Part shown: positions 1 to 64,000 of the stretch, piece after piece
Numbering within the stretch: the stretch's first letter is position 1
How the letters are laid out: each line of letters begins with the position of its first letter
From: Escherichia phage VTCCBPA_322
Reading direction: 5' to 3' (one strand)
DNA length: 64,000 bases
Sequence record: PP989839.1
Notes under the pieces: generated by a model
What the model was told of the DNA's origin: nothing
Databases searched by the model: none
What the model saw: only the letters and a program-made list of their open reading frames with translations
Program-made: the position numbers and the translations under genes

Positions 1-30
1 CCGTTACGTGTAGAGAATATAAGTCCCGCT

Positions 31-672
31 ATGACTGACTATGGGAGCATTGGTAACTGGTCTGCTATAAACTATTTAGGGATGGATTTCTATCGGGAAA
101 TCTTTGTTAACCCTACTACCGGTAATGACGAGAACTCCGGATTTGTTTCTGGTAGGGCTGTAGCATCTCTGGAGCGAGCTATAGAAATCATTAATATCAT
201 TCAACAACGTGGCAGTTTCCGGGGCAACTTCGTTATTAACGTAAGTGGAAGTATTGCTTTAACCAGGGTGGTTAGGGCATACAAAGATTTTCGTATAAAT
301 GCTGCGGGTTCTGTTATTACTTCTAGCAGTACCGGACATATAGAAATGAGTGGTATTGATGTAATCCTGGCATCTGGCACGTTTAGTGGTACTGCTGCTC
401 TATTACGCCATGTAGCAGACAACAATAGGGTTTATTTGATAGGTTCCGCTGTTGTAAACACCCCGGCTATAGTTACGGCATCCATAGGTTTGGGCACACT
501 ACATATTAACCAAACAGCTGGTACTAATACGTCTGAAATATCTAAGTATGTAGATGGTGCTGGAGTTGTAATGGTTACTCTTTTAGTAAGAGCAGCTAAT
601 AGAAATACTGCTATTGATTCTGTTCCTGTATCTGCAAATCAGTATGCTGGTATATCAAGTATTACATCTTAA
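31..672 (+). CDS. hypothetical tail-associated protein
   Basis: ATG at 31; 213-aa ORF directly upstream of the tailspike gene; followed by TTCG-tetraloop hairpin 681-698; no recognisable catalytic motif. Confidence 0.5.
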   Translation: MTDYGSIGNWSAINYLGMDFYREIFVNPTTGNDENSGFVSGRAVASLERAIEIINIIQQRGSFRGNFVINVSGSIALTRVVRAYKDFRINAAGSVITSSSTGHIEMSGIDVILASGTFSGTAALLRHVADNNRVYLIGSAVVNTPAIVTASIGLGTLHINQTAGTNTSEISKYVDGAGVVMVTLLVRAANRNTAIDSVPVSANQYAGISSITS

Positions 673-678
673 ACAGTA

Positions 679-703
679 ACACCCCTCTTCGGAGGGGTTT
701 CCT
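679..703 (+). terminator. hairpin (ACCCCTC-TTCG-GAGGGGT) with short T-run; weak intrinsic terminator or attenuator
   Basis: 7-bp GC-rich stem, TTCG loop, followed by TTTCC. Confidence 0.4.
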
Positions 704-723
704 AGAAAAACGAAGAGGTTATT

Positions 724-3021
724 ATGAACGAAATGTTCTCGCAAGGTGGCAAAGGCTCCACTGGTATTCTTACCAATAAGCAAGCTATTGCCCGTCATTT
801 TGGTATTAAGCAATCCGAGGTTCTTTACTTCTCTGTTGGTGCTGTATTAGATGGTTATAAAGTCATTTATGACAAGTCCACTCAAAGGAGTTATTCCTTA
901 CCTGCTGGTATTCCATCTGGCACTACTGCTATTAGTCTAAGCACTGCTGCTGTACTTGTACACTCAGCAGGCAGTGAGGACTTAGGTACTTTGGCTGCTA
1001 CTCGTAAGGAATTTATAACTAAGCAGGAGAACTTTAATACAGGCTTTACTATTAGTACCCATAATGAGCAAGTAGTTACTCCTGGTGGGGTTTACTACTG
1101 GGCAGGGTCTTTACCTAAAGTTGTACCTCCTGGTTCCTCTATTGAGGAAACTGGTGGGGTGAATGCTACTGCATGGGTTAATTCATACTCCAATGCTGTC
1201 TTATGTATTAAGGATTTGCTGACACATCCACAGGGTGGCACAGTTAGTGTGGTTGGTTACATTTCTGGTACGGACTTTGGTGGTGGTGATTTTTACTGGG
1301 ATGCTACTCGTCCACGTAGTAAACATAATGGTATTACAGTATTCAGTCCTACTGTTCCATTTAGTGGTTTATATACGGATATACCGAATTTCCATGCTAA
1401 GGTTGGAGAGACTGCACCTGATGCCAATGGTTGTTGGGTGCGTAAGGACTGTGGTCGTAAAGTTCTAATGTCATGGGGTGGTGTAGATATTTCAGGCACT
1501 CAGCCAATGGATGCCGTAGTAACAAGTATGTGTACTTATGTGCATAATACTCGTCAGATTTTGGATGCTGATGAGAATGCTGTACTTAAGGCAGGGTTTA
1601 CTACCGGTACTCAGACCAAAGATAAGCACAATGTGTTTACCCAAGCTTCTGTAATCTTAGAGGGTAAGTATGTCACCATTCGTGGTAATGGGGCTAAGAT
1701 TGATACATATCACCCTGTCCACAGAGAACGTTCTGTATTTGTTCTTCGTAATGGTGGGTATAACATTTCTGGTTTTAAATGGAATGATGGGTACACTGAC
1801 TTTAGTACTTCCCCTACGGATACCCAGCACAAACAAGGTGAATGGTGGATGGGTATTGTTGCAGATGGTGCAGTTACTTTAGTAGCTGACCACCATGAAG
1901 TAACTGCTTCTCAGGTATTTGTACGAGCAGATGCATTTAATGCTACGGACTGGAATGAAAGAGTAACTGTACGGTATAGTAAGTTTGACTACATTACTAA
2001 CTACTGTTTCCTTAGTCGTAAGCTGAAACATTATGAGTTCAGCTACAATGAGGTTAAACACAATGGCCGTGAGTGGCATACTTATGGGGAAGCATGTGCT
2101 CCAACCACATACACCACACATACTATTATACGTAGTAATAACTTCTTCAATCAGATCGCAGAACAATCCTGTATTACTCCTGGGTCATACCATAAGTCCT
2201 GTCTGATTGTTAATAACCATTGTGAACGCTATCGAGGCATTTTCGTTGAGATTGGTTCTTCCAGTAATATCAGCATTCTGAATAACTACTCTTATTCCAG
2301 TGGTGAAAGGGATAGTTCTCATATCCTACTTGTATCTGGTGGGGTAGATGACGAACCAGAGGGTGGTTTGAATAACTTGTTGATTAACGGTAATGTGTTT
2401 GAGAGTGGACCGTATACGCTGCGGGAGTACAACACTGGTACTCCAGTTCGCAGAGGCATTACATTCTCTAATAACCACATTATTGATTGCCCTATGCCTA
2501 ATATGGGTAATGCTGCTTACCACTCAATGGCATTTACCAATAACTACTGCCAGCCACCAGCAGACTTCCCGTATCTGGTATGGGCAGGTAAGAATCCAAT
2601 TATTGAAGGCAATACTTTTGTTGGTGGGGTTATTCGTGCTAGAGATCTGGGTTATACCATTACTAACCCAATCATTCGTAATAACGTATTCCGTGATGGT
2701 AGTACTGTTCAGACATTCCCTGCATTAATTGATATGACTGACTTTACCCGTTTAGTTGCTGAGGGTAACGATGTAACTAATGCTACCTTTACTCGTGTAA
2801 TTGTTGATCCAGCCAACTGTACTTCGGTCGGGTTTAAACGTATTGGGCAGGCAGAGGGTTTTGAATCTAACCCAGCTACCTTGTATGGTGCTAAACTTAC
2901 GGATGTAATTAATGGTGATATTGTGATGAACAATAACCCAGGTAATGCTGAAGGTGGTTACGCATGGGTATGCGTAAATTCTGGTTCTAAACAATTTGGT
3001 AAAATTGTCGTAGCTGTGTAA
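724..3021 (+). CDS. tailspike / tail fiber with right-handed beta-helix (pectate-lyase-like) domain, putative depolymerase
   Basis: ATG with GAAGAGG RBS; 765 aa; Asn-rich rung segments (NNHCERYRGIFVEIG, NNLLINGNVFESG, FSNNHIIDCP, IRNNVFRDG) typical of parallel beta-helix tailspikes; strong terminator downstream. Confidence 0.65.
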   Translation: MNEMFSQGGKGSTGILTNKQAIARHFGIKQSEVLYFSVGAVLDGYKVIYDKSTQRSYSLPAGIPSGTTAISLSTAAVLVHSAGSEDLGTLAATRKEFITKQENFNTGFTISTHNEQVVTPGGVYYWAGSLPKVVPPGSSIEETGGVNATAWVNSYSNAVLCIKDLLTHPQGGTVSVVGYISGTDFGGGDFYWDATRPRSKHNGITVFSPTVPFSGLYTDIPNFHAKVGETAPDANGCWVRKDCGRKVLMSWGGVDISGTQPMDAVVTSMCTYVHNTRQILDADENAVLKAGFTTGTQTKDKHNVFTQASVILEGKYVTIRGNGAKIDTYHPVHRERSVFVLRNGGYNISGFKWNDGYTDFSTSPTDTQHKQGEWWMGIVADGAVTLVADHHEVTASQVFVRADAFNATDWNERVTVRYSKFDYITNYCFLSRKLKHYEFSYNEVKHNGREWHTYGEACAPTTYTTHTIIRSNNFFNQIAEQSCITPGSYHKSCLIVNNHCERYRGIFVEIGSSSNISILNNYSYSSGERDSSHILLVSGGVDDEPEGGLNNLLINGNVFESGPYTLREYNTGTPVRRGITFSNNHIIDCPMPNMGNAAYHSMAFTNNYCQPPADFPYLVWAGKNPIIEGNTFVGGVIRARDLGYTITNPIIRNNVFRDGSTVQTFPALIDMTDFTRLVAEGNDVTNATFTRVIVDPANCTSVGFKRIGQAEGFESNPATLYGAKLTDVINGDIVMNNNPGNAEGGYAWVCVNSGSKQFGKIVVAV

Positions 3022-3024
3022 ACG

Positions 3025-3050
3025 AAAGCCCCCAATTAAGGGGGCTTTTC
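3025..3050. terminator. intrinsic terminator shared by tailspike gene (+) and opposite-strand ORF (-)
   Basis: AAAGCCCCC-AATTAAG-GGGGGCTTT stem-loop followed by TTTTCC on plus strand; A-run gives U-run on minus strand. Confidence 0.7.
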
Positions 3051-3500
3051 CTATATGGAGTTCACTGTTTGCATTACCCTGACTGACACTGATGTTAGGG
3101 TAATTACTTGACCTGAGATATTGAACATACCCAGCTGGATACCATCTACCATAAACGGGTCTGTTGAACCGAGTGTGTAAGTAGCTAATACATTATCTCT
3201 GTTAGCAATGTCCGTACCTTGTACCTTAACACTAGCGTCTGAACCCACTATCGTAGTTCCATTGGTTCGCCTTGTTTGTGTTCTCCATTCCCTAGCTGTA
3301 CCAGCACCTCCTGCAATAGTTCCTGAGATACGTACACTAAACATTACCTGGGTATTTCTGGTTCTAACAGGAAACTTAAGATTACCCTCTTCAATTGTTA
3401 GTGCTGCTGTACCTCCAGGAGTTTTAGTCATGCCTGGTAAAGCAAAGTAATTGAACCAGGACTGGTCATTTACTGCCTGGTTCCCTGTCCACGTATACAA
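3051..3500 (-). CDS. hypothetical protein encoded opposite to the late module
   Basis: 450-nt stop-free frame (chance unlikely); TTG at 3500 or ATG at 3431 as start, neither with a strong RBS; Gly/Thr-rich product. Confidence 0.35.
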   Translation of the reverse strand: MYTWTGNQAVNDQSWFNYFALPGMTKTPGGTAALTIEEGNLKFPVRTRNTQVMFSVRISGTIAGGAGTAREWRTQTRRTNGTTIVGSDASVKVQGTDIANRDNVLATYTLGSTDPFMVDGIQLGMFNISGQVITLTSVSVRVMQTVNSI

Positions 3501-3520
3501 GTCCAGAAGGAAAGTATCTT

Positions 3521-3676
3521 CTAACTCGGTTGGGGGAAAGGTAGCAGTTCTGGTGGGATCTCTGAGATGTTATTAGCAGAAACTATTCGTTCCCCATAAC
3601 TTCCCACGACCAACAATCCTCCCTTCATTTTGCATACAACATCCTTACCACTTTGGAAAATATCTTTAATAGACAT
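3521..3676 (-). CDS. small hypothetical protein (51 aa)
   Basis: ATG at 3676 preceded by GCGAGGT RBS at 6-nt spacing; directly upstream of ORF 3051-3500 in a different frame. Confidence 0.35.
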   Translation of the reverse strand: MSIKDIFQSGKDVVCKMKGGLLVVGSYGERIVSANNISEIPPELLPFPQPS

Positions 3677-3800
3677 AGTTACCTCGCAGTCGATACCAGA
3701 CACTATGTCTGGATGTATTCCATCATACTAAGTATTATCTAAGAGTCATCTTATGATACGACCCTATTGGGGTTCCTAACTTTACAACTACGGTAATATT

Positions 3801-4130
3801 ATGAATGAATCGGGTGAACTGCTTCTAGTCAGACTGGAGGAACGATTGAAGACTCTGTTTGAGAACCAGACAAGGGACAGGCAGGACCGTGAGAAACTGG
3901 AGGAAACTCTGGGAGAACTACGGGATTCAATCAATGACATAGGCAATAGACTAAAGAATGTGGAGGATAGCTTAGCTAAGAATGAACCTACTATTGAAGA
4001 GTTCATCACCATTAAGCATAAGGTCGTTGGTGCCGGAATTTTTGGTAAGTGGGTATGGGCTGGGGCAGGTGCAATTATCGGGGTACTGGCTGCTGCAAGA
4101 CGGGAGATATTCGCATGGTTCGCAGGCTAA
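3801..4130 (+). CDS. membrane-anchored coiled-coil protein, possibly lysis-associated
   Basis: ATG at 3801; charged coiled-coil N-terminus and C-terminal Gly/Ala-rich hydrophobic segment (VVGAGIFGKWVWAGAGAIIGVLAAA); first gene of lysis cluster. Confidence 0.45.
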   Translation: MNESGELLLVRLEERLKTLFENQTRDRQDREKLEETLGELRDSINDIGNRLKNVEDSLAKNEPTIEEFITIKHKVVGAGIFGKWVWAGAGAIIGVLAAARREIFAWFAG

Positions 4131-4375
4131 AAAGAAAAGTAGAGTTAGTACCTAACTGGAAAAGATGCTGGAAGTGGGCATCAGTTCAAATTAGTACGTT
4201 TGGTTTAATTCTATTCTCTGCTGTAGATATCATCCAACCAATGATGACAGGATTACCTCGCCACATCCTGGATGATATTCCTCATGGTTCCAATATTGCA
4301 ATCGCACTGTTTGCCTTAAACATCATAGGTAGATTAATACGATTCCGTCCAAAGGAAAATTCTCATGAAAGCTAA
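4115..4375 (+). CDS. putative holin (two transmembrane segments)
   Basis: ATG at 4115 with GGGAGA RBS (ORF track used GTG at 4049); basic N-terminus, two hydrophobic helices, charged C-terminus; immediately upstream of endolysin. Confidence 0.5.
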   Translation: MVRRLKRKVELVPNWKRCWKWASVQISTFGLILFSAVDIIQPMMTGLPRHILDDIPHGSNIAIALFALNIIGRLIRFRPKENSHES

Positions 4376-5000
4376 ACAGAAACTTGCTGCGAAAGGTGGT
4401 GCAGTGGGAGGAGTTGTCGCTGCTATTCTGGGGGCAGTGTTCTATATGGAAGGGGGTTATGTAAACAATCCTCGTGACCCAGGTGGGGAAACTAATCATG
4501 GTATTACCCAATCAGTAGCTAAGTCTCACAAAGAAGTTCTGGCTACTGAGTATGGTTGGGATGGTTCTATGAAGGGTTTATCTAAAGAGATGGCTGCTGA
4601 GATATACATTGATGACTACGTACTTAAGCCTAACTTCGTAGCCTTCGCTGATATATCTCCTGCTGTAACACATAAGCTGGTAGATGCTGGTGTTAATACT
4701 GGTGTGACTCGCCCGGCTAAGTGGTTACAGTTATCCCTTAATGAAATGTCCCGTGATGGCAAAGACTACCCTAAAATACAGGTTGATGGTAAAGTCGGTG
4801 TAAGTACTGTTAATGCATATAAAGCATTACAGAAAAAACGAGGCAAAGTTGCAGCATGTCAAGTAATGATTAAGCTGCTTGATGCTAAACAACTGAACCA
4901 CTATACCTCATTAAACATGCCAGACTTTACGTATGGTTGGGTAGCTAACCGAATTGGCAATGTGCCACTGGAGGCATGTAATGAAGACGCTAATCTCTAA
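4365..5000 (+). CDS. endolysin, glycoside hydrolase family 108 N-acetylmuramidase with PG-binding C-terminal domain (N4 gp61-like)
   Basis: ATG with AGGAAA RBS; N-terminal signature EGGYVNNPRDPGGETNHGIT typical of GH108; preceded by Gly/Ala-rich hydrophobic stretch suggestive of a SAR anchor. Confidence 0.8.
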   Translation: MKAKQKLAAKGGAVGGVVAAILGAVFYMEGGYVNNPRDPGGETNHGITQSVAKSHKEVLATEYGWDGSMKGLSKEMAAEIYIDDYVLKPNFVAFADISPAVTHKLVDAGVNTGVTRPAKWLQLSLNEMSRDGKDYPKIQVDGKVGVSTVNAYKALQKKRGKVAACQVMIKLLDAKQLNHYTSLNMPDFTYGWVANRIGNVPLEACNEDANL

Positions 5001-5487
5001 AGGTTGGCCTTATCTTCTGGTGGTGGTCCTTGGGGCCACCATTTACTTTTGGGGCAATTCCAATGGACAGTCTACTGTTCAAAAGAAATGGGATGCCCAA
5101 AAGGTTGAAGACCAAAAGGCAACACAAAAATTACAGGACAAATACAATGCTCTCCAAAGAAACCATAGTTATGAAGTCGGGTTACTCACTTCCCGGTTGC
5201 AGACGGCTGAGAGTAATTACGCAAGCGAGCTTGCTCGCGTTAGCAGTGATTACGACAGCCGGATGCAACAGTCTGAAAGGCGAGCATCGGTATATAAACG
5301 TCAAGCCGAAGCCGGAACCCTTGAGTGCAGAAGTCTTGCAAGCCATGCAGCCAGACTCGACAATAGTCTTGAAGAAGGCAGACGTTTGGTTGAAGAACTC
5401 CGGGCAACTGTTAGACTCCGTGACAACCAACTAATTGAGTTGGGTAAACAAATTCAGGCTGACCGTAAACTTTTTGAACAGGAATAA
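4981..5487 (+). CDS. i-spanin (Rz-like)
   Basis: ATG at 4981 overlapping endolysin stop; N-terminal TM ([16 protein letters not shown]) then long charged coiled-coil periplasmic domain; contains embedded lipoprotein ORF. Confidence 0.65.
5171..5434 (+). CDS. o-spanin (Rz1-like outer-membrane lipoprotein) embedded in +1 frame of i-spanin gene
   Basis: ATG at 5171; signal peptide with lipobox-like ITTAGC; mature part short and Pro-rich (KPKPEPL); fully nested in 4981-5487. Confidence 0.6.
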   Translation: MKSGYSLPGCRRLRVITQASLLALAVITTAGCNSLKGEHRYINVKPKPEPLSAEVLQAMQPDSTIVLKKADVWLKNSGQLLDSVTTN

Positions 5488-5489
5488 CT

Positions 5490-7760
5490 ATGGAACACCA
5501 AGACACTTTTAAGCCTTTACCAGACCCGGCTCAATCAGAGAAGTTAACGGACTGGAAGAAGGAACCAAGTATCCAATTACTGAAAGGTGATCTGGAATCT
5601 GCTAAACCTGCTCACGATGCAATCATGGCACAAATTCGTGAGTGGAATGACTTAATGGAAGTCAAGGGTAAGGCTAAACCCCCAAAGGTAAAAGGGCGTT
5701 CACAGGTCCAACCTAGACTGGTTCGCCGTCAGGCAGAGTGGCGTTATGCTCCATTGTCTGAACCATTCCTTTCTTCTAATAAACTCTTTAAAGTAACCCC
5801 AGTTACTTTTGAAGATGAGTTAGCTGCTCGTCAGAATGAACTAGTTCTTAACTACCAATTCCGTACTCAGCTTAATAAAGTAAAATTGGTAGATGATTAT
5901 GTGCATAGTGTCGTAGATGACGGTACTGGTATTGCTCGTATCGGTTGGGAACGTAAGACTGTTAAGATTAAGACAGAAACCCCAGTCTTCCAGTTGTATC
6001 CAATTGAGAACCAGGAACAAGCAGATGTTCTTCAACAGGCTTTGCAGCTTCAGGCAGAGAATCCCCGTGAGTATGACGAAACAATGCCGGAAGATATCAA
6101 GGAAGCTGTTAACTACTTCAACGAAACTGGAGAAGCTACTTATGCAATCCAGACTGGAGTTACTGAAGTAGAGGTAGAGAAAGCACTGGTTAACAGACCT
6201 ACTGTTGAAATGCTTAATCCAAATAACGTAGTTATCGACCCAAGCTGTAATGGTGACTTAGATAAGGCTCTTTATGCAGTTATCTCCTTTGAGACTTGCA
6301 AAGCAGACCTTATGAAAAACAAAGACCGTTATCACAACCTGGATAAAATTGACTGGGAAAGTTCCAGCCCCATTACTGACCCAGACCATGAAAGTAAAAC
6401 CCCTAGCGATTTCCAGTTTAAGGATGCACTTCGTAAGAAGGTAGTTGCTTATGAGTACTGGGGATTCTACGACATCAATGATGATGGTTCATTGGAACCA
6501 ATTGTTGCTACATGGATTGGCTCTACTCTTATTCGTATGGAGAAGAACCCATTCCCTGATGGCAAGTTACCATTGGTAGTTGTTCCTTACATGCCACGTA
6601 AACGTGAACTCTATGGTGAAGCTGATGCTGAATTGTTAGGCGACAACCAGGCAATTCTTGGTGCAACTATACGTGGGATGATTGACCTGTTGGGTCGAAG
6701 TGCAAATGGTCAACGTGGTTATCCTAAAGGGATGTTAGATACCCTGAACCGTCGTCGATATGATGATGGGCAAGACTATGAATATAACCCAATGCAAGGT
6801 AATCCCAGTCAGTCCATTATGGAACATAAGTTCCCTGAGTTGCCTCAGTCTGCAATAGTAATGACTCAGATGCAAAACCAGGAAGCAGAAGCATTAACAG
6901 GTGTTAAGGCATTTTCTGGTGGTGTAACTGGTTCAGCTTACGGTGATGTTGCTGCCGGTATTCGTGGTGCACTCGATGCAGCATCCAAACGTGAGATGGC
7001 AATCCTACGTCGATTAGCTAAAGGCATGGCAGACATTGGTACTAAGATTTGTGCAATGAATGCTGTGTTCTTATCTGAGAAAGAAGTAGTACGTATTACT
7101 AATGAACAGTACGTGGAAATTAACCGTGAAGACCTTAAAGGTAACTTCGACATTGAGGTTGATATTAATACTGCTGAAATTGATAACCAGAAATCCCAGG
7201 ACTTGAGCTTCATGGTTCAAACATTAGGTAATACAGTTGACCAGACTATTACGTTATCTCTTGTAGCAAAAATTGCAGAACTTAAACGTATGCCTGACCT
7301 TGCACATGAGTTACGTACCTGGCAACCACAACCAGACCCTATGGAAGAACAGCTTAAGCAATTGGCAATTCAGAAAGCACAGCTTGAGAATGAAGAGTTG
7401 CAAAGTAAAATTGCACTCAATATGGCTAAGGCTAAAGAGGCTGCTTCTAGCGGTGACCTTAAAGACCTGGATTATCTGGAGCAGGAATCTGGTACTAAAC
7501 ATGCTCGTGATATGGAGAAACAAAAAGCACAATCCCAAGGAAACCAGAACCTTCAGATAACTAAGGCGTTGACAACACCTACTAAAGAAGGTGAAACTAC
7601 CCCCAACATATCTGCTGCTGTTGGATATAACGCTTTGACTAACGGGAACTCTATACCAGAACGTGACTTAGCTGCACAACAAGACCCAGCTTATTCACTT
7701 AGTTCCCAATTTTATGACCCTAGCCAAGACCCAGCATCGGCTCTTGGCATGAACTTGTAA
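5490..7760 (+). CDS. portal protein (N4 gp59-like)
   Basis: 756 aa; position between lysis cassette and scaffold/capsid genes; size matches N4-type portal; assignment by synteny. Confidence 0.6.
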
Positions 7761-7773
7761 GGCAGACCTTCAC

Positions 7774-8118
7774 ATGAGTAAAGAATCAACAATCGCTGGA
7801 CTGGAACATCGACTGGAAGCTGCTAAAGGTGCAGTTGCACATGCAGAAGATGTACGTAAACTTCTGGAGAATCCACTGTTCCGTAAAGTAATTCTTCGCC
7901 AGTTCTGTGTGGAAGATTGTGCACGTTACGTGCAGGAGTCTGGTGACCCACTGCTTGAACCTAATAACCGTGCAGATGCACTGAATATGGCTCAAGCTGC
8001 TGGTCACTTACGTCGTTGGCTCGACCTCGCCATTCGTATGGGCGAAAACGAAGCTGATGTTATTCTTCAGGTAGAAGAAGAACTCGATGCAGTTCGTGCT
8101 GAACCTGAAGACGAATAA
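7774..8118 (+). CDS. hypothetical head-module protein
   Basis: ATG at 7774; 114 aa acidic protein between portal and scaffold-like genes. Confidence 0.5.
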   Translation: MSKESTIAGLEHRLEAAKGAVAHAEDVRKLLENPLFRKVILRQFCVEDCARYVQESGDPLLEPNNRADALNMAQAAGHLRRWLDLAIRMGENEADVILQVEEELDAVRAEPEDE

Positions 8119-8137
8119 TTAACCGGAGATATTTCCT

Positions 8138-9358
8138 ATGACTACGGAAGCTGCAACCACAGCTTCCGACATTCTCGCAATGTCGGATGATGAGATTCTG
8201 AATATGGAAGCCCCAGCAGTTATTGCTGAGGAAGATACTTCCACTCAGAACAACCCTGAAACCAACGGCGTACAGACTCCTGATGAAGAAGTTGATCCCT
8301 CTGCTGTTGAAGACCTACCAACCGAAGAAACCTCCCCTGAAACCGAACCAGTTGAAGAAGATGCAGCAAATTCTTTAACTTCTGATAAAGTTGATGATAA
8401 AGTTGTTGACACAGAAGTTGATAGTAACGGTAAGCCGATTACTAAAGCTGAACCTTCTACTACTGAACCAGGCCAGGAACAGAAAGAAGAAGGCAAACAG
8501 TCTGAAGGTCTGCCTGCTGACTTCAACTATAAGGAAGGTTACGAGAAGTTGATGGCTCCTTTTAAAGCTAACGGCAAAATGATTACTCCCCGTTCACCGG
8601 AGGAGGCCATTAGCCTGATGCAGATGGGTGCTAACTATACTCGCAAGATGCAAGAACTTCAGCCGTACCGTAAGGTAATGCTGATGCTACAGAACAACGG
8701 TTTAATGGATGAGGAAAAACTTTCTTTCCTGATTGACCTGGATAAGAAGAATCCTGAAGCCATTAAGAAGTTGCTCAAAGACTCTGGTACAGACCCTCTG
8801 GACTTTAATCCAGATGAGGAAATTAACTACCAGGGTGGCAATTACCGTGTTACCGACACCGAAGCAGATTTTGCAACCGAAATTGACGACTTAAAGTCTA
8901 CTCAAGAAGGACAAGCTACATTAGGTGTTATTGGCTCGACATGGGATGCTGCCAGTAAAGATGCTCTTTATCAGAATCGTGGCTTACTCCACACTATTCA
9001 CGAACAACGTGAGAATGGTATTTATGACACCATTGCTAACGAAGTGAATCGTCTTCAGATGTTAGGCCAGATTCCGGTAGGTACTCCGTTTATTCAGGCT
9101 TATAACTACGTTGGTAATCTCCTTGCACAACAGGGAGCATTTAACCAAGTAGCTAAGCCTGAACCGGTACAAGCAGTTAAACCAGCGGTTCAGCCGGTAG
9201 TGCGTGTAGCACAGCCTAAGCAGACTCTGGCTAACAGTGAGCAAGCTAAAGCAGCTTCCCTTAATCGGGCTGCTACACGCAAAGCAACACCTATTGTAAA
9301 CCCACTCGCCATGAGTGATGAAGATTTCGCTAAACTCCCAGTACCGGGTAGTCTTTAA
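8138..9358 (+). CDS. scaffolding-like protein
   Basis: ATG with GGAGA RBS; 406 aa, very acidic Glu/Asp/Thr/Pro-rich N-terminal half; immediately upstream of major capsid gene. Confidence 0.45.
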   Translation: MTTEAATTASDILAMSDDEILNMEAPAVIAEEDTSTQNNPETNGVQTPDEEVDPSAVEDLPTEETSPETEPVEEDAANSLTSDKVDDKVVDTEVDSNGKPITKAEPSTTEPGQEQKEEGKQSEGLPADFNYKEGYEKLMAPFKANGKMITPRSPEEAISLMQMGANYTRKMQELQPYRKVMLMLQNNGLMDEEKLSFLIDLDKKNPEAIKKLLKDSGTDPLDFNPDEEINYQGGNYRVTDTEADFATEIDDLKSTQEGQATLGVIGSTWDAASKDALYQNRGLLHTIHEQRENGIYDTIANEVNRLQMLGQIPVGTPFIQAYNYVGNLLAQQGAFNQVAKPEPVQAVKPAVQPVVRVAQPKQTLANSEQAKAASLNRAATRKATPIVNPLAMSDEDFAKLPVPGSL

Positions 9359-9374
9359 ACAGGAATAATACGAT

Positions 9375-10577
9375 ATGTTAAACTATAACGCTCCAATTGA
9401 CGGTCAGAAATCTAGCATTGATGGTGCTGGTTCCGACCAGATGAATACCTTTTACTGGCTGAAGAAAGCTATTATTCAGTCTCGTAAAGACCAGTACTTC
9501 ATGCCACTGGCTAACACCATTAACATGCCGAAGAACTACGGTAAGACTGTTAAGGTGTATGAGTACGTTCCTCTGCTCGATGACAAGAACATTAACGATC
9601 AGGGTATTGATGCTAACGGTGCTACCATTGTTAACGGTAACCTGTATGGTTCTTCTAAAGACGTAGGTAACATCACCTCTAAACTGCCTCTTCTGACAGA
9701 GAACGGTGGTCGTGTTAACCGTGTAGGATTTACTCGTCTGTCCCGTGAAGGCTCCATCCATAAATTTGGTTTCTTCTACGAATTTACCCAAGAGTCCCTG
9801 GACTTTGATTCTGATGACCAGCTGAAAGAACACCTGTCTCGTGAACTGATGAACGGTGCTGTACAGCTGACCGAAGCTGTTCTCCAGAAAGACTTGTTGG
9901 CTGCTGCTGGTACTGTACTGTATGCAGGTGCTGCTACCTCCGATGCTACCATCACTGGTGAAGGTTCTACTCCGTCTGTAGTTTCTTATAAGAACCTGAT
10001 GCGTCTTGACCAGATTCTTACTGAGAACCGTACTCCGACTCAGACCACTATTATCACTGGTTCTAAACTGACTGATACCAAAGTATTGGGTGGTACTCGT
10101 GTAATGTACGTTGGTTCTGAACTGGTTCCAGAACTGAAAGCGATGAAAGACCTGTTCGGTAATAAAGCATTCATCGAAATTCAGCACTATGCTGATGCTG
10201 GTACACTGATGAATGGTGAAATCGGTTGTATTGATAAGTTCCGTATTATCCAGGTTCCTGAGATGCTGCATTGGGCAGGTGCTGGTGCTCAAGTTTCTTC
10301 TAACCCGGGTTACCGTACTTCTATGGTATCAGGTCAGGAACACTATGATGTGTTCCCGATGCTGGTAGTTGGTGATGACTCCTTCTCTACCATTGGATTC
10401 CAGACTGATGGTAAGTCTGTTAAGTTCTCCATCATGACTAAGATGCCTGGTAAAGAAACTGCTGACCGTAATGATCCGTATGGCGAGACTGGCTTCAGTT
10501 CTATCAAGTGGTACTACGGTATCCTGGTTAAACGTCCAGAACGTCTGGCTCTGATTAAGACTGTTGCTCCTCTGTAA
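9375..10577 (+). CDS. major capsid protein (N4 gp56-like)
   Basis: ATG with AGGAA RBS; 400 aa; optimal-looking codon usage (ctg/cgt/ggt-rich); follows scaffold-like gene; followed by hairpin terminator. Confidence 0.65.
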
Positions 10578-10594
10578 TAGTCCGAAATAAAACA

Positions 10595-10620
10595 AGGGGG
10601 ACATTAGTCCCCCTCTTAAT
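10595..10620 (+). terminator. hairpin terminator after capsid gene
   Basis: AGGGGGAC-ATTA-GTCCCCCT 8-bp stem followed by CTT; weak T-run. Confidence 0.4.
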
Positions 10621-10644
10621 AAAACTGAATGAACCACAGGAAAT

Positions 10645-11286
10645 ATGAACATGAGCATTAACGATAAACCGACCACTGACGTAGAAGTGAACGTACAGGG
10701 CAACGAAGATACCGTTAACGATATTGCAATGCCTAGCGAACTTGAAGTTCTTAAGCAACGTGCAACGTTGATGAATATCAAGTTCTCTAACAACATCTCC
10801 GTTGAAAAACTTCGTGAGAAAATTGAAGCAGCACAAGTAAAAGATGAACCAGTAGTAGAAGAAGCTGCTGTTAATCCTCTGGGTGAAAAACAGGAAGCTG
10901 GCGTTAAGAAGATGACTCTGGGTCAGAAGATTCGTGCAGAACAGACTCGACTGATTCGTGTACGTATCCAGAACCTTGACCCTAAGAAGAAAGACCTGCC
11001 TGGTGAGATTATCACCGTAGCTAACGAATATATGGGTACTGTACGTAAGTTTGTTCCATTCGGTGAAGTAACTGACAATGGTTATCACATTCCGTACTGT
11101 ATCTACGAGTTCCTTAAAGAGCGTAAGTTCATCAACATTACAACCCGTAAGGGTAAGAATGGCTTACCGGATATTCGTGCAACTGAAGCACGAGAGTTCT
11201 CCATTGAGGTACTGCCTCCGTTGACTGAAGCAGAATTGGCTCAACTGGCTCAGGCACAGATTGCTGCTGGTAGCCTGAACGATTAA
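10645..11286 (+). CDS. hypothetical virion protein
   Basis: ATG with AGGAAA RBS; 213 aa; followed by terminator. Confidence 0.5.
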   Translation: MNMSINDKPTTDVEVNVQGNEDTVNDIAMPSELEVLKQRATLMNIKFSNNISVEKLREKIEAAQVKDEPVVEEAAVNPLGEKQEAGVKKMTLGQKIRAEQTRLIRVRIQNLDPKKKDLPGEIITVANEYMGTVRKFVPFGEVTDNGYHIPYCIYEFLKERKFINITTRKGKNGLPDIRATEAREFSIEVLPPLTEAELAQLAQAQIAAGSLND

Positions 11287-11305
11287 CGTATAAGCTACAG
11301 TTCAA

Positions 11306-11345
11306 CACGGCTCACTGGGGTAACTCCGTGGGCCGTTTCTTTTTG
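11306..11345 (+). terminator. intrinsic terminator
   Basis: ACGGC...GCCGT stem enclosing CACGG/CCGTG followed by TTTCTTTTTG. Confidence 0.5.
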
Positions 11346-11362
11346 AACCAAGAGGAATGATT

Positions 11363-12199
11363 ATGTCTTGTTCTGCTGAGGTAGAAGCTAACCGACTCCT
11401 AGAAGAGTTAACTAAGGGTGACGACTTTACCCTTCCTGATATTGATATGTCCGGTCCTGAATGGGATATCCCTGGTGGAGATGATTCTCCAATCTTTGGT
11501 GCTATTGATAAAATATCCAACGAATCTCTTACTACCCGAGAAGTGGGTGGTAGTGGTACGTTTGATGCATTAATGGAATCTGCTCACAATCACCTTAAAG
11601 CTGAGTTTAAAGCTAACCGTATTACCGGTGGTGAATATACCAAAGCATACATTGCTATGATGGAATCTTGCATGAGCAATGCTGTTCAGTTCTTACTTGG
11701 TCGTGACCAGGCATACTGGGCTGCTGCTATGGCACAGATTCAGGCAGTTACTGCTCGTGTTCAACTGGCAACTTCTAAAGCACAGTTTGTACTGGCTAAG
11801 ATTCAGGCACTGTCTGCTAAGAGTGAATATGCTCTTACTAAGATGAAGATTGCTACTGAGTCTGAAACGTACTGTGCTGCACTGTTTAATGCTAACCAGA
11901 TGCTACCTCAACAGCTTAAATTGCTTACTGAGCAGACTGAAGCACAACGTGCACAGACACTGGATACTCGTACCGATGGTGCAGTAGTTAAGGGTTCTGT
12001 AGGTAAACAGAAAGAGTTGTACTCTCAACAGATTACCTCTTACCAACGTGATGCAGAAGTTAAAGCATCTAAGCTGTTTACTGATGCATGGATTACACAG
12101 AAGACTATTGATGAAGGCTTGAACCCACCGAATGGTTTCACTAATGCAAGTATTGATACCATTCTGACCAAGCTGAAGTCTAACAACGGGCTGAACTAA
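11363..12199 (+). CDS. hypothetical structural protein
   Basis: ATG at 11363 has AGAGGA RBS at 7-nt spacing (track start 11357 is too close to RBS); coiled-coil-like Ala/Gln-rich sequence. Confidence 0.5.
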
Positions 12200-12200
12200 T

Positions 12201-14855
12201 ATGGGCTTATTCAGTGGGAAGACTAAAGTATACGTAGCATCCTCTGTCTATAACATGGCAGGGGATATACACAAACGTCCTAACTATATGAAGACTGTAG
12301 TTATCGGTAATATTGTTTCCAATACAGGATTCACTATGGCAGATACTATCTCTGATAGTTATCTGAATGGGCCAGGCATTCGTATGCGACTGTTCTCCAG
12401 CTGGAGTAAGAACCACTATGATTCAGTAGTTGGTATGGCTGGTTCTTCATTAGGTGTATTGGCTAAGATTGACCCTACTGTTATAGAAGGGCAAATTACA
12501 CCACCTGCTGGAGAGTCAGTCTATGTTCAGGCAGCAGAGATAGGCTTTGCTGACTTTGAGCAATGGTGTGACCAGTATCTTTATGAAAATGCTCCAAGTC
12601 GAATCATGGAACGATTCGACATAGACATTGACGAAGATACTAATGAAATCACTATGACCTCCTTAGATGGAGGCTCTACTATTACATTCACACCTACTAA
12701 CTTTGAACCAGGTGCTTTATATCTCTATGCTGATTACTCATTCTATAAGTCCCCTACCACCAATCCACCAGTAGTAGGACCGACTACCGTTTATGATGAT
12801 GAGGATGACTTACCATCTACTTTGTTATGGACTACTGTCTCTAGTGATACGACTGCTAACACAACCAATCTTACTAAGACTATACATACTCATTCTGTTT
12901 ACTCTGATGGTAGACCAGATGAGGACAGTACTGTTACTGAGCCAAGTGTGGATAACTGGAACTCTTACATTAAAGTTTACCGTAGAGGATTTACTGAGAA
13001 ACCTGATGATGTGACTGTAGTTGTATCTGACAGGGTAATGACTCATACAAAGTTTGGAGAGATTCAGTCCAGTACTTCTGTAACTACTAATGTAGTTGAT
13101 ATAGGTGGTGGTGTTACTCGTACAGATACAATCACTACAACCACAGAGACACTGGTTCGTAAGTATTCATCCCAGACTACTCGTACTGATACTGAGATGA
13201 CTGCTGTTGGTACACCTAAGATGCTTATCTATAAGCAGAACTCCGGTAATGTTGTACTGGATTCACTGTTTGAAACTGAGGCTACTGATAACCGATTCTA
13301 CCCATTTATTCCAATCAGGAATGATAAACAATGGGTAGAGAATGACCCAATCTACCCCCACTGTAAGAAAGCTCTTTATAAAGCTACTGGTGGGAAAATT
13401 GATAAAGTAGTCACAGAGCTTAAGAAGAATGATGACATAGGAGATATTCAGTACATCTATGGTTCATTCGGTGTATCCCTTAATACTCCTGAGGATACTG
13501 CTAAAGAATACATCTACCGTTTCTTTCAGATGGCTACTGAAGCATTTCCACCTGACCCAACTTATCCAACACTGGAGGCAGTAATTGCAGGTTATCAGGC
13601 AGCAAATGATGCAGTTGATGCATACGTGGAATGGTGGAACAGGCAGGAAGGTCAGATTGTTGGAACACCTCCTCCATTGCCAGAATACCCAGTCATACCT
13701 AAGCGAGAGTTTAGGGTACATAGTAATAAGCAGTACAAGTACGACATGACTATTGGCTGGAACTATGTATCTGAAACTACCCATTCAGGACAAGCATGGT
13801 CTGGTGCTAAGCAAGGACAACTTCGAGCCAGATATGCTGGAGATATAACGCTTACTCGTAAGAACATACGTACTGCTAGTAACTCTGGTTCAGTTAAGAA
13901 GTTGGAAGTTACTACTACATTTTACTCTATGCAGGAGTATGAGTTACTTTGGCAGGATGGTAATGACACTTACCGTAAACTTAGGGTATTAGGTCTAAAC
14001 CACAATAACAGGGTATATAAGAACAAGTCAGTGCACATTGATGTTGCCGAAGCAATGGGAGATGCAGAGGAGAGCGGATTCATTATTCCACTGCACACTA
14101 ATATCTACCGTTCAATGTCACTGGTTCGTAGTACACAGCTGTCTACTGCCTGTTCCTACTTAGTAATGAACTCATATAAGAAAGTTAAGCAGAAGTGGTA
14201 CACAACATCTGCCTTTAAGATTGTGGTTGTTGTAGTTGCTGTCGTTGTATCTGTATTTACTATGGGTGCTGGTGGTGCAGGTATTCTTGGGGCATACGGT
14301 GCAGTTGGTGCATCCCTGGGTTTTGTTGGATTAGCTGCTGTAATAGTTGGTGCTGTAGCAAACGCAATTGCTGCAATGATTCTGGTATCTATTATTACTA
14401 AAGTATCTACTTCACTGTTCGGTGATAAGCTAGGTTTTATCATTGCTGCTATTGCCTCAATGGTAGCCATGAACGTTGGTACTGCTTTGTCTACTGGTAC
14501 ATCCTTATCTTCCCTAGCCGGTGAAATGATGAATGCCCAAAACATCATGCAGCTTACCAGTTCAGTTGGCAATGGTATTAGTCAGTATATTAATGCATCC
14601 ACGGCTGCTACTATTCAGAAAGCAGAGAATATAATGCAGCAGTACAATACTGATATGATGGCAATCAATAAGCAGTATGAAGAAATGTTCGGTACTGCTG
14701 GACAGGGTGTGATTGACCCCATGCAATTCGTGTCAATGGAGTCGTTGGATTCGTTCCTATCACGTACTCTCATGAATGGTTCAGATATAGCTGACTTGTC
14801 CTTAGACATGGTTGGCAACTACTCTGATATGACTCTTAATACTGACCTTATTTAA
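12201..14855 (+). CDS. large virion protein with C-terminal Gly/Ala-rich multi-helix hydrophobic region
   Basis: 884 aa; Thr/Ser-rich central region; about 110 aa Gly/Ala/Val-rich hydrophobic stretch (VVVVVAVVVSVFTMGAGGAGILGAYGAVGASLGFVGLAAVIVGAVANAIAAMILV). Confidence 0.6.
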   Translation: MGLFSGKTKVYVASSVYNMAGDIHKRPNYMKTVVIGNIVSNTGFTMADTISDSYLNGPGIRMRLFSSWSKNHYDSVVGMAGSSLGVLAKIDPTVIEGQITPPAGESVYVQAAEIGFADFEQWCDQYLYENAPSRIMERFDIDIDEDTNEITMTSLDGGSTITFTPTNFEPGALYLYADYSFYKSPTTNPPVVGPTTVYDDEDDLPSTLLWTTVSSDTTANTTNLTKTIHTHSVYSDGRPDEDSTVTEPSVDNWNSYIKVYRRGFTEKPDDVTVVVSDRVMTHTKFGEIQSSTSVTTNVVDIGGGVTRTDTITTTTETLVRKYSSQTTRTDTEMTAVGTPKMLIYKQNSGNVVLDSLFETEATDNRFYPFIPIRNDKQWVENDPIYPHCKKALYKATGGKIDKVVTELKKNDDIGDIQYIYGSFGVSLNTPEDTAKEYIYRFFQMATEAFPPDPTYPTLEAVIAGYQAANDAVDAYVEWWNRQEGQIVGTPPPLPEYPVIPKREFRVHSNKQYKYDMTIGWNYVSETTHSGQAWSGAKQGQLRARYAGDITLTRKNIRTASNSGSVKKLEVTTTFYSMQEYELLWQDGNDTYRKLRVLGLNHNNRVYKNKSVHIDVAEAMGDAEESGFIIPLHTNIYRSMSLVRSTQLSTACSYLVMNSYKKVKQKWYTTSAFKIVVVVVAVVVSVFTMGAGGAGILGAYGAVGASLGFVGLAAVIVGAVANAIAAMILVSIITKVSTSLFGDKLGFIIAAIASMVAMNVGTALSTGTSLSSLAGEMMNAQNIMQLTSSVGNGISQYINASTAATIQKAENIMQQYNTDMMAINKQYEEMFGTAGQGVIDPMQFVSMESLDSFLSRTLMNGSDIADLSLDMVGNYSDMTLNTDLI

Positions 14856-14868
14856 CAGGAGAATCCCC

Positions 14869-15312
14869 ATGGATTTGTCATTCTTAACAGGCAACCAAAC
14901 TCCACAGCCAGCTGCTATGTCTTGGATGTCTAATAACAATCAGAACTTTAATACCCCGGCTATGAACTATGTACCTGGTGCAACTATTGGTATGGGAGCA
15001 AATACAGGAGTAGCTTCTCCTACCTCTTTCCTGTCTGGTTCAGCTAATCAGTTGGGTTTGAATGTACCCACCTTCCAACTAGGCTTAGGTGCACTTGGTT
15101 CATTAGCGAATATCTATAGTGGTTTCCAGGCTAATAAGTTAGCCAAAGACCAGTTGAACTTTACCAAGAGTGTTACTAACACTAACCTGAATAATCAGAT
15201 TAAGTCTTATAACACTGCACTGGAAGACCGTGCTCGTAGTCGTGCTACAGCAGAGAACCGTGACCAGTCTACTGCTGATGCTTATATTGCAGCTAATAAA
15301 TTAACCCGTTAA
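14869..15312 (+). CDS. hypothetical virion protein
   Basis: ATG with AGGAG RBS; 147 aa Asn/Gly-rich. Confidence 0.5.
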   Translation: MDLSFLTGNQTPQPAAMSWMSNNNQNFNTPAMNYVPGATIGMGANTGVASPTSFLSGSANQLGLNVPTFQLGLGALGSLANIYSGFQANKLAKDQLNFTKSVTNTNLNNQIKSYNTALEDRARSRATAENRDQSTADAYIAANKLTR

Positions 15313-15324
15313 TAGGAAACCATC

Positions 15325-17289
15325 ATGGCTCAAATTACATGGCGTAATGTTGATGCACCCAACTTCTCTGGGGTTGGTGACAGCATTCGCACATTTGGCA
15401 ACATGATTGGTAACGCCACCTCCGGCTTAAGTGATGCACTGGGTAATTTCCAGAACGCTGCCAAGCAGGAGGCTGGCAATGCCGTCATGATGAATGCTAT
15501 GCAGTATCAAGACCCTACTGAGTATCGCAATGCTTTAGCATCCGGTGCACTGTTTCAGGGGGTTGACCCTTCACTGGTAAACCAACGTACTCTCCAGAAT
15601 CTGGATGAGCGAGCAGGCACACTTCTGACCCAACAAGGTCAGCAGGGAACCAATGACTATAATGCTTATCGCTTTGGTCGTTTACAGGATACTAATGCTG
15701 CATTAGATAGTGCTTCCCCAGCTATTCGTTTACTGTCTGAGGCTTATCAGTCTGGTGACCAGAATCGTATTAATGCTGCATTGGGTCAGACGCGTGAAGC
15801 GTTATCTGCACTACCTGCTGACCAACAACTGGATATGTTGAGTCGTCTACAAGGACAAGGTGGTCAGGCTATCAATCAAGCACAGAACCGTTTTGATTTA
15901 GGCGTGGCTCAACGTAATGATGCAGATAGTCAGGCAGCTATGGGTGTAATGTCTCAAATTACCCGTGGTGCTGAGAACCCCAATGATGCTCGTTTGCTGG
16001 CAGAAGCATATAGTAAAAACCTGTCCCCTGTTGCACAGGCACGTTTACAGGAAATGCTCGCTCGTGCATACCCGGGTGTCTATGGCAATAATGTTGGTGC
16101 TACATCTGCTCCCGGTACTGCTGGTACTCGTCAGGGTTCCCCTTATGATGTTACTTATCAGTTTGCTGGTACATCTACTCCTATTACTCAAATGAGTATT
16201 GGTGATGTAATTAAACACCAGGATGTTATGAAGACTAATCAGGGTGCTTCCCCTGTTGGTGCATTCCAGATTAACCAAGCTACCTTGAAAGACTTTGCCC
16301 CCAAAGTTCTTGGTTCAGATTGGCAGAACCAACCTCTTTCTCCTGAGAACCAGGAGAAGATTGGTAAGGCTATTTTTGAGGCTCGTAAGAATGGTAACCT
16401 TAAAGATACCTGGGCTGCTTTACCTAACTCTACCCCTGGTGCTTATAAGGATATGACTTGGGAACAGATTAAACCTGTTATTGCCCAAGCTGAAGTAGGG
16501 GCTGACCCATTCGCTCTGATTCAGAATAATCAAGGAAATCAGGCAGTATCTACCTTGGCTCAGGGTATGATTGGTACACGTTCTATGCAGGATAACACCG
16601 GTAGTCTTAATACCGATTTCCTGGGTACTGTCACCGATAATACTCCAGTAGGTGAGATTGCTAATCGTCTACTGGATGGTGACTTTAAGGGTGCTGACCG
16701 TAACTGGGTACTTAACCGATTAACTGATATTTCTCAACGTGGGAATATGTCTCCAGCTATGGCTGCTGCTGTTATGCAACGTGCACAGACTGGTGTACCG
16801 GAAGGTTATATTAGTCGTGCTATTGATGCGGTTAACCCATTCATTACCAACGAAGCCGGTAATGGTATGCGTCTTAATGACCGTCTGGTAGATCAGTTAA
16901 TTGAGGGTGTACAACGTGGTGAACCACTGGAAGGCAGTGTGCGAAACCTTGGTCGTGCTCAAGCTATGCAGAATATTCAGGCAGCACAGACTGCTTATGA
17001 TGCTGCTGTAGCTGCACTGACAAATACCCAGAACAAGATTAACACCGGACAAACCGGTCTTACTGCATTGTTACCCGCACGTCAGGAAGCTGTTACTAAA
17101 GCTGCTGCAATGCTTCAAGCTGCACAAGCCCAAGTACAAGCAGACCCAGCTAACCTGGCTCCAAGAGGTTTTCGGTCACAGGCTAGTGTGGACAGAGCAC
17201 GAGCCAAGGAAGATGAAGAACGTGCTGCACGTTACCTACGTCAGGCACAAGGTTTGCCTGAGTATATGCAACCAAGACAAAATCGGTAA
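15325..17289 (+). CDS. virion protein (N4 gp51-like position), Gln/Ala-rich
   Basis: ATG with AGGAAA RBS; 654 aa; directly upstream of vRNAP gene; strong terminator downstream. Confidence 0.55.
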   Translation: MAQITWRNVDAPNFSGVGDSIRTFGNMIGNATSGLSDALGNFQNAAKQEAGNAVMMNAMQYQDPTEYRNALASGALFQGVDPSLVNQRTLQNLDERAGTLLTQQGQQGTNDYNAYRFGRLQDTNAALDSASPAIRLLSEAYQSGDQNRINAALGQTREALSALPADQQLDMLSRLQGQGGQAINQAQNRFDLGVAQRNDADSQAAMGVMSQITRGAENPNDARLLAEAYSKNLSPVAQARLQEMLARAYPGVYGNNVGATSAPGTAGTRQGSPYDVTYQFAGTSTPITQMSIGDVIKHQDVMKTNQGASPVGAFQINQATLKDFAPKVLGSDWQNQPLSPENQEKIGKAIFEARKNGNLKDTWAALPNSTPGAYKDMTWEQIKPVIAQAEVGADPFALIQNNQGNQAVSTLAQGMIGTRSMQDNTGSLNTDFLGTVTDNTPVGEIANRLLDGDFKGADRNWVLNRLTDISQRGNMSPAMAAAVMQRAQTGVPEGYISRAIDAVNPFITNEAGNGMRLNDRLVDQLIEGVQRGEPLEGSVRNLGRAQAMQNIQAAQTAYDAAVAALTNTQNKINTGQTGLTALLPARQEAVTKAAAMLQAAQAQVQADPANLAPRGFRSQASVDRARAKEDEERAARYLRQAQGLPEYMQPRQNR

Positions 17290-17296
17290 TACTAAT

Positions 17297-17320
17297 AAAA
17301 GCCCTTCGGGGCTTTTTTCT
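17297..17320 (+). terminator. strong intrinsic terminator
   Basis: AAAGCCC-TTCG-GGGCTTT hairpin followed by TTTTTCTT. Confidence 0.8.
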
Positions 17321-17327
17321 TACACAG

Positions 17328-17345
17328 GCTTACTGTAGAGTAAGC
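17328..17345 (+). promoter_or_regulatory. perfect inverted repeat (GCTTACT-GTAG-AGTAAGC) in leader of vRNAP gene; possible regulatory hairpin or operator
   Basis: 7-bp perfect stem with 4-nt loop between terminator and vRNAP RBS. Confidence 0.3.
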
Positions 17346-17383
17346 TTCCTATATACGATATAAGTTTGAACAGGAAACATGCT

Positions 17384-20300
17384 ATGTCAACATTTGACCG
17401 TCTGGCAGGTTTCGCAGACAGCATCACTAATGCCAAGCAAGTCGATGTCTCTACTGCAACCTCTCAGAAGCAAGCTGCACAAGGGCAAAGCCCTTTCCAA
17501 TTAACCCCAGAGAATGCTTACAATCTCCAAACTGGTCGTGTAGGTAATCTTGGAATCGGTGCATTCGAACCAGGTTCACTTCAGGCAGATTTCACTCAAG
17601 CCTCTCCATTAGAAATTCTTAATAAATACGGTAATGAGCAAGGTCTACAGATTCTTAATAGCCGAGCTAATGCTGCTGATGTTGTACGTCAGGACTTATC
17701 TAAGCAACGTACTAACGCAGAAGCATTTGGTGATACTCTTTCTGGTGTTGGTCTTGGTGTTGCTAATACCCTTGGGGGCATTGCTGCTCTTGGCACAGGT
17801 CTGGTCAATGATAATGCCGGGGCATCCATTGCTTCCGGGATGGATTGGTTGAATGAAGGTGTACACAATCTACAGTCTGATGCACTGAATGCTACCCGTA
17901 AGGTTGTTCAGAATCAGAACCTGATTTCTGCACAAAAGAACCAGAAACTTTATGAAGAAGACATTAAGAATGGGGAGAGCAGTTTGGTTGCCTCCTTGTC
18001 TCGCATTGGTCGTGACGCTTTTGATTCCGTTGCTAATACACTTGATAATGGTATGGCTGCCACCGATGGACTGAGTGAAGGTGTTGGTTCCCTCTTTACT
18101 GGTGGTCCACTTATCCGTGGTGTATCTGCACTTGGTAAAGTAATGGTAGGTGGTGATAAAGCTATTAAAGGTATTACCTTAGCTGCTGAGTTAGGTTCAC
18201 GCCCTGCACAGGTTGCATTGTCTGCTGGTCGTGTTGCTGCACCTGCTATAGCAATTGGTGGTATGGAAGCTGGTGGTGCATACCAACAGACTGCTTCTGA
18301 AATCATGAAGATGTCCCATCAAGAATTAGCAAGTAAGTCTCCTGTTTATCAACAACATATTGCTGATGGTTTATCCCCTGATGAAGCTCGTCGTCAGACT
18401 GCATCTGAAACAGGTATCGTTGCTGCTGGCTTAACTGCTCCGGTTGCTGCTGCTACTGGTCCACTGGTATCCAAATTTGAACTCAACCCCCTTAAAGTAG
18501 GTTCACTGGCTGGTGCTGGCTCTAACATGCTACGTGAGACTGTAGAAGAAGGTATCCAGTCCGGTACTAGTCAGTTTGCACAGAACAAAGCAATTCAGGG
18601 TAATGTAGATGCTAAGCGTGATTTGCTTAAAGGTGTCGGTGAACAAGCAGGTCTTGGTGCACTTTATGGCTTCGGTAGTGCTGGTGTTGCTCAGGCTCCA
18701 GGTGCAACTGTTAAAGCTGTTGGTGCTTCTGCTGGGCCTGCTTTACGTACTACTCTGGCTGGTGCTTCTCTGGTTGGTAGTGCATTAGCAAAAGCTGCCT
18801 CTCCTATTACTAACATCCTGGTTCAACGTGGGGAAGAAGTTGCTAAGCGTAATGAACAAGCATCTCCTGTATCAGACGCTACAGTTAACGCTGCTGCACA
18901 AGAAGCTACTGCTCAGGCAGAACAAGCACAAGCAACTGTACAGGAAGCAGTAGATGCAATGGATATTTCTCCTGAAGAGAAAGCTGCTGCTACTCAGTAT
19001 GCTGCTGACTTAACTCAGGCAATGAAGTTTGACCCAGTAGAGTTAGAGCAAGCTAATCCAGCAATCCGTGAAGCTGTTTCTGGTTCCACTAACCGTGTAG
19101 AAGCTATTCAGAAGATGGCTGACCTGGTTAATACTGCTGAAGACCCTAACGTTCAAATGGAAGCTGCAATCCAGATGTATGACAACATCATGTCTATGGA
19201 TAGCTTCATTAATCGTGACCCGGGTGCTTTGGCTAATCTGGAACAGGGTTCTCCTGCTGCTAATATTGTTGACCAGTTCTCCGGTCTGATGGCTAACGTA
19301 CAGAATACTCCAAAGGTACTTCGTGCATTCCGTGCCATCCATTCTATGATTCAGGAACAGGCTGAAGCAGGTAAGTTAAAAGCTACTGAAGAAGCTAATC
19401 AAGCCCAAGCAAACAACATTGCTATGGCTGCTGATATGTCTCCAGAAGTATTGGATGCAGATTCAGTGAACATGGTTCTGAAACATGCAAGTGAAGGTAA
19501 GATTACACTGGGTAATCGTCAGCGTGCTGCCTTGCAATCTGCTGCTGCTTTATTACAAGGAGCACGGGAATTTGACGCTAAAGCAGAAGAACTGGGCTTA
19601 CGTCCTCAGGACATTGTTAGTAAACAGATTAAAACCGACGAATCTCGTTCTAATGAAGGTCAGTACTCTGCGTTGCAACATGCTAAACGCATTCGTTCTG
19701 CGTACAACTCTGGTAACTTCGATTTGGCTTCCGCTTATCTCGACGACTTTATGAAGTTCGCCCAGCACATGCAGAATAAGGTCGGAGCGTTGAATGAGCA
19801 TCTGATTTCTGGGAATGCGGATAAGAATAAGTCTGTCCATTATCAGGCTCTTACTCCCTCCCGTGAATGGGTACGTAGTCGTACTGGCCTCGGTGTCAAT
19901 CCGTATGATACCAAGTCGGTTAAGTTTGCCCAGCAAGTAGGACTGGAGGCCAAAACCGTAGCTGATATTGCTAATGCACTTGCTACGGCTTACCCGGAGC
20001 TTAATGTTTCTCATGTGAAGGTTACCCCATTAGATTCACGTCTGGACAAGCCTGCTGCCCAGGTGGTTAAAGAGTTCCGTCAGGGCAATCTTGACGCTGC
20101 TCAATCCCAACAGACCAATGAACCAGTGAATCAGGTTGATAAATCTCCTGCACCTGTGCAAGAGGCCACTACTACTGTACAGCCTAAAGCTAAACTAGTG
20201 GTAGAAAATAAGACTGTTCCTGTTAAGGAGACTAGTTCAAAAGCAGAAGAAGTCTCTACTACCGAATCCGAAAGGGATGCTTATGTGAAAGAAAATACTA

Positions 20301-23300
20301 TTTCACAGGACATCCTCAATAAGAGCGGTGATCGTAGAGAGAGTCCTTGGCTCTTTGCTGATGGTACTGTTGTTGGTTCTAACGGCGATCACATTAGCCT
20401 GTCCGATGTATTTGGTCACGATGGCTATCGTGATATGTCTTTGGATACTGGTGCTGTACGTTCTACTTTCTATAAAGGCAGTGAGCAACCATTCGTATCT
20501 TTGCAACTTTTTGATAATCAGAAGCTAACTACTGAACAATTCAATACTGTTCAATCATTCGTAGAAGCAAACAATGCACTGATTCAGATTGGTGTAGATA
20601 CGTCTGGGCGTAACACCAATAACGTTGAGAAGATAGAAGTATCACTGGCCCAACTGAAAGCAGACTATACCGTTGGTGGTAAACCCCTGTCTGAGATGGA
20701 AACAGTGTTCCCTGTCTATAACAATGACAAGACACCGAACCAGTTCCTGAAAGCATTTACCCTGCCGGAAGAACCTAAGTCTCGCACCATTGGTTCTGAA
20801 TCCCCTTTGACTGATGTTAAGCAAGCACTGTCTTCTGCTGCTCGCTTTGAAGCATTCACTCAAAAAGAAAATAACGCTCTCACAAGTGATGTGATTAAGC
20901 GTTATCAGGACTTAATGGACTTTGGTGAAACTCTGAAGACTACTTTGTCTGACCGTCTGACTAAGTTTCTTGCTAATAAGAATGTTGGTAAACGTTTTGC
21001 AGAAGGTACTGAGGCTAACCGTTGGGTAGGTGGTAAGTTACTTAACATCGTAGAGAAAGATGGGGATACCTTTAAGTTCAATGACCAGTTGTTAGAGACT
21101 GCTGTACTTGCTGGTCTGCAATGGCGACTTACTGCTACACAAAATGCTGCTGTTAAAGATATGAAAGACGTAGCTGCTATTACTGGAGTAGAAGCATCCT
21201 TGTTACCTGAAGGTATCCTGGCTGAATTTGAGAATGCTCAGACTCTGGTTGAAGCTACTAACTCACTGGCTCAAAAGATTGAATCTTACTGGGGTCTGAA
21301 TCGTAATCCTAATGCACCTCTGGGTTATACCAAAGGTATCCCAATGGCAATGGCTACAGAGATTCTGTCTTCTTTCATTGAGATGGGTGAAGTTAAAGAA
21401 TCTATGCTGGATGTGTCTGAGTTTGACCCAGCTTCTAATAAGACTGTTGGTCTGTATACTATTGAGAAACTGGATGATAATGATGCCATTAACAAATTCC
21501 CTACTGCTATTGAGGAAGCTGTCCTCGTAGAACCAGAAGAGAAAATGTACTTTGGTGATGATATTCCTTCCGTGGCTCAAACACAGTTACGTAATCCTGC
21601 TGTTAAGAATACCCCAGAGCAGAAAGCTGCTCTTAAAGCAGAACAGGCTACCGAGTTCCGTGTACACATGCCTATGGTTAACTTCTATGAAGCATTAGGT
21701 CGTGACAACATTCTGGAACTGATGGGTGCTGGTACTCTTAATCCTGAACTGCTGAACGTGAATACTGCTAAATCATTGGAAGGTAAAAACCTGTCCGTGT
21801 CCATGGCATATGATTCCTTGTTTGGTGTAATCAATCAATTACAGGAACAGGAGAATGGTCTGGATACGCCTATTCACTATGGTTACAACATGACCCGTGT
21901 AGGTCGTATGCAGATGCTTGGTAAGAACAACCCACAATCCAGCAAGCTGGTTCGTGAAGCAATTCTGCCAACCTTCTCTACTATTGACTTAAGTAATGAA
22001 AATAGCCAAACGTTCTCTGACTTCCAGTTAGGTCTGGCTCAGGCATTGGGCATCAAGGTTCATAATATGTCCCGTGAAGCTATGTCTGAAAAACTGACCA
22101 AAGCTCTGGAAGGTAATTTGAAACCTGCTGTTGATATGATGGTTGAGTTTGATAAGTCCGGTCACTTACCTGCTGATGCAGTAGATATTCTGAAGACATC
22201 TCTGGGTGGTGATAAATCATTCGTAGCTCTTATGGCTCTTATGGAATATGCCCGTTACCTTAACAGTACTGACCGTGCTAACTTTAATACCCCACTGTAC
22301 GTTGAAGCCGATGGTGTAACCAACGGGCCAATCAATGCAATGGTATTAATGACCGGTGGTAAGTTCACTTCGGATTGGATTAAGAATACTGCTAAAGGTG
22401 GTTTGTTCTTCGGTAAAGCTGGTAAGACTATGAACGAACACCGTTCACAGGATGACAGTGTTGACTTGTATGAAGCATCTACTAATGGTCTGCAACAAGC
22501 ACTAAATGAGTTACGTACTACTTACCGTAATAATGTTCCGGTCATGAACCAGATGAATCATCTTCAGAAGTTAATGGACCTGTTCATTAAAGACTTTAAC
22601 CTGAACGAAGACGGTACTTTGGACCTGAAACGTGGTATCGCTAAAAACCCACTGACTATTACCATCTATGGTTCTGGTGCTCGTGGTATTGCTGGCAAGA
22701 TGGTTAGTGCAATTACTGACACCATCTATGAACGCTTCAGTGATGTTCTGCAAGCTCGTGCTGCTGACCCTAGCATTTCCCCAGCTATGGCAATGTTTGG
22801 TAAGGAGGCTGCGTCTGAGGCTAATGCTCAGGCTATGCTGGATACTTTCCTTACATCTATGGAAGCACTGACTGGTAATGTTCCAGTTATGCGTAAAGGT
22901 CAACTGTCTATTCAACAGGTAGAAGGTGCTCTGACTGGTAAGTTAGACCCACAGAAATTTACTGTATCTGGTAATGCCCTGAAGAACTTACAAGAGAACA
23001 TGCTTCACCTGTTCGTTGAACCAATGCGTACTGGTATCCGTAATACTGTTGGTGAAGGTCTTATGCATTCTACTGAGAACTTGCAGAAGGCTACCCAGAT
23101 TCAGTCTTTGGTTCTGCAAGACATGTTCCAACAAGCAGTACAGGCTAAGCTGGCAGAAAAAGAAAAAGACCCAACATGGAAGAAGGGTGATTTCTTAACA
23201 CAGAAAGAACTTAATGAAATCCAGGAATCATTATCTCCACTGGCTCCAATGATTGAGACTGGTTCACAGACTTTCTACATTGCTGGTAGTGAGAATACTG

Positions 23301-26300
23301 ACGTTGCTAACCAAGTTCTGGCTACCAACTTAGATGATCGTATGCGTGTGCCAATGAGCATCTATGCTCCTTCACAGGCAGGCGTTGCAGGTATTCCATT
23401 TATGACCATTGGTACTGGCGATGGCATGATGATGCAGACCCTTTCTACTATGAAAGGTGCTCCGAAGAATACCCTGAAAATCTTTGATGGTATGAACATT
23501 GGTATCGACAACATCACTGATGCAAGTCGTAAAGCTAACGAGGCTGTATACACTTCCTGGCAGGGTAACCCTATCAAGAATGTCTACGACTCCTTCTCTA
23601 AGTTCATGAAGAATGTAGACTTCAGCAAACTGTCTGATGAAACCAAACAGGCTATCGCTAAATCTGCTCTGGAATATGACCAGCGTGAAGGTGCTACCGA
23701 TGACCTGTTACGTGTTGGTGCTGAACAGATTGAACGTAATCTGCGCAACATTGCTCTGGGTGTGGATATTCGCCACAAAGTAATGAACCAGGTACAGACT
23801 ACTGTTGACCAGATGGCTGCTGTAGGTGCTCCTTATGTGAACAACGGTAAAATCTCTCTGGAAGGTCTGACTGTAGACCAGCAAGTAGCTAAGCTGAACG
23901 AACTGTTTGATGCTGAGTTAAACAAGCGTCGTGATGCAGTACGTGCTGCTAAAGCAGAACCAGTGAAAGAAGTACCAGCAATGGAACAGGTTGGTCGTGT
24001 ACTGAAGTCTGGTGTACGTCTGCTGTCTAATACTGCTATCTCTAAGCTGGCTAAAGAGATGTCTCCGGAACAGCAAGCGGTACTGAAAGAAGTACAGAAA
24101 TCCCTTGCTGCTAAAGACTACAAAGTTGTTTATGGTACTCCTGCTCAATTAGATGCTTATGCTATTGAGAAGAATATTACTCGCCCAGCACCAGAAGATA
24201 TTGAAGCTGCTGAAGCAGGTAATGCATACGGCTGGACTAACTTTGATGATAAGACTATCTACTTAGTTACCCCTTCCTTGGAGACTCTGGTTCATGAATT
24301 GGTACATGCTTCTACTTTCGAATCTGTACTGGCTCATTATGAAGGTACTCCAAATGAAGCAGTCCAAAATATTGAAGACTTAATGAATCAGTTCCGTACT
24401 CTGGATGTTAAGGATGAATCTCCGGCAGTACGCGAAGCATATGCAGATGCTCTTAATACCATTAATGGTCATTTGTCTAATGGCTTCATTGAACCAGCAA
24501 TGGCTAAAGCTGCTGCACTTAACGAGTACATGGCATGGGGTTTAACTAACCGTGAACTAATTAGCAAGCAGAAGAAAACTACTGCACTGAAGACTATGGT
24601 TCAGGCTGTGTATGAAGCAATCAAGCGTCTGGTATTCGGACGTAAGAAAGCTCCCGCTAATGCAGATGATATGTTCTCTGGTTTACTATTTAACTCTGCT
24701 GTAGTTATGCGAGGACAAGCTCCTACTGCTGCTGTAGCCAAGGATACTACTCTGTTCCATAACAAAGCATACGGTGACAATACTCGTCTGGAAGAGCTAG
24801 GGAAAACCTTCGATAAACTGATTACAGACTACATTGGTTCAGAACCAGTACAACAAGTAATTCGTAAGGGTAAATTCTCTGATGCAGTAGTGAATGCAAC
24901 TAAAGTAACCCGTGATGTTCAGGCTCATGGCTTCACTATGAATATGCAGGAACAGCGTCTATTCACTAACATCGTTGCTGCTCTGGCTACTGAAGCTGCC
25001 ATTAGTCCTGCTGCCCTGGCTCGTGCACAGGAATACTATACGCATGTTACTAAGAACCTGACCGTTGAATCGTTCATGGCTGACCCGGATAGTACTAACC
25101 CTGCTGACCGTTACTATGCTCAACAGAAGTTCGATACCATTATGGGTGCTAACAATATTGAGTTTGATGCACAGGGCCGTTCTTCCTTACTGCCTACCTT
25201 TGTTGGTCTGGCAATGGTAAGTGAAGAGGTACGTAAAGTACTGGCAGACATTCCTGTTATGAAAGCAGATAAGCAATCCGGTAATACAGTTGATGCAATG
25301 CTGACTAACATTGGTACTGCTGCAATGGCTAGTCTGAATGCTCGTGTAGCGGGTGATACTAAGGCTACCAATGTACAGGAAGGTATGGATGCACTGGCTC
25401 AGACAATCATGCAGACGAGTCTCAATGCACAGTCCTTCTATGATTCCGTTGCTACTCCTAGTGGTAATGCTATTGACCGTGCTAACCAGTATCTGGTGGA
25501 TTCTATTGATGCATTGTCTACCCGTGCTTTAGAAGGTGCTCGTGAAGTTGCAGCTAATACCAAGAACCCGTTGGTTAAAGGTGCTGCTCATGCTGCACAA
25601 CTAATAGCTGCTATTGCTACAGAGAAGAATGGTGAAATCGTAGCTGAAGGCGTTATGGCTGCAATGAACCAGGGTAAAGTGTGGCAACCTTTCCATGACC
25701 TGGTTAATGACTTAACAGGCCGTACTAAGAGCAATGCTTCTGTATACGATTTGATTAAGGCAGTACGTGCACAGGTACAAGCTGACCGTCAACAGTTCCG
25801 TGAACATTTGCCTACCACTATCGCATCTAAGTTCAGCCGTAAGCTGACTAATGATGAATGGAAAGCAATGCATACTGGTATGGGTAAAACTGACTTAGCT
25901 GTTTTACGTGACACTATGTCTCTGGCTGAAATTCGTGACTTGCTGACTGACCAAAAGATTGTTGACCGTGAAGTGAATAAGCTGGAAGCAGACTTACAGA
26001 AACAAGCTGGTCGTAACTGGCCTCTGATTAGCCGTAAATCTAAGCAACTAGCTCAGTACATGATTAACGGTACAGTTGGTAATAACCTGCTGCGTAATGC
26101 TACAGCAATCTCTCGTATGCTGGGTGAACGTCAGGCTGCACGTTCTACTGTAGATGTAGCTCAACTGGATAAACTGATTACTCTGTATGCACTGGAAGCA
26201 ATGAGTAAGACTGACCGTGAGATGTTATCTTCACTGGCTCAATCAGAAGTTGATGGAATTGATTTTGCTACTTCTTACCTGGTTGGTCAGCGTAAAGATG

Positions 26301-28096
26301 AAATGGCTAAAGCCAAGTCTGACATGCGTGCAACCCTGAACCAGTACAAAGGTTATATCCCAAGTGAGACTAAGCAAGGTGTTAACCTGATTGTTGCTGA
26401 AGACAGTCAATTTGCTGATTTGATTGAGAAGTCTTATGTACGTCTGGGTACTTATCAAGGTAGTTCTGCTAATCGTGGTTCAGCACGTAGCTACTACTTC
26501 GCACCGGTACAGGCACAGGCTCCATTCTCACAGGGTATTCTACAGAACGTTCGTAATACTGCTGGTGGTGTAGACCTTGGTACAGGATTTACGATGGGAA
26601 CCATGGTGGCTGGTCGTATTACTGACAAGCCTTCTGTAGACCGTATCACTAAAGCACTGGCTCGTGGTGAACGAGGTAATGAGCCACTGATGCCTGTATA
26701 TGATGACAAAGGTAATGTAGTTGCTTATGAACAATCTATTGACCCTAACATGCTGAAGCACATTGAGGGTGAGAACCATCTTGCTCGTGCAATCGGTGTA
26801 TGGCGTGGTCGTCAGGTGGAAGAAGCTAAGGCTCAGCGTTTCAACGATATGCTAATTGAGAATCTGCATAGCATGTATGAGAACGACATTAAGATGTCTG
26901 CCTCTAATAAGTCCCAGTACGTTAACCTTCTTGGTTCTAAGCTGGACCCAGTAACTGCTGATGCCCTTAAGCTGATGAACAGTGAAACACGTCAGAAAGC
27001 AGAAAGCCTGTTTGGCGAAGGTGAACTGTGGGTTCGTCGTGACATGCTGAATGATGCACTAGGCTATCGTGCAGCTTCCGTTGGTGATGCCTGGTCTGGT
27101 AATTCTCGTTGGTCCCCGGAAACACTGGATACCTTTAAGAAAGCTATGCTTGGTGTGTTCGGCAACCGTGCCTACAAGTATGTAATGGGTGGTGAGAACC
27201 TGGTTCAGAACTTAGTTAAAGAAGCTAAGACTCTGATTGTAGTTAAATCAGTGGTTGTACCTGCTGTTAACTTCCTGGCTAACCTTTACCAGATGGTTGG
27301 TCGTGGTGTACCCGTTAAGAACATTGCTAAAAGCATTCCACAGAAGACTGCTGAGATTAACCAGTACCTGAAATCTCGTCTGCGTCAGGTAGACGCAGAA
27401 GCAGAATTACGTGCAGCCACTAACCCGAACCAGATTCGTAAACTTAAGGCTGAGATTCAGTCTATTACTGACAGCCATAAGCGTATGAGTATCTGGCCTC
27501 TGTTAGAAGCTGGTGAGTTCTCTTCAATTGCAGATGCTGGTATTGGGCGTGATGATATCCTGATTACTGAGGGTAAACTCCATGAATACATGGATAAACT
27601 GGCTGATAAGTTACCTAAGTCTGTACGCAACGCTGGACGTTATGCACTTATCACCAAAGATACTGCTCTCTTCCAGGGTATCCAGAAGACGGTTGAGTAC
27701 TCTGACTTTATCGCTAAAGCAATCATCTATGATGATTTGACTCAGCGTAAAGGTAAGACTCGTGAAGAAGCACTAGGACGTGTAACGGAGGAGTTCATTA
27801 ACTATGACCGTTTGCCTGGTCGCTTCCGTGGGTATATGGAAAGTGTTGGTTTAATGTGGTTCTACAACTTTAAGATTCGTTCTGCGAAAATTGCAGTATC
27901 CATGATTCGTAACAACCCGGTACATGCAGCTATGGCTATGTTGGCTCCAACTCCTACCATGTTTGGTAACGTTGGTTTACCTATTCAGGACAACATCTTC
28001 AGTATTGCTGCACAAGGTAATCTTGGTTACTCCTGGGGCTTCGGTCAGGGCTTACGTGCCCATAACCTTAACCCTTGGCTCAACCTCACTAACTAA
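17384..28096 (+). CDS. virion-encapsidated giant RNA polymerase (N4 gp50-like vRNAP)
   Basis: 3570-aa ORF (ATG 17384 with AGGAAA RBS; track start 17366 is TTG); central region has T7-like polymerase motifs: DG near PLYVEADGVTNGPINA, motif B-like KNPLTITIYGSGARG, motif C-like KIFDGMNIG; hallmark of N4-like phages. Confidence 0.9.
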   Translation: MSTFDRLAGFADSITNAKQVDVSTATSQKQAAQGQSPFQLTPENAYNLQTGRVGNLGIGAFEPGSLQADFTQASPLEILNKYGNEQGLQILNSRANAADVVRQDLSKQRTNAEAFGDTLSGVGLGVANTLGGIAALGTGLVNDNAGASIASGMDWLNEGVHNLQSDALNATRKVVQNQNLISAQKNQKLYEEDIKNGESSLVASLSRIGRDAFDSVANTLDNGMAATDGLSEGVGSLFTGGPLIRGVSALGKVMVGGDKAIKGITLAAELGSRPAQVALSAGRVAAPAIAIGGMEAGGAYQQTASEIMKMSHQELASKSPVYQQHIADGLSPDEARRQTASETGIVAAGLTAPVAAATGPLVSKFELNPLKVGSLAGAGSNMLRETVEEGIQSGTSQFAQNKAIQGNVDAKRDLLKGVGEQAGLGALYGFGSAGVAQAPGATVKAVGASAGPALRTTLAGASLVGSALAKAASPITNILVQRGEEVAKRNEQASPVSDATVNAAAQEATAQAEQAQATVQEAVDAMDISPEEKAAATQYAADLTQAMKFDPVELEQANPAIREAVSGSTNRVEAIQKMADLVNTAEDPNVQMEAAIQMYDNIMSMDSFINRDPGALANLEQGSPAANIVDQFSGLMANVQNTPKVLRAFRAIHSMIQEQAEAGKLKATEEANQAQANNIAMAADMSPEVLDADSVNMVLKHASEGKITLGNRQRAALQSAAALLQGAREFDAKAEELGLRPQDIVSKQIKTDESRSNEGQYSALQHAKRIRSAYNSGNFDLASAYLDDFMKFAQHMQNKVGALNEHLISGNADKNKSVHYQALTPSREWVRSRTGLGVNPYDTKSVKFAQQVGLEAKTVADIANALATAYPELNVSHVKVTPLDSRLDKPAAQVVKEFRQGNLDAAQSQQTNEPVNQVDKSPAPVQEATTTVQPKAKLVVENKTVPVKETSSKAEEVSTTESERDAYVKENTISQDILNKSGDRRESPWLFADGTVVGSNGDHISLSDVFGHDGYRDMSLDTGAVRSTFYKGSEQPFVSLQLFDNQKLTTEQFNTVQSFVEANNALIQIGVDTSGRNTNNVEKIEVSLAQLKADYTVGGKPLSEMETVFPVYNNDKTPNQFLKAFTLPEEPKSRTIGSESPLTDVKQALSSAARFEAFTQKENNALTSDVIKRYQDLMDFGETLKTTLSDRLTKFLANKNVGKRFAEGTEANRWVGGKLLNIVEKDGDTFKFNDQLLETAVLAGLQWRLTATQNAAVKDMKDVAAITGVEASLLPEGILAEFENAQTLVEATNSLAQKIESYWGLNRNPNAPLGYTKGIPMAMATEILSSFIEMGEVKESMLDVSEFDPASNKTVGLYTIEKLDDNDAINKFPTAIEEAVLVEPEEKMYFGDDIPSVAQTQLRNPAVKNTPEQKAALKAEQATEFRVHMPMVNFYEALGRDNILELMGAGTLNPELLNVNTAKSLEGKNLSVSMAYDSLFGVINQLQEQENGLDTPIHYGYNMTRVGRMQMLGKNNPQSSKLVREAILPTFSTIDLSNENSQTFSDFQLGLAQALGIKVHNMSREAMSEKLTKALEGNLKPAVDMMVEFDKSGHLPADAVDILKTSLGGDKSFVALMALMEYARYLNSTDRANFNTPLYVEADGVTNGPINAMVLMTGGKFTSDWIKNTAKGGLFFGKAGKTMNEHRSQDDSVDLYEASTNGLQQALNELRTTYRNNVPVMNQMNHLQKLMDLFIKDFNLNEDGTLDLKRGIAKNPLTITIYGSGARGIAGKMVSAITDTIYERFSDVLQARAADPSISPAMAMFGKEAASEANAQAMLDTFLTSMEALTGNVPVMRKGQLSIQQVEGALTGKLDPQKFTVSGNALKNLQENMLHLFVEPMRTGIRNTVGEGLMHSTENLQKATQIQSLVLQDMFQQAVQAKLAEKEKDPTWKKGDFLTQKELNEIQESLSPLAPMIETGSQTFYIAGSENTDVANQVLATNLDDRMRVPMSIYAPSQAGVAGIPFMTIGTGDGMMMQTLSTMKGAPKNTLKIFDGMNIGIDNITDASRKANEAVYTSWQGNPIKNVYDSFSKFMKNVDFSKLSDETKQAIAKSALEYDQREGATDDLLRVGAEQIERNLRNIALGVDIRHKVMNQVQTTVDQMAAVGAPYVNNGKISLEGLTVDQQVAKLNELFDAELNKRRDAVRAAKAEPVKEVPAMEQVGRVLKSGVRLLSNTAISKLAKEMSPEQQAVLKEVQKSLAAKDYKVVYGTPAQLDAYAIEKNITRPAPEDIEAAEAGNAYGWTNFDDKTIYLVTPSLETLVHELVHASTFESVLAHYEGTPNEAVQNIEDLMNQFRTLDVKDESPAVREAYADALNTINGHLSNGFIEPAMAKAAALNEYMAWGLTNRELISKQKKTTALKTMVQAVYEAIKRLVFGRKKAPANADDMFSGLLFNSAVVMRGQAPTAAVAKDTTLFHNKAYGDNTRLEELGKTFDKLITDYIGSEPVQQVIRKGKFSDAVVNATKVTRDVQAHGFTMNMQEQRLFTNIVAALATEAAISPAALARAQEYYTHVTKNLTVESFMADPDSTNPADRYYAQQKFDTIMGANNIEFDAQGRSSLLPTFVGLAMVSEEVRKVLADIPVMKADKQSGNTVDAMLTNIGTAAMASLNARVAGDTKATNVQEGMDALAQTIMQTSLNAQSFYDSVATPSGNAIDRANQYLVDSIDALSTRALEGAREVAANTKNPLVKGAAHAAQLIAAIATEKNGEIVAEGVMAAMNQGKVWQPFHDLVNDLTGRTKSNASVYDLIKAVRAQVQADRQQFREHLPTTIASKFSRKLTNDEWKAMHTGMGKTDLAVLRDTMSLAEIRDLLTDQKIVDREVNKLEADLQKQAGRNWPLISRKSKQLAQYMINGTVGNNLLRNATAISRMLGERQAARSTVDVAQLDKLITLYALEAMSKTDREMLSSLAQSEVDGIDFATSYLVGQRKDEMAKAKSDMRATLNQYKGYIPSETKQGVNLIVAEDSQFADLIEKSYVRLGTYQGSSANRGSARSYYFAPVQAQAPFSQGILQNVRNTAGGVDLGTGFTMGTMVAGRITDKPSVDRITKALARGERGNEPLMPVYDDKGNVVAYEQSIDPNMLKHIEGENHLARAIGVWRGRQVEEAKAQRFNDMLIENLHSMYENDIKMSASNKSQYVNLLGSKLDPVTADALKLMNSETRQKAESLFGEGELWVRRDMLNDALGYRAASVGDAWSGNSRWSPETLDTFKKAMLGVFGNRAYKYVMGGENLVQNLVKEAKTLIVVKSVVVPAVNFLANLYQMVGRGVPVKNIAKSIPQKTAEINQYLKSRLRQVDAEAELRAATNPNQIRKLKAEIQSITDSHKRMSIWPLLEAGEFSSIADAGIGRDDILITEGKLHEYMDKLADKLPKSVRNAGRYALITKDTALFQGIQKTVEYSDFIAKAIIYDDLTQRKGKTREEALGRVTEEFINYDRLPGRFRGYMESVGLMWFYNFKIRSAKIAVSMIRNNPVHAAMAMLAPTPTMFGNVGLPIQDNIFSIAAQGNLGYSWGFGQGLRAHNLNPWLNLTN

Positions 28097-28097
28097 A

Positions 28098-28128
28098 TGA
28101 AAAAGCCCCTCTAATGAGGGGCTTTACT
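28098..28128. terminator. bidirectional intrinsic terminator at convergence of late (+) and early/middle (-) transcription
   Basis: AAAGCCCCTC-TAAT-GAGGGGCTTT 10-bp stem; U-run on minus strand (TTTTTCATTT), weaker on plus. Confidence 0.75.
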
Positions 28129-28136
28129 CTTAGAAG

Positions 28137-28367
28137 TTAAGGTGTTTTCCACATTTTAGGCTTACGCCCTTCACTTGGAAATTTACCAGTCTCCTTAATC
28201 TTTCGTAGTGTTTCTTCAGATGGGAACCACAGGAATGTGAAGTAAAGCTTCTTAGCTACGTAACGAGTTACTCCTAGTTTCTCTGCGATTTCATCGAATG
28301 AATATGTACGAACGGTATTGTTGAGAATGGCTTCACGAACAACAGAGGTAATAGATACTTGTGTCAT
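28137..28367 (-). CDS. small protein with HTH-like segment
   Basis: ATG at 28367 with AGGAAA RBS; 76 aa; SFDEIAEKLGVTRYVAKK resembles helix-turn-helix. Confidence 0.5.
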   Translation of the reverse strand: MTQVSITSVVREAILNNTVRTYSFDEIAEKLGVTRYVAKKLYFTFLWFPSEETLRKIKETGKFPSEGRKPKMWKTP

Positions 28368-28386
28368 GCTATTTTCCTATAAATGA

Positions 28387-28420
28387 GAAAGCCCTCACTA
28401 GGAGGGCTTGTTTTGTTTTG
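28387..28420 (+). terminator. hairpin with plus-strand T-run inside minus-strand module (antisense-blocking or bidirectional terminator)
   Basis: GAAAGCCCTC-ACTA-GGAGGGCTT followed by GTTTTGTTTT on plus strand. Confidence 0.4.
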
Positions 28421-28489
28421 GCTTCTTGAGCCTTACCACTTGTCTGGTAGTTCAGTACCTTTCGGTAAAAACTACCTTACATCTTTGAA

Positions 28490-28870
28490 TCAGATTGTAC
28501 AACCACCACCATCACAGGTGTTGTTTTCTGCAAAGGAAGCTAGAGCCTTAGCTGTCTCCTCTTTCTCATGCAGTGCCTGACGTAGCAGGTAACCCTCTAA
28601 TTCCCAAATCTTATTGAATGCATTTTCATATGCATACTGACGGCCTTTCTTCTCATCATAGATAGTTGGGTCTACACAGGCAGATACACCTTCAACTTTG
28701 AAGCCGTTTTCTAGGATGATAATGCAATGAGTTGTCAGACCCAGGTTAGCTAAATCATCTGCCGGGAGTGCAGATGGATCAACGAATGCAGACTTCACTG
28801 CATCAGCACCATTGAAATAGTAGACGCTCTTAATCTTAGCTTCGATTGCTTCTTTACTTACTGTTGCCAT
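28490..28870 (-). CDS. hypothetical protein
   Basis: ATG at 28870 with GAGG RBS (track start 28882 also ATG); 126 aa; preceded by terminator 28931-28968. Confidence 0.5.
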   Translation of the reverse strand: MATVSKEAIEAKIKSVYYFNGADAVKSAFVDPSALPADDLANLGLTTHCIIILENGFKVEGVSACVDPTIYDEKKGRQYAYENAFNKIWELEGYLLRQALHEKEETAKALASFAENNTCDGGGCTI

Positions 28871-28930
28871 TATTAGCCTCATAGAGTGGTTTTAGTGTGT
28901 GCTTAAACATGATTACGTTTATTAATACTC

Positions 28931-28968
28931 AAATAAAAAAGTCCCCCAGAGTGACGGCTCCAGGGGAC
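28931..28968 (-). terminator. intrinsic terminator ending the non-coding / tRNA-like transcription unit
   Basis: minus strand AAGTCCCC...GGGGACTT stem followed by TTTTTTATTT. Confidence 0.65.
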
Positions 28969-29752
28969 TTAGTACTATTTACCCATAGCTGGGAGGCTTT
29001 TGGTTCTTACCACGAAGACAGTCCACGCTGACTAGGCTTGGGATTGATAGTCCCGTTCCTGTGGTAATTACTCAGGCTAGGATTTAAGGAGTTCCTATTC
29101 TCCAGCGAAATTCCCGTCGAGGGGAATAACAATACAATAGCAGCCACTGGACTGTCTTACCAGTGTTGTCTTTAGAGTGCTGTGCAATCAGGACTATGTT
29201 ACTGCTAAATAGGTGAGTCATGCCAGGCTCTAACTGGCTCCTTCTTCGCAATCCTTACATACCCCTACATAATTATTGCGTTAAGCTTTTTTGTTTAAGT
29301 TTAAGTGAAGGCGTTCTTGCTGACTCATAATTAGGTTGGGCGTTTGACGAATGACTAGTTCGTTACTACCCGTTTGCCATAAGTACCTGGCGACTTTGGT
29401 TTGAGGTGGGAGTCCGAGTCCTGTACAGCCTTACCGTTCACACATTGGCAGCGTATCTAGAATAGCACTTCCGGCAACTGGATTTAACTGTTACACCTCA
29501 AATCTGGTAGGGGCGTCCAGAAGTCTCATCTGGTACTTACGCCGTCGTATGGTTACGACTTACCCCCATTGTTAGTTGCTCGGCTCACCCCCTCGACTAA
29601 AGTGACCTTTGAGGGGCTACGCTACACTATGTGTTTCATCCCATTACAGAGAATCATCAGGCGTATTAGTTGGTCACCCCGGATACCTACTTACCGAGCA
29701 TTGGTATCGTATGACTCTTCCAATTAGAAGTAGCACTGTTGCAGTCGTCACT

Positions 29753-29826
29753 GCCCATAGGTAAGGACTCGAACCTTACAATACCATTGGTTTACAATGT
29801 CGCTGTACCATTTCGCGTTCTATGCA
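29753..29826 (-). tRNA. tRNA-sized tRNA-like element (degenerate or unusual tRNA)
   Basis: minus strand: canonical T-arm TAAGG-TTCGAGT-CCTTA, D-loop-like AAATGGTACA flanked by CGC/GCG, anticodon-like arm CATTG-TAAAC-CAATG; acceptor pairs only 5-6 of 7; no encoded CCA. Confidence 0.3.
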
Positions 29827-29840
29827 ATGCTACTTTGAAT

Positions 29841-29964
29841 TGGTTATCAGTGAAGGATTCGAACCTCCGGTTGGAGTCTATAGCTTACCGCAGCAGCCCT
29901 CCAATCTAGCGGTGTCACACTTAGTCCAAACTTGAACATGTCAAGCCATCTCGTGCAACTGATA
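29841..29964 (-). ncRNA. tRNA-like RNA, about 124 nt, with perfect acceptor stem, canonical T-arm and encoded CCA
   Basis: minus strand 5'-TATCAGT...GGAGG-TTCGAAT-CCTTC-ACTGATA-A-CCA-3'; 7/7 acceptor pairing; long internal stem TTGGAG/CTCCAA abutting T-arm; too long for a canonical tRNA. Confidence 0.45.
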
Positions 29965-29966
29965 AT

Positions 29967-30094
29967 TGGTTCCAGGAGAAGGAATCGAACCTCCAAGTCA
30001 GGCCGTGAACCCTGACTATATCACCTACACTTAGTAGGCTTACTCTAACTGCTGCGCATTACATTAAAGCTATACCTAGTGTTGATATCCTGGA
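29967..30094 (-). ncRNA. tRNA-like RNA, about 128 nt, with perfect acceptor stem, canonical T-arm and encoded CCA
   Basis: minus strand 5'-TCCAGGA...GGAGG-TTCGATT-CCTTC-TCCTGGA-A-CCA-3'; 7/7 acceptor pairing; 7-bp variable-arm-like hairpin AGTCAGG/CCTGACT abutting T-arm; separated from next element by AT. Confidence 0.45.
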
Positions 30095-31130
30095 ATTGGA
30101 GTTGCCAGGGATTCCACCTGGCTCCATCTGTTTTTATAGTCACTCAGATATCGTCTGGACTCTTTACTGTGGGCTGTACCGACTACTTAGAATAACTACG
30201 GCAAAGATTATTCCACAGCTTACATTGATGGTACAACCCATCAAAGAGTACACTAGCACTGGGCCACGCATAAGTGGGCATCGGCCTTCCTCCCACAGCT
30301 AATCTACTAATGTACTCATTGATAGGATGTCATAATAGGAGGGAGGGGACGAATCCTCCCTTTATACCCTATGTTGCATGTAAGACCTAACATCTCGATG
30401 TTGTATAAATAGCGTAATGAACTATCCGACATTATTGGTTAATGTTGTGCTCAACATGAGCGTTAGTTGATAAGGGATCTGAAGCCTTATCCTAAAGATT
30501 CTAACCTTTGGGATATAGCCTAAGATTCAGAAATGGCCCCTATAGGGAGAGGCCATTGATTAACCCGAATGTTGCTTTACATTTTCTGTAATAACCAATT
30601 CTTAAAATAGTCTGTCTGACGGATGGGGGGCCACCCCTAGCGTCAGTGCCATACGGCAAAGATTAAGTTAAGAAAGGTTATGATAGGAGTTCCTATCTCA
30701 AAGGATTCTAACAGAACCCTTCACGATATTAACTACTCTTTTTTAATGCCTTTACTTCACCATCTTTATACCAAGCATACGGTATTAAGATTTTGCATCC
30801 TTCCGAATCAATGTGGAATGCTTTTTTTCCTTCAGCAGGTTCTCCACCCACGAAAGAACTAACCTTTCCATTGAGCCAGTGAATAGTAAATTTGTTCATG
30901 CTAACCCCGTTTGAACCAATCCCCTTCGGAGAGTATTAAAGGGGACTGGTTCGGTTGTTGTTATTCTGGCGGCTTGTCACCACCGTGTTTACCACTGCAT
31001 TTCCACAGGATAATGACAGTGATGATAAAAGCTATGTATGGAGCCGACACGTCTATAATTCTGACCAGTAGTAGCATCAGGACTATAAACACTACCACAC
31101 CTAGCAGCAGCTTCTGAGCCACCTACCAGA

Positions 31131-31574
31131 TTAACTACGTTTAAGGCCAGCGAACAGTGAAGGCTTAGTAGCAGGTTTCTCTGCCGGTTCTTCAGCCTTA
31201 ACTTCTTCCTGCACAACTTCTTCTTGTGCTTCTGGTTCAGCTACTGCTTCTTCTTCAGGTTCCGGCGTAGAACTCTCGTTCTGACCACCAGTAGAGGTCT
31301 GGATTTCTTCTTCCTTTACCTCTTCAACCACTTCTTCCGGTTCCGGTTCTACCGGACGGTGTTTGGCTTCCTGCGGGTTCTTACGAGAACGACGTGTCTT
31401 CTTCTCTACCAAGGGTGGAGTATCATCGTTATGACTTACCTCTTCGTTAATACCAATGGAGGCTGTGCCATCTGCATTTACAACAATGCTGGCTTCCCCT
31501 GGATAATTAACTTGTTCATCTACGTATGCCTGAATAGCTGCTTCTACTTCAGCTTGGTTCAAAGTGATTTGCAT
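31131..31574 (-). CDS. highly acidic protein with SSB-like C-terminal tail motif
   Basis: ATG at 31574; 147 aa, Glu/Pro-rich; C-terminus KPSLFAGLKRS resembles C-terminus of adjacent SSB-like protein (KSLFGKR). Confidence 0.5.
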   Translation of the reverse strand: MQITLNQAEVEAAIQAYVDEQVNYPGEASIVVNADGTASIGINEEVSHNDDTPPLVEKKTRRSRKNPQEAKHRPVEPEPEEVVEEVKEEEIQTSTGGQNESSTPEPEEEAVAEPEAQEEVVQEEVKAEEPAEKPATKPSLFAGLKRS

Positions 31575-31575
31575 G

Positions 31576-32130
31576 TTACGCCTTTATTAAATTAAGAAGG
31601 TTTTGGAAAGCTGGGAGATTTACACCAGCATGGATTGCACCGATTGCATCTGCTAAGTGCTCATTCTTATTCAGAAGTTTGCCTTTCTTATCAGTGAGCC
31701 AGTTGGCTTCAGGATAGATAGCATGAGCAGCACGAATCATCGTGTCCTTAGATGCAGTTTTATCACCGACCAGTGCAAGTTTGTTTTCAATTGGGGATAC
31801 TTCAAAGATTGGACAACCCAACGCACGAAATGCACCAATTAATCCTACGCATACGCCATAGGATTTCATACCGTTAGCAGACTGAGAGCCTACCGGTACT
31901 TCTACGAATACTGCTTTAGCAGACCGTAACCATTCCTCACAACCAAGAAACAAATCGTGAGCGGCTTGTATATCTTTGGAGTTGGTTCGAACTTGTTTGT
32001 TGTGGTCAACTTCAGTTTGAACCAGTTTAAGTTCGACCTGCTCGAAGACGCCGGAATCAATGTCCAGCATCCCACGAGCTAAACCCCAATTGCGGAGACT
32101 AATATCTGCACCAACAATTGGGATTTTCAT
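31576..32130 (-). CDS. RuvC-like Holliday junction resolvase
   Basis: 184 aa; N-terminal IVGADIS (RuvC-type first acidic motif) and C-terminal HLADAIGAIHAG; start overlaps SSB stop (TAATG). Confidence 0.5.
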   Translation of the reverse strand: MKIPIVGADISLRNWGLARGMLDIDSGVFEQVELKLVQTEVDHNKQVRTNSKDIQAAHDLFLGCEEWLRSAKAVFVEVPVGSQSANGMKSYGVCVGLIGAFRALGCPIFEVSPIENKLALVGDKTASKDTMIRAAHAIYPEANWLTDKKGKLLNKNEHLADAIGAIHAGVNLPAFQNLLNLIKA

Positions 32131-32927
32131 TAACGTTTACCGAACAGTGATTTACCACCAGCAGGAGCAGTACCCGTGCCAGCACCCGGTTTAGGAGGCA
32201 AGCCTGATTTACCAGTACCACCGGCAGAACTCTTAGTCTTGTCACGAGTTTTGCCTTTGTTCTTTTCCAACCATGCTGCATAGAATACAGCCAGTTCCGG
32301 GGTCAGTTCTTTCTCAGCCTTCTCTGCTTCCTGAGCCTCGACGACTGTGACCAGCAGTTCCGGGTGAAACACTTTCTGAATCTCGTTTACTTCACGAGTT
32401 TCGCCAGAGTCAACGTAACCGTTGTCTCCTTTGACTTGTTTGGATTCCAGAACTTTTTCCAGAGCGAAGGTAACAGTCTGACCAACCAGCTCAACTGGAA
32501 CCATGACAGACTTATTGACTTCTGCTTTAGCATCGAAGTCATAGACTTTGACAATCTTCTCTTCGAAGTCTGCTTCAGGCAGTTCAGTACCGGTTGCCAT
32601 CAGCATCATGTCATTAATGACGGTATAACCAGGCAAGAAGTATTCTTTACCATTCTTCTCGTAAGTAGGCTTATTGCCTTTAGCATTACCAGAAGTGAAG
32701 TACACCTGAGCACGGAACTCACCAGCAGGCACACCATCTGAGTTTTTCAGGTCTTCAATAATTAACTGCATCCAGTCTGCACCGGAGTCAGCTTTACCTA
32801 CGTAAGCTACTTTGACATCGCCCGTGTAGATATCAGTCTCTTTTGCACCGAATCCACCACCACCAAGGGTGTCTTTTACAGCTTCAACGTTTTTGGTTTT
32901 TTCTTTCAAGTTACTGAACAGTGACAT
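32130..32927 (-). CDS. single-stranded DNA-binding protein (N4 gp45-like)
   Basis: 265 aa with AGGAAA RBS; Gly-rich flexible C-terminal tail ending SLFGKR; size and position match N4-type SSB; assignment by synteny. Confidence 0.55.
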   Translation of the reverse strand: MSLFSNLKEKTKNVEAVKDTLGGGGFGAKETDIYTGDVKVAYVGKADSGADWMQLIIEDLKNSDGVPAGEFRAQVYFTSGNAKGNKPTYEKNGKEYFLPGYTVINDMMLMATGTELPEADFEEKIVKVYDFDAKAEVNKSVMVPVELVGQTVTFALEKVLESKQVKGDNGYVDSGETREVNEIQKVFHPELLVTVVEAQEAEKAEKELTPELAVFYAAWLEKNKGKTRDKTKSSAGGTGKSGLPPKPGAGTGTAPAGGKSLFGKR

Positions 32928-32967
32928 AATATTTTTCCTAATAAGTGATTAACAACCAGGCAAACGC

Positions 32968-33720
32968 TTAAGCGTAGTATTCAGCCAGATGGTCTAAGAG
33001 TTTCTGGGCATCGTTATCAATGTAAGTCTCGGACTTATCGAACATACCCATTGGAGAACGTAGACGTTTACCAACAGACTTCTTAGTTGGGCGAGTCTGG
33101 AATACGTGCTTATACCCTAAGTCACGTTCTTCTTCGGTAATTTCAAGCATCTTGTTGCCATATTTCTCCAGTTCTTTAATGTCTACACGCTCTGCGTAAA
33201 CCACTGTAGAGAAGTAAGCCTCAAGACCATTGTTCTTCAGAGAGCCTTTCACTGGGATGAATGTTTTGATCACACCAGCAGCTTCGTCGAGTTCATCTTT
33301 GGCATGAGCAGTAATGATTACTGGCTTACCAAACTTAACAACTTTCTGTTGCAGCAGTATTTTAAAGAACTGTGCAAAATCCCCCCATGCCTTCTGAGTA
33401 TTAGCAGACGGCAGTACATACTGGGATTCCAGCATATCCATCATGAAGGTAGCGGAGTCGATAATGATACCATCAACATCGTCTGCCATTTCTCCACCTG
33501 GAGATGCAACATCAAATGCTTCCCAAATCTGGTATGGGTCTTCAATGTTGTAGGTATTAAACTTGTTACGGAAAGGTAGACGTTTACCTGCTTCTGTATT
33601 CAGATAGAGCCAGCGTTCCTGGTTCCGGATGTTACGCAGTGATGCTGATTTACCACTCGCTGAGAATCCTGCAATCAGGATTAGCTGAGTGTTCATATCA
33701 TTGGAGATTTCTTCGGACAT
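32968..33720 (-). CDS. P-loop NTPase (RecA-like / AAA_24-type ATPase)
   Basis: Walker A GFSASGKS near N-terminus, Walker B-like GIIIDSA; 250 aa; GAGGAAA RBS. Confidence 0.55.
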   Translation of the reverse strand: MSEEISNDMNTQLILIAGFSASGKSASLRNIRNQERWLYLNTEAGKRLPFRNKFNTYNIEDPYQIWEAFDVASPGGEMADDVDGIIIDSATFMMDMLESQYVLPSANTQKAWGDFAQFFKILLQQKVVKFGKPVIITAHAKDELDEAAGVIKTFIPVKGSLKNNGLEAYFSTVVYAERVDIKELEKYGNKMLEITEEERDLGYKHVFQTRPTKKSVGKRLRSPMGMFDKSETYIDNDAQKLLDHLAEYYA

Positions 33721-33776
33721 TATTTTTCCTCGTTTAATTTAGGAGTCCTTCAAACCAAAGAAAGACTCCTGTTTAC

Positions 33777-35930
33777 TTATTTACCAGCGTAGCGTTTAGC
33801 CACGGTGACCATTACGGTTGCATTCAATTCATCATCTGGTAATGGATTAGCCAGTTTCTTATTGAATGTGTGGACGGCTTGCTGTACTTGAGCAAAGTCC
33901 CAACCACTATCAACCAATGCCAGTGCGTACTTAATCATTTGATTATTACGATTACCGGAGGCAATACGACTAGCGAACCAACGCTCCAGATTATCCAACG
34001 ACTGTACTTCCTTCATCTGGTTCTGGAACTGCTCGTTCTTACTAGTACGAGGAATAAAGTCACGCACATCTAACAGATTCGCATCGAGATTATAATGATA
34101 AGAACCAGTCTCGCAGGACATCCACTTCTTGGCTCGTTGATTAGCTGACTCATCCGTTTCGAATGGTAGCCAAGCCATAACATTATTCATGAACTCTTTA
34201 TATTCCTCAGTATCGAGGTGTAACTCATAGTTCATTGGAATAATCAGACGGAAGCGGTTCTCTTCATCAGTATGACGCTTGGTGGTATAGGTCATGAACT
34301 TATATTCCTTCATCAGTTCATGGCACGTATGCAGTGGTACTCCACCATCACAATCAATAACAATCATGTTAAATCCTGGAATAACGTTCTCTTCAGAACG
34401 ATGCCCATTCTTCATGTGATGGTTTACCCAGTGCATACCGGGAGCTTGGGTTAATACATGCAACTGGTCGAACGGTACACGCTCACCAATGTAGTCATAA
34501 GCAAAGCTATCACTATACGCCACAATCATCTCATTGATGTCTGTCTCTTTAAGAGTTTCACCACGGAAGAACTCAATACCCTCATTGAAGGTCTTCTTAA
34601 TGATGATGTGCTGTTTGTAACCCCATGCAGTAGCAAGAGTCATCATCTCATTACGAGCTGCATTGCCACTCTTATAGAATGGCAAAGACTCCAGTAAGTC
34701 AGCATGAGTTACTTCTTTACCTACAGAGGCAATGTACTTAGCCAGCTTCACATAGGCTTTTTCACGATTGAGGATTGTCTGGAATGCTGCTCCAGATTCC
34801 TCTACAAGCAGAATTGCTTGTTTAAGGTGAGCCATCTCAATGAATGAACTCTGGTCAACAAACGCCAGTGCACCTGCCAGCTTAAGAGCTTTGAAGTAGC
34901 GGTGGGAGATTTCAGCCTTACGAATTTCTTCGTGGTCAGCCATAGCCTCTGCTTGTTTCTCACAATCAATCTTGTAAGTAATAAGAGCAATGCCCACAGC
35001 ATCTTCCACAATCATCTTAAAGCCAAACAAGTTTGGGTCAGCCAGACTATGGAAGTGGTTAGCCCATTTACCAAGAGACTGTACGTTATCCTGTTTAATC
35101 AGGTTACGGTAGATTTCTTCCGGAGTCAGTGTTGCATGTGCTCGTTTGTCTAAATGCCCTATGGCAAACAGACAACGACGTGCATACCCTGTATCAAGGA
35201 AATCATAGAACTGGTCTTCAGTCTGTCCACCATCCAGCAGCTTACTCGGAGTACCGAACAGCAGCAGGTTAGTTGGAGTCTTACCATCCAGTTCTTCGCC
35301 ACGAACGCTTTCAGCAGTATTCTTGGTCAGCTTCTGCTTAACCTTGCCCTGGTCATATAGCTCCAGGAACAAGGTTAATACATCAGAGTTAGCCAGCAGA
35401 TTTGAACCAATTTCATCAATCTGAAGGTTAATAGAACCACAGCCAGCCATTAACAGCTTATGGCGTAGTTGTTTAACTGCTGGTGGAGTACCTGAGTCAA
35501 ACGTAAACGGATATGCTCCAGCACGTTTATATTCTGCTTCAACTTTATCAAACTCTTCCTGCTGGTCAGTGCCCTGACGTGCAGAACGTTCGTTAGCAAT
35601 CTTCCATAGACGGTCATTTGCAATGACGGGCATGGTGTCTTCCATAAAACGCTTACGGAAGCCAGTCATGAACCCGTCTTCGATGATATTTACTGAGTGA
35701 CCTTTACCGAAACCAGATGTAGCCAACGCTATAGCGTAGATGTTTACCGGCAGGTCACCACGGTCTTTAGTTACGATGGTTGCACCCATGCAGGATGCCA
35801 TTTTAGCCAAGAAGTAGGCTACTTCGACACGGAAGAATCCCCGGTCATTGTTCTGGGTTTTATTGCAGAGCACATCTACGATTTCTTCAATCGCCGGATG
35901 ATGCACTACTCCGGTAAGGTCAATACTCAT
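33777..35930 (-). CDS. DNA primase, primase-polymerase (AEP)-like (N4 gp43-like)
   Basis: 717 aa from ATG 35930 (track start 35987 is TTG); hhhDxD-type motif NMIVIDCDGG; degenerate P-loop SGFGKGHS; start overlaps upstream stop (ATGA). Confidence 0.5.
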   Translation of the reverse strand: MSIDLTGVVHHPAIEEIVDVLCNKTQNNDRGFFRVEVAYFLAKMASCMGATIVTKDRGDLPVNIYAIALATSGFGKGHSVNIIEDGFMTGFRKRFMEDTMPVIANDRLWKIANERSARQGTDQQEEFDKVEAEYKRAGAYPFTFDSGTPPAVKQLRHKLLMAGCGSINLQIDEIGSNLLANSDVLTLFLELYDQGKVKQKLTKNTAESVRGEELDGKTPTNLLLFGTPSKLLDGGQTEDQFYDFLDTGYARRCLFAIGHLDKRAHATLTPEEIYRNLIKQDNVQSLGKWANHFHSLADPNLFGFKMIVEDAVGIALITYKIDCEKQAEAMADHEEIRKAEISHRYFKALKLAGALAFVDQSSFIEMAHLKQAILLVEESGAAFQTILNREKAYVKLAKYIASVGKEVTHADLLESLPFYKSGNAARNEMMTLATAWGYKQHIIIKKTFNEGIEFFRGETLKETDINEMIVAYSDSFAYDYIGERVPFDQLHVLTQAPGMHWVNHHMKNGHRSEENVIPGFNMIVIDCDGGVPLHTCHELMKEYKFMTYTTKRHTDEENRFRLIIPMNYELHLDTEEYKEFMNNVMAWLPFETDESANQRAKKWMSCETGSYHYNLDANLLDVRDFIPRTSKNEQFQNQMKEVQSLDNLERWFASRIASGNRNNQMIKYALALVDSGWDFAQVQQAVHTFNKKLANPLPDDELNATVMVTVAKRYAGK

Positions 35931-36907
35931 GATGGAAAATATCTCTCTCTTTGTTTGCAAATGGTAGCGACAGGGCAGTATAAACAACGCTTAACCTGCC
36001 CCTCCACGACCTTGATAGCACCTTTGCCACCTTTTTCAGCCATGAAGATACGAGCAGATGCCATATCGTCAAAGTTTTTGGTACTTCTGGCTCCGGGTAC
36101 ATCTACCTTAGAAGCGTCAGAGAAGTATTTGAACTGTGGCTCTGTTCGCCACAACTCCTCATCAGTACATTCAGGAATTTCCTCTTCAGGAGCATCCCAG
36201 TACTTTTCAATGAGGTGAATCTTCTCTTCTACCCAACGTTCAGTCTTCTCGACAGATAGCAGCGGAATATCCTTATGCATAATACGATTAGCAGGATAGT
36301 TCGGGTTGCTACTAGCCATGTGCTTCATGAAGTCAGTGAAGATGTAGTTAATACGAATTACATCCTCAGTAATGATGTCGTTGTGAATCCAACGGTACAA
36401 GCTGCCTTGCATCTTGTGTTCATCATCACGGGAACCAGCAACCCAAGAATAGGTTGAGGTAGACTTAAAGTCTTGCAACAGACCTTCAGTTACGATGTCG
36501 AACTTACCACCGATAGTCCAACCCTTAACTACTCTGGTTCCACGTTGTTCAATGTAGATTGGGATAAGGTCAGGGTTAGCATCAAAGTCTGCTTTGGTTG
36601 GGTTAATGACTACTGCATCAATTACTCGCTGAGGATAACCCAACTTTTTCAATGCAGTCTTATGGCCTAACTTCCAGGCTTTCTCAATAGAATCGTGTAA
36701 GCCAGTACCCATTGATGTGGAGACGAAATCCATAACATCAATGGATTGTTCACTGAGATCTACGCGATGCTTCATGACGATTTGCTTAATGGGTTTAAGC
36801 AATGTAGTAGCAGACAAGTACTTAGGATTGTCTACATAATCATACTCGTCATGCAATAGCCATACAGCCAAAGCCAGCGAGACATCATGGTTGTTGGTTA
36901 TCTTCAT
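35927..36907 (-). CDS. PD-(D/E)xK family nuclease with C-terminal Cys cluster (RecB/Cas4-like exonuclease)
   Basis: 326 aa; C-terminal KRCLYCPVATICKQRERY with three Cys; overlapping start/stop with flanking genes. Confidence 0.45.
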   Translation of the reverse strand: MKITNNHDVSLALAVWLLHDEYDYVDNPKYLSATTLLKPIKQIVMKHRVDLSEQSIDVMDFVSTSMGTGLHDSIEKAWKLGHKTALKKLGYPQRVIDAVVINPTKADFDANPDLIPIYIEQRGTRVVKGWTIGGKFDIVTEGLLQDFKSTSTYSWVAGSRDDEHKMQGSLYRWIHNDIITEDVIRINYIFTDFMKHMASSNPNYPANRIMHKDIPLLSVEKTERWVEEKIHLIEKYWDAPEEEIPECTDEELWRTEPQFKYFSDASKVDVPGARSTKNFDDMASARIFMAEKGGKGAIKVVEGQVKRCLYCPVATICKQRERYFPS

Positions 36908-37407
36908 CAGTAGTTAATCCTGTATTTAAGTACACGGTTCCACTGTATTTCACGTAAATTTGAATAGGAGTAAATATACTTCCTATCCAGTTCCGTCTTA
37001 TAAACAACTTCAATGGAAGTAAACTTTTTGGTGAAGTACGGATGGCCACTACCTAAGTAATGCCAGCATCCACCAATAGTAGATATGTCTGGCGGAGTCT
37101 CTGTACCTTTTTCTTTAGCTACTTCTTCACTCTCCTTAGCAAATAAAAGCGCTTTAGCTAATAGTCGGTTTGAGTAGTGAACTAACTTCTCGCAGTCATA
37201 CACTGGAGTATTTCCAGGTTTACCATTACCCATACGGGCAGCAGCATTTCGCCATAGAGCTTTAAAGGCACAACCTTCATCGAAGGTCATGCCCAGTGCC
37301 TGGATAATATCCTCGCACTCTGCTTGGTATGGCTCTTGCTCTTTCCGTTGGGGGTTCTTAACTGGTACTACATACCAGTTATTCAATCCACCGGAGAGCT
37401 TAGTCAT
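36907..37407 (-). CDS. hypothetical protein
   Basis: 166 aa; ATGA overlap with upstream gene. Confidence 0.5.
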   Translation of the reverse strand: MTKLSGGLNNWYVVPVKNPQRKEQEPYQAECEDIIQALGMTFDEGCAFKALWRNAAARMGNGKPGNTPVYDCEKLVHYSNRLLAKALLFAKESEEVAKEKGTETPPDISTIGGCWHYLGSGHPYFTKKFTSIEVVYKTELDRKYIYSYSNLREIQWNRVLKYRINY

Positions 37408-37712
37408 TATTCCCCCTTGGGAATCATGTTTGCCTGGAACTCTGGTTCAGACATCAGACCCAGGTTGTTAATAGACAGATAAACGATGTCTTTCAAATCA
37501 ACCGAAGTGTCGAAACGCTGGTCCAGACTAATCTTCAGGGAGTGATTGGCACGGGCCAAGTCTTTATAGGTCACATGAGGCTCGTCAGTGAGCAGCATTG
37601 TGTTCATGGTAAGCAGGGAGCCATCATCAGCTTTGGGAAGCTGGAAAATTACCTGTGCTGCCACCATCCAATGATATTTTCTGACAACGGTTTCTTTAGT
37701 ACTTTTAGTCAT
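37407..37712 (-). CDS. hypothetical protein
   Basis: 101 aa; ATGA overlap with DNA polymerase gene. Confidence 0.5.
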   Translation of the reverse strand: MTKSTKETVVRKYHWMVAAQVIFQLPKADDGSLLTMNTMLLTDEPHVTYKDLARANHSLKISLDQRFDTSVDLKDIVYLSINNLGLMSEPEFQANMIPKGE

Positions 37713-40288
37713 GCGAATGCCTTTTGAATTATTTGATGAACTTCATCTGGGGTAGCGTGATTTGGAATTTCAATCTCGTTAGCCCACGTTGGGTAAAACA
37801 AGGATAGTTCCCCACCCAAACCAACTTCTGGATGAGCAATATCAGGATGGTCTTGCCAGTTAACGGCTTCAACCAGATGCTTGTTCGTATACTGCAAGGT
37901 GTCCATGTTGTCGCGAATCATGAAGTATTGGGCATCATGAATGTGAATACAAGGGCGTATATCTAACCTGAACTCACTGGTTCTGACTTTACGCATAAAT
38001 TCTGAGCCAGCACGGTTATTCAGTAGACACCAGCTTTGACCTAATGCATTACCAGCAGTCCTGCCTTCAGCCTCTGCTTCATATGGAGTCTTACATGTCC
38101 CACGTAAAACCTGAGCCAGTAAAGGAGTACGCACTCTCAAACCAAATGCAGCAGTTACATAACCAGTCTTAGCAGCTTCATCTAGCTTAGCTTGAACCCA
38201 CGCATCACTAACTACATAGAGGTCGTGATAACGTTTCTCTGTGAGTTTTGCCTTCTCTTCGGAGAAGCCACAGTTTTTCATTAAGCCCATATATGTACCA
38301 CCATAGGTAAGCAGGAAGGTTGGAGCCTTCGAGTCACTACGTAATGATTTGTACTTATGCTGAATGGAGTTAATAGATTCTACAGTGTCTTCTATGTCTG
38401 GCATCTGCTCGCCGAAGTAAGCATATGCACGGAGACTATGTCCATCATAGCCATCGGTATATACCTTAAGCTTCTGAGGGTCTTTAGTAGTTAGTGCAGA
38501 GATACGGTCTTCAAGGCTTGCAAAGTCCAGTCCACAAAATATCCAACCTGGTGGTGCTTCGAAGCATTTCTTAATCTTCTTGGCATATTTGGAACCACTG
38601 GGGATGGTCTGTAGATTAGGCTCGGACGCTGAGAGACGTCCTGATACTGTGCCTCCAAGATTGAGGTTACCGAACAGGTAGTGCCATCCATCTGGTCCAG
38701 GCTGTGCATTACGGAAAGCTGGTATGAATGAAGTGATAATCTTATCCACGAGCTTATAGTCGATAAGTGCATTGAGCAGTTCCTTAACATCTTCACTCTG
38801 CGTATGTGTACGCAGTGCTTTAATAGTGTCACCGTCAGTAGCAGGTTGCTTGCTCTTAGTAAGACCAAGAACCGGTAAGCCGATATAATCAAATAACAGC
38901 TTCTGTAGTTGTGGCCCAGAGTTAGGATTAAACTCAATGTCACAATCAGCTAGTGTTACCTGTTTCTTTTTCAACTTAGCATTCTTATCGTCTACCCATT
39001 CCTGACGAAGCATCAGGGTGAAGTTCTTCATGAGATTAGACTCACGAATAGTTTTCAGAGCCTGGTTCCTGTCAGTTTCCATTTCCTCAGCTACCTGGTT
39101 AACGGTTTCCATATTCATGGGCATACCGGTTAACTGCATTTGAATAATGTCTTCACATGCTGGTTTAAAGATGTTGTTGTAAACATCCAGTTGGTCATCA
39201 GTTACCAGGGTATCCCAGTGCTTCTCATAGGTGTACCACGTACACAAACCATCAATGAGGTTGTAGCGTAACAGTTGCTCATTAGGAATAAGACGAATGT
39301 CTTTAATATCATCCTGAGCATAGTTACCAGCATACTCCTGAGCCTGCTCTTTTAGACTAAGGTGATTACCAGCACAGCTGTTAGTAGCCAGATAGGTAAT
39401 TAATTTAGTACAGTCCCAGTTACGCAGCATGATGTCCATGCCATGTAGTAACCCTTCTGTATCAATCAGGTTATCCATGAATAACTGATAGATAAGTATG
39501 TATACGTCATAGCTAATGTTGTGATACATCTGCCGTTGGGTGTACTTAATGAAGAACTCGCGTAACAGGTTTCGAACAATATCATTTCTGTTGATACGCC
39601 CGTAAGGTGCTTCAGTAGCTCCAGGAATCGGCTCATAGTCCACGTTAAAGGCTATGCCTTGTGTCTTACTCCAACAGAATGTAATTGTCCCTATACCGGC
39701 GTTATAGTGCTTTAAACCGAATGCTTCGATGTCTATAGCCAGAGGCTTATTCATCTCAAGCAACTGGTCTAGCCAGGCTTTAATCTTTTCGGGTGTATCT
39801 GGGTAGGCTTCAAACTCAATGATTCCTTGACCTGGTTCAGCATACTGTCCACGTATGTGGTTGAGTAATGCATCCATACCCTGAGCAATCTTGGATTTCA
39901 CTACGGGTGGGTCATAAAATACCTGCCTGTAGCTAGGCGTATAGATAACCTTCTGCTTACCCCATACTGAGTCACAAACATAGCCGAGGTTAGCCTCTGC
40001 TTTAGCTTCTTTAGTCAGTATTTTGAAGTAGTCAGAATCGGTACAGATAATGTACTGAGTTTCTGCATCATCCAGTACTTGTTGCAATTCCTGCTGTATG
40101 AACTCCTTAATCTCCCTTGCTGGAGTCTTCTTCTTGCCGGGGGCAGAATGAAGTTCAATAAAGATGAAATCTTCCATGCTTAGGTCATAAGGTAGCAGGT
40201 AGGTTTTAATCATCTCCTCCCTTCGGATTTGATGACCGAGGATAGCAATAGGATACTTACCAGTATCCTGAGAGGTGATGTAACGCAT
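37709..40288 (-). CDS. family A DNA polymerase with 3'-5' exonuclease domain (N4 gp39-like)
   Basis: 859 aa; Exo I-like LAIDIEAFGL; Pol I motifs RLSASEPNLQTIP, KAPTFLLTYGGTYMGL (K...YG), CIHIHDAQYF (HD). Confidence 0.85.
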   Translation of the reverse strand: MRYITSQDTGKYPIAILGHQIRREEMIKTYLLPYDLSMEDFIFIELHSAPGKKKTPAREIKEFIQQELQQVLDDAETQYIICTDSDYFKILTKEAKAEANLGYVCDSVWGKQKVIYTPSYRQVFYDPPVVKSKIAQGMDALLNHIRGQYAEPGQGIIEFEAYPDTPEKIKAWLDQLLEMNKPLAIDIEAFGLKHYNAGIGTITFCWSKTQGIAFNVDYEPIPGATEAPYGRINRNDIVRNLLREFFIKYTQRQMYHNISYDVYILIYQLFMDNLIDTEGLLHGMDIMLRNWDCTKLITYLATNSCAGNHLSLKEQAQEYAGNYAQDDIKDIRLIPNEQLLRYNLIDGLCTWYTYEKHWDTLVTDDQLDVYNNIFKPACEDIIQMQLTGMPMNMETVNQVAEEMETDRNQALKTIRESNLMKNFTLMLRQEWVDDKNAKLKKKQVTLADCDIEFNPNSGPQLQKLLFDYIGLPVLGLTKSKQPATDGDTIKALRTHTQSEDVKELLNALIDYKLVDKIITSFIPAFRNAQPGPDGWHYLFGNLNLGGTVSGRLSASEPNLQTIPSGSKYAKKIKKCFEAPPGWIFCGLDFASLEDRISALTTKDPQKLKVYTDGYDGHSLRAYAYFGEQMPDIEDTVESINSIQHKYKSLRSDSKAPTFLLTYGGTYMGLMKNCGFSEEKAKLTEKRYHDLYVVSDAWVQAKLDEAAKTGYVTAAFGLRVRTPLLAQVLRGTCKTPYEAEAEGRTAGNALGQSWCLLNNRAGSEFMRKVRTSEFRLDIRPCIHIHDAQYFMIRDNMDTLQYTNKHLVEAVNWQDHPDIAHPEVGLGGELSLFYPTWANEIEIPNHATPDEVHQIIQKAFA

Positions 40289-40297
40289 AGCTTTACC

Positions 40298-40828
40298 TTA
40301 GAAAATCAGATGGGAAGCTGCATAGTACTCAATAGAGGGCAGAATCTTCTCATACTGTTTTATTGCCATAGCATCGCCAGCGAGTGTCCAGGCTGCTTCA
40401 CGAGTACGTGGCAGACCTTTGTACTGACCCGTCTGGTCTTGTGCTACCAGACACTCAGGCAGAGCATCACGTACATCCTGATAAGACATACAACCGCGAA
40501 CCAGGCGATATACAGTCTGGTTCACAAGGTGTACTTCCATAATCAGACGACTGGAGGCTTTCAGATACTTGTCCATTGCAGGCCATAGTTCTGGATTAAG
40601 GGTTAATCGTTCACCGTAGGTTGGGGGTCTGGTAGCGTTAGAACGCTGATAGAACTCCCCCTGATAAAGGAATCCAGCTGATACATCAATACCATTGATA
40701 CGGTCATTCTTATCAATGATGCTGTTTAACACACCATCAAGACGAACCAGTTCTGCTAAGAACAGGTGCTTGACTATCTCGCTGCTATTGGCAACCTGAC
40801 CAATAGTTGCTGAACCAATCTGAGGCAT
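40298..40828 (-). CDS. hypothetical protein
   Basis: 176 aa; strong AAGGGAGGG RBS. Confidence 0.55.
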   Translation of the reverse strand: MPQIGSATIGQVANSSEIVKHLFLAELVRLDGVLNSIIDKNDRINGIDVSAGFLYQGEFYQRSNATRPPTYGERLTLNPELWPAMDKYLKASSRLIMEVHLVNQTVYRLVRGCMSYQDVRDALPECLVAQDQTGQYKGLPRTREAAWTLAGDAMAIKQYEKILPSIEYYAASHLIF

Positions 40829-40838
40829 ATACCCTCCC

Positions 40839-42149
40839 TTAGAAAGTTAGACCACCGTACTTACTGGCAAGATTGCCATAGAACACTACACGCTTACGAG
40901 CACGAGACACAGCGACGTAAAGCAGACGGGCAACCATATCTGGTTGGCGACAGCTTGAGAGGTCATTTGCGTCAATAAAGATTGTGTCGTAAGTAGAGCC
41001 TTGCGATTTATGAACAGTACATGCGTGAGTAGCACGTAGGTCTGGAATGGTTTCTTTAAGACGGAAGTAAGGTTCCCAGTTCTTCTCTTTACCTAACCAC
41101 TTAACTAAACGGTTGAAGTAGTCTGGGTCGGTAGGTACTGGAACTTCACTAACAATACCACCATAACCAAGGTCAAGAGTACTATCACGGACTTCCAGTT
41201 CCAGGTCACCTGTAACTTTAACCATTCGAGTACTACTATCCTGGTCGATGAGTTTTACGTCTTGCTCGATAGACAGACGATCATCCACACCTAAGCGAAC
41301 AGCAGAGTTAGATACCAGCTGCTCGCCGATGGAGTACTCACCTACGTAGCCATTAGCCTCACGAATGTAGTTATTGTAATTAATAACCTGGTCATTTGTG
41401 TAAGCAACAATACGGCTGTTGGTAGGTTGAGTGAAGTGACTGAGAACCAGTCTCTCCATCTCTTCTTCCTGTACCCAGTCAATAATGCCTGGAATACATT
41501 TAATAGGCAGGAAGCCTGTCTTACCTTCCACCGTGTCACGCAATTGCTGGTGCAATGCCTTAAGTTCCGGTGCGTCAGTACGCATCTGTTCAGTCAGATA
41601 GTGTGTTGGGATATTACCTGCGTATACCGGAGACTTATTCTCTTTAACGGGCAGAAGCTGGGAAGCATCTCCTACAAATACCAGTTTGCACTGGTGAGTA
41701 CCTTCACGAGCATACTTAAGTAACTGACGGTCAATCATGGATGCTTCATCTACGAAGATGATTTTGTTCTTCTTAATATTGAATGACTTAGAAGGTACGA
41801 CATTAGCCTCACCAGTCTTAAAATCATTTTTAACAATCAGTCCCTGGAAGGAATGATAGGTAGATGTTGGACGTCCGGTAGCCTGAGCCAGAACTTCAGC
41901 AGCTTTGTTCGTGGTCGCAGTCATAACAACCTCGTTATACAGAGGCTTGGTTCCCATAAGGGAGCAAGTTTCCATATATGCAGGCATAGTGTCATCAATG
42001 AGGTGCGACATCAGGAATGTCTTACCAGTTCCCCCAGGTCCACTAATATTGAATTCTGAGGCATTAGGGTCGAGCAGGAAGTCGAAGAACTCCTTCGCAA
42101 CCGCTTCTTGCCCCTTGTTCAGTGGGGCTTTGGTAGGTTTGGAAAACAT
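40839..42149 (-). CDS. SF1 DNA helicase (Dda/RecD-like)
   Basis: 436 aa; Walker A GPGGTGKTF, Walker B FVDEASMI, motifs VHKSQGSTYD and LYVAVSRARK. Confidence 0.8.
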   Translation of the reverse strand: MFSKPTKAPLNKGQEAVAKEFFDFLLDPNASEFNISGPGGTGKTFLMSHLIDDTMPAYMETCSLMGTKPLYNEVVMTATTNKAAEVLAQATGRPTSTYHSFQGLIVKNDFKTGEANVVPSKSFNIKKNKIIFVDEASMIDRQLLKYAREGTHQCKLVFVGDASQLLPVKENKSPVYAGNIPTHYLTEQMRTDAPELKALHQQLRDTVEGKTGFLPIKCIPGIIDWVQEEEMERLVLSHFTQPTNSRIVAYTNDQVINYNNYIREANGYVGEYSIGEQLVSNSAVRLGVDDRLSIEQDVKLIDQDSSTRMVKVTGDLELEVRDSTLDLGYGGIVSEVPVPTDPDYFNRLVKWLGKEKNWEPYFRLKETIPDLRATHACTVHKSQGSTYDTIFIDANDLSSCRQPDMVARLLYVAVSRARKRVVFYGNLASKYGGLTF

Positions 42150-42161
42150 TAAAATCTCCAG

Positions 42162-42185
42162 TAAAAAACCCTCCGTAGAGGGTTA
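42162..42185 (-). terminator. intrinsic terminator after MazG-like gene
   Basis: minus strand AACCCTC-TACG-GAGGGTT followed by TTTTTTAC. Confidence 0.6.
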
Positions 42186-42644
42186 GATGTAAGGGGTTAA
42201 ATCTGGGGGAGTGTAGTCTTTCCCCTTCATAACTTTCTTATTCTCATTGAAGACTGGTTCCCCATCTTCAAACTTAGAATAGTTAGAGCGATTGACTTCA
42301 GCCAATGCTCCAGGGACATTCATCCCAAGGAAAGTACCGACGCCAGTTGCTGTAACAATCTGGTCTGCCAGTGCATCCAGTAGTTCTTTACGGTCTTCTT
42401 CTTTAATGAAGAAGCTACCCTCTTCTTGCTTAAGCAAGTTGGATACAAATCGTAAGTGTTTACGTGCATCATCTAACTTGTTTTTATAGCCAGGATACTT
42501 AGTCTGGAGCACATCTAGCATCTCCACTACTTCTTCCAGATGACAACCAATCTGGGTACTAATGTTCTTACTCGTCGGATTTGGTACTGCTTTCCGGAAC
42601 CAGGCTTCCGTATTTGCCAGCGTACAAACGGATGAACTTGTCAT
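42183..42644 (-). CDS. MazG-like nucleoside triphosphate pyrophosphohydrolase
   Basis: ATG at 42644 (track start 42650 is GTG); EExxExxD-type motif HLEEVVEMLD and second acidic helix ELLDALADQ. Confidence 0.55.
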   Translation of the reverse strand: MTSSSVCTLANTEAWFRKAVPNPTSKNISTQIGCHLEEVVEMLDVLQTKYPGYKNKLDDARKHLRFVSNLLKQEEGSFFIKEEDRKELLDALADQIVTATGVGTFLGMNVPGALAEVNRSNYSKFEDGEPVFNENKKVMKGKDYTPPDLTPYI

Positions 42645-42963
42645 ACTCACTCTCTTGGTTAAGGTGGCGATTATTATATGCCTCCAGAATCAAGTCCCTT
42701 ACATATGAGCGAATTTCATAAGCAGGACCAACTTGTTCTGACAGCCAATCTGCCACATGGGTTGGTAAAGGACGTAATACGTTTTCCATGAACGTGCGAC
42801 GTGTGTCGGCTGGTTCAATGTTTAAAGAACGCAATCGCAAAGTAACCGTAGTGGGGTGAACCCCCAACGTCTTAGCGATAGTTGCGAGGGACAGACCAAC
42901 AGCATTCATACGAATGATGTCTTCATCAGTTGCTTTGCGATTACTTCTGAATACTTTACTCAT
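42568..42963 (-). CDS. HTH DNA-binding protein
   Basis: ATG at 42963 with GAGGAGG RBS; helix-turn-helix GLSLATIAKTLGVHPTTVTLRL; 3' end overlaps MazG-like gene by 77 nt in another frame. Confidence 0.5.
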   Translation of the reverse strand: MSKVFRSNRKATDEDIIRMNAVGLSLATIAKTLGVHPTTVTLRLRSLNIEPADTRRTFMENVLRPLPTHVADWLSEQVGPAYEIRSYVRDLILEAYNNRHLNQESEYDKFIRLYAGKYGSLVPESSTKSDE

Positions 42964-43025
42964 AGTACAATTCCTCCTCAAAATTACCCTCACTTTATTA
43001 CAAGTGAGGGCATTTGAACAGGCTA

Positions 43026-45077
43026 TTACTTAACTGCTTTGACTAGCTTGGTAGCTAATTTAGCTTCTTCTTCAGTCAGACCCATTGCAGTGAATGACTT
43101 CTTAGCATGACGCTTATAGTCTTGCAGGGCATGACCCTTCTGATAGTCAGAGTATGACGTATCGTTCAGGATGCTACGCAGATTATCAGCGTGTTTACCA
43201 GAAGGAGCTACTTTAGTAGCAGCAGCAGAACGGTGAGCCTTAGCTTGCTTCACTGGTTTAGGTTTACCGATTGGTTTAGCTGTGTAAGTTGTACGTACAT
43301 CAGCAATCTTAGCCACCACATCGCTACCTACGCCCAAAGCAGCCCATGGCTTACGAGCCTTGCCTCGCATTTCCACAAGCAAATCAGCAGCAGCTAACTT
43401 ATCTTCTGGGGTTGTTGCATTAAGTAACTCTTTAACCAGTTCCTGGATTTGTTCTTTCACAGTAGGAGCCTTCTTAATAACAGGTTTGAGGTCAGTAGCT
43501 TTCACTGGTTCAGCAGCTACAGCTTCATTTAGTGACTCTTCCATATTCAGTGCTTCCTTACTAGCAACTGTACGGAATTGTTCTACAGAACCAGATGTGA
43601 GATTAGTGTATTTGAGGTTAGTACCACGATGCCCACCAACCATAACAAGTGTGGTAGGGGAACTGTGGTTCCCAACGATGGCATCATTAAGCAACTTCTT
43701 GCCCACTTCCGTCTTAGACAGATAGATACCATTGTTAACGTTGCAACGTTCCTCTTCCGGCAGTTCAGCAATAATGTGATATGCAGATACACGCATCTTA
43801 TTAGTGTTGTACTGAGGAACAGCAAATACATCTTCTGGTGCTACTTTACCAAGGATAGTTACGTTACCACCGAAGCTACGAATGTAGCTCATGGATGCTA
43901 CGTGTAGGCCATTAGAACAGTCCTGACGACGGTCAGGGTCTACCAGGTCTTCACGTACCTGCACTTTACAGCCTACCCATTGACGAATGTTGCCTGAGTG
44001 ACAGTCAACGAATACACGTTTACCATCTTCTTTCTCTTTATACTGAAGACGTTTCAGGAACAAGATAGAACCATCATCAGCAATAGGCAGTTCAGCAGTT
44101 TCCATGAACTTCATCAGGTCTTCTACTGAGTGCAGACGGTCTTTAATAACCGGAGCCAGACGCTCAAGGAACTTAGTAAAGCCCTTGTAGTCTTTCAGCT
44201 TGGCAGACTGACGCAAGTGACGTTGTAGGTTCTCAACTCCAGGGATAACCCCATTGTTGGTAACAGCAACAACCACTTCATCTTCCTTCACATCAGTGTG
44301 GAAGTTAGCGTCATCAGTACTAATGGCACCTAATGCAGCTAACTTCTCAGAAGCAGCAGCCAGCTTATCCTGGTTCGAAGTTTTAGTTACTTCAATGTAA
44401 GGCAGTGGTGTCTGTTCACGGTTGGTAAATACAACATGTACGCCTTTTATGTGCTTAGCTTGTTTAGCAAACTCACCCATTTCATCATCAGATACTGCAC
44501 GAATTGCAACAGGCCATTCTTGTCTGAGCATGGTGTTGGTATGTTCATACCCCCAACCCATTACGTCGTTAATAAAGCGAACCAGTGCAGGATGGTTATG
44601 GTCTTTGTCCCAACCAGTAACCCACATCAGATTGTCACGCTTGTCATAACAACCATCTGATACTGTTACTTCTGGTTCATTAGCCTGTACAGCCAGGAAG
44701 GTATCCATAGCTTTAGATACTAATGTCTTAGTGGGATTGCCCAGCTTAATATCAGCAACGTTACGGGCTGGTGGAACATCAGTATCATCATGGAAGAACT
44801 CTTTAAGCTTAGCTTTAGCTACCTTGAAGAAACGAACGAATCCGTTAGTGTTCTTCTCTGCTTCCAGATACTCAGTACGTAGTGATACCTCTGGTGCAAT
44901 GTTTACTTCTATCAGGTCTTTGGTAATTCCCAGACCTTTGGTTTGTGCTTCAGATACAATACGAGCAACCCGTGGGTCGCTCTGAGGATACACAATTGTG
45001 GAGCCATCTGGCTTCCACAATGTTAGGTTTCGACTGTCAACTGCCAGTGCGATGATAGAAATCAGTTCGATTTTCAT
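43026..45077 (-). CDS. rIIB: rIIB-like protein
   Basis: 683 aa directly downstream of rIIA-like gene; assignment by synteny with rIIA-like partner, no motif. Confidence 0.4.
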   Translation of the reverse strand: MKIELISIIALAVDSRNLTLWKPDGSTIVYPQSDPRVARIVSEAQTKGLGITKDLIEVNIAPEVSLRTEYLEAEKNTNGFVRFFKVAKAKLKEFFHDDTDVPPARNVADIKLGNPTKTLVSKAMDTFLAVQANEPEVTVSDGCYDKRDNLMWVTGWDKDHNHPALVRFINDVMGWGYEHTNTMLRQEWPVAIRAVSDDEMGEFAKQAKHIKGVHVVFTNREQTPLPYIEVTKTSNQDKLAAASEKLAALGAISTDDANFHTDVKEDEVVVAVTNNGVIPGVENLQRHLRQSAKLKDYKGFTKFLERLAPVIKDRLHSVEDLMKFMETAELPIADDGSILFLKRLQYKEKEDGKRVFVDCHSGNIRQWVGCKVQVREDLVDPDRRQDCSNGLHVASMSYIRSFGGNVTILGKVAPEDVFAVPQYNTNKMRVSAYHIIAELPEEERCNVNNGIYLSKTEVGKKLLNDAIVGNHSSPTTLVMVGGHRGTNLKYTNLTSGSVEQFRTVASKEALNMEESLNEAVAAEPVKATDLKPVIKKAPTVKEQIQELVKELLNATTPEDKLAAADLLVEMRGKARKPWAALGVGSDVVAKIADVRTTYTAKPIGKPKPVKQAKAHRSAAATKVAPSGKHADNLRSILNDTSYSDYQKGHALQDYKRHAKKSFTAMGLTEEEAKLATKLVKAVK

Positions 45078-45081
45078 CAGA

Positions 45082-47646
45082 TTAGTTACCTTTCAGTTTA
45101 TTTAGACGATTACGGTAGAGGGATTTAAACCCAGGAATATCCTCTGGATTCCTCTTGAGATGTTTAACTAAACTATCTAAGTCCAGATTTTGAAGGATGT
45201 CACTATCACTCCAGCTATAATGGAATAATCCTTTGTACTGATTAAGTATTTCAAAGTATTTATGATTACGTGGGCTGGTCATTTGTATGTAAGGTAATAA
45301 GTCTTCCCTTGACTTAATGTAACCCATTTCAATGAGCTTCTCCTCTTTACTCCGATGATTTCTTAGGAAATCATACGCCCATTCATACTCTGGTTTAAAA
45401 ATCAGATTCTGTAATGGTTTGAATGTTAGACCCAGTATGTCGAGGATTTCCCAGTATTCCCTGTCATCTAATCCTACATATTCCAGAATACCAATACGGT
45501 GTTCAGTGACATACTTCTTAAATCCCTTACTGGTAATGACAGGCATCAGTTCCTTAAAACGAACATCGTCAATGTGAATAGCACCACGTCGTTTAGCCTT
45601 GTTAGCTTCTATTTGATTACGGCAGACAACAGTCTCTGCCTTCATCTCATCAGATAACTCATACCATTTCCACATGGTTCCAATCCGGGCAATTACTGGA
45701 CTACCAGAAGCAACCTGATTGGCTAGTACGTAGTACTTAGGTTGTTCCACTTCAACAAAACCATATTTCTCATGGCGGCTTGGGTCAGCAAACTCCTTCT
45801 GGATGTATGGTTTATATACCCAATCACCACTTTTATCTCGTACAGGAGTAGTACCAAGAACTGCATTCAATGAAACCAATGCATTAGTTTTACCAGTTGC
45901 TTTGGTTTTATTGGCAGCTATTGTCTTAGCCCGTCTTTCAGCAGCTATCTTAGCTTGCTCTCTGCGATAGTTAGTTGGTTTGTCCCACTCATTATATTGA
46001 GTGAGGTCAATTACCCGATAACCCATAGCAGTGAACTTAGCTACAGCTTCCTCTGCTGCACCCTTCTTAGGACCAACGACGTGAACAAAAGCTGTACGCT
46101 CCAGGTCATCTCGGTTGTACTCTGGGAAATATGAGAAAGAGTCCGCACAATCAGATAAACGTCGAGTAACTACAACGTTCTTGGTAGTGAAAATACCAAT
46201 ACCCAAATGGCAGTTATAGCCCATCTTAAAGTAATCAGTAAGTTTACCTTTCACCAGATCAACACGGTTACCCTGGTTCATTATGTAACCAGACCATTTA
46301 ACACCAGTTGCTTTTAAAGCAGCAAGCTGAGGTAAATGTAGATGGCGATATACCAATTCCTGGAATGGATAGCTTGTACCATCTGCACGAGTATCTTTAA
46401 GAGCACTCATAGCCTTACTATACAGTTTCTTAAGACCTGCATATTCAGGACGAGCTAGTAGTGCTTTATTAGATAAGTTACGCCAATGCTTGATGTGATG
46501 TTTGCGTTGTTTAGCCCATAAGCTAGAGGACATATAGCGTTGAACAGTTCTGTCTGTAACTGCAAGTAAGAAAGATGGATATTCCCAATAACGGGTAGAT
46601 GATTTAGAGGCGTATTCTTCAATCTGCTTAATAGCTTCAGGAATTTTAGCCTTAATCTCCTTCTCCATACGGTCTACTAAATCTACACATAGAGTAGTAA
46701 TACCATCGTCGGTTAACTTCTGGTTAGACAGTGTTTCTCGACTAGGAGCAATAGCTAGAGTATCCGGTGCAGCCTGAACTACTAAATTGTCAGCACCAAT
46801 AATGTTCATAAAGTTGAGAATAAGACCTACAGCCTCTTCACTAGCAGGGCTGGATACTATTGGGTACATTACATTACCGTAACGAACAAATAGATTACTG
46901 TTACCCATATAGCCTTGATACCAGCTATCAGACATATTATAGGAACCAGGTTCAAATGACATGCCTAGTGTATTCAGTAAAGTGTAGTCGCCCTGCTGAA
47001 TACTATTACCTTCTTCTGTTTTAACGAGTTTAGGGATACTAAGTTCAGCTTTAATTTCACCGTTAAATACAATAGATGTAATGTAATGCACAAAGGTATT
47101 TAAATCATGCTTGCCTAACTGGAATTTAACTTCCAGGCCAGATTCCTCAGTAGGAATGTTAGTAACGATAGGAACAATTCCGGGTTTACCGTCATTCTCA
47201 ATCGCAGCTTTAGCTACGTTATATACAGACATCTTTCCCTGGTTCCATGAAGTAACCTGAAAGCTATCTGTATAAGCGAACGGGGATTTACATCCCAGAC
47301 CAAAGCCACCAGTAACACTACTGTTGGCTTTCTTAGTAGATGCACCATAGACACCATAAATGGAACCAATGAGTTCATCAGGGATACCATTACCGTAGTC
47401 ACGGAATGTAATAAAGTTGTCTGTATCAATAGTGATACGAATAGGAGTATCAGTCTTACCTGCTTCAATATGAGCATCCCAACTGTTACAGATAGTCTCA
47501 CGAACTACTGCTAAAGTAGGATTGTTATATAAGGAAGTACTTAATACATGAAAGAATGCCGGGTCATCAGAGATGCCAAAGGCAATTGTTTCTTTGCCAC
47601 CCAGTGTCGCTGAGGTAGCTACTTCATTGGTATCTGCAACTAACAT
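45082..47646 (-). CDS. rIIA: rIIA-like protein with N-terminal GHKL (Bergerat-fold) ATPase domain
   Basis: 854 aa; GHKL motifs ETICNSWDA (N-box), RDYGNGIP (G1), GGFGLGCKS (G2). Confidence 0.6.
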   Translation of the reverse strand: MLVADTNEVATSATLGGKETIAFGISDDPAFFHVLSTSLYNNPTLAVVRETICNSWDAHIEAGKTDTPIRITIDTDNFITFRDYGNGIPDELIGSIYGVYGASTKKANSSVTGGFGLGCKSPFAYTDSFQVTSWNQGKMSVYNVAKAAIENDGKPGIVPIVTNIPTEESGLEVKFQLGKHDLNTFVHYITSIVFNGEIKAELSIPKLVKTEEGNSIQQGDYTLLNTLGMSFEPGSYNMSDSWYQGYMGNSNLFVRYGNVMYPIVSSPASEEAVGLILNFMNIIGADNLVVQAAPDTLAIAPSRETLSNQKLTDDGITTLCVDLVDRMEKEIKAKIPEAIKQIEEYASKSSTRYWEYPSFLLAVTDRTVQRYMSSSLWAKQRKHHIKHWRNLSNKALLARPEYAGLKKLYSKAMSALKDTRADGTSYPFQELVYRHLHLPQLAALKATGVKWSGYIMNQGNRVDLVKGKLTDYFKMGYNCHLGIGIFTTKNVVVTRRLSDCADSFSYFPEYNRDDLERTAFVHVVGPKKGAAEEAVAKFTAMGYRVIDLTQYNEWDKPTNYRREQAKIAAERRAKTIAANKTKATGKTNALVSLNAVLGTTPVRDKSGDWVYKPYIQKEFADPSRHEKYGFVEVEQPKYYVLANQVASGSPVIARIGTMWKWYELSDEMKAETVVCRNQIEANKAKRRGAIHIDDVRFKELMPVITSKGFKKYVTEHRIGILEYVGLDDREYWEILDILGLTFKPLQNLIFKPEYEWAYDFLRNHRSKEEKLIEMGYIKSREDLLPYIQMTSPRNHKYFEILNQYKGLFHYSWSDSDILQNLDLDSLVKHLKRNPEDIPGFKSLYRNRLNKLKGN

Positions 47647-47689
47647 TTATTTACTCTCCAGATTAAATGTTGCTTCCTGGTTATGACTA

Positions 47690-47884
47690 TTAAGAATTTA
47701 ATGCTGATTTACAGGCTTCAAAGATTTCTTTACGCAATTCCCGTTCTTTTTCTGGTTCTTCATGAGGATTGTAACCAAAAGGACTGTTTTGCATAAAACT
47801 AGCTAGAATTAGTAAATCTTCTTTAGATAGACCATCAATAGTGATGGAGTATTGGTTTTTGCTTTTTACTGTAGCGTTAGCCAT
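47690..47884 (-). CDS. small hypothetical protein
   Basis: ATG at 47884 with GGAG RBS (track start 47914 is TTG). Confidence 0.45.
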   Translation of the reverse strand: MANATVKSKNQYSITIDGLSKEDLLILASFMQNSPFGYNPHEEPEKERELRKEIFEACKSALNS

Positions 47885-48191
47885 TTCGTTTCTCCGCCAT
47901 TGCTTGTAGTACAAATACTACAGTGTCTGAAATCTGGTCATCAGTAGGCTCAACTAATTGACCATCCTTGTCATACATTTCTTTCAGAAGTGCATTAAGT
48001 TCAGCCATACCAGCCAATACCATTTCTTTGCTTGGCTCCAACCATAACTTACGTTCCTCTGCTAGTGCAGCAATGCACATACACAGAGAGGCAATGTTTG
48101 CAGGACATGCAAGAATATCTCCAGTAAGAGCTACTTCACTTAGGGGTACTGCTTTGCCTGTTTCAGACAAAATTACTTCAGGATTAATCAT
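47877..48191 (-). CDS. hypothetical protein
   Basis: ATG at 48191 with GGAG RBS; track start 48239 would overlap upstream gene by 56 nt. Confidence 0.45.
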   Translation of the reverse strand: MINPEVILSETGKAVPLSEVALTGDILACPANIASLCMCIAALAEERKLWLEPSKEMVLAGMAELNALLKEMYDKDGQLVEPTDDQISDTVVFVLQAMAEKRNG

Positions 48192-48426
48192 GTATTTGCT
48201 CCAGGTTATGGGCAGGAATAGGGAAGCATGGATAGTCACCAGTAGGGTCCAGTGTCACTGATACATGTAGTGTATTTGTCATTTGGGTTAACATAAGAGC
48301 AGCATTGAAATCATCCTGAATACAGGCATATACAATGTCACCCTTCTCACCTTCACACATTAGTGGGGTGTCTTTAATGCGGTATTTAGCAGGCATATGT
48401 CCTCCTAAAAGAGTTAATAGAATCAA
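48184..48426 (-). CDS. small hypothetical protein
   Basis: 80 aa; follows terminator 48424-48450. Confidence 0.45.
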   Translation of the reverse strand: MILLTLLGGHMPAKYRIKDTPLMCEGEKGDIVYACIQDDFNAALMLTQMTNTLHVSVTLDPTGDYPCFPIPAHNLEQIHD

Positions 48427-48450
48427 AAAAAGACCTCCCGGAGGAGGTCT
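48424..48450 (-). terminator. intrinsic terminator
   Basis: minus strand AAGACCTCC-TCCG-GGAGGTCTT followed by TTTTTTTGA. Confidence 0.7.
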
Positions 48451-48455
48451 TAGGT

Positions 48456-48692
48456 TTACTTACTATTTTCTTCAATGAAACGTCTCATACGCTCCTTTGC
48501 TTCATCATGCTCCTTAATGGCTACATAGTCTCGTGCATAATAATATGCACACCATAAGCCAAGAACGCATGCAGAGAAGCGAGCCACTACGAAGAACATT
48601 TCCTCCAGGCTTTGAGCATTGTGCAATGAAAATACAAATTCCAGAACCAGGATGATACTTATAATCATTGCTTGTATAGCTAGTCGTCTCAT
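48456..48692 (-). CDS. small membrane protein (two predicted TM helices)
   Basis: 78 aa; hydrophobic segments IISIILVLEFVF and ACVLGLWCAYYYA. Confidence 0.5.
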   Translation of the reverse strand: MRRLAIQAMIISIILVLEFVFSLHNAQSLEEMFFVVARFSACVLGLWCAYYYARDYVAIKEHDEAKERMRRFIEENSK

Positions 48693-49633
48693 TCAGTAAT
48701 AGTCTCACCGGGGATTAACTTACGGAATTGGATAAAGTGAAGTAGGTTACCTGAGTACAGATTCCCTTCTTTATCCATGGATGTAACACCTTGTTCCCAT
48801 GTAGCCGGGTTCATGTTATTCACACACTTTTCACCAAGATTCATAGGTGTAGCCTGATGTTCAGTAGGTGAAGCATGAATAGGCTGTTTCTCTACCAACT
48901 TAGCAAACAGGTCAAGGTCATCGCTGATAGTGGATGGCTTACCTTCGAAGTTGTTATAAGAAGCACGGGCACAACGAGCAGCAGAGACTTTAAGCAGCAA
49001 GCCTAAAATTTCTTCATTACTTGGTTCATCACGAGTAATTCGCTGATATTTGCAATGATTGTAAGCATTAGCACAATCAACACTGCGAATATAAGGCAGA
49101 TGCCAGTCACCTTTCTTGAGCTTTTGCGGAACAGATTCTTCATGAGCCTTCTTCATGGCCTGGGCCAGTAAACGAATTTCTGGTTGGGCATCCTCATGGT
49201 CACGTAAGCCATAAAAGTTAGCCCAACTTGTTGAAGTTACCACGACACGGATATGTGTGAATGGTTCCAAGATACGGTTAACAATCTGCTTATGTACTTG
49301 CCCACGTCGTAACTGTTCAGCATACACAGCAGCAGCAGATGCAGCGTTATCCCAGATAAACTTAGCATCCTCAATTTCCATAGGAGTGAGTTCTTCTTCT
49401 GCTTGCATACCCTTCTGGTTCTTGCCCCAGTGACTGGGCATCACTGGTTCATTACGAACTTGTTCGATGAACTTAGCTGTTGGAATAGCACGACTGCTTG
49501 AAGCATTACGGTTAAATACACGGTGGGTCATAAACTCACTGTGGATGAATCGGGGATAAACCAATTCAAAGGTAGTAATACGAGTTCCTGTTTCTGGGTG
49601 AACGGAATCTGCAATGACAGTTGCCTTAATCAT
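48689..49633 (-). CDS. thyX: FAD-dependent thymidylate synthase (ThyX)-like
   Basis: 314 aa; ThyX-like signature THRVFNRNASSSR (RHR-x7-S type); overlapping start/stop with neighbours. Confidence 0.5.
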   Translation of the reverse strand: MIKATVIADSVHPETGTRITTFELVYPRFIHSEFMTHRVFNRNASSSRAIPTAKFIEQVRNEPVMPSHWGKNQKGMQAEEELTPMEIEDAKFIWDNAASAAAVYAEQLRRGQVHKQIVNRILEPFTHIRVVVTSTSWANFYGLRDHEDAQPEIRLLAQAMKKAHEESVPQKLKKGDWHLPYIRSVDCANAYNHCKYQRITRDEPSNEEILGLLLKVSAARCARASYNNFEGKPSTISDDLDLFAKLVEKQPIHASPTEHQATPMNLGEKCVNNMNPATWEQGVTSMDKEGNLYSGNLLHFIQFRKLIPGETITE

Positions 49634-50076
49634 TAGAATGACCTTAGATAGTTGGTAATACCACTACGGTTTTCTGTAATTTTCTTAACCTGAACGTATA
49701 CCAGTTTAAACTCACTACGAGGTAGTTCCTGTAATACTGCTATACCTTCAGTAAGAGCCACAGAACACGCTACAGCGGTTTCTTTTTTAAAGGAGTACAA
49801 GTCTTCGTACATGATGGCTTCATACTCCCTGCGGAGCATACAGAGAGCATCTCTTGCCTTATCACTTACTTCTTGTGAACCAGCAGACATAGCTAAACTG
49901 TATATGATAAAGACTTGTTCAAAAACAAAGTCCAATAATCTATCAGGATTGTTAGTCCCCATGAATAATTTTGTTGTGTAGGAACGAGCTTTACGGTTGA
50001 GTTCGTACTCATTCTCTATACCTTTATTATAAAGAACCGGATTTCGTTCCCTTTTCCGTAGGAATGGGATACGCAT
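49633..50076 (-). CDS. hypothetical protein
   Basis: 147 aa. Confidence 0.5.
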   Translation of the reverse strand: MRIPFLRKRERNPVLYNKGIENEYELNRKARSYTTKLFMGTNNPDRLLDFVFEQVFIIYSLAMSAGSQEVSDKARDALCMLRREYEAIMYEDLYSFKKETAVACSVALTEGIAVLQELPRSEFKLVYVQVKKITENRSGITNYLRSF

Positions 50077-50456
50077 TAGTATTTACTACCTCTTCTATAC
50101 CAAGGGTAATGATGGGTAGTACTTTTACCTTTGAATACATCCTTAGTACGTGGATTCTTTTGTATTTGAGCCAGGTAAAGATGCATATCATCTCCACACG
50201 GGCTAAGCCAGAACTTATCTATGATTCGGTCTACCTTAGATTTCAGATGAGGTTCCGGAGGAATGTATGAAGGGAAAGGTCTGCTAATAGTCCATCCTTT
50301 CTGAACAAGAGCCTGCATTGTCGTGTAAAGATCTAATGCAATATCATTATCTACTTGATCATGGATAGTTTTACCTAAAGTAAGCATTGCAGTTTGTTCC
50401 AGCTTACCGAAGTCCAGTCCTTGCAGGATAGACTTACCATTTCGTCTGTTTGACAT
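50076..50456 (-). CDS. hypothetical protein
   Basis: ATG at 50456; track start 50558 would read through terminator 50470-50499. Confidence 0.45.
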   Translation of the reverse strand: MSNRRNGKSILQGLDFGKLEQTAMLTLGKTIHDQVDNDIALDLYTTMQALVQKGWTISRPFPSYIPPEPHLKSKVDRIIDKFWLSPCGDDMHLYLAQIQKNPRTKDVFKGKSTTHHYPWYRRGSKY

Positions 50457-50469
50457 AAGAGTACCTGTA

Positions 50470-50499
50470 AATAAAAAAGCCCACGGGTTAAGTGGGCTT
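50470..50499 (-). terminator. intrinsic terminator
   Basis: minus strand AAGCCCAC-loop-GTGGGCTT followed by TTTTTTATTT. Confidence 0.7.
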
Positions 50500-50573
50500 G
50501 GGTTAGGAGATGGATAAGCAATGAGCTGGAAGTAACTTCCACAAGCACCACTATGCAATGATGCTTAGGTTAG

Positions 50574-50816
50574 TTACTCTGCTTTACTACCACCATTGGT
50601 TTGAACAACAGTTACGTTTGTAACTTGGTTCTGACCTTTGTTGGACAGTGACCAAATCAGTGCTACTACCCAGAAGACTAAAGACCAGCCTAATACAATA
50701 TTGAGCACACCAATACCCCACTTGGAGGCATGGCCTCGTGCAAAAGCAATGATAGTAGGGATAAGGTATACAGCTAGTATGAATAAGAAAACAAGGATTG
50801 CTGCTAAAGATTCCAT
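50574..50816 (-). CDS. superinfection-immunity (Imm-like) small membrane protein
   Basis: ATG at 50816 with AGGAA RBS (track start 50852 is GTG); motif PTIIAFARGHASKWGIGVLNIVLGWSLVFWVVALIWS matches Imm-family pattern. Confidence 0.6.
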   Translation of the reverse strand: MESLAAILVFLFILAVYLIPTIIAFARGHASKWGIGVLNIVLGWSLVFWVVALIWSLSNKGQNQVTNVTVVQTNGGSKAE

Positions 50817-50889
50817 GATGGTTCCTATGTGAGGTTGAGTTAGTTTCTTCACAAATAGCCCAACTATGCTGGGCTATTTAGGCAGCTAC

Positions 50890-51090
50890 TTACTCTGCGT
50901 CAGAGACAGCAGTCAAAGCTTTACGGATGTAACCACGCACAGAACGGTAACTTTCTTTTACAGATACTGTTCGCCCATCAATCAGATGAATTACAGCACC
51001 GACTGATGTCTCATCTACGTCTACTACGTTAGTTGCAACAATAGTTTTACGCACGGTACTTCCAACAGGAGTTACTTGAAATACTGACAT
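50890..51090 (-). CDS. small hypothetical protein
   Basis: 66 aa. Confidence 0.4.
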   Translation of the reverse strand: MSVFQVTPVGSTVRKTIVATNVVDVDETSVGAVIHLIDGRTVSVKESYRSVRGYIRKALTAVSDAE

Positions 51091-51120
51091 GTTGTTTCCT
51101 TAATTAAGCTGGATAGCCTT

Positions 51121-51627
51121 TTATTTTGAAGGTCTAGCAGCTACTGGTTGGTTTTCCTGGTTCTGATACTTGCCATTGTAATTAGCAGGTTCCTGAACCA
51201 GATGAAATAATACTTGAGCTATCCCAGCACCAGCCGGGATATGTAGTTTTTTACGACCATGATAGACCAGTTCAAGGGTAAGATACCCTTTCCATCCTGG
51301 TTCTATTACGGTATTAAACACTGATAATGCACGTCTTGCCCACGTAGACTTATCGTGAACGATAGCTACACAGGAAGGAGACATGTTGAACTTCTCAATT
51401 GCTGAAGCCAAGGTGAACTTACCGAGATGGTGTGATACTTGATTCCCATCAACGACTTTCACCATTGGAATCAACCCAAATAAGCGATAGAAGGTAATAT
51501 CTTGTTTGATACGAATATCGTAACCAGCTTCACCCAATCCATAGCTTACACCATGCTCGGATACCTTGCGGTCTGGGATATCCAGCAACTGAGATGAACG
51601 GTATAGAGAATTACCATTAACAACCAT
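51121..51627 (-). CDS. dCTP deaminase / dUTPase-family protein
   Basis: 168 aa; trimeric dUTPase-superfamily-like motifs VIEPGWKGYLTLEL and GAGIAQVLF. Confidence 0.5.
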   Translation of the reverse strand: MVVNGNSLYRSSQLLDIPDRKVSEHGVSYGLGEAGYDIRIKQDITFYRLFGLIPMVKVVDGNQVSHHLGKFTLASAIEKFNMSPSCVAIVHDKSTWARRALSVFNTVIEPGWKGYLTLELVYHGRKKLHIPAGAGIAQVLFHLVQEPANYNGKYQNQENQPVAARPSK

Positions 51628-52802
51628 TATTTCATTCCTTTAGGGATATGAACTACCTCCCCAAAAGGTACGGTAGCATTGGGATTATTCAGAACACACC
51701 AGATGATAGGAATATCAAATGGTAATTCTTCCATAGGATGAACATACATATCGGAGAATATGATTGCAGCAGTTGGTTTATTCTTAATAATCCAATCACG
51801 TACTGGCACAAGGCTTGTACCACCACGACCAGTAATCTTAATCTCTTCAAAAGTATCTTCTTCAGTGATGTCTATTTCTTCTTGGATAATATCGTCGAAG
51901 GTAATTAGGGACATCTTCTTAGGATTGAACTGGCTCTTAACGTAGGCAACCTCTGAGTTAAATCGCAGAGAGTCTGCACTACTAATAGAACCAGATACAT
52001 CCTCAAAGTAGGCCAAGTGTCGTAAACGTCCTTCATCATCTTCCAGTGAAGGTAGATAAATGTCAGTGTAACGACGGTTAGGTCTGGCCCACGTATAATG
52101 AGTATCATCAATGTCGGTAAAGAAGTTCATCAGAACTTCCTGCCATGGAACCACTGGTTTGAGGAATTGGGTAATAACCTCTTCCATACGACCAGCACCT
52201 TTACCAGGCAATGTTCCACCAGCCATTTTCTGGCTCTGCATTGCACGTACTACGTTGTTGACGACAGCACCCTGGGACTGCCCCGAAGTGGGGGATTTCA
52301 TGTCGCCAGCAAGACCTGCTCCAGCACCCCCTGACGGCTTCTGCCTTTTCTGAGGGTTCTTCATCAAGTCATCGTAGATGTCTTCTTCGACCCACCCTTT
52401 GTATTGTGGGTCTTTGCAAATACCTTCATCAATGCCAGTGAACTTGTAACCATCTTCTTCTAACTGAAGGTTAATGAAGTGGTCACATGCCTGGTTCCAG
52501 ATTTCTGGGTCACGGCTTCCACGACGAATATCGTGTAGGTATGCCACATGCCAAAGTTCATGCATTAATACTGTTTTTCTTGCATCTGGGCACATCCAGA
52601 TGAAGAAATCAGGATTGAAATGGAGTTCTATCCCATCAGTACATGCAGTGGGACAATCCTCACGTTTCCATGAGAACTTAAGACTACATAGTAATGAACC
52701 AAAGAACGCAGCAGACTTGCCTAGGAAAGCCTGAGCTTGAATACGGTCATACTCACGCATGAGTTGTTCATCACTAAGGGAGTGCTGAGGAAATTGGTTC
52801 AT
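51627..52802 (-). CDS. VWA-domain protein with N-terminal HExxH metallopeptidase-like motif (N4 gp25-like)
   Basis: 391 aa; HELWH motif; C-terminal region consistent with von Willebrand A fold; immediately downstream of MoxR-like ATPase. Confidence 0.5.
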   Translation of the reverse strand: MNQFPQHSLSDEQLMREYDRIQAQAFLGKSAAFFGSLLCSLKFSWKREDCPTACTDGIELHFNPDFFIWMCPDARKTVLMHELWHVAYLHDIRRGSRDPEIWNQACDHFINLQLEEDGYKFTGIDEGICKDPQYKGWVEEDIYDDLMKNPQKRQKPSGGAGAGLAGDMKSPTSGQSQGAVVNNVVRAMQSQKMAGGTLPGKGAGRMEEVITQFLKPVVPWQEVLMNFFTDIDDTHYTWARPNRRYTDIYLPSLEDDEGRLRHLAYFEDVSGSISSADSLRFNSEVAYVKSQFNPKKMSLITFDDIIQEEIDITEEDTFEEIKITGRGGTSLVPVRDWIIKNKPTAAIIFSDMYVHPMEELPFDIPIIWCVLNNPNATVPFGEVVHIPKGMK

Positions 52803-52806
52803 TGTT

Positions 52807-53859
52807 TTATCCGTGAAGGTAACGAGAGATATTAGCAGCAGCCTTACGCCATTCAGGGGTAGCCTGAAGTTCTGGCAATGCTCTACCTACTGTACGGAAG
52901 TACAGAATCTTATGAGTGAACGTTTTAAATCGTTCAATGTACTGAAGAACATCAGCGAAGTTCTCTTCAGTAGTTTTGTTAGCCAGATGGTTAACGGTAG
53001 CCCAGCACAGGTTGTTATCTTCTGGTAGTGCACAGCCCAAGGGGTCTTTTACTACCTTTTCAATCGTAATCATACGATTGTATACCTGAGTAAATTGAAC
53101 AAACTCTGTAGCCTTACCAGCAGTAACGTGCCCTGCATAGTAGATAGAATCTTCGTCAGGCAGAGCACCTTCAGGGCGGTTCTTAAGGTCTTTGTTAACA
53201 AAGTCCCAGGTACGAGGGCAACAGAACGTTTTATTCTTATGTGCTGGGTCAAAGTCATGCAGATAACCGGGGTTAGCATGTAAGAATGCAACCAGACGTT
53301 CATCCCATTCTTGAGGAATCATTACGTCTTCAACAAAAATGTCGAAGTTGAGTTCCATTTCGAAGTGGACAACACGAGACTGCATTGCAGTACCCAGTGG
53401 GTTAACGATGGCACGGTCAGTAGCTTTGTTACCTGCACATATAATCATCACATTAGGATGAAGTTTTTTCTGACCAGTCATACGGTCTAAAATCAGTTTA
53501 TATGCAGCAGCTACTACTTCTTTTCTGGCTGAGTTGAACTCATCAAGGAACAGGAGCCAACCATTATATCCTTCCGGTACTTTATCTCCCTCAATAGGGA
53601 ATAAGTCAGCGAATGGGATAAACTCTGCACGGTCACCATTACGGAATGGTAGGCCAGACAAGTCTTCCGGGGCAGAAGTAGACAGACGATGGTCTATCAG
53701 CTTCATACCAAATTCTTCTGCAACAGAGCGAATGATTGCAGATTTACCCATACCTGGTGATGAAGTCAGGAACGGTACGTTACCTGCTTGCAGGGCACGG
53801 ATAATAAAGTTACGGGCCTGACGTGTATTACATACGGTCAGTGAGTCAATGCTCGCCAT
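52807..53859 (-). CDS. MoxR-like AAA+ ATPase (N4 gp24-like)
   Basis: 350 aa; Walker A SPGMGKS, Walker B LLFLDEFN, sensor region ICAGN. Confidence 0.75.
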   Translation of the reverse strand: MASIDSLTVCNTRQARNFIIRALQAGNVPFLTSSPGMGKSAIIRSVAEEFGMKLIDHRLSTSAPEDLSGLPFRNGDRAEFIPFADLFPIEGDKVPEGYNGWLLFLDEFNSARKEVVAAAYKLILDRMTGQKKLHPNVMIICAGNKATDRAIVNPLGTAMQSRVVHFEMELNFDIFVEDVMIPQEWDERLVAFLHANPGYLHDFDPAHKNKTFCCPRTWDFVNKDLKNRPEGALPDEDSIYYAGHVTAGKATEFVQFTQVYNRMITIEKVVKDPLGCALPEDNNLCWATVNHLANKTTEENFADVLQYIERFKTFTHKILYFRTVGRALPELQATPEWRKAAANISRYLHG

Positions 53860-53893
53860 TTACTTACTCTCCTAAAGTTAATGGAATTACTAA

Positions 53894-54220
53894 TTAAGAT
53901 TTAATACAAGGGTATGCTGTATCAATTGCCAGCAGAACCATGTCTGATGGTACTTTTACTGCATTAACCTTTCGGTCGTACAGAATAATAGTGGCTACTT
54001 TGTCAAAGACATTTCCTAACTTTAAACTATCTGGTACGCAGTTTTTGCCTGCTTCTACACCCATAGTAACCATGCCCATGAAGTAACCTTGGTTCACAAA
54101 GCTATCATTCCCGGCCTTATAAGCAGCAGCAGCTTCCAATAAGGTTTCACGGCTGGATGCTTGAGCATTGAATGACAGAGCTGATAAAGCTACTACAGCA
54201 ACAGCAATTAAAGTTTTCAT
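53894..54220 (-). CDS. secreted / periplasmic small protein
   Basis: N-terminal signal peptide MKTLIAVAVVALSALSFNAQA. Confidence 0.5.
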   Translation of the reverse strand: MKTLIAVAVVALSALSFNAQASSRETLLEAAAAYKAGNDSFVNQGYFMGMVTMGVEAGKNCVPDSLKLGNVFDKVATIILYDRKVNAVKVPSDMVLLAIDTAYPCIKS

Positions 54221-54406
54221 TTAGTTACCTTTTAACTCGTTGAGTTGAAGTACTCCGGTAGGGGTTAATGACCACCCAAGACCAGCGTTGAACTGTACTA
54301 GGCCCAGTTTCTTAAGAGACTGTGCGGTTTTGTTATTACGGTTGCTGGTGGCAGAGCCACCTTGAACCATACGAAGGAAGATTGCTTGGGACTGAGTTAA
54401 TTTCAA
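54221..54406 (-). CDS. small hypothetical protein
   Basis: 61 aa. Confidence 0.4.
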   Translation of the reverse strand: MKLTQSQAIFLRMVQGGSATSNRNNKTAQSLKKLGLVQFNAGLGWSLTPTGVLQLNELKGN

Positions 54407-54612
54407 AGGTAATATCCTTCCAGGTTTATTGGTGTTACAAATGTACTAGCTGATAGACAGAAAGACTTACCAGTTTCTACAGCAACAGCAGCAGGCTTAC
54501 CATCGGGTAAGTGAATCTTTAAACATACTGACTGGTTATATATAAAACCACAGGCAGGTTGCACATCACCGAAGGTCACTTCATTGCTTTCAGAACGATT
54601 CGTTACTTTCAT
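54403..54612 (-). CDS. small hypothetical protein
   Basis: 69 aa; ATGA overlap. Confidence 0.4.
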   Translation of the reverse strand: MKVTNRSESNEVTFGDVQPACGFIYNQSVCLKIHLPDGKPAAVAVETGKSFCLSASTFVTPINLEGYYL

Positions 54613-54797
54613 TTCTTCTCCGGTACGAACTGCATTACACAGTTTTGATTACGAGGGATATTCAATTCACATTCATGCTTGAGGGTTTGCGTTACAGAAT
54701 TTGGAGTAGAACCAAAGTAGGTATTAGAAATAGCTACGAATCCTGCACCTATCAAACCACCTAGTAAGAATGAGAAAAATGCAATCTCTTTATACAT
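54609..54797 (-). CDS. small membrane protein
   Basis: 62 aa with one TM (FFSFLLGGLIGAGFVAI). Confidence 0.4.
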   Translation of the reverse strand: MYKEIAFFSFLLGGLIGAGFVAISNTYFGSTPNSVTQTLKHECELNIPRNQNCVMQFVPEKK

Positions 54798-54821
54798 TTC
54801 CTGGCTCCAGGATGTTTAAGT

Positions 54822-54853
54822 CAAAAAAAGACCTCCCTTCAATAGGGAGGTCA
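54822..54853 (-). terminator. intrinsic terminator
   Basis: minus strand GACCTCCC-TATTGAA-GGGAGGTC followed by TTTTTTTGA. Confidence 0.7.
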
Positions 54854-54902
54854 AACTTGAGGGTTTCATTTCAGGGTTTATAACCCCAAACAAAGGATAC
54901 CC

Positions 54903-55736
54903 TTATTCTGCAACAGTAACAGCGATGGTTACATCGACCGTACCGTTGGTAACTACTACAGAAGTATCTTCGCCAGCAGCTACCGGTTTAACCGTCAGTA
55001 CGTTACCAGCAATGGTAGCTGTAGCACGAGCAGAATCTGGGGCAGTTTTAATAGACAATGTACCAGCAGAAGAACCAACAGGCATAGCAGCAATGGTTAC
55101 AGTCTTACCGGCAGCAGTATCATCAGCAACAGACAGAGCCAGTGAATCAGGAGTAGCTACCAGTGAGCTTGCTTCGTAGTAGCCTACAGCCAGCAGAGAC
55201 TCATCTTCTACAGTGGTTCCATTAGCATCAGTAACAATTACTTTATAAGTACCGGCAGAAGCAGCTGTTACGTTGTTAAGGGTCAACGTTGCAGTAGCAG
55301 CGGATGCGTTATCACCAGAATCAATATCGGCGAATACTGCACCGGCAGTATCGGCTTTAAATTGCCATTTATAAGTAAATGGTGCTTTACCACCTGCTAC
55401 ATCAACATGCCAGTTAATGTCTTCGCCTTCGATAGCAGAGACTACACGAGGCAGTTTAGTAGCAATAGTCAGTCGTGGAGTAGCTTTCATATCAATAGAG
55501 ATGGCTTGCATATCCACAATGTTGTTAGGCCAGAAGCCTTCTTCAGCAGGGTTTTTAGCAGAACGTTTATACAGCAGATCACGTACACCGTGAAAGATAA
55601 CTAAGCTATCTGGGTAGGTAGCATCTGGATGTACAAAAGTACCTACTTCTACTGAACCACCCGGGATAGAACCACTGGCATCTAGTACAGTTGCAACATT
55701 GGTGGTTTTGTTAAAACCTACTTTTAAAGTTGGCAT
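54903..55736 (-). CDS. Ig-like domain capsid decoration protein (N4 gp17-like)
   Basis: ATG at 55736 with GAGGAAA RBS, downstream of terminator 55784-55813 (track start 55865 reads through it); Ala/Thr/Val-rich beta-strand repeats. Confidence 0.5.
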   Translation of the reverse strand: MPTLKVGFNKTTNVATVLDASGSIPGGSVEVGTFVHPDATYPDSLVIFHGVRDLLYKRSAKNPAEEGFWPNNIVDMQAISIDMKATPRLTIATKLPRVVSAIEGEDINWHVDVAGGKAPFTYKWQFKADTAGAVFADIDSGDNASAATATLTLNNVTAASAGTYKVIVTDANGTTVEDESLLAVGYYEASSLVATPDSLALSVADDTAAGKTVTIAAMPVGSSAGTLSIKTAPDSARATATIAGNVLTVKPVAAGEDTSVVVTNGTVDVTIAVTVAE

Positions 55737-55783
55737 ATGAATTTCCTCATAAGTAAATAGCAGGATTAGTATACATGACATGT

Positions 55784-55813
55784 AAAAAAATAAACCCTCC
55801 GTTAAGAGGGTTA
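55784..55813 (-). terminator. intrinsic terminator
   Basis: minus strand AACCCTC-loop-GAGGGTT followed by TATTTTTTTAC. Confidence 0.65.
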
Positions 55814-56008
55814 GTTGTTTACACAGTAGATAGCAAAAGCTATCCATCCTGCCATTACAAAGCATCCTAGTGAATATGCCCCATAGTAGCAGTAAGCAAA
55901 CTTAGACTTGTGAGCACGAACTATCGTAGCCAGAACCAGTACAGATAAAACTATCAGTATCAGCTGAAAGATTACTTCAAAATTGATAAGCATAGTTGCT
56001 ACCTCCAA
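55811..56008 (-). CDS. small membrane protein
   Basis: 65 aa, two hydrophobic helices. Confidence 0.45.
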   Translation of the reverse strand: MEVATMLINFEVIFQLILIVLSVLVLATIVRAHKSKFAYCYYGAYSLGCFVMAGWIAFAIYCVNN

Positions 56009-56009
56009 G

Positions 56010-56046
56010 CAAAAAATAAAGCCCCACTCCCGAAGGAATGAGGCTA
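56010..56046 (-). terminator. intrinsic terminator after RNAPII operon
   Basis: imperfect hairpin AGCCTCATTCC-TTCG-GGAGTGGGGCT followed by TTTATTTTTTG. Confidence 0.5.
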
Positions 56047-56051
56047 GTTTA

Positions 56052-57269
56052 TTAACTTAATGCATAATCTGTTTCAAGGATGTCCTGCCAGAGGCTGTCA
56101 TCCAGCTTACCAGCAGAGAACTCTTGTCCCAGTACCTGAGACAGGATGAAGCCCAGTAGGTCACTCTTCGCAATGTCAGACAGAATCTGATTGTACTGAC
56201 GACGCAAGTCATTACCGTAGTTAGGATGGCAACGGAAGCAGTCATGTACAGTCATTACAGGGAATGGTTTCTTAGGCATGGTATTGAGCATAGTCATGAT
56301 TACATCTGTATCAACCAATGCAATCGTTTCTGAGTCCAGATAGTCAAAGATACGAGTAGACAGGAAGCCCGACTTCTCATAGCTGGTCCACAGTGTATTA
56401 ACCATTTCATAGTTATCATCAGAGCCTACCATGTAGTCACTGGTTCCCTCACAAAGGGACTTAACATAATTCACCTGGTTCATGTCGAAGTTGCAACGAC
56501 GCAGCATCTCACGTACCACCATTCCATCAATAGAGTGAGTGATGTTAGCAGAGAGCATACGGGTCTTCTCTTCAGTACCCTGAACCATACGAGTGATATC
56601 GAAGGGTTTACCTAAGAAGTTAATAGTCTGTACTTCTTGAACCATGACCTTAATGACAGCATGGAAGTTGTCAGGCAATACCCATATGTAACGGTTAGCA
56701 TCCGGGTTACCACATTGCAGTAAGAACTTGTTAAGTGCCCAAGGACCACTTGCAACTGTTTCCATTACATTCTCAAAAGTCTTGAGACGAATACCTTCAC
56801 CGAATACTTCTTTAGGCTTGGCTTCTGAACCGTAGAATGCGGTCATAACTGCCTGCTTGGTATCACTACGTTTAATACGAGATGCTTCACCAAGGATGTC
56901 CAGCATCTTGTGATAGATAACTGTATAAGCATCACGACGTAATGGCTTACCATTCTCACCCATGTAGTTAACTACGTTACATAGTTCAGCAGCAGAACGG
57001 TCACCAGTCAGGCAGGCCAGTAACTGCAAGCCGGATGATGTAGCATCCAGAGCTACGGCATAACCGATAGGCTTACCTGCTTTCATATCTTTCCATGCGT
57101 TTATACCAGCATAGAACAGTGCAGATTCTTCAGCTTCATCTACCAGATTAAGCAGGTTAGCTTCGTTCTCATCGAACCAGGCAATACGTTCATCCCAGGT
57201 CTTTTTATCCAGACCATAGTTATTGGCAATATCTACTTTCAGGTATTCTTTAGCAGTTAACAGTTGCAT
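56052..57269 (-). CDS. phage RNA polymerase II, catalytic (large) subunit, T7-like (N4 gp16-like)
   Basis: 405 aa; T7 RNAP motif A-like GYAVALDATSSGLQ and motif C-like VMTVHDCFRC. Confidence 0.8.
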   Translation of the reverse strand: MQLLTAKEYLKVDIANNYGLDKKTWDERIAWFDENEANLLNLVDEAEESALFYAGINAWKDMKAGKPIGYAVALDATSSGLQLLACLTGDRSAAELCNVVNYMGENGKPLRRDAYTVIYHKMLDILGEASRIKRSDTKQAVMTAFYGSEAKPKEVFGEGIRLKTFENVMETVASGPWALNKFLLQCGNPDANRYIWVLPDNFHAVIKVMVQEVQTINFLGKPFDITRMVQGTEEKTRMLSANITHSIDGMVVREMLRRCNFDMNQVNYVKSLCEGTSDYMVGSDDNYEMVNTLWTSYEKSGFLSTRIFDYLDSETIALVDTDVIMTMLNTMPKKPFPVMTVHDCFRCHPNYGNDLRRQYNQILSDIAKSDLLGFILSQVLGQEFSAGKLDDSLWQDILETDYALS

Positions 57270-57326
57270 TTTATGTTCCTTTTGCTTCTTGGCTCTCCAC
57301 TATGGGGAGCCTGCTTATTGGATGGA

Positions 57327-57566
57327 TTAGCCAGCATTAAATGATGACAATACTATTCCTGGTTCCACACCTTCTGTGGCAATACCCAGGTACTCGACAT
57401 GTACTTTATCTGGGGAAGAACACCAAGCGGAGTATGTACTCCATTCTCCGTCTGGGCTAATAAGACGAGCCTCTTCTGCGGTTTTAGCTGCTACCACAGC
57501 AGAATCATATGTATCCCAATCCGTATTTTCTTCTTGGCTAATAAGCCATAGTTTTAATCTACTCAT
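57327..57566 (-). CDS. small hypothetical protein
   Basis: 79 aa between the two RNAPII subunit genes. Confidence 0.4.
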   Translation of the reverse strand: MSRLKLWLISQEENTDWDTYDSAVVAAKTAEEARLISPDGEWSTYSAWCSSPDKVHVEYLGIATEGVEPGIVLSSFNAG

Positions 57567-58377
57567 CGTTTACTAACTCCTTATCAGCGAACTCCAGTAC
57601 AGCTTTGTTGTAACTGGTTCCCTGATAGTTAATGTGATAGCCCTGAGCATAAGTACGCCCACGTTTGTCATATTTGTGACCCAGTGAGAAGTTATTACCC
57701 TCTTTGGTCACTAACTCCATTACTTCCTTAGCGGTACGGCTGTACTTCTCAAAGGCTTTAACACGTTTCTCGTATTCCTGTCGGGTTTCACCCTCTTTGG
57801 GCTTATCCATATTAGGGCGAGAGTCTTTTACATAATTAGCAACATCCCAGTTGATACTTAGACGTTGATTATTCATACGGTTAATATGGTCAAGACAGAC
57901 ATCCATCTCATGATGGTTCTTCTTGAGGATGATACTGCCCCTGCTCTCGTAGTAACCTGTATCACGGTTACACAGAACAGGCTTAGGAGCACTTACGATA
58001 GGTAATGGATACTGGAATGCTTCCAGTTCCATCTGAACATCTTCACTAATCTCATAGATAACACCGAACTTGTCGATGGTAGGGTCATAGTTGAAGCAGT
58101 CATTCTCTGCCATCTTATACAGACAGTCAGCGATGTACTGAGCGTCATCTGAGTGGCTCATGAGAGAGCCAATCATAGTCTGGATGTCGGCTCGTTTATG
58201 TAGGGCAATCTGCACCATTGCATCAATGAGCAGCTTATAATCAATTTCCAAATAGGCAGCGAATGCCCTAAAGTCAATTTCTTCGGAGTCCTCAAATTCC
58301 TTCCTCATGCGAGGGAGTAATTGATTTTTGTTGAAAAGAATTTCGAGTTGCTTCTGATGTTCAATAGATGAGTACAT
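57559..58377 (-). CDS. phage RNA polymerase II, small subunit (N4 gp15-like)
   Basis: 272 aa immediately upstream of catalytic subunit gene; assignment by synteny and size. Confidence 0.6.
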   Translation of the reverse strand: MYSSIEHQKQLEILFNKNQLLPRMRKEFEDSEEIDFRAFAAYLEIDYKLLIDAMVQIALHKRADIQTMIGSLMSHSDDAQYIADCLYKMAENDCFNYDPTIDKFGVIYEISEDVQMELEAFQYPLPIVSAPKPVLCNRDTGYYESRGSIILKKNHHEMDVCLDHINRMNNQRLSINWDVANYVKDSRPNMDKPKEGETRQEYEKRVKAFEKYSRTAKEVMELVTKEGNNFSLGHKYDKRGRTYAQGYHINYQGTSYNKAVLEFADKELVNDE

Positions 58378-58397
58378 CGCATATTCTCCTAACTAAT

Positions 58398-58631
58398 TTA
58401 AATAATACTTGCTATTAGAGTCCTGGTTTTATGCTCACTAGCACATCGGTAATACATTCTTATGTGGTTTCCATGGAAGTTATGTCTCCATGCCCACGGG
58501 AAGGATAATTCTACTTCACACCAGTTATTAGGGCTTTCATATGCCCCTTTAACTGCTTCTTTAATCTTTGGGTAATTACCCCATTTATGCTTATGTTTCT
58601 TAGCTATGATCTGCTGAATTGATACTGACAT
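58398..58631 (-). CDS. small hypothetical protein
   Basis: ATG at 58631 with AAGGA RBS; directly downstream of conserved hairpin motif. Confidence 0.45.
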   Translation of the reverse strand: MSVSIQQIIAKKHKHKWGNYPKIKEAVKGAYESPNNWCEVELSFPWAWRHNFHGNHIRMYYRCASEHKTRTLIASII

Positions 58632-58637
58632 TTCATA

Positions 58638-58659
58638 TCCTTAAGCTGCGGAGCAGCTT
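58638..58659 (-). promoter_or_regulatory. conserved hairpin motif TCCTTAA-GCT-GCGGAGC-AGC; candidate virion-RNAP early promoter upstream of RNAPII operon
   Basis: 7-bp stem AAGCTGC/GCAGCTT with 3-nt purine loop GGA on plus (template) strand; shares core with sites at 63123 and 63897. Confidence 0.45.
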
Positions 58660-59009
58660 TAACTCCAGTAGTTGTAAGCATCGCCTAAATGTTTACGCCA
58701 TGCTTCGGGTAACAGTACATTACCTGTTACATTAATGAACTGGTATGGGTCCAGGTAGTCATTACTCATGACTTTGAAATTCCACTGTGGATTAGAGGAG
58801 GCATAGGCAATGAAGCCTTCAATGAAGCCATAAATAGCACCCTCTTTGATACGGTTACCATTGCCATCTCTTACTGGAATAGCAAAGCTATTACCATAAT
58901 GACCATAGGCCATACCCCAGCGAGCACCATGTTTTTTATAAGCTAATTTGGCAGAAGCATTAGTATGCTGTCCAAGTGTATTAGTAGTGAATACGAAGAT
59001 TTCTTTCAT
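58659..59009 (-). CDS. hypothetical protein
   Basis: 116 aa. Confidence 0.5.
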   Translation of the reverse strand: MKEIFVFTTNTLGQHTNASAKLAYKKHGARWGMAYGHYGNSFAIPVRDGNGNRIKEGAIYGFIEGFIAYASSNPQWNFKVMSNDYLDPYQFINVTGNVLLPEAWRKHLGDAYNYWS

Positions 59010-59215
59010 TTGAGTAGTTTCCTTAAGCCTTTATAGGCTTCTTGGGAAGTCATGTTAAATTCGGGACGACCTGCAATATAAAGGTCTAATTCTTTTAGAG
59101 CCAACTCATGGTCATGCTGTTCCTTCTTGGTTCTACAATGACCACACTTGCCATCCCATTGGGATACATGACCTTTACCACATTTGCATTGTTTACCCAT
59201 TAGGATTCTCCACAA
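59006..59215 (-). CDS. small zinc-ribbon protein
   Basis: CKCGKG...CGHC four-Cys pattern. Confidence 0.45.
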   Translation of the reverse strand: MWRILMGKQCKCGKGHVSQWDGKCGHCRTKKEQHDHELALKELDLYIAGRPEFNMTSQEAYKGLRKLLK

Positions 59216-59573
59216 AGTAGTTATACATAGCTTTTACTAGCTTCTCTTTAATAACCTCACCATGACATGGTTTCGGATAACAGAAGCACTGTAAGGTCAG
59301 CCCTTTCTCGTCAATGGCTTTATTACCAAGACGATTAAGTTCATCCAGTACAACTGGATTCTTTCTCATGATTTGTTCATGAAGCCATGCTCGATATTTG
59401 GCTATAACCTGTTCTCTTGAACCGTCTTTACCAATAACGAATGGATTGCCTAATGGTGAGCCACGCCCGATATACTCTCCGGATTTACCATGATGTTTAT
59501 TAACAATGATAATTGGACGTGCATATACACCAAGCAAAGCATTAGTGTCATCACCTAATGTAATAGTCTTCAT
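59193..59573 (-). CDS. DUF4326-like protein
   Basis: motifs GRGSPLGNPF, AKYRAWL, LQCFCYPKPCHG. Confidence 0.45.
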   Translation of the reverse strand: MKTITLGDDTNALLGVYARPIIIVNKHHGKSGEYIGRGSPLGNPFVIGKDGSREQVIAKYRAWLHEQIMRKNPVVLDELNRLGNKAIDEKGLTLQCFCYPKPCHGEVIKEKLVKAMYNYFVENPNG

Positions 59574-59576
59574 TTT

Positions 59577-59801
59577 TTATTTACCTTGAATTACTAAGTG
59601 AGATTCATATAGGTCAACCTTTGCAGAACTTACTACAGGAATTATTTCATCTGTCTTGCTAATACGCATAGCAGAGCAACCAACTTTCATCCATAAGTAG
59701 GTATCAGAATCTTCATTCAGGAAACGAAATACATCACCATTTGATAAGTCTTTAAATTGAAGTACAGGTAAGGGCTTCTTCTTAATTACTTCTACTTTCA
59801 T
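59577..59801 (-). CDS. small hypothetical protein
   Basis: 74 aa. Confidence 0.45.
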   Translation of the reverse strand: MKVEVIKKKPLPVLQFKDLSNGDVFRFLNEDSDTYLWMKVGCSAMRISKTDEIIPVVSSAKVDLYESHLVIQGK

Positions 59802-59802
59802 A

Positions 59803-60126
59803 TTACTGACCTTTGGGGTTAAGTACCTGGAAAGCGAACACAGGGCGTTTACTACGCCACTGGTTCATAGCTAGTTCACTGGTTTCAGAACCATCATGTA
59901 AGTCATAAATAAATGAGATTACATAGTCTGGTTCTTCTGGGAAATTCTCTGTAGAGAATGGTAAACCTGATTCCTTAAGAATAGGAACCAGTGGAGATTC
60001 TGCATTGCAGTAGAGGGTAAACTCTTCATTGAATGCCTGGCTTGTTTGAGATACATAATCAATATTACGCATCATTTTATCTACATCTGTAAATGTAGAA
60101 TCATGAACTACTAGAATAGTTTTCAT
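59803..60126 (-). CDS. hypothetical protein
   Basis: 107 aa. Confidence 0.45.
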   Translation of the reverse strand: MKTILVVHDSTFTDVDKMMRNIDYVSQTSQAFNEEFTLYCNAESPLVPILKESGLPFSTENFPEEPDYVISFIYDLHDGSETSELAMNQWRSKRPVFAFQVLNPKGQ

Positions 60127-60377
60127 ACCTTTCTTAATGTCCCATAAATGTTATTATCGACAATACTCAAATCACAAAAACCAATCTCTTCTTGTCTCCC
60201 AGAGGATACCCAGATATTGTTTTCTGTTAGCTTAGGCTTCTTAGAGAAGCCTATTAAGGAGGTATTAGCACTCTTATATTGTCGAGTATATAGAGCTATA
60301 TACTTAACCCAGTGAGGCACTTGGATAGTATGTCCCATATATTCCACAGTCTTACCTGTAGGGTATGTAATAATCAT
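60123..60377 (-). CDS. small hypothetical protein
   Basis: 84 aa; ATGA overlap. Confidence 0.45.
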   Translation of the reverse strand: MIITYPTGKTVEYMGHTIQVPHWVKYIALYTRQYKSANTSLIGFSKKPKLTENNIWVSSGRQEEIGFCDLSIVDNNIYGTLRKV

Positions 60378-60686
60378 TTAGTACCTCACAATATATACAG
60401 GTTTATTAAGCTTATTCATGATATCAATCATGTGCTTGGTTCCTTTGGAATTACCATCCCAGAAGCATACAGCAGCATCTGCAAATTCACCCATTTCCTG
60501 GTTACGTATATAACCAGCACGTTTACCTAGTCTGACCCAGTCAGCAGGAAATTTATTTATTACCATTCCTGTTCCACCCCAAAGGTTATATGCTGTAAGG
60601 TCTGCTCCATAAGCCATACCACATACTAATTCTGGACATTCAGGTATATTTCCTGAATTTACTAACTTCTGTAGTTCAGCAATCAT
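60378..60686 (-). CDS. SLOG-family (DUF2493-like) Rossmann-fold protein
   Basis: motifs GMAYGADLTAYNLW, RNQEM, CFWDGNSKGTKHMI. Confidence 0.45.
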   Translation of the reverse strand: MIAELQKLVNSGNIPECPELVCGMAYGADLTAYNLWGGTGMVINKFPADWVRLGKRAGYIRNQEMGEFADAAVCFWDGNSKGTKHMIDIMNKLNKPVYIVRY

Positions 60687-60724
60687 AAGATTAGTGTCAG
60701 TGAAGTCACGTCCACCAGCTACAA

Positions 60725-60952
60725 TCAGTTTCGTTTTTGATATCCTTGCATATAGTTAATACGGCGAATACGTTGAGTAGATGCCTTAACAGCCATCTGT
60801 TGATTTTCTTGTTTATGCTGATTAGTCAGTATCTTATCCCATTCTTTCTGGTTCCTTTGTTTCTGTAATATACGACTACAACGCTTATGATTGGCAACTC
60901 CACGTCCTTTTTTACAGACTGGGCAAATACCATAATCGTTTGAGTACATCAT
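60725..60952 (-). CDS. small zinc-ribbon protein
   Basis: CPVCKK...HKRC pattern. Confidence 0.4.
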   Translation of the reverse strand: MMYSNDYGICPVCKKGRGVANHKRCSRILQKQRNQKEWDKILTNQHKQENQQMAVKASTQRIRRINYMQGYQKRN

Positions 60953-61257
60953 TGGCTTAAAGCCTCCATTAATATTTTACGAATAACGTTAACATCAGAT
61001 TCAGTACCAATTAAACCAACAGGTTTACCTGTACTATCTGTTACAAAACCAGCAATCCTTTCCATTTCTGCTGTAATTAGTTTGTCACCACTAATAAGAC
61101 GATTACGAAGGTAAGCCTCATAAGCTACCTCTATATCTTCTACTGTGGTTCTTTCATTACGAGCGAATGGATTACTTAATGGGAAGGGTAAATGTACCCG
61201 TATATTCCTGTCAGCTACTTTAGCTTGGTGAGGAAGTATACATACTATTTCATTCAA
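60949..61257 (-). CDS. hypothetical protein, possible DUF4326-like paralogue
   Basis: 102 aa; LSNPFARNERTTVEDIEVAYEAYL resembles N-terminal motif of 59193-59573 product. Confidence 0.45.
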   Translation of the reverse strand: MNEIVCILPHQAKVADRNIRVHLPFPLSNPFARNERTTVEDIEVAYEAYLRNRLISGDKLITAEMERIAGFVTDSTGKPVGLIGTESDVNVIRKILMEALSQ

Positions 61258-61298
61258 GGTTATTTCTCCTATTTAAATACATATCTAACTATTCAAGA

Positions 61299-61332
61299 AT
61301 AAAAAATAGGAGCCTCCTAATGGAGGACTCCT
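61299..61332 (-). terminator. intrinsic terminator
   Basis: minus strand AGGAGTCCTCC-ATTA-GGAGGCTCCT followed by ATTTTTTATTCTT. Confidence 0.65.
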
Positions 61333-61334
61333 TA

Positions 61335-61523
61335 TTATTTAATACACGGATGATTGAAAGTTACGATGATATCGTCTTTAATCTTCATATTAGTAACTGG
61401 ATTGAGTTGACCAGGTGCACCAACATAAGCAACAGTGTCGTTACCCTTACTTAATGCTGACTTATTACGTTTACGCATACGAACAACATCTTCTTTGGTT
61501 CCCATGATTAATGACTTACGCAT
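61335..61523 (-). CDS. small basic hypothetical protein
   Basis: ATG at 61523 with GGAG RBS (track start 61568 lacks RBS). Confidence 0.4.
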   Translation of the reverse strand: MRKSLIMGTKEDVVRMRKRNKSALSKGNDTVAYVGAPGQLNPVTNMKIKDDIIVTFNHPCIK

Positions 61524-61890
61524 GTTTAGTACTCCACATAAAGTTAAAAGGTTTATTGTTACGTACAATTCTTACAACCATTTGATAGCCATTGAGCTGC
61601 ACAACACCATAGTGTCGTTTCTGTACACCAGTGTGATATCTACGAAAGATACATTCTTCAATGGCATCTTCTATGTTAGTGAATATCACTGGTTCTCCCG
61701 TAATATCGACAACTAAGCACAGGTGAATAACGTTTACACATCGCCACCTGGCTCATCTCTGCCACGAGCATTACTTGCTACGGAAGTGAACATACCAATA
61801 ACTATGCCTACTGCTAATAACCACGGGAATGCAGCTACCAGCAGTATCATTAATAAAGTACACAGAATCTCTGCCAGCAGCTTCATAGCA

Positions 61891-62295
61891 TTATCCTTCC
61901 AGTTGTTTAGGCAACATTGCCATTAGTTGTTTAGCCATAGACTCACACTCATCGGTGCAATATTGCTCATCTCGCCATACACCCTCTGAGTACATGTGCA
62001 AGCCTTCCAACGGAGTACCCTTGTACTTCTCTGGGCATTTCATGAGGTCACCATAATGAGCACAATCAAAACCAATAACAATTTTGTCCTCTAATTGAGG
62101 AAGTGCATCCTGATAAGTAACACCACCATGAACTGAGATGCATACTTCTGAGTCATAATTCATGAAGTCTTTGTCTACTAAGTCAGCAGGTAATGCTACG
62201 TAACCACAATGGTGAGAACCATCATTCACTAACAGGATTACAGCAGGTAAGACAGCTTCAGTAGTCCAGCTTTTTACGATTTTATGAGTAGTCAT
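61891..62295 (-). CDS. hypothetical protein
   Basis: 134 aa; conserved-looking His/Cys positions (SHHCGY, GFDCAH). Confidence 0.5.
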   Translation of the reverse strand: MTTHKIVKSWTTEAVLPAVILLVNDGSHHCGYVALPADLVDKDFMNYDSEVCISVHGGVTYQDALPQLEDKIVIGFDCAHYGDLMKCPEKYKGTPLEGLHMYSEGVWRDEQYCTDECESMAKQLMAMLPKQLEG

Positions 62296-62296
62296 C

Positions 62297-62488
62297 TTAT
62301 TTATTTCCTTTGTGAAGTTTACGGATTTGTTTACGAGTAGGTTTAGCTACAAAGAAGTGGTCATAATGCTGACCATTCTTGTCTTCTACAGATACCTGCC
62401 AACGAGCATTAAGTGACATCTTGCCACCATAACACTGTACCATCTTAATCAGCTTCTGAGAGTTATAACGGTTACATACTGTACGCAT
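62297..62488 (-). CDS. small hypothetical protein
   Basis: 63 aa. Confidence 0.4.
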   Translation of the reverse strand: MRTVCNRYNSQKLIKMVQCYGGKMSLNARWQVSVEDKNGQHYDHFFVAKPTRKQIRKLHKGNK

Positions 62489-62592
62489 AATGGTTACTCC
62501 TTCATCTAATATAAATCTATATCTATCTGGTTACTGTTTCAGTACCCTTCGTCTAAAGATACTCAAAAAGTAGAAATAGCTTATCGTCTAGT

Positions 62593-62624
62593 TAAAAATA
62601 AAAGACTCCCCAAAGGGAGTCTTA
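62593..62624 (-). terminator. intrinsic terminator
   Basis: minus strand AAGACTCCC-TTTG-GGGAGTCTT followed by TTATTTTTAAC. Confidence 0.7.
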
Positions 62625-62631
62625 TGGTTGA

Positions 62632-63114
62632 TTAGAAAGTCAGTTTACGAGCATATTTATTCTCGTCTGCTGGGATGTCAGCAGCCTCTGCTTTCACACG
62701 GCGAAGTTGAACTTGCAGGTTAATGATACCTTCTTCACCTGGTTCCAGGTTCTGAGCATATTCGATTAACTGTTCCAGTAAGTCGTTCTGTGCACAACGC
62801 ATAGCACGGAAGTCAGCATTGCTGCTATTAGTAGGCAGCGGTTCCTGAGTATCCAGTGGAATACCTGTAGGCAGTGAGATGAATTTCTCATCATCAGAAC
62901 CTTCATTAGCTACATAACCAATGTTCAGCCAGAACTGAGCTTTTGGTTTATCAGCTTTAGCAGTAGAAGTAGCAGCAGCGTTAGATTGACCGAAAGTGAA
63001 TTTTTGAATAGACATTTTGTACTCTCCAGATAAATGATTGTTTGATTTATGGGTTTGTCCGTCGGTGACTAAACCCAAGAAAAGACTTAAGATTTCAATG
63101 ATTAGTGGATGCAT
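62632..63114 (-). CDS. acidic hypothetical early protein
   Basis: ATG at 63114 lies about 9 nt downstream of candidate promoter hairpin; alternative start at 63015 has GGAGAG RBS. Confidence 0.45.
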
Positions 63115-63122
63115 TTAAATCA

Positions 63123-63144
63123 TCCATAAGACGCGGAGCGTCTT
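63123..63144 (-). promoter_or_regulatory. conserved hairpin motif TCCATAA-GAC-GCGGAGC-GTC; candidate virion-RNAP early promoter
   Basis: 7-bp stem AAGACGC/GCGTCTT with GGA loop on plus strand; same core as 58638 and 63897. Confidence 0.45.
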
Positions 63145-63149
63145 GGTTT

Positions 63150-63449
63150 TTAAGACAAACGTTTAAGCAATTCTGCCTTAGCAGATTTGTAGTCAGAACT
63201 ATCTTGTCTTACTGCATCTTCGAAGCGAGCCAGTAGTTCTTCCTTATCTGGTTCTCCTTCACAGGATTCCCATTGCCATACATAACCAGTTAGTGGAACT
63301 AGTTCTCCTTCCACAAAGTAAGGATTGTTGTCAGAATCTCTAACAGTAGACTCTTCGGTAAGACGGATACGTTTCCCTTCTAATTCTCCTACGATAATTG
63401 TTCCAACAGGAACATCAACAGAACCTTTGATACAACGGAATTTAGCCAT
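63150..63449 (-). CDS. hypothetical early protein
   Basis: 99 aa. Confidence 0.5.
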   Translation of the reverse strand: MAKFRCIKGSVDVPVGTIIVGELEGKRIRLTEESTVRDSDNNPYFVEGELVPLTGYVWQWESCEGEPDKEELLARFEDAVRQDSSDYKSAKAELLKRLS

Positions 63450-63499
63450 TATCTATCTCCAAAGTAGATAGTTATCTACTTTTGACTATCTATCTAATG

Positions 63500-63530
63500 T
63501 TTATAAAAGGAGACTCCGAAGAGCCTCCTA
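63500..63530 (-). terminator. intrinsic terminator
   Basis: minus strand AGGAGGCTC-TTCG-GAGTCTCCT followed by TTTATAAAC. Confidence 0.6.
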
Positions 63531-63536
63531 TGTGAC

Positions 63537-63860
63537 TTAGTCTTTAGTCAGGATGTCAATTACTTTTGAATATTCTGCGTTATAGATACGAGCGTTCTCA
63601 GAATCCTTACAGAATTCCTCAATACTTTTCTTACGCAGAGTCTCAGTCATAGCTGTTTCCTCTGCCAGTTTATTAACGAATGTATGCATTTCTAATTTAG
63701 TACGAATGGCTTGTTTCTCTGCCATAGTACTTACATATGAATTAAGCATACCTACTGCTTTAGTTGCTGTACCGAATGTATCTGCAACAGTAGTAGCAGC
63801 TGAGTTAACAGTACCAAGTAAAGTTCCTGCGGTCATACGTACAGTAGCTTGAGTAGTCAT
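63537..63860 (-). CDS. hypothetical first early protein
   Basis: ATG at 63860 with GGAG RBS; 107 aa. Confidence 0.5.
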   Translation of the reverse strand: MTTQATVRMTAGTLLGTVNSAATTVADTFGTATKAVGMLNSYVSTMAEKQAIRTKLEMHTFVNKLAEETAMTETLRKKSIEEFCKDSENARIYNAEYSKVIDILTKD

Positions 63861-63896
63861 GATGATAGCTCCAATAGTTGATGATAGGACGACATG

Positions 63897-63916
63897 TCCA
63901 TAACATGCGGAGCATG
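63897..63916 (-). promoter_or_regulatory. conserved hairpin motif TCCATAA-CAT-GCGGAGC-ATG; candidate virion-RNAP early promoter for leftmost early gene
   Basis: 5-bp stem CATGC/GCATG with GGA loop on plus strand, about 40 nt upstream of start codon at 63860. Confidence 0.45.
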
Positions 63917-64000
63917 TGTAACGTGTAAGGTGGGGTAGGGTAGTGGCTACACCGTCAACATACCGGGGGGCTAGTTGAGTGTAAGGGTGTAGCCCCAGCC

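Follow-up and report, generated by a model that had tools for sequence, protein, structure and literature searches.

Two unrelated oversized tRNA-like elements in the degenerate tRNA array of a Gamaleyavirus genome probably encode stable, non-decoding RNAs

The small stable RNAs C and D of bacteriophage T4 first became known in the 1970s. Their genes, rnaD (species 2 RNA, 119 nt) and rnaC (species 1 RNA, 139 nt), form a tandem pair that closes the T4 tRNA cluster distally and shares its strand with the tRNAs. Both are part of one precursor transcript with the tRNAs, and the terminator comes after them (PMC2330249); their function was given as unknown in 2010 and again in 2022 (PMC3014915, PMC9697503). 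In the consensus structure of rnaC, which contains 20 covarying pairs, a terminal stem of seven positions leads straight into an arm I of ~70 nt. Further on come an arm II, whose stem covaries and whose loop is conserved, a single linker nucleotide and a T-arm of canonical form. rnaD has neither a T-arm nor a tRNA-like fold. Precedents for non-decoding or counter-defence roles of tRNAs are tRNA-Other of B. cereus, a non-translational pseudo-tRNA (PMC3399842), and the tRNA-Tyr of phage T5, which counters retron Ec78 (bioRxiv 10.1101/2023.03.15.532788). Unlike the elements described below, these two have normal tRNA size and a cloverleaf. A tRNA-like acceptor/T-arm module joined to a non-tRNA body, as found here, is also known from tmRNA and YrlA. 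The two ends of YrlA pair to give the Ro-binding helix and not an acceptor stem. A literature search for tRNA-like RNAs of N4-like phages or Gamaleyavirus found none; the paper on phage KP8 states that two of its six "tRNA genes" were not identifiable, and nothing more.

The window studied here, i.e. the whole 64-kb stretch of DNA, is the genome of a Gamaleyavirus, an N4-like phage of the Schitoviridae, whereas T4 belongs to the Straboviridae. On its minus strand lie two adjacent elements, E1 (128 nt) and E2 (124 nt), within an ORF-poor degenerate tRNA array downstream of the replication genes, where their cluster has its 3' end (Table 1). The genes bordering the array carry anti-CRISPR labels from automated annotation. 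E1 reads TCCAGGA...GGAGG-TTCGATT-CCTTC-TCCTGGA-A-CCA and E2 reads TATCAGT...GGAGG-TTCGAAT-CCTTC-ACTGATA-A-CCA. The acceptor stems with 7/7 Watson-Crick pairs, the T-arms, the discriminator A, the genomically encoded CCA and the AT spacer claimed in the original prediction can thus all be read from the sequence. Both T-stems have 5 bp, four Watson-Crick pairs and one G.U, with the loop TTCGAWT, and a U occupies position -1 of both elements. The excess over a tRNA, which had been put at ~50 nt in the D/anticodon region, was measured as 45-55 nt in that same region for both. Canonical phage tRNAs (RF00005) share the acceptor, the T-arm, the CCA and the tight tandem spacing with E1 and E2 but are 72-90 nt long. 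When both strands of the window were scanned with a descriptor (7-bp acceptor, 5-bp T-stem, T[TG][CG]RA-type loop and NCCA, 55-200 nt), E1 and E2 were the sole two matches, compared with a chance expectation of 0.07 matches (mean of 30 shuffles). The earlier claim of a tandem pair holds in that the two are adjacent, with 2 nt between them, but they belong to unrelated families and are not copies of one another.

Table 1. Positions of E1, E2 and neighbouring features in the window
Feature	Position	Strand	Basis and remarks
Leader motif just upstream of the E1 slot	30095..30161	-	conserved; GGAG-CCAGG-TGGAATC-CCTGG-CAA-CTCC, a T-arm-like minihelix
E1, 128-nt tRNA-like RNA gene (probable)	29967..30094	-	sequence, descriptor scan, family alignment and pair counts, constrained folds
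E1 acceptor stem	30088-30094 / 29971-29977	-	sequence
E1 arm I, long irregular hairpin at the place of the D-arm	30019..30087	-	pair counts, folds
E1 arm II, 7-bp stem AGTCAGG/CCTGACT, 8-nt loop GTTCACGG	29996..30017	-	family alignment
E1 T-arm	29978-29994	-	
E1 discriminator A and CCA	29967-29970	-	
AT spacer, E1 CCA to E2 nt 1	29965..29966	-	sequence; puts U at -1 of E2
E2, 124-nt tRNA-like RNA gene (probable)	29841..29964	-	sequence; 42 phage records; 13-sequence alignment and pair counts
E2 acceptor stem	29958-29964 / 29845-29851	-	sequence
E2 D-stem	29952-29955 / 29916-29919	-	U8 present
E2 hairpin inside the D-loop	29929-29947	-	covarying
E2 near-invariant core	29868-29927	-	13-sequence alignment
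E2 expanded lower domain (E2 nt 51-94), in place of the anticodon arm	29871..29914	-	no change in 13 sequences
E2 T-arm	29852-29868	-	
E2 discriminator A and CCA	29841-29844	-	
Third tRNA-like module, 2 nt past E2	29725..29838	-	T-arm scan, MFE fold z = -3.07, relaxed ARAGORN call
Strong intrinsic terminator, 13-bp stem and U-run	28939..28970	-	terminator scan; downstream of the non-coding array

ARAGORN with default, tmRNA and intron options returned 0 genes at E1 and E2, and Rfam gave no tRNA-clan match for either element at the gathering threshold or at E<=10. Ordinary tRNAs of 72-90 nt with other boundaries, the outcome named beforehand as speaking against the original prediction, were called by neither program and are ruled out on these grounds. 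At a 70% threshold and with "introns" of 31-45 nt, ARAGORN gave the exact boundaries of E1 and E2 among 24 noise calls. Both elements possess the acceptor, the discriminator, the CCA and a 5-bp T-stem with a 7-nt loop (TTCRANY) of a canonical tRNA. Neither has a canonical D-arm, in which a stem of 3-4 bp carries a loop of 7-11 nt; its counterpart is a 69-nt hairpin in E1 and, in E2, a 4-bp stem around a 32-nt loop. A canonical anticodon arm with a 5-bp stem, a 7-nt loop and U33 is likewise absent from both. At its position the stem of E1 is 7 bp long and the loop 8 nt, and E2 has a 44-nt domain without such a hairpin. Because neither element has a usable anticodon arm, E1 and E2 presumably do not decode.

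Other known kinds of element were considered as well. In an in silico intron test, each internal segment of 15-79 nt was deleted and the resulting constructs were run in ARAGORN. Only 14 of 3,055 constructs of E1 were called as tRNA, mostly with a 4-base anticodon. For E2 the number was 580 of 2,795 (Ser GGA, Arg GCG), with mismatches in the anticodon stems; the deletions that yield such calls are spread very widely, so that the calls reflect the well-formed acceptor, D- and T-arms and no defined intron. An intron or insertion that could be cleanly taken out to give back a tRNA was rejected on the basis of these constructs. Group I introns in tRNA genes are longer than 200 nt, lie in the anticodon loop and contain a group I core. 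A tRNA split by such an intron was rejected, as no Intron_gpI match was obtained at E<=10 and the additional 45-55 nt do not form one anticodon-loop insertion. The same applies to a tmRNA (none found by ARAGORN -m or Rfam, 124-128 nt compared with >230 nt, no tag reading frame) and to YrlA or another bacterial Y RNA (no Rfam match at E<=10, termini forming an acceptor stem). Of the partner proteins Ro60, RtcB, CCA-adding enzyme and RNA ligase, none is listed in the annotation of the relative Mimir124, which counts against a reading of E1 and E2 as functional tRNA-like RNAs. The core patterns of E1 and E2 were absent from 5,426 E. coli genomes and from 100,044 bacterial and archaeal species genomes, and on that basis neither a copied host tRNA nor an element of a prophage was accepted as the explanation. 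Protein coding was dismissed because the ORFs at E1/E2 are short, start with TTG and lie on the opposite strand only, and because the substitutions preserve pairs. Sub-threshold Rfam matches to His_leader and RAGATH-25 in the region are terminator hairpins, and those to snoRNA and Hammerhead_3 are weak.

In E1, arm I begins immediately past the acceptor stem and forms a hairpin of 55-75 nt across the family in lieu of the D-arm. Its interior sequence differs among the E1 subfamilies. The helix at its base (E1 nt 8-12 with 72-76) includes two pairs with double-sided change, and there is support for the interior helix both from the Possum-type subfamily and from the window with Jgk1. Arm II stands at the position of the anticodon arm, and its stem has undergone changes of the G.U type only. 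The arm II loop is GTTCATGG in every E1 relative and is unchanged in nine distinct family members from three phage lineages (GUUCAYGG in RNA form). In the family as a whole, 96.3% of the helix cells are paired and seven pairs have changed on both sides, a result equalled in 0 of 500 shuffles; slid registers gave at most two such pairs. A covariance model of E1 (R1) scores 60 bits on the element. E1 is rare, with homologues in Jgk1, Cbunavirus (Possum-like), the Erwinia phage Gungnir39 and metagenomic contigs, and a metagenome scan for its core gave five further loci only. The relatives include Pectobacterium and Erwinia phages, and every one of them adjoins true tRNA genes.

E2 occurs in 42 GenBank phage records with 90-100% identity and is annotated as RNA in none of them. 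A tRNA-type 4-bp D-stem, U8, A14 and GG are retained, and the D-loop is enlarged to 32 nt with an extra hairpin. An origin of E2 as a tRNA with insertions is therefore probable; the suggestion of tRNAs with unusual insertions thus probably captures the evolutionary origin, but not as the description of a decoding tRNA. Within the near-invariant lower domain of 44 nt, TTGGAG and CTCCAA (nt 61-66/89-94) form a stem, and there may be a pseudoknot helix as well (nt 52-56/74-78), for which pairing is 100% compatible in 13 sequences, with one change from A-U to G.U. Since the core (nt 38-97) is invariant, covariation neither supports nor contradicts its predicted structure. In the 13-sequence alignment, 99.1% of the helix cells are paired and five pairs have changed on both sides (three in the acceptor, one in the D-loop hairpin and one in the T-stem), compared with none in all six slid registers. 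The covariation score was equalled by 0 of 500 shuffles, and the count of double-sided pairs by itself in 104 of 500. Three of the five pairs are common to one clade of Klebsiella phages. E2 is 88-92% identical in E. coli and Klebsiella phages whose flanking coding DNA is ~66% identical. Part of this cross-genus identity could come from modules of the array, a clearly shuffled set, that were passed on horizontally in recent times.

Compensatory changes were found in the acceptor and T-stems of both families, with few independent events of this kind overall. As judged from these alignments, the tRNA "top half", in which the acceptor is set on the T-stem, is held by compensatory substitutions, and the lower half is remodelled. 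The pattern of substitution shows selection acting on this top half and on specific sequences of the lower domains.

E1 and E2 resemble rnaC in their placement, as members of a phage tRNA cluster that share its strand and precede a terminator, and like rnaD and rnaC they are in tandem. Moreover, E1 shares the whole arm-by-arm plan of rnaC. Features found in rnaC only are two U.U mismatches in the terminal stem, a linker of 8-10 nt between arms I and II, an arm II of 10 bp with a 6-nt loop, and the lack of an encoded CCA. With default filters, a covariance model of six rnaC homologues (R2) found nothing in the window. With the filters off, its best regional match was E1, aligned arm for arm, with 9.6 bits and E = 0.012 in a search of 701 nt only. 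Conversely, model R1 gave no match to rnaC at E<=1. Homology of E1 and T4 rnaC was rejected, as the models were not significant in either direction, and E2 has no counterpart in T4. Of the proposed likeness to the T4 stable RNAs as opposed to decoding tRNAs, the common architecture of E1 and rnaC stands, while homology and a resemblance of E2 to rnaD do not. By analogy, E1 and E2 are the closest counterpart yet to the T4 small stable RNAs. RNAs of the E1 and E2 types and rnaC are alike in being mostly unannotated or mis-annotated in GenBank.

Further structured elements surround the pair. The leader motif is identical in four Gamaleyaviruses and 93-96% identical to that of Klebsiella Kaypoctavirus, where coding DNA is ~66% identical. 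It stands ahead of E1-type or mini elements in the loci L023 and L036 and in KP8 and has a fold z of -2.2; as it occurs once in the window, a recurring phage promoter is ruled out. The "mini" element, of 66 nt, fills the E1 slot in most Gamaleyaviruses and can be aligned to E1 with one 57-nt gap. Its acceptor stem is re-paired (TCCGGTG/CGCCGGA), and the junction with E2 in these relatives, GGAACCA-AT-TAYCAGT, is the same as that between E1 and E2. The third module has no CCA; its cloverleaf, with a terminal stem of 5 bp and the T-arm GTAAGG-TTCGAGT-CCTTAC, sits inside an outer stem of 11 bp (AAGTAGCATTG/CAGTGCTACTT). Relatives keep the outer stem around a different insert. The terminator also surfaces as weak "His_leader" matches in Rfam.

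The reading preferred here, with a probability of roughly 0.7, is that E1 and E2, in their degenerate tRNA array, each encode a tRNA mimic of a different kind, a stable tRNA-like RNA that does not decode. The two would share a transcript with the remaining array, just as RNAs C and D share one with the tRNAs of T4. From their tRNA-like ends and the analogy with T4, host RNase P would be expected to cleave at the 5' ends of E1 (30094/30095) and E2 (29964/29965), the latter cut also freeing the 3' side of E1, and host exonucleases would trim the 3' ends to the encoded CCA. E1 and E2 should then accumulate as discrete species of 128 and 124 nt. More speculatively, they might attach to a protein, from the host or the phage, by which the tRNA acceptor, T-arm or elbow is recognised, with the specialised lower arm turning them into a decoy or inhibitor. 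Possible targets would be the nuclease of a defence directed at tRNAs or an enzyme that processes or modifies tRNAs. A decoy for a tRNA-binding factor is the leading guess on function, and a speculative one.

Alternatively, E1 and E2 could be decaying tRNA pseudogenes that gained insertions, lost their anticodon arms and are functionless, their conservation reflecting recent ancestry or module exchange. The array is indeed a mosaic in which true tRNAs are gained and lost among close relatives. Relatives also carry aberrant tRNA-like genes, among them two of "Ile-type" with lengths of 134 and 88 nt and tRNA-??? calls in which the anticodon has 2 nt, and such degenerate genes within the array suggest that decay is ongoing in the region. 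The single gap that separates the mini element from E1 and the loss of the CCA in one E2 copy, which ends in ATCA instead of ACCA, point the same way. Yet pseudogenes seem unlikely, as the stem substitutions overwhelmingly keep pairs (96-99% of cells), with five (E2) and seven (E1) pairs changed on both sides, and the mini form, too, has a re-paired acceptor. Furthermore, E2 is far better conserved than the flanking protein-coding DNA, the arm II loop of E1 is invariant in three lineages, and arm I diverges freely but remains a helix.

A role in cis would make the elements "punctuation" for RNase P and 3'-end formation that cuts and stabilises the middle transcript, or boundaries for cassette exchange. 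Such a role, which would be compatible with a function in trans, fits the module ends: the order of modules differs across genera, and each ends in ACCAAT(T) followed by a shared boundary (AAAGTAGCAYTG...CAGTGCTAC). These phages also contain many HNH endonuclease genes, and the T4 tRNA region is spread by the homing endonuclease SegB (PMC2330249). However, an acceptor/T-arm minihelix suffices for punctuation, which leaves the 60-nt core of E2 and the arm II loop of E1 unexplained, and no ORFs that need separation lie between the elements; as a full account, cis action is quite improbable. A very improbable reading is that of working, aminoacylated decoding tRNAs with expansions, E1 with a 4-base anticodon UCAC/UCAU (frameshift or suppressor) and E2 as class-II-like. 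No tool calls the native elements, the E2 constructs have the defects described above, and an arm of 65 nt at the D-arm position or a lower domain of 44 nt appears ill-suited to the geometry of the ribosomal A and P sites. The window shows no sign of recoding and has ordinary long ORFs, and no splicing pathway for such insertions is known in bacteria, which counts against this reading as well. In its favour, ARAGORN calls E1 with the 4-base anticodon "tcac" once arm I is shortened in silico, a fifth of the E2 deletion constructs are called as well, and the acceptor, T-arm, A73 and CCA would be compatible with EF-Tu and some synthetases.

Oversized tRNA-like RNAs in tRNA clusters are no longer a T-even oddity, as they are kept also in unrelated phages, namely the N4-like Gamaleyavirus and Kaypoctavirus, Cbunavirus and a 48-kb Erwinia phage. 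What was a single orphan thereby becomes a comparative problem with several independent families, in tractable coliphages that include the BASEL phage Bas96. A far-reaching and rather doubtful extension of the tRNA-mimic reading is that E1 and E2 found an unrecognised class of "oversized tRNA mimics" that includes T4 RNA C, through old descent or convergence. Made abundant by host tRNA maturation, its members would work in trans, inhibiting a host factor that recognises tRNAs or serving as its decoy, e.g. against a defence of the anticodon nuclease type or an enzyme of tRNA modification or processing, with the GUUCAYGG loop of E1 and the core of E2 as specificity determinants. If this were true, T4 species 1 RNA would gain a function. 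There is also an annotation gap, since each of the 42 GenBank records with E2 either omits it or shows "hypothetical protein" ORFs in its place; these tiny ORFs, placed over E2 in some of the records, are probably spurious. tRNA finders overlook such genes or report fragments of them as "tRNA-OTHER", "tRNA-Met" or "tRNA-Val".

Two tandem tRNA-like elements with the originally predicted boundaries, E1 (128 nt) and E2 (124 nt), were read directly from the sequence, with the dinucleotide AT as the sole spacer between them. E1 has the sequence TCCAGGA ... GGAGG-TTCGATT-CCTTC-TCCTGGA-A-CCA and E2 the sequence TATCAGT ... GGAGG-TTCGAAT-CCTTC-ACTGATA-A-CCA, bearing out the predicted 7/7 acceptor stems, T-arms, discriminator A, encoded CCA and spacer. 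A descriptor scan combined a fully paired (7/7) acceptor stem with NCCA and with a 5-bp T-stem carrying a 7-nt loop of TTC type, all inside 55-200 nt. On both strands of the 64-kb window it matched only E1 and E2, against a chance expectation of 0.07 matches (mean of 30 shuffles). Four strong T-arm motifs follow one another on the minus strand within ~360 nt.

Coordinates of features in the window, within E2 and in related phages
Feature	Position	Strand	Remark
E1	30094->29967	-	128 nt
E2	29964->29841	-	124 nt
T-arm motif 1	30105-30121	-	
T-arm motif 2	29978-29994	-	
T-arm motif 3	29852-29868	-	
T-arm motif 4	29762-29778	-	
Leader motif GTCCAGACGATATCTGAGTGACTATAAAAACAGATGGAGCCAGGTGGAATCCCTGGCAAYT	30095-30161	-	~67 nt, directly upstream of E1 slot
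Third tRNA-like module	29725-29838	-	starts 2 nt after E2
Further non-coding array islands	30240-30330, 29398-29569, 28963-29218	-	
Strong intrinsic terminator	28970-28939	-	downstream of array
Virion RNA polymerase ORF	17366-28096	+	3,576 aa
E2 acceptor stem	nt 1-7/114-120		proposed structure
E2 D-stem	nt 10-13/46-49		proposed structure
E2 hairpin	nt 18-24/30-36		proposed structure
E2 stem (with an extension)	nt 61-66/89-94		proposed structure
E2 T-stem	nt 97-101/109-113		proposed structure
Non-canonical tRNA-like gene, Jgk1 (locus L004)	2413-2546		
Non-canonical tRNA-like gene, Bas96 (locus L019)	2330-2417		
Non-canonical tRNA-like gene, PBM-2 (locus L001)	2165-2240		
Non-canonical tRNA-like gene, KP8 (locus L007)	1398-1472		

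In agreement with the prediction that these are not ordinary tRNAs, ARAGORN called no tRNA in the window, and runs with its tmRNA or intron options were empty. Rfam returned nothing in the window at gathering thresholds, and at E<=10 no tRNA-clan, tmRNA, Y RNA or intron match between 28.5 and 31.5 kb. The exact predicted boundaries were recovered by ARAGORN only at a 70% score threshold with 'introns' of 31-45 nt, in a run that made 22 further calls across the two strands of 2.3 kb; this relaxed output is noise. Readings as tmRNA, as YrlA or as a tRNA with a group I intron were rejected on the negative ARAGORN and Rfam results and the phage annotation, and a protein-coding explanation on an ORF survey and the substitution pattern. 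In silico deletion tests led to rejection of a tRNA with a defined removable insertion; they showed three well-formed tRNA arms retained in E2, and shortening arm I (the hairpin at the D-arm position) made E1 read as a tRNA with a 4-base anticodon. A host-derived origin was rejected as well: 5,426 complete E. coli genomes gave no match, and the conserved cores of both elements were absent from 100,044 bacterial and archaeal species genomes.

Copies of E2 that are 90-100% identical occur in 42 GenBank phage records, from E. coli Gamaleyavirus and from Klebsiella Kaypoctavirus and relatives, and none of these records annotates it as RNA. Between the window and the Kaypoctaviruses it is 88-92% identical, compared with ~66% for adjacent coding DNA. 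In an alignment of 13 distinct sequences with 17 variable columns, 99.1% of cells are paired in the proposed structure. Double-sided changes affect five pairs. The acceptor stem has three of them (U-A/C-G, C-G/U-A and A-U/G-C), and the 18-36 hairpin and the T-stem have one each; each of six slid registers has zero. The covariation score and the number of compensated cells were reached by 0 of 500 shuffles and the covarying-pair count itself by 104 of 500; three of the five pairs are co-inherited in the Klebsiella-phage clade and therefore reflect few independent compensatory events. Of the features of a tRNA, E2 retains U8, A14, GG and a D-stem of 4 bp, and two nucleotides (CC) preceding the T-arm stand as a 'variable' region. 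The 32-nt D-loop contains an internal hairpin, a 44-nt domain occupies the anticodon-arm position, and nt 38-97 are almost invariant. The alignment is wholly consistent with a candidate H-type pseudoknot, in which 52-56/74-78 would cross 61-66/89-94, the only informative substitution being one A-U to G.U change. Tiny 'hypothetical protein' ORFs overlie E2 in UE-S5a, UE-M3, nithesis and Bas96 (matches H35, H37, H46 and H47); the preservation of pairs by the substitutions suggests spurious calls on an RNA gene. One copy in an IMG/VR contig (L028, 3014-3137) ends in ATCA in place of ACCA and may be decaying or have its end restored by a host CCA-adding enzyme.

The E1 family is rarer than that of E2 and spread over several phage lineages. 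Among GenBank phages the only full-length match is Jgk1 (87%), and the 3' half matches unannotated DNA in the Pectobacterium Cbunaviruses Possum, Horatius and Arno152 and the 48-kb Erwinia phage Gungnir39; core scans of IMG/VR and metagenomes added Possum-like, Kaypoctavirus-like and Gungnir-like contigs. The homologues adjoin true tRNA genes in every case, following Asn and Gln tRNAs in Possum and a Tyr-Asn-Pro-Gln-Ile cluster in Jgk1, and lying 4 nt upstream of tRNA-Met in Gungnir39. All members (127-137 nt) are predicted to fold as one shared four-way junction in the order acceptor stem, arm I, arm II, one nucleotide, T-arm. Arm I is a 55-75-nt hairpin directly after the acceptor, with an interior unalignable across subfamilies; arm II, at the anticodon-arm position, has a 7-8-bp stem and an invariant 8-nt loop, GUUCAYGG (CAC in the window, CAU elsewhere). 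For nine distinct members we made our own alignment, trimmed by hand to leave out the arm I interior. Paired cells make up 96.3% of it, and double-sided changes occur in seven pairs: four of the acceptor stem's seven, two at the arm I base and one in the T-stem. This count is reached by 0 of 500 shuffles, and slid registers give at most 2. The arm I helix is supported by changes that preserve pairing, both among Possum-type members and between the window and Jgk1.

In T4, rnaD (species 2 RNA, 119 nt) and rnaC (species 1 RNA, 139 nt) stand in tandem at the distal end of the tRNA cluster. They belong to a ~1.75-kb precursor of eight tRNAs, with termination after the species I gene (PMC2330249), and their roles are still given as unknown (PMC3014915; PMC9697503). 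Homologues of rnaC were found in 740 phage records, T-even relatives (L042-L046) included, and are mostly unannotated; in Karamviruses the gene lies mid-cluster, with tRNA-Trp and tRNA-Gly on either side, and PG7 has a 95-nt tRNA-Met annotated over part of it. A consensus from six divergent homologues has 20 double-sided covarying pairs, which seems sufficient for a family of the Rfam type; none exists yet. It starts with a 7-position terminal stem with two U.U, directly followed by a ~70-nt arm I. A linker of 8-10 nt leads to arm II, which has 10 bp and a conserved loop, GCGUCAAC; one nucleotide separates this arm from a canonical T-arm, and an encoded CCA is lacking. This is the plan of E1. 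The rnaC model gave no match in the window with default filters; with filters off over 701 nt its best match was E1, arm-for-arm over the whole model, at 9.6 bits only, and the E1 covariance model did not find rnaC. E1 thus may work like rnaC and is at least built like it, but the models gave no support for membership of the rnaC family. T4 rnaD has neither a T-arm nor a tRNA-like fold, and E2 is without a T4 counterpart.

The window belongs to the genus Gamaleyavirus (N4-like coliphages) and shares 90-95% identity with PD205, PBM-2, ECBP1, Bp4 and others. E1 and E2, on the strand opposite to the virion RNA polymerase ORF, lie within ~2.2 kb (about 28.9-31.1 kb) without a substantial ORF, after the SSB/resolvase genes and before gp48/gp49-like genes. 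The corresponding stretch in relatives is the phage tRNA region (the array), a mosaic in which tRNA-Ile, Cys, Thr(pseudo), Val, 'OTHER' and 'Pseudo' annotations vary among close relatives. Most Gamaleyaviruses carry at the E1 position a 66-67-nt mini element (TCCGGTG...TCTGG-TTCGAGT-CCAGA-CGCCGGA-ACCA), flanked by a conserved ~67-nt leader motif and E2 and annotated tRNA-OTHER in KP8. It aligns to E1 with 47/65 identities and a single 57-nt gap equal to removal of arm I, its acceptor stem is fully re-paired, and by alignment score it is closer to the E1 3' half than true tRNAs are. A link between the two by deletion or insertion is only plausible, because the E1 covariance model scores the mini element at 26-31 bits, no better than ordinary tRNAs (long members, 60-65). 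The E1 slot is a cassette; the tandem of E1 and E2 as in the window occurs in 0 GenBank records, and module order differs in KP8.

These comparisons show two conserved structured RNA genes: selection acts on the upper half of the tRNA shape (acceptor, T-arm, A73 and CCA), and the lower halves, which are lineage-specific, are unable to present a normal anticodon. We assign a probability of about 0.72 to E1 and E2 being functional stable tRNA mimics. That they are decaying pseudogenes is improbable, and a purely cis-acting role as processing or recombination modules is slightly less probable again. Genuine decoding tRNAs are very unlikely. The predicted assignment to T4-type stable tRNA-like RNAs, rather than decoding tRNAs, is supported by sequence, structure, conservation and context; E1 and E2 represent two new RNA families, hitherto undescribed, whose general kind is known but poorly understood.

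By established tRNA biology and the T4 precedent, transcription of the array would include E1 and E2, RNase P would cut 5' of each (both have U at -1), exonucleases would trim the 3' ends to the encoded CCA, and stable 128- and 124-nt RNAs would accumulate. With the 2-nt spacer, the predicted cleavage at E2 would therefore nearly complete the E1 3' end. As tRNA mimics they might, speculatively, engage a tRNA-binding protein, diverting or inhibiting it. Weak hints for such a role are that phages are known to use tRNAs in counter-defence (bioRxiv 10.1101/2023.03.15.532788), that non-translational pseudo-tRNAs exist (PMC3399842), and 'anti-CRISPR' labels. The automated label 'anti-CRISPR protein' is attached to the gp48/gp49-like (DUF2829) genes directly after the array in Mimir124 (L041, 36366-37365), a segment homologous to window ~28100-28900. 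Annotation also lists several HNH endonucleases and a small PNK-like 3'-phosphatase/5'-kinase; among candidate phage-encoded partners only the latter is annotated, and no Ro60, RtcB, RNA ligase or CCA-adding enzyme.

Gamaleyaviruses share the leader motif without change, and Klebsiella Kaypoctaviruses match it at 93-96% identity (coding DNA ~66%). The motif encloses a T-arm-like minihelix with GGAG/CTCC flanks. It was rejected as a recurring promoter because it occurs only once in the window, and may be a leader or processing element. The third module has an 11-bp outer stem (AAGTAGCATTG/CAGTGCTACTT) around a small cloverleaf (fold z = -3.1), with the T-arm GTAAGG-TTCGAGT-CCTTAC and without CCA; relatives retain the outer stem around a different insert, as at a cassette site. 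The further array islands are 80-96% identical to Klebsiella Kaypoctaviruses, compared with ~66% for neighbouring genes. A Hammerhead_3-like Rfam match at 29628-29689 (minus strand; 18.8 bits, gathering score 48.5, E = 1.6) has CUGAUGA...GAAAC core motifs, a 4-bp stem II and a U.U at position 10.1/11.1, and is probably due to chance, though inside the structured array. In relatives, ARAGORN calls 'tRNA-???' genes with 2-nt anticodons. An 'Ile-type' lineage with normal acceptor, D- and T-arms and an aberrant anticodon region varies in length: PBM-2 has a form of 77 nt, Bas96 one of 88 nt, annotated tRNA-Val, and Jgk1 one of 134 nt. Just upstream of its E2 copy, KP8 (L007, ~1958-1992) carries a bare minihelix, TCCCCGT-(13 nt)-ACGGGGA-ACCA, with exactly the stem that forms the acceptor of the phage's tRNA-Leu-type gene.

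Follow-up and report, generated by a model that had tools for sequence, protein, structure and literature searches.

Three putative intrinsic terminators, conserved in position, among the early and middle genes of a Gamaleyavirus coliphage

Genes and hairpins of the early/middle block

The window, that is, the whole 64,000-nt stretch of Escherichia phage VTCCBPA_322 (PP989839.1) that was analysed, belongs to a Gamaleyavirus coliphage (G7C-like, N4 family). Its early/middle gene block is read from the minus strand and contains, among others, the genes and hairpins listed in Table 1. The thyX gene and the small gp30.1 homolog form a transcription unit (48456..49633, minus strand) that is closed by the first of three similar hairpins, T1. 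A second, T2, lies downstream of the gp17 homolog, and a third, T3, downstream of the homolog of gp2, which in N4 is a single-stranded DNA-binding cofactor of RNAPII. In SP5M and G7C, gp17 starts further downstream than in the open reading frame called here.

Table 1. Positions of genes, terminators and the promoter hairpin in the window (hairpin sequences are given 5' to 3' on the coding strand)
Feature	Position	Strand	Sequence or basis
T1, putative intrinsic terminator	48423..48451	minus	Hairpin 48451..48430, AAGACCTCC-TCCG-GGAGGTCTT (9-bp stem), then TTTTTGATTC (T-run and GA)
T2, putative intrinsic terminator	54820..54852	minus	Hairpin 54852..54830, GACCTCCCT-ATTGA-AGGGAGGTC (9-bp stem), then TTTTTTTGAC (T7 and GAC)
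T3, putative intrinsic terminator	62592..62623	minus	Hairpin 62623..62602, AAGACTCCC-TTTG-GGGAGTCTT (9-bp stem), tail TTATTTTTAA
ThyX, gp30 homolog	48689-49633	minus	Pfam Thy1, E=9e-13; synteny with G7C gp30
Small gp30.1 homolog	48456-48692	minus	Synteny with G7C gp30.1
gp17 homolog (Hoc-like, Ig-domain head decoration protein), upstream of T2	54903..55865	minus	Annotation of relatives; weak Pfam Ig_3 match
RNAPII large subunit gene, gp16 homolog	56052-57269	minus	Pfam RNA_pol
gp2 homolog, upstream of T3	62632..63114	minus	Synteny and annotation in G7C, KP8 and N4; no Pfam family
Terminator	42167..42184	minus	AACCCTC-TACG-GAGGGTT
Terminator	50477..50499	minus	AAGCCCAC-TTAACCC-GTGGGCTT; stem kept in every relative examined, out to N4 and KP8
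Terminator within the gp17-homolog ORF called here, near its 5' end	55793..55812	minus	AACCCTCT-TAAC-GGAGGGTT
Terminator after RNAPII large subunit gene	56020..56045	minus	
vRNAP-type early promoter hairpin	63127..63145	minus	CAAGACGC-TCC-GCGTCTTA; aligns with annotated KP8 promoters

All three sites are intergenic, lie on the minus strand and run in the direction of the genes, at distances of 4 nt (T1), 50 nt (T2) and 8 nt (T3) past the preceding stop codon. Each is a clean hairpin with five or six G-C pairs in its stem and a loop of 4-5 nt, within the stem of ~5-14 bp and loop of 3-8 nt expected of a stable GC-rich terminator hairpin. Predicted folding energies range from -15 to -20 kcal/mol, with z scores of -2.8 to -3.9: -16 kcal/mol for T1 (z -2.8), -15 kcal/mol for T3 (z -3.9), and for T2 -19.9 kcal/mol over the whole 49 nt (z -3.9) or -15.9 kcal/mol for the hairpin alone. 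The stems are followed by an uninterrupted T7 in T1 and T2 and by TTTTATTTTT in T3, counting the two T residues that close its stem. From the T-run to the next start codon there are only 28-33 nt at T1 and T2. The region contains about three times as many terminator-like sites as expected (35 found, 11.9±3.3 expected). Searches of the whole window for Rfam families at gathering scores and for tRNA genes gave no match.

The initial annotation had placed the three terminators within 1-2 nt of the positions in Table 1. The stem letters it gave are correct overall, except that the second arm of T1 reads GGAGGTC on the plus strand and not GGGAGGTC. The A-run that it included in the module is indeed present on the plus strand, where it represents the T-tail of minus-strand terminators.

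Orthologous sites and conserved pairing

A terminator is found at each of the orthologous positions in relatives, out to N4 and KP8, with stems that differ. Gamaleyavirus and Moo19 have the T1 stem GACCTCC, N4 has GCCTCC, KP8 GACCCGC and JZBo1 GACCCAC; all keep TTTTTTTGAT, or a close variant of it, as the tail. The T2 series comprises GACCTCCC, GGCCTCCC in L134 (loop TAT), GCCCTCC-TAT in N4, where it follows gp18, and TGCCCACC in KP8, with the upstream flank TC(C/T)TTTG in common. T3 has orthologues in N4, KP8, Moo19 and G7C, reading GACTACC in N4 and GACTCCC everywhere else; its tail TTTTATTTTTA, like that of T1, is conserved across genera despite changed stems.

Alignment of these series reveals two compensatory pairs at T1 and two at T3, and 93-96% of cells in the two series are paired, versus 37-64% when the partner is slid. 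At T2, one pair appears as A-T, G·T and C-G, and another as T-A versus A-T. The loops vary freely among relatives. Pairing is thus conserved while the sequence drifts, as expected of an intrinsic terminator, and the comparison indicates that T1-T3 evolve under selection for pairing rather than for sequence.

In Moo19, T2 comes after a gp18 homolog, and in L129 it comes after a gap of the size of gp18. T2 is the ancestral post-gp18 terminator, moved beside gp17 by deletion; it lies directly after gp17 in the window because the block comprising the gp17 terminator and gp18 is absent. The orthologue series indicate that the three sites have separate lines of inheritance, each at an old position of its own that predates the split of N4, KP8 and Gamaleyavirus.

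The sites are already known from GenBank records of relatives, in which the T1 orthologue is annotated as a "terminator" in SP5M, and T2 as a "stem_loop" in G7C (9074-9096) and a "terminator" in SP5M. The original call of terminators is borne out by the GC-rich hairpin and U-tract, the location 4-50 nt past a stop codon, the orientation shared with the genes, the conservation of position across genera, and this annotation. We therefore read T1, T2 and T3 as three separate rho-independent terminators of the early/middle block, with a probability of roughly 0.88 on the sequence evidence.

Origin of the resemblance among T1, T2 and T3

T1 and T2 have in common a 7-bp stem (GACCTCC/GGAGGTC) followed by T7 and GA, an exact match of 17 nt that reads TCAAAAAAAGACCTCCC on the plus strand, and T3 is a close variant that differs at two of nine arm positions; this much of the initial description is accurate. 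The annotation went on to interpret the shared stem as a duplicated terminator cassette or a shared recognition element, in preference to independent hairpins.

If T1 and T2, and perhaps T3, were copies of one cassette, or were kept identical by gene conversion, the 17-nt match would be readily explained, and it would also be understandable that the two stems are already identical in Moo19 and that their N4 orthologues are alike (GCCTCC and GCCCTCC). However, both positions are occupied by terminators in N4, KP8 and Moo19; in N4 and KP8 the stems there are different (in KP8, GACCCGC versus TGCCCACC), and the flank and tail signatures of T1 and T2 match those of their own orthologues and not each other. 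T2 carries A to G changes in L132 and in L134/L051, where T1 stays constant and does not follow. Outside the hairpin and T-run, no alignable homology among T1-T3 was found, and a repeat search of the window returned no family containing T1-T3 among the 20 largest. A recent duplication or conversion of T1 and T2 is already largely refuted by these observations. Both stems are constant across Gamaleyavirus and Moovirus, which leaves a small chance that copying took place very long ago or that selection acts weakly on the sequence itself.

How unusual the resemblance appears depends on the null. Against genome-wide shuffles the 17-mer is unusual, with 0.19 matches expected and two of 100 shuffles reaching two, whereas the 8-mer GACCTCCC alone is not (three found, 1.13 expected). 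Among the 15 terminators recovered by a home-made finder that demands perfect stems, the probability of at least one pair with a common 7-mer stem is 0.10-0.12 under a null that keeps composition only, 0.70 under a Markov-1 null, which is overfit, and about 0.35 at the empirical rate from unrelated phage terminators. Six pairs are nearly identical in register (Hamming distance ≤2 over 9 nt), a number with P=0.001 against random composition but P=0.35 when position-specific composition is kept by shuffling columns. Other pairs are as alike as T1-T3 or more so; in the whole window, similarity is greatest between the terminators at 42167..42184 and 55793..55812, whose 3' arms are identical over 9 nt, and not between any of T1-T3. 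Copies of a cassette should be closer to one another than unrelated elements of the same class are; T1-T3 are not, and their likeness is within expectation for terminators of this phage.

Nearly all terminators here are built alike: A or AAG comes ahead of the hairpin, the 5' arm is rich in C and the 3' arm in G, and a T-run follows. T1-T3 resemble each other because the terminators of the phage have this common build and not because a cassette was copied, and their likeness reflects that build together with ordinary coincidence in a restricted sequence space. The initial annotation had named similarity no greater than expected as grounds for abandoning its reading, and that is what we find once the null is other terminators rather than random sequence. 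Copying of a cassette is, in our judgement, distinctly unlikely.

The same stem could alternatively be a sequence-specific element, used in termination by RNAPII or vRNAP or recognised by an RNA-binding protein or RNase. The T1 and T2 stems are constant within Gamaleyavirus and Moovirus while the loops vary, as such an element would predict, but the orthologues in N4, KP8 and JZBo1 differ in sequence with pairing kept by compensatory changes, terminators of the same class have unrelated stems (AAGCCCAC, AACCCTC and AGCCTCATTCC), and stems of the 50499 and 42184 types are equally constant among relatives. In phages that are not related to the window phage, at least 34 independent contexts contain the same stem followed by a T-run. 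In IMG/VR, the exact 27-mer gave raw counts of 33, versus 1, 4 and 1 for permuted stems, an apparent excess in viral contigs. Once related contigs are collapsed, this excess is gone, falling to 4 versus 1, 2 and 1 independent flank clusters, and GACCTCC was accordingly rejected as a specially favoured phage stem. We regard specific recognition of this stem as very improbable. Separate orthologue series, compensatory changes, the lack of concerted change and of flank homology, and a likeness of the predicted size leave neither a duplicated cassette nor a recognition element supported for T1-T3.

The 3' arm also contains GGAGGT, a perfect Shine-Dalgarno sequence, and one can imagine terminators that double as ribosome-binding modules, in which the Shine-Dalgarno sequence of the next gene is sequestered by the anti-SD-like 5' arm ACCTCC, a mimic of 16S rRNA. 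After T1, an in-frame TTG lies 7 nt past GGAGG, where the G7C record starts gp30.2, and the arrangement GGAGGTC-Tn-ATG recurs in many of the unrelated phage matches. The gene after T1, however, has its own AGGAGGA and ATG (48396..48394), the start annotated in SP5M; the corresponding TTG in N4 is out of frame with gp31, and the one after T2 runs straight into a stop (TTG ACT TAA). An ATG follows the T-run in only four of the 34 independent contexts, almost none of which opens a reading frame, and control terminators without GGAGG show an ATG as often (15/60). The dual function was rejected, since real starts and reading frames after the T-run are not enriched over controls and the local genes have their own Shine-Dalgarno sequence and ATG; we consider it scarcely credible.

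Transcription and comparison with known systems

The transcription programme of N4 has been described, and both phage polymerases are T7-like (PMC4496689). N4-like phages contain many position-conserved terminators with read-through (PMC9163698, PMC6027278). Our literature search gave general statements only on N4 vRNAP terminator sequences, and an N4 RNAPII middle-promoter consensus was not found in the accessible literature.

As the RNA emerges, a GC-rich hairpin of 9 bp that forms directly upstream of the U-run would destabilise the weak rU:dA hybrid and release the transcript. By analogy with N4, the polymerase stopped would presumably be the N4-type vRNAP at T3 and RNAPII at T1 and T2, rather than host RNAP. 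T3 would then close an early unit, composed of promoter hairpin, gp2 and T3, transcribed by the injected virion RNA polymerase, and T2 and T1 would punctuate middle transcription by the T7-like RNAPII after gp17 and after thyX-gp30.1. We infer that termination at these sites is of an efficiency that allows partial read-through, and T1 and T2 would probably halt only part of transcription, thereby setting how much downstream message is made relative to upstream message.

The promoter hairpin of this early unit, upstream of gp2, aligns with four annotated "early promoter" features of KP8, in which the GC-TCC-GC core is invariant, the outer stem covaries and T-TGG lies downstream, and a compensatory variant of it occurs in SP5M. 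Promoter hairpin, gp2 and T3 make up a compact promoter-gene-terminator unit. Hairpins of the vRNAP promoter type lie at 63903-63917, 63127-63145 and 58643-58659, and a search for the motif (GC-TCC-GC, then T-TGG) finds only 63898-63913, 63124-63139 and 58639-58654.

The hairpins and AT-rich tails of T1-T3 might themselves double as promoters, either as vRNAP- or LUZ7-type hairpins or through an overlapping AT-rich RNAPII promoter, to give modules of termination and re-initiation. In LUZ7, the middle promoters are hairpins, rich in GC and with loops of 3-4 nt, that lie ~15 bp before the transcription start, N4 RNAPII uses an AT-rich minimal promoter from -7 to +2, and the tails of T1 and T3 persist across genera even where the stems have changed. 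Against this, promoters of the N4 RNAPII type are reported as sequence motifs and not hairpins, terminator function already accounts for a conserved U-tract, and at T1 and T2 the distance from T-run to start codon is short. Such a double role seems highly unlikely. We attach a similarly slight probability to the related idea that hairpin and conserved AT-rich tail (T7-GAT at T1, TTTTATTTTTA at T3) are sequence-tuned stop-and-restart signals of N4-type polymerases; if this were true, the GACCTCC stem and tail would be specifically recognised, in termination by RNAPII or vRNAP or in re-initiation at an overlapping AT-rich RNAPII promoter.

Read as terminators, the three sites combine with the three vRNAP-type promoter hairpins into a usable map of early and middle units, such as that of promoter, gp2 and T3. 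They also offer a clean, small example of terminators long fixed in position whose stems turn over by compensatory change, and a lesson that likeness between terminator stems is to be judged against other terminators and not random sequence. Beyond annotation, their significance is small.

Among known systems, N4-type vRNAP hairpin promoters are like T1-T3 in being short GC-rich inverted repeats of the early region, but they differ in their 3-nt loop, invariant GC-TCC-GC core, downstream T-TGG and lack of a T-run; T1-T3, with 4-5-nt loops and neither core nor T-TGG, were rejected as candidates for this class. The orthologues in N4 (NC_008720), located after gp2 (1079-1100), after gp18 (8023-8039) and after gp30 (14830-14850), agree with the window in gene neighbourhood, architecture and related tails, whereas their stems (AGGACTACC, GCCCTCC and TTGCCTCC) differ from those here by one or two compensated pairs or by an indel. 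In the close relatives SP5M (MT682708) and G7C (HQ259105), where they are annotated as "terminator" and "stem_loop" features respectively, all three elements recur with stems identical or nearly so, and differ in loop bases and T-run length only. Finally, T1-T3 correspond to intrinsic terminators known from E. coli and from phages that infect it, among them the class I terminators (for example T7 Tphi) of T7-like RNA polymerases, in the 7-9-bp GC-rich stem, the 4-5-nt loop (UUCG in many orthologues), the immediate U-run, the upstream A-tract and the intergenic position after a stop codon, and show no structural difference from them.

The three terminators and the genes they follow

The 48000-56000 region matched 86 phage records by megablast, with Gamaleyavirus members on top (PBM-3 at 93%, then PGN829.1, PhAPEC7, ECBP1, Bp4, and G7C) and weaker matches to Moo19, KP8, and N4. 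Pfam searches confirmed ThyX at 48689-49633 and identified a T7-like RNA polymerase domain at 56052-57269. T1, T2, and T3, the minus-strand hairpin and T-run sites annotated initially at 48424-48450, 54822-54853, and 62593-62624, are present with an offset of 1-2 nt. The reported common T1/T2 stem is also there (7 bp plus T7 and GA, an exact 17-mer), as is T3 as a close variant, differing from T1 at two arm positions. Each RNA folds as a single clean hairpin (-15 to -20 kcal/mol, z -2.8 to -3.9), a stop codon lies just 5' of each, and terminator-like sites are enriched about threefold in their region (35 versus 11.9 ± 3.3 expected). The SP5M record labels all three orthologues terminators and the G7C record labels that of T2 a stem_loop. 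We conclude that they are ordinary, separately inherited intrinsic terminators.

Terminators and promoter hairpins in the window
Feature	Coordinates	Strand	Sequence	Setting
T1	48451..48430	minus	AAGACCTCC-TCCG-GGAGGTCTT, then TTTTTGATTC	4 nt past stop of gp30.1 homolog, itself downstream of ThyX
T2	54852..54830	minus	GACCTCCCT-ATTGA-AGGGAGGTC, then TTTTTTTGAC	50 nt past stop of gp17 (Hoc-like decoration protein) homolog
T3	62623..62602	minus	AAGACTCCC-TTTG-GGGAGTCTT, then TTATTTTTAA	8 nt past stop of gp2 homolog
Terminator 42184	42167-42184	minus		
Terminator 50499	50477-50499	minus		
Terminator 55812	55793-55812	minus		
Clustered terminator	28103-28124			
Clustered terminator	28389-28409			
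Clustered terminator	28939-28970		13-bp stem, -21 kcal/mol	
Tails with A-broken T-run	62592-62601, 56010-56019, 55783-55792, 50467-50476, 28929-28938	minus	TTTTATTT-like	
vRNAP-type early promoter hairpin	63127-63145	minus	CAAGACGC-TCC-GCGTCTTA	upstream of gp2
vRNAP-type early promoter hairpin	63903-63917 (motif 63898-63913)	minus	ACATGC-TCC-GCATGT	upstream of gp1
vRNAP-type early promoter hairpin	58643-58659 (motif 58639-58654, one mismatch)	minus	AAGCTGC-TCC-GCAGCTT	upstream of small ORF/gp15/gp16

Another reading gives the hairpin a second role, that of a sequestered ribosome-binding site: its GGAGGT is a perfect Shine-Dalgarno sequence, ACCTCC copies the 16S anti-Shine-Dalgarno, and GGAGGTC-Tn-ATG can be read in many of the stem matches. 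We rejected it because an ATG follows the T-run in 4 of 34 contexts, opening an ORF in hardly any, and as often (15 of 60) in control terminators lacking GGAGG; the TTG after T2 runs directly into a stop codon. Downstream of T1, the next gene comes with an AGGAGGA of its own and an ATG at 48396..48394 (minus strand), the start used in SP5M, and this ATG with its strong Shine-Dalgarno looks like the real start. An in-frame TTG within the T1 T-run, 30 nt upstream of the ATG, is the G7C gp30.2 start, so the start codon is ambiguous over 48396-48426 (minus strand). The longest gp17-homolog ORF (54903-55865) contains the 55812 terminator and starts upstream of it; because gp17 starts downstream of this terminator in SP5M and G7C, an internal ATG is probably where the gene really begins in the window.

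A T-run with a single A break forms the tail of many early and middle terminators. Strong terminators, some bidirectional, cluster at 28100-28970, where the gene for vRNAP, the injected virion RNA polymerase (17366-28096, plus strand), meets the minus-strand block. The window has no tRNA genes; in Moo19 and KP8 the corresponding position holds tRNA clusters.

Stem likeness against other terminators

Against genome-wide dinucleotide shuffles the T1/T2 17-mer is unusual, with 0.19 matches expected at up to three mismatches and two reached in 2 of 100 shuffles; the 8-mer GACCTCCC is not (3 found, 1.13 expected). The relevant null for stem likeness, however, is other terminators, for which we took 15 strong sites in the window called with one uniform finder. 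C makes up 43% of their 5' arms, most of which begin with A, AAG, or G. A 7-mer stem is common to two non-orthologous pairs, T1/T2 (GACCTCC) and 42184/55812 (AACCCTC). Finding one or more such pairs has a probability of 0.12 under a zero-order model, 0.10 under within-arm shuffling, and 0.70 under an overfit Markov-1 model. It is ≈0.35 when estimated from 114 terminators on contigs of unrelated phages, where 0.41% of pairs were observed to share a stem. Six terminator pairs fall within a Hamming distance of 2 over 9 nt anchored at the stem base, a count whose P is 0.001 against random composition but 0.35 once the composition of each column is preserved, and the closest pair of the 15 is 42184/55812, identical over the 9-mer and ahead of T1/T2. 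As a class, then, this phage's terminators have a build in common, and T1-T3 are mutually no closer than that build predicts. The likeness thus exceeds expectation for shuffled sequence but not for terminators: it is real as a common terminator build and is not specific to T1-T3.

In both the 42184 and 55812 stems (AACCCTC/GAGGGTT), the 3' arm ends in the same 9 nt (CGGAGGGTT). The 55812-type stem varies most across relatives (AACCCTCT, AACCCTCC, AACCCACC, AGCCACCC).

The pattern GACCTCC-N3-9-GGAGGTCTTTTT occurs in at least 120 IMG/VR contigs, and for 110 of those listed no nucleotide similarity to the window was detected. GACCTCC/GGAGGTC with a T-run represents at least 34 independent flank clusters, with further matches added, on viral contigs unrelated to this phage. 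The stem-bearing loci (L004-L123, L139-L153) often have a UUCG loop and include two large families of 45 and 21 contigs. The full 27-mer (AA, stem, TTCG, stem, T7) was found 33 times versus 1, 4, and 1 for composition-matched permutations of the stem, and 4 versus 1, 2, and 1 once related contigs were collapsed, this phage's own group being one of the 4. The collapsed counts and the 34 clusters indicate independent recurrence in phages, with no demonstrable preference; an identical terminator stem, then, easily arises or persists in phages.

A separate history at each site

Reuse of the stem had initially been taken to suggest a duplicated cassette or a shared recognition element. We ran SP5M, G7C, N4, Moo19, KP8, JZBo1, and twelve IMG/VR relatives recovered via gp17 through the same finder, which gave each site its own series. 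After gp2, T3 has GACTCCC in all genera (GACTACC/GGTAGTC in N4), a basal pair of A-T, G·T, or G-C, and a tail TTTTATTTT(T)A kept everywhere except N4. After ThyX, T1 has GACCTCC in Gamaleyavirus and Moo19, GCCTCC in N4, GACCCGC in KP8, and GACCCAC in JZBo1, with the tail TTTTTTTGAT or a close variant (GGT at several Gamaleyavirus loci, GAG in Moo19). T2 has GACCTCCC in most relatives, GGCCTCCC with loop TAT in L134, and a G·T variant in L132; N4 has GCCCTCC-TAT after gp18 and KP8 has TGCCCACC, and the upstream flank TC(C/T)TTTG is common to the series. The tails of T1 (TTTTTTTGAT) and T3 (TTTTATTTTTA) are kept across genera even where stems changed.

In formal pair counts, the T1 and T3 series each have two compensatory pairs, and 93-96% of cells are paired versus 37-64% with the 3' partner slid. 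Loops vary freely at T1 (TCCG, TTCG, TACG) and T2 (ATTGA, AATAA, TAAAT, TAT). T2 is altered in L132 and L134, phages whose T1 is still GACCTCC (L132; L051, from the L134 contig), so the two do not evolve in concert. Aligned 141-nt windows around T1, T2, and T3 have no homology beyond hairpin and T-run. This absence of flank homology and of concerted change argues against recent cassette duplication or gene conversion, and the per-site series and compensatory pairs speak against a sequence-specific recognition element; what stands of the initial proposal is that these are terminators. T1 and T2 are not unusual in having stable stems, as terminators of the 50499 and 42184 types are equally constant in the relatives.

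In both Moo19 and L129, a Gamaleyavirus contig, an N4-type terminator (AGCCCTC-CTTGT-GAGGGCT) lies directly 3' of gp17 and T2 follows ≈400 nt beyond it. The space ahead of T2 holds a gp18 homolog in Moo19, and in L129 it is a gap the size of gp18. In N4 and Moo19 this terminator and gp18 (superinfection exclusion) both separate gp17 from the T2 orthologue; the window, in common with most Gamaleyaviruses, has neither. The segments compared were 54853-54902 in the window, 10961-11420 in L129, and 10734-11190 in Moo19 (L124). By the Moo19/L129 arrangement, T2 is the ancestral post-gp18 terminator and the block of gp17 terminator plus gp18 was lost in the window's lineage, a deletion that turned T2 into the gp17 terminator.

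Promoters and transcription units

T(T/A)A(T/A)GG lies 3' of each of the three vRNAP-type hairpins. The one upstream of gp2 can be aligned with all four early promoters annotated in KP8 (invariant GC-TCC-GC core, downstream T-TGG), and the outer stem pairs covary, with a compensatory GATGC/GCATC variant in SP5M; the other two align with KP8's annotated early promoters as well. The evidence is against T1-T3 themselves being vRNAP promoters. An unlikely variant is that their conserved AT-rich tails overlap promoters of N4-type RNAPII, the phage T7-like middle polymerase, rather than reflect a U-tract requirement only; an N4 RNAPII promoter consensus was not found in the accessible literature.

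Given the promoter hairpin upstream of gp2, T3 closes a compact early unit of promoter hairpin, gp2, and T3. T2 and T1 lie past the last early unit, where N4 yields overlapping RNAPII transcripts. Both phage polymerases are T7-like, and T7-like polymerases and bacterial RNAP halt at class I hairpin and U-run signals. Because only 28-33 nt separate the T-run from the next start codon at T1 and T2, with no recognized promoter between, we infer that both are leaky, tuning how much upstream message is made relative to downstream message.

By analogy with N4, the gp2 unit would be transcribed by the injected vRNAP (PMC4496689). Drc, the functional analogue of gp2 in LUZ7, accounts for as much as 64% of all phage transcripts (PMC9163698), a level that would fit a tightly bracketed, highly expressed gp2 gene. 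Leaky terminators that tune message ratios are documented in LUZ7 (PMC9163698).

Follow-up and report, generated by a model that had tools for sequence, protein, structure and literature searches.

The window, meaning the whole stretch of 64,000 nucleotides of Escherichia phage VTCCBPA_322 analysed here, derives from a Gamaleyavirus (G7C-like, N4-like Schitoviridae). Over 6 kb it shares 93% identity with Escherichia phages PBM-2 and PBM-3, and 88–90% with PhAPEC7, ECBP1 and others. One block of its minus strand carries, in this order, the genes for an AAA ATPase, a VWA protein, dCTP deaminase and a 66-residue protein, then the small gene imm, a terminator, gp28/gp29-like genes and the gene for ThyX. 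The elements of this block on which the analysis bears are as follows.

51121..51627, minus strand: dCTP deaminase gene, a DNA-metabolism neighbour of imm
50890..51090, minus strand: gene for a 66-residue homologue of N4 gp27 (38% identity, full length, E 3e-9; phrog_7594)
50853..50879, minus strand: strong hairpin between the gp27-like gene and imm, a 12–13-bp stem followed by UUUGUG (-27.7 kcal/mol, z = -4.8)
50823..50826, minus strand: AGGA ribosome-binding site 6 nt 5' of the imm ATG, kept in PhAPEC7, U1G, G7C and Bp4
50574..50816, minus strand: imm, an ATG-to-TAA open reading frame (ORF) of 80 codons plus stop
50646..50771, minus strand: Imm_superinfect core of the imm product (residues 16–57), in which the last part of helix 1 leads through the polar turn ARGHASK to helix 2 with its GW and IW motifs
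50500..50573, minus strand: 74-nt 3' untranslated stretch from the imm stop to the terminator, with two further small hairpins
50467..50499, minus strand: intrinsic terminator 3' of imm, an 8-bp GC-rich stem followed by UUUUAUUU, identified by terminator scan and fold
48689..49633, minus strand: ThyX gene, a DNA-metabolism neighbour of imm

Read directly from the sequence, the imm frame runs on the minus strand from an ATG at 50816..50814 to a TAA at 50576..50574, and its 80-residue translation is MESLAAILVFLFILAVYLIPTIIAFARGHASKWGIGVLNIVLGWSLVFWVVALIWSLSNKGQNQVTNVTVVQTNGGSKAE. Residues 20–56 correspond to PTIIAFARGHASKWGIGVLNIVLGWSLVFWVVALIWS, the motif on which an earlier note had based its assignment of a superinfection-immunity protein to this interval, and the boundaries given there, 50574–50816, are exact. 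The mechanical ORF list placed the start further upstream, at a GTG at 50852 that would yield 92 residues; this codon lies right next to the upstream hairpin and lacks a ribosome-binding site. A methionine, nearly always followed by glutamate, opens all 18 aligned homologues, T4 Imm included, and is equivalent to the window ATG. The 80-residue product was adopted because of both the defects of the GTG and this shared starting point of the homologues. A plus-strand ORF of 64 residues (50638..50832) was also rejected, as it lies antisense to a conserved coding frame under selection.

The gene is flanked by RNA structures that have been retained in the genus. The hairpin 5' of imm is kept in four sister phages, bears the label ‘stem_loop’ in G7C, and is probably a terminator or attenuator of the upstream gene or an RNA-stability element. 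Its loop reads GCATAGT in the window, PhAPEC7 and U1G and has become the exact reverse complement, ACTATGC, in G7C (L007, about 1443..1459) on identical stems, a difference that is a small loop inversion inside the palindrome. The terminator 3' of imm is likewise kept in four sister phages and is annotated as such in PhAPEC7; the fold of the region 50460..50575, which contains it, has a z-score of -3.85. Despite synonymous divergence within imm itself, the intervening untranslated stretch is nearly identical in PhAPEC7, U1G, G7C and Bp4. A sigma-70 promoter scan, which does not cover promoters of the phage RNAPII, returned nothing promoter-like on the minus strand near imm. Middle genes of N4-like phages are transcribed by phage RNAPII, so this outcome has no bearing on whether imm is expressed. 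Across the 64-kb window, no Rfam family reaches its gathering score and ARAGORN reports no tRNA genes.

The earlier note had described the product as an Imm-like membrane protein with the conserved core of superinfection immunity, and profile searches bear this description out. The protein matches the Pfam family PF14373 (Imm_superinfect) with 61.8 bits (E 5.5e-17) against a gathering score of 27.9 bits, and the match spans positions 1–42 of the 42-position model at residues 16–57. It also matches PHROG 1039, ‘immunity to superinfection’, with an E value of 1.1e-29, and has no significant match in NCBIfam. When the six-frame translation of the window is searched with an Imm-family HMM, this frame is the single match (136 bits), the next best candidate scoring 6.3 bits. 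The product is a small stand-alone protein in which two hydrophobic helical segments are joined by a short polar turn, as in T4 Imm. An AF2 model built from 33 homologues (mean pLDDT 70.9) folds it as a helical hairpin, with helices at residues 2–26 and 30–61 and a disordered tail, and the protein is predicted to reside in the inner membrane. A sequence search of the PDB with the window protein gave nothing at E<=10, so the T4 tape measure protein–Imm complex is not detectable by sequence in the PDB copy searched. A Foldseek comparison of the model with BFVD gave chance-level matches only (best E 8.8) and is uninformative, because a helical hairpin of 80 residues at a pLDDT of 71 is too small and too generic.

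Phage U1G has exactly the same protein, at 100% identity (QXV71866, labelled hypothetical), and copies from other members of the genus share 93–97% identity with it; in all, 83 homologues were found, mostly of 80–86 residues, many of them on contigs of about 72 kb. The Gamaleyavirus orthologues occupy the same locus, between the gp27-like and the gp28/gp29-like genes, are accompanied by the same hairpins, show 93–100% identity in the core and differ only in the C-terminal tail. In G7C the orthologue is gp27.1 (YP_004782154), annotated as ‘immunity to superinfection; similar to Imm of JS98’, and equivalent labels stand in PhAPEC7 (PhAPEC7_26), Bp4 (orf62), ECBP1, E20, Moo19 and EC1-UPM, the wordings used in sister phages being ‘immunity to superinfection’, ‘membrane immunity protein’ and ‘putative superinfection immunity protein’. 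As these records carry equivalent labels, the annotation is already public. The Imm of G7C-type phages has been recorded both in GenBank/RefSeq and in genome papers, for example that of EC1-UPM in 2013 (PMC3853248). The presence of a T4 Imm homologue in such phages is thus already known, and its annotation here is routine.

Comparison of codons 1–60 of imm among five Gamaleyaviruses gives pairwise dN/dS values of 0.04–0.24 at dS values of up to 0.37, which shows that the gene is under purifying selection. Residues 61–80 (50574..50636, minus strand) are polymorphic within the genus, where the membrane core is nearly invariant: the tail occurs in an 80-residue form (window, PhAPEC7 and U1G), an 86-residue form (G7C and Moo19-like phages) and a frameshifted 67-residue form (Bp4). 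Since the polar tail is free to vary, the pattern fits a protein whose function resides in the membrane core. The variable tail and its frameshift in the 67-residue product of Bp4 might also be read as signs of a chance ORF or of a decaying, non-functional remnant. Such a reading is exceedingly improbable and is effectively refuted by the pattern of conservation, as it is contradicted by the low dN/dS over the core, the conserved ribosome-binding site, the strength of the Pfam match (E 5.5e-17) and a set of homologues that mostly keep to 80–86 residues.

T4 Imm is the founding, experimentally characterised member of the family. Its sequence (NC_000866, 26373..26624; NP_049660, UniProt P08986) was compared with the window protein to test homology beyond the family name. 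T4 Imm itself scores 58.2 bits on PF14373, and BLASTP aligns it with residues 1–74 of the 80 of the window protein at 28% identity (E 6e-11), or at 30% identity (E 2e-13) without composition correction. The Kyte–Doolittle profiles of the two proteins (80 residues in the window, 83 in T4) are superimposable, with the same succession of a long N-terminal hydrophobic segment, a polar turn containing R and K, then another hydrophobic segment and finally a polar tail. They share in addition their length class, the ME start, an invariant R in the basic turn and a W in the second hydrophobic segment, and both carriers are virulent coliphages that hold imm among genes of DNA metabolism. The two also differ. 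Helix 1 of the window protein is six residues shorter than that of T4 Imm, and identity is only 28–30%. The neighbours of imm are gp27/gp28-like genes near those for dCTP deaminase and ThyX, whereas in T4 they are genes 42 and 43. Finally, the carrier is an N4-like podovirus that delivers its genome with an ejectosome (gp50/gp51/gp52), whereas T4 has a contractile tail.

A 2026 preprint on T4 indicates which residues matter for activity (bioRxiv 10.64898/2026.03.06.709160). In it, T4 Imm is reported to bind the helical-bundle domain of the tape measure protein gp29 and to co-purify with it, and exclusion is reported to be reduced by the substitutions R33A, in the core, and W50A, in the gp29-facing loop. 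In an alignment of 18 sequences that includes T4 Imm, R33 corresponds to the invariant R27 of the window protein, and W50 corresponds to W44, which is conserved in at least 90% of the sequences. Y17, P20, I23, A24, G28, S31, I35, W49 and W55 are also invariant in this set.

Two proteins from phages outside the genus extend the comparison. The T4-like Klebsiella phage Roth21 encodes a 68-residue protein between DNA polymerase/imm.1-like genes and a gene-42-like gene, that is, at the position of imm in T4, and the identity of this protein is 47% with T4 Imm and 43% with the window protein. ORF82 of AP22, an Obolenskvirus myophage of Acinetobacter, is 54% identical to the window protein. Both are, like the window protein, stand-alone proteins of PF14373 type, 68–70 residues long; they differ from it in having a shorter N-terminal helix and tail, and their carriers are myoviruses with tape measure proteins. 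Because Roth21 bridges the two sides and AP22 ORF82 is closer still, homology with genuine Imm orthologues is solid. On the strength of these alignments, the product of the window ORF is a true homologue of T4 Imm.

Membership of PF14373 extends far beyond such proteins. A profile search over 1.84 billion cluster representatives returns 13,084 clusters at E<=1e-3, and 1,164 under the stricter limit of E<=1e-10; the proteins span 57 to 348 residues, and in the longer members the domain is fused to Mrr-type nuclease (Mrr_cat), TPM (phosphatase)/LemA, SHOCT or zinc-ribbon domains. Such fusions occur among the public homologues P0112–P0229, of which P0113 carries the hairpin twice. As it is fused to so many unrelated domains, the PF14373 hairpin may also be a general membrane module, and Pfam membership alone would be no proof of exclusion. 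The Imm function is favoured here by the stand-alone, T4-like architecture, by the phage context and by the closeness of the protein to positional imm orthologues.

The size and versatility of the family leave room for the gene to act elsewhere in the envelope, with the hairpin as a generic module that would stabilise the membrane against secondary adsorption or would serve lysis timing or lysis inhibition. Lysis inhibition is partly impaired in T4 imm mutants, and a review mentions Imm as holin-like (PMC6832632). N4 itself displays lysis inhibition, a trait that earlier reports connect with superinfection (PMC12642591), and in the window rIIA/rIIB-like genes stand a few kilobases away in the same gene block. 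Nevertheless, we regard a role of this kind as quite unlikely. The gene lies outside the lysis cassette, among genes of DNA metabolism, and is not located where a holin or antiholin would be expected; the holin, endolysin and spanin genes of N4 (gp60–63) belong to the late region and are encoded on the opposite strand. The window protein has the stand-alone size and the architecture of T4 Imm, unlike the fused members of the family, and the lysis-inhibition effects in T4 are secondary to exclusion (PMC6832632).

Imm-type exclusion of secondary phage DNA at the cytoplasmic membrane, by an inner-membrane protein of the infected cell, is the reading that we hold, with moderate confidence. Protection against the entry of superinfecting DNA would follow from homology at about 30% identity. 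The imm product would be made by the Gamaleyavirus during infection and inserted in the cytoplasmic membrane, where it would stop a secondarily adsorbing phage from opening a genome-delivery channel across the inner membrane, and the incoming DNA would thereby be kept out of the cytoplasm. Other small inner-membrane proteins are proposed to prevent an incoming protein from inserting in the membrane or opening a channel, and a parallel between these blockers and T4 Imm has been drawn (bioRxiv 10.64898/2026.03.06.709160); the likeness to Imm is one of mechanism only. The papers searched contain neither an exclusion phenotype nor a functional study of any Gamaleyavirus Imm.

The complete N4 genome holds no Imm-family ORF (best score with the Imm-family HMM, 7.8 bits), and between gp27 and gp28 of N4, where the window has imm, there is a gap of 114 bp. 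Given this absence and the short gap, imm is best described as a genus-specific accessory gene set between conserved neighbours, and because the 66-residue gene upstream is a homologue of gp27, its insertion point is the gp27–gp28 intergenic gap. The PhAPEC7 record states of its gp27-like gene that ‘no similarity found with any gp from N4’, contrary to the N4 gp27 match reported here. For its part, N4 has a gp18 that is annotated as ‘superinfection exclusion, similar to P22 gp17’, and a small membrane protein, gp19 (both at L009, 7668..8263), and neither has a tblastn match in the whole window. The sister genera differ in the candidate genes for exclusion that each possesses.

What the window protein would act upon is less clear from the T4 precedent, as no homologue of T4 gp29 is detectable in the window or in N4 by tblastn or phmmer (best E 1.3–4.6). 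The partner of this Imm would thus be a different protein or one that belongs to another phage. One candidate target is the N4-type ejectosome of related phages, namely gp51 together with the N-terminal region of gp50, the virion RNA polymerase (vRNAP); its blockage would amount to self-exclusion. In N4-like phages gp52 forms the outer-membrane channel and gp51 the periplasmic tunnel of this device, and the C-terminus of gp51 together with the N-terminal domain of gp50 has been proposed to form its inner-membrane complex (PMC13434306). In the window, genes for homologues of gp51 (50% identity) and gp52 (59%) adjoin that for a vRNAP of 3576 residues. A simple Kyte–Doolittle scan of the gp51-, gp52- and gp57-like proteins shows no strongly hydrophobic segment, none in the gp51 or gp52 homologues exceeding 1.6, a result that speaks neither for nor against them as targets. 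A bolder and rather improbable reading is that the Imm fold blocks the inner-membrane channels of phages in general, irrespective of the protein that builds them, and that in this podovirus it binds gp51, the N-terminal domain of gp50 or both; it would then be an exclusion system of N4-like phages and possibly give rise to the periplasmic signal behind their lysis inhibition. For N4, no characterised exclusion system is on record (PMC12642591).

The other candidate targets are the tape measure proteins of competing myoviruses and siphoviruses, which would amount to cross-exclusion. In its strict form this proposal holds that the binding of tape measure proteins has been kept and that the protein acts on competing T-even-like myoviruses or some siphoviruses, whose tape measure proteins insert into the membrane, and not on its own kind. 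In its favour, the carrier has no gp29 homologue through which it could exclude itself by the T4 mechanism, and the closest relatives outside the genus are in myoviruses (AP22 ORF82, 54%; Roth21, 43%). We consider it unlikely. The other carriers, T4-like and Obolenskvirus phages, are consistent with exclusion of their own kind, and the R and W that matter in T4 are conserved across the aligned phage copies and probably mark the fold rather than target specificity.

The locus gains some residual value from the report that T4 Imm acts by binding a tape measure protein; the homologue here is carried by a podovirus with no detectable gp29 homologue. A stand-alone Imm that is present in the sister genus of N4 and absent from N4 itself provides a handle on whether the ejectosome or the tape measure protein of a competitor is recognised. 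Should Gamaleyaviruses indeed exclude T-even phages from co-infected cells, the design of phage cocktails would be affected.

Among minor observations in the window, a gp57-like protein (8138..9358, plus strand) matches phrog_2120, ‘tail length tape measure protein’, with an E value of 5e-147. Its ORF is directly upstream of a 400-residue ORF (9375..10577) placed where N4 has its major head protein gene (gp56), and the gp57-like protein lacks a hydrophobic segment (maximum KD19 0.86) and does not resemble T4 gp29. For a podovirus the tape measure label seems doubtful, and scaffolding is the likelier role. The gp25-like VWA/metallopeptidase gene (51627..52802, minus strand) is intact in the window, encoding 391 residues, and lies in fragments beside an HNH homing endonuclease gene in U1G and Bp4. 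Directly 3' of thyX, a second small hydrophobic protein (48456..48692, minus strand) of 78 residues with two apolar segments matches phrog_12633; for its orthologue in PhAPEC7, the annotation notes that N4 lacks a counterpart.

Follow-up and report, generated by a model that had tools for sequence, protein, structure and literature searches.

A candidate template-strand hairpin promoter of the N4 virion RNA polymerase type upstream of the RNAPII operon of Escherichia phage VTCCBPA_322

Early promoters of phage N4 and its described relatives

The closest described systems are the early promoters of phage N4, which are used by its virion RNA polymerase (vRNAP) and are conserved from -17 to +1, with a GC-rich heptamer centred on -11 and inverted repeats on its flanks (PMC4496689). 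For these promoters it has been reported that the enzyme recognises -11A/G, -10G, -8G and +1C, that the G:C pair closing the loop as well as the loop's 5' G and its 3' A must be present for extrusion and stability, and that transcription starts 8 nt downstream of -8, the mapping of the start sites being the work of the Rothman-Denes laboratory (review: PMC4496689). The so-called "mini-hairpin" class GCGNAGC, of which the core GCGGAGC studied here is a member, represents extraordinarily stable DNA, and promoters with a GGA loop are bound by mini-vRNAP with a KD of ~2 nM (PMC13037366). The N4 consensus used in this study was derived from two sources, the left end of the N4 genome (EF056009) and the 2015 review (PMC4496689). 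On the N4 template strand, GCG(G/A)AGC is found within an inverted repeat at three places of the left genome end (Table 1), and these sites, located upstream of gp1, gp2 and gp15, were taken as P1, P2 and P3, an assignment which fits the published description.

For the Klebsiella phage KP8, four promoters (P1-P4) have been predicted, one of them before the RNAPII small-subunit gene (PMC6950046, Table 1). Their motif type is shared by the window, i.e., the whole 64,000-nt stretch of Escherichia phage VTCCBPA_322 (PP989839.1) analysed here, which differs in featuring three sites instead of four. KP8 P2 (AAGACGCTCCGCGTCTTATGGA) is identical to the P2 equivalent of the window, and KP8 P4 (AAGCAGCTCCGCTGCTTGTGGG), the one before the RNAPII small subunit, has its middle stem base swapped, A:T for T:A. 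Experimental mapping by ONT-cappable-seq is available for the early hairpin promoters of LUZ7, a Pseudomonas relative of N4 (PMC9163698). LUZ7 shares with the window the template-strand hairpins, the 3-nt loop, the injected vRNAP and, as predicted for the window, G as first RNA base; it is, however, a more distant relative with another sequence motif and nine early starts, its stems being at least 4 bp long and its starts lying 13-14 nt away from the centre of the hairpin. For LUZ7, LIT1 and PEV2, all of them Pseudomonas relatives, similar sites have been predicted, and the searchable literature yielded no transcript mapping for any Gamaleyavirus. The element described in the following is already known as a type, namely the classical N4 early promoter, and is unannotated in the relative studied here. 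Likewise, no promoter is annotated in the three Gamaleyavirus records inspected (G7C, SP5M and 24-32N), and none of the terminators annotated in SP5M coincides with the hairpin.

The hairpin and its two sister sites in the window

The window originates from a Gamaleyavirus (Enquatrovirinae, Schitoviridae), a G7C-like relative of N4, and its positions 56000-60000 show ~89-93% identity to G7C-like coliphages, matching the annotated genes of RNAP1 and RNAP2. Every ORF of the hairpin region is located on the minus strand, and the plus strand is consequently the template strand. The hairpin occupies a 27-nt gap between the upstream ORF (58659-59009) and the 77-aa ORF downstream, whose ATG lies at 58631, and the stem ends on 58659, the base with which the TAA stop codon of the upstream ORF also ends. 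On the plus strand, 58638-58659 reads TCCTTAAGCTGCGGAGCAGCTT and comprises a 7-bp stem with a 3-nt loop, AAGCTGC-GGA-GCAGCTT, which spans -3 to -19 in N4 numbering and combines an obligatory inner part of 5 bp (58645-58649 with 58653-57) with two optional outer A:T pairs. In a 51-nt context, this hairpin is both the minimum-energy and the centroid structure predicted for the single-stranded DNA (-7.6 kcal/mol, z = -2.79, equalled by 0 of 200 shuffles). The letters of the plus strand and the predicted fold thus confirm the 7-bp hairpin with a GGA loop of 3 nt that had been proposed in the initial annotation, which requires correction in small details: TCCTT (58638-58642), there included in the sequence said to form the hairpin, is the initiation region outside of the stem, and the motif does lie just upstream of the first ORF of the operon, but at a distance of 6 nt instead of 7 nt.

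Table 1. Positions of the hairpin, its neighbouring genes and sister sites in the window, and of the corresponding sites in N4 (N4 positions refer to EF056009).
Feature	Position	Strand	Remarks
Template-strand promoter hairpin (candidate)	58643..58659	+	AAGCTGC (58643-58649) / GCAGCTT (58653-58659), loop GGA (58650-58652)
GC-rich heptamer GCGGAGC ("mini-hairpin" core)	58648..58654	+	centre -11G (58651)
Initiation region TCCTTAA (predicted)	58638..58644	+	-1 to -4 = TTAA, spacer ("ruler")
gp14 homologue, upstream ORF	58659..59009	-	46% identity to N4 gp14; stop overlaps hairpin
77-aa accessory ORF, first downstream of the candidate promoter	58398..58631	-	absent from N4 and G7C
RNAPII small subunit (gp15/RNAP1 homologue)	57559..58377	-	66% identity to N4
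RNAPII large subunit (gp16/RNAP2 homologue)	56052..57269	-	69% identity to N4
Terminator-like hairpin and T-run, directly after RNAP2	56020..56045	-	from terminator scan
P2-equivalent candidate promoter	63123..63144	+	TCCATAAGACGCGGAGCGTCTT; predicted +1 C63125, 11 nt before gp2 homologue
P1-equivalent candidate promoter	63897..63917	+	TCCATAACATGCGGAGCATGT; predicted +1 C63899, 39 nt before gp1 homologue
Virion RNA polymerase gene	17366..28096	+	3576-aa ORF, matches N4 vRNAP structures
N4 site upstream of gp1	93-99	template	TCCATAAGTTGCGAAGCAAC
N4 site upstream of gp2	562-568	template	TCCAAAAGAAGCGGAGCTTCTT
N4 site between gp14 and gp15	4551-4557	template	ACCAAAAGCTGCGGAGCAGCTT

All published determinants of N4 vRNAP promoters are found at this locus, including +1C (C58640), -8G (G58648), the pair -9C (C58649):-13G (G58653), -10G (G58650), -11G (G58651) and -12A (A58652). 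The heptamer GCG(G/A)AGC is centred on -11 with a purine-rich loop on the template strand, the genes being encoded on the minus strand, and the hairpin is located within the first-injected left ~10% of the genome, at a distance of ~5.4 kb from that end of the window which, in the alignment, coincides to within a few nt with the left N4 genome end. An alignment to N4 P1-P3, as suggested in the initial annotation, revealed identity at 17/17 positions to the N4 hairpin upstream of gp15, which occupies the equal syntenic place (gp14/gp15). Like the element in the window, N4 P3 features the 17-nt hairpin AAGCTGCGGAGCAGCTT on the template strand with +1C in equal register, is located between the gp14 and gp15 homologues, ~4.6-5.4 kb into the genome as counted from its left end, and has a polymerase of the same family with conserved contact residues. 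It differs at -1 to -4 (AAAA versus TTAA in the window) and at +3 (A versus T), and in its 38-nt leader to gp15, whereas a 9-nt leader to the inserted 77-aa accessory ORF is predicted in the window. The structurally characterised N4 P2 (binary complex with mini-vRNAP, PDB 3C3L) likewise has a 7-bp stem, a GGA loop and TCC at +3 to +1, and its very short leader, which begins with GGAUGA, lies before gp2, an architecture like that predicted for the window; its variable stem is GAA/TTC in contrast to GCT/AGC, and the downstream gene is a different one.

Searching the 64-kb window for TCCWWAANNNGCGRAGC with at most one mismatch gave three copies versus 0.07 expected, a number reached by 0 of 100 shuffles. 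The copies of the extended motif TCCWWAA-N3-GCGRAGC start at 58638, 63123 and 63897, and all three are located on the plus (template) strand, are intergenic and are followed by the complement of N3. They lie directly upstream of the homologues of gp1 (67% identity, after the copy at 63897), gp2 (68% identity, after the copy at 63123) and the RNAPII operon, an arrangement that matches P1, P2 and P3 of N4. Hairpins with a 3-nt loop and a stem of 5 bp or more number 99 in the window, and seven of these have 7-bp stems; this architecture is not rare per se, and the hairpin at 58643-58659 is distinguished by its sequence motif, strand, position and conservation. For the heptamer GCGGAGC alone, no significant enrichment was seen (four found versus 2.1 expected), and its fourth copy, at 49831, was rejected as a promoter because it is intragenic and lacks a stem. 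A relaxed scan of both strands, in which any G-N-A loop on a stem of 4 bp or more was accepted, returned 50 sites, and -9C, -8G and +1C were all present in only 3/50, namely the three sites named above. Requiring a stem of 5 bp or more together with the G-N-A loop, -9C, -8G and +1C likewise leaves only these three sites in the 64 kb.

With regard to other signals in the early region (54800-64000), terminator-like hairpins are enriched (25 found versus 5.6), and sigma-70-like matches are depleted (9 versus 25.7 +/- 5.0 in shuffles). Strong terminator-like hairpins with T-runs on the minus strand at 56020-56045 (after RNAP2) and 62602-62623 (after the gp2 homologue) are likely the ends of early transcription units, the former likely marking the end of the operon. 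The P2-equivalent hairpin (63127-63145, plus strand) is followed by GTTTTTAAGA on the template strand and was scored as terminator-like for antisense transcription, which is probably incidental.

Conservation in relatives and the cognate polymerase

The comparison with relatives was based on 14 IMG/VR contigs encoding RNAP1 at 72-97% identity, which were chosen independently of the hairpin. In 14/14 contigs, GCGRAGC occurs exactly once per ~5.4-6.8-kb locus, both strands counted, and in every locus it lies upstream of RNAP1 on the template strand, as part of a hairpin with at least three further complementary pairs. Absence of the motif from related genomes, which had been named in the initial annotation as an outcome that would speak against its proposal, is thus not what was observed in these 14 contigs. 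The variable stem differs among the relatives in a compensatory manner (GCT/AGC, GGT/ACC, GCA/TGC). This was further assessed in an alignment of 17 sites, comprising the three sites of the window, the three N4 sites and 11 orthologues. Here, the inner five pairs are paired in 17/17 sites, and both sides of the pairs -5:-17, -6:-16 and -7:-15 vary without ever being unpaired; the covariation score of 0.347 compares with 0.058 in shuffles, none of 500 shuffles attained it, and sliding the register led to a collapse in every case. The CC at +1/+2, which lies outside of the stem, and the AA at -3/-4 are invariant among these sites. The stems of N4-type promoters comprise 5-7 bp, in line with the two outer A:T pairs being optional among the 17 sites. 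In the intergenic alignment, the hairpin forms an invariant island, while the flanks are wholly different among genomes.

Exact matches to TCCATAA-N3-GCGGAGC were found 97 times in IMG/VR, and N3 is followed by its complement in 22 of them versus ~1.5 expected; the other 75 form no hairpin. Tracing was achieved for 19 of the 22 complementary matches, which belong to 15 contigs, 12 of ~70-77 kb and three shorter ones (2.9, 23 and 35 kb), several of the 12 long contigs being also among the RNAP1-bearing loci of the 14-contig set. A scan of IMG/VR with the exact 17-mer of the P3 hairpin returned only six contigs, including N4 and pSb-1, and is too strict to be informative. In more distant relatives with an RNAP1 identity of at most 54% (L018-L023), no GCGRAGC hairpin was found upstream of RNAP1; the motif is therefore subfamily-specific and not unchanged across all N4-like phages. 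One of these contigs (L020) harbours another 7-bp hairpin, CGAGCTC-tgc-GAGCTCG, 35 nt upstream.

The vRNAP encoded in the window shares 67% identity with that of N4 overall and 70% in the mini-vRNAP domain, which corresponds to residues ~1092-2197 of the ORF. Using an offset of +997 for the mini-vRNAP numbering, which was verified by the presence of the named residue at each N4 position, eight of the nine promoter-contact residues are identical (K114, R119, W129, K268, K849, K850, D901 and R904), and their local context is identical or near-identical. The ninth, K267 in N4, is N in the window. In the N4 enzyme, K267 is a residue of the beta-intercalating hairpin and helps to melt the two basal pairs of the 7-bp stem. 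The five residues described as readers of the bases -11G, -10G, -9C and -8G (PMC4496689) are all kept, and an unchanged promoter specificity is consequently expected. The listed vRNAP ORF begins at TTG, ~6 codons upstream of the residue aligned to N4 Met1. Altogether, the identity to N4, the presence of the determinants, the covarying conservation and the cognate polymerase support the proposal, already made in the initial annotation, of an N4-type template-strand hairpin promoter of vRNAP.

Predicted transcription, alternative explanations and implications

Based on these data, the hairpin very probably represents the counterpart of N4 P3, i.e., an early promoter of vRNAP. According to the N4 register, the predicted +1 is C58640, and the minus-strand RNA would read 5'-GGAUAUGAA-AUG, with 5'-GGAUAUGAAAUG as its 5' end. 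From work on N4 (PMC4496689), we infer that the promoter would be active and would depend on host gyrase and SSB: negative supercoiling by gyrase would lead to extrusion of the inverted repeat, E. coli SSB would melt the hairpin on the non-template strand, and the unusually stable GCGGAGC mini-hairpin on the template strand would persist. The injected vRNAP could then bind the template hairpin via -11G, -10G and -8G and start RNA synthesis at +1C, 8 nt downstream of -8. Initiation at a promoter of this type would be rifampicin-resistant and set in right after infection. A transcript starting at C58640 would comprise the 77-aa ORF, RNAP1, a 79-aa ORF and RNAP2 and run to the terminator-like hairpin at 56045-56020, and such a P3-type transcript would enable production of RNAPII, the polymerase of the middle genes. 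A start at 58640 would cut the AAGGA Shine-Dalgarno sequence short by its first two bases, and GGA alone would remain at the very 5' end of the 9-nt leader, which looks odd. Short leaders are also given by the equal register for N4 P2 (10 nt before gp2, GGAUGAAGUA) and for the P2 equivalent of the window (11 nt).

An alternative, though improbable, explanation would be that the palindrome acts as RNA (AAGCUGC-UCC-GCAGCUU) on mRNA reading through from the early genes upstream, e.g., as a terminator, processing site or stability element in the gap that separates the gp14 homologue from the RNAPII operon. DNA palindromes fold in RNA too, and the hairpin is indeed present in both the minimum-energy and the centroid structure of the RNA; the regional RNA fold is, however, not better than that of shuffles (z = -0.22). 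Other terminator-like sites were not found between the gp14 homologue and the hairpin, and in N4 and relatives without the extra ORF (L005, L008) the non-template hairpin is followed by TTTTGGT, which would make it terminator-like on a read-through RNA. In the window, by contrast, the hairpin is followed by AAGGAUAUG without a U-tract, so that the combination of a GC-rich RNA hairpin and a U-tract typical of an intrinsic terminator is lacking, and the terminator scan finds nothing there on the minus strand. Furthermore, an RNA hairpin leaves unexplained the invariant loop G-G/A-A of the template strand, -8G and the invariant CC at +1/+2 outside of the stem, and an RNA role leaves unexplained why the motif is also present before gp1 at the genome end, a place that no transcript reaches from upstream. 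At the position of TTTTGGT in N4 and the relatives without the extra ORF, the window has TTAAGGA, and a second role of the promoter as partial terminator is conceivable in some genomes, though not in the phage studied here.

Very improbable is the use of the region as a promoter by the host sigma-70 RNAP or, as a middle promoter, by the phage RNAPII, with the hairpin being incidental. Its intergenic place directly upstream of the operon is in favour of such a use, yet a search of 58300-59100 for sigma-70-like sites (-35/-10 hexamers with 16-18-nt spacing) was negative, and the early region as a whole has fewer of them than expected (9 versus 25.7). Middle promoters of N4 RNAPII are characterised by AT-rich consensus motifs on the template strand and a start at T. 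The RNAPII of N4 prefers to start with thymidine and reads two sequence motifs instead of a hairpin, a description which is unlike a GC-rich hairpin with +1C (PMC9163698). Moreover, transcription of its own genes by RNAPII from the onset of infection would be circular. Finally, a chance palindrome without function would agree with the frequency of similar hairpins in the window and with the lack of significant enrichment of the bare heptamer, but has a negligible probability and can be regarded as refuted by the conservation data, given the extended motif found three times versus 0.07 expected, the covarying stem, the invariance of the hairpin between mosaic flanks and its identity to the N4 hairpin upstream of gp15.

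Apart from its predicted function as the counterpart of N4 P3, the hairpin could tentatively be viewed as a module boundary at which cassettes of accessory ORFs are exchanged by recombination, although we rate this idea as rather unlikely. Mosaicism is seen on either side of the invariant hairpin, with every one of the four possible pairings between upstream and downstream variants represented, which gives the locus the appearance of such a boundary. The 77-aa ORF was found in only six phage records and has no match in Pfam or PHROGs (the other early proteins tested had no Pfam match), and its place between P3 and RNAP1 is taken in other relatives by a different small ORF or by none. For T4-like phages, promoter-early stem-loops have been proposed as mediators of gene shuffling. 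If a boundary of this kind exists, new small genes, here the 77-aa ORF, would land directly under the earliest promoter, and the mRNA of the 77-aa ORF would occur in two forms, i.e., a P3-initiated one with the 5'-terminal GGA only and a read-through one with the full AAGGA.

Annotation of the three vRNAP promoters and of the predicted start would improve Gamaleyavirus records, with little consequence beyond annotation, and marking the promoters would define early transcription units for the engineering of such phages. Inside the subfamily, the promoter motif is usable as a precise search pattern. In terms of the biology of these phages, the comparison suggests that promoter specificity is essentially fixed between the N4 and G7C genera, although their polymerases are only 67% identical overall.
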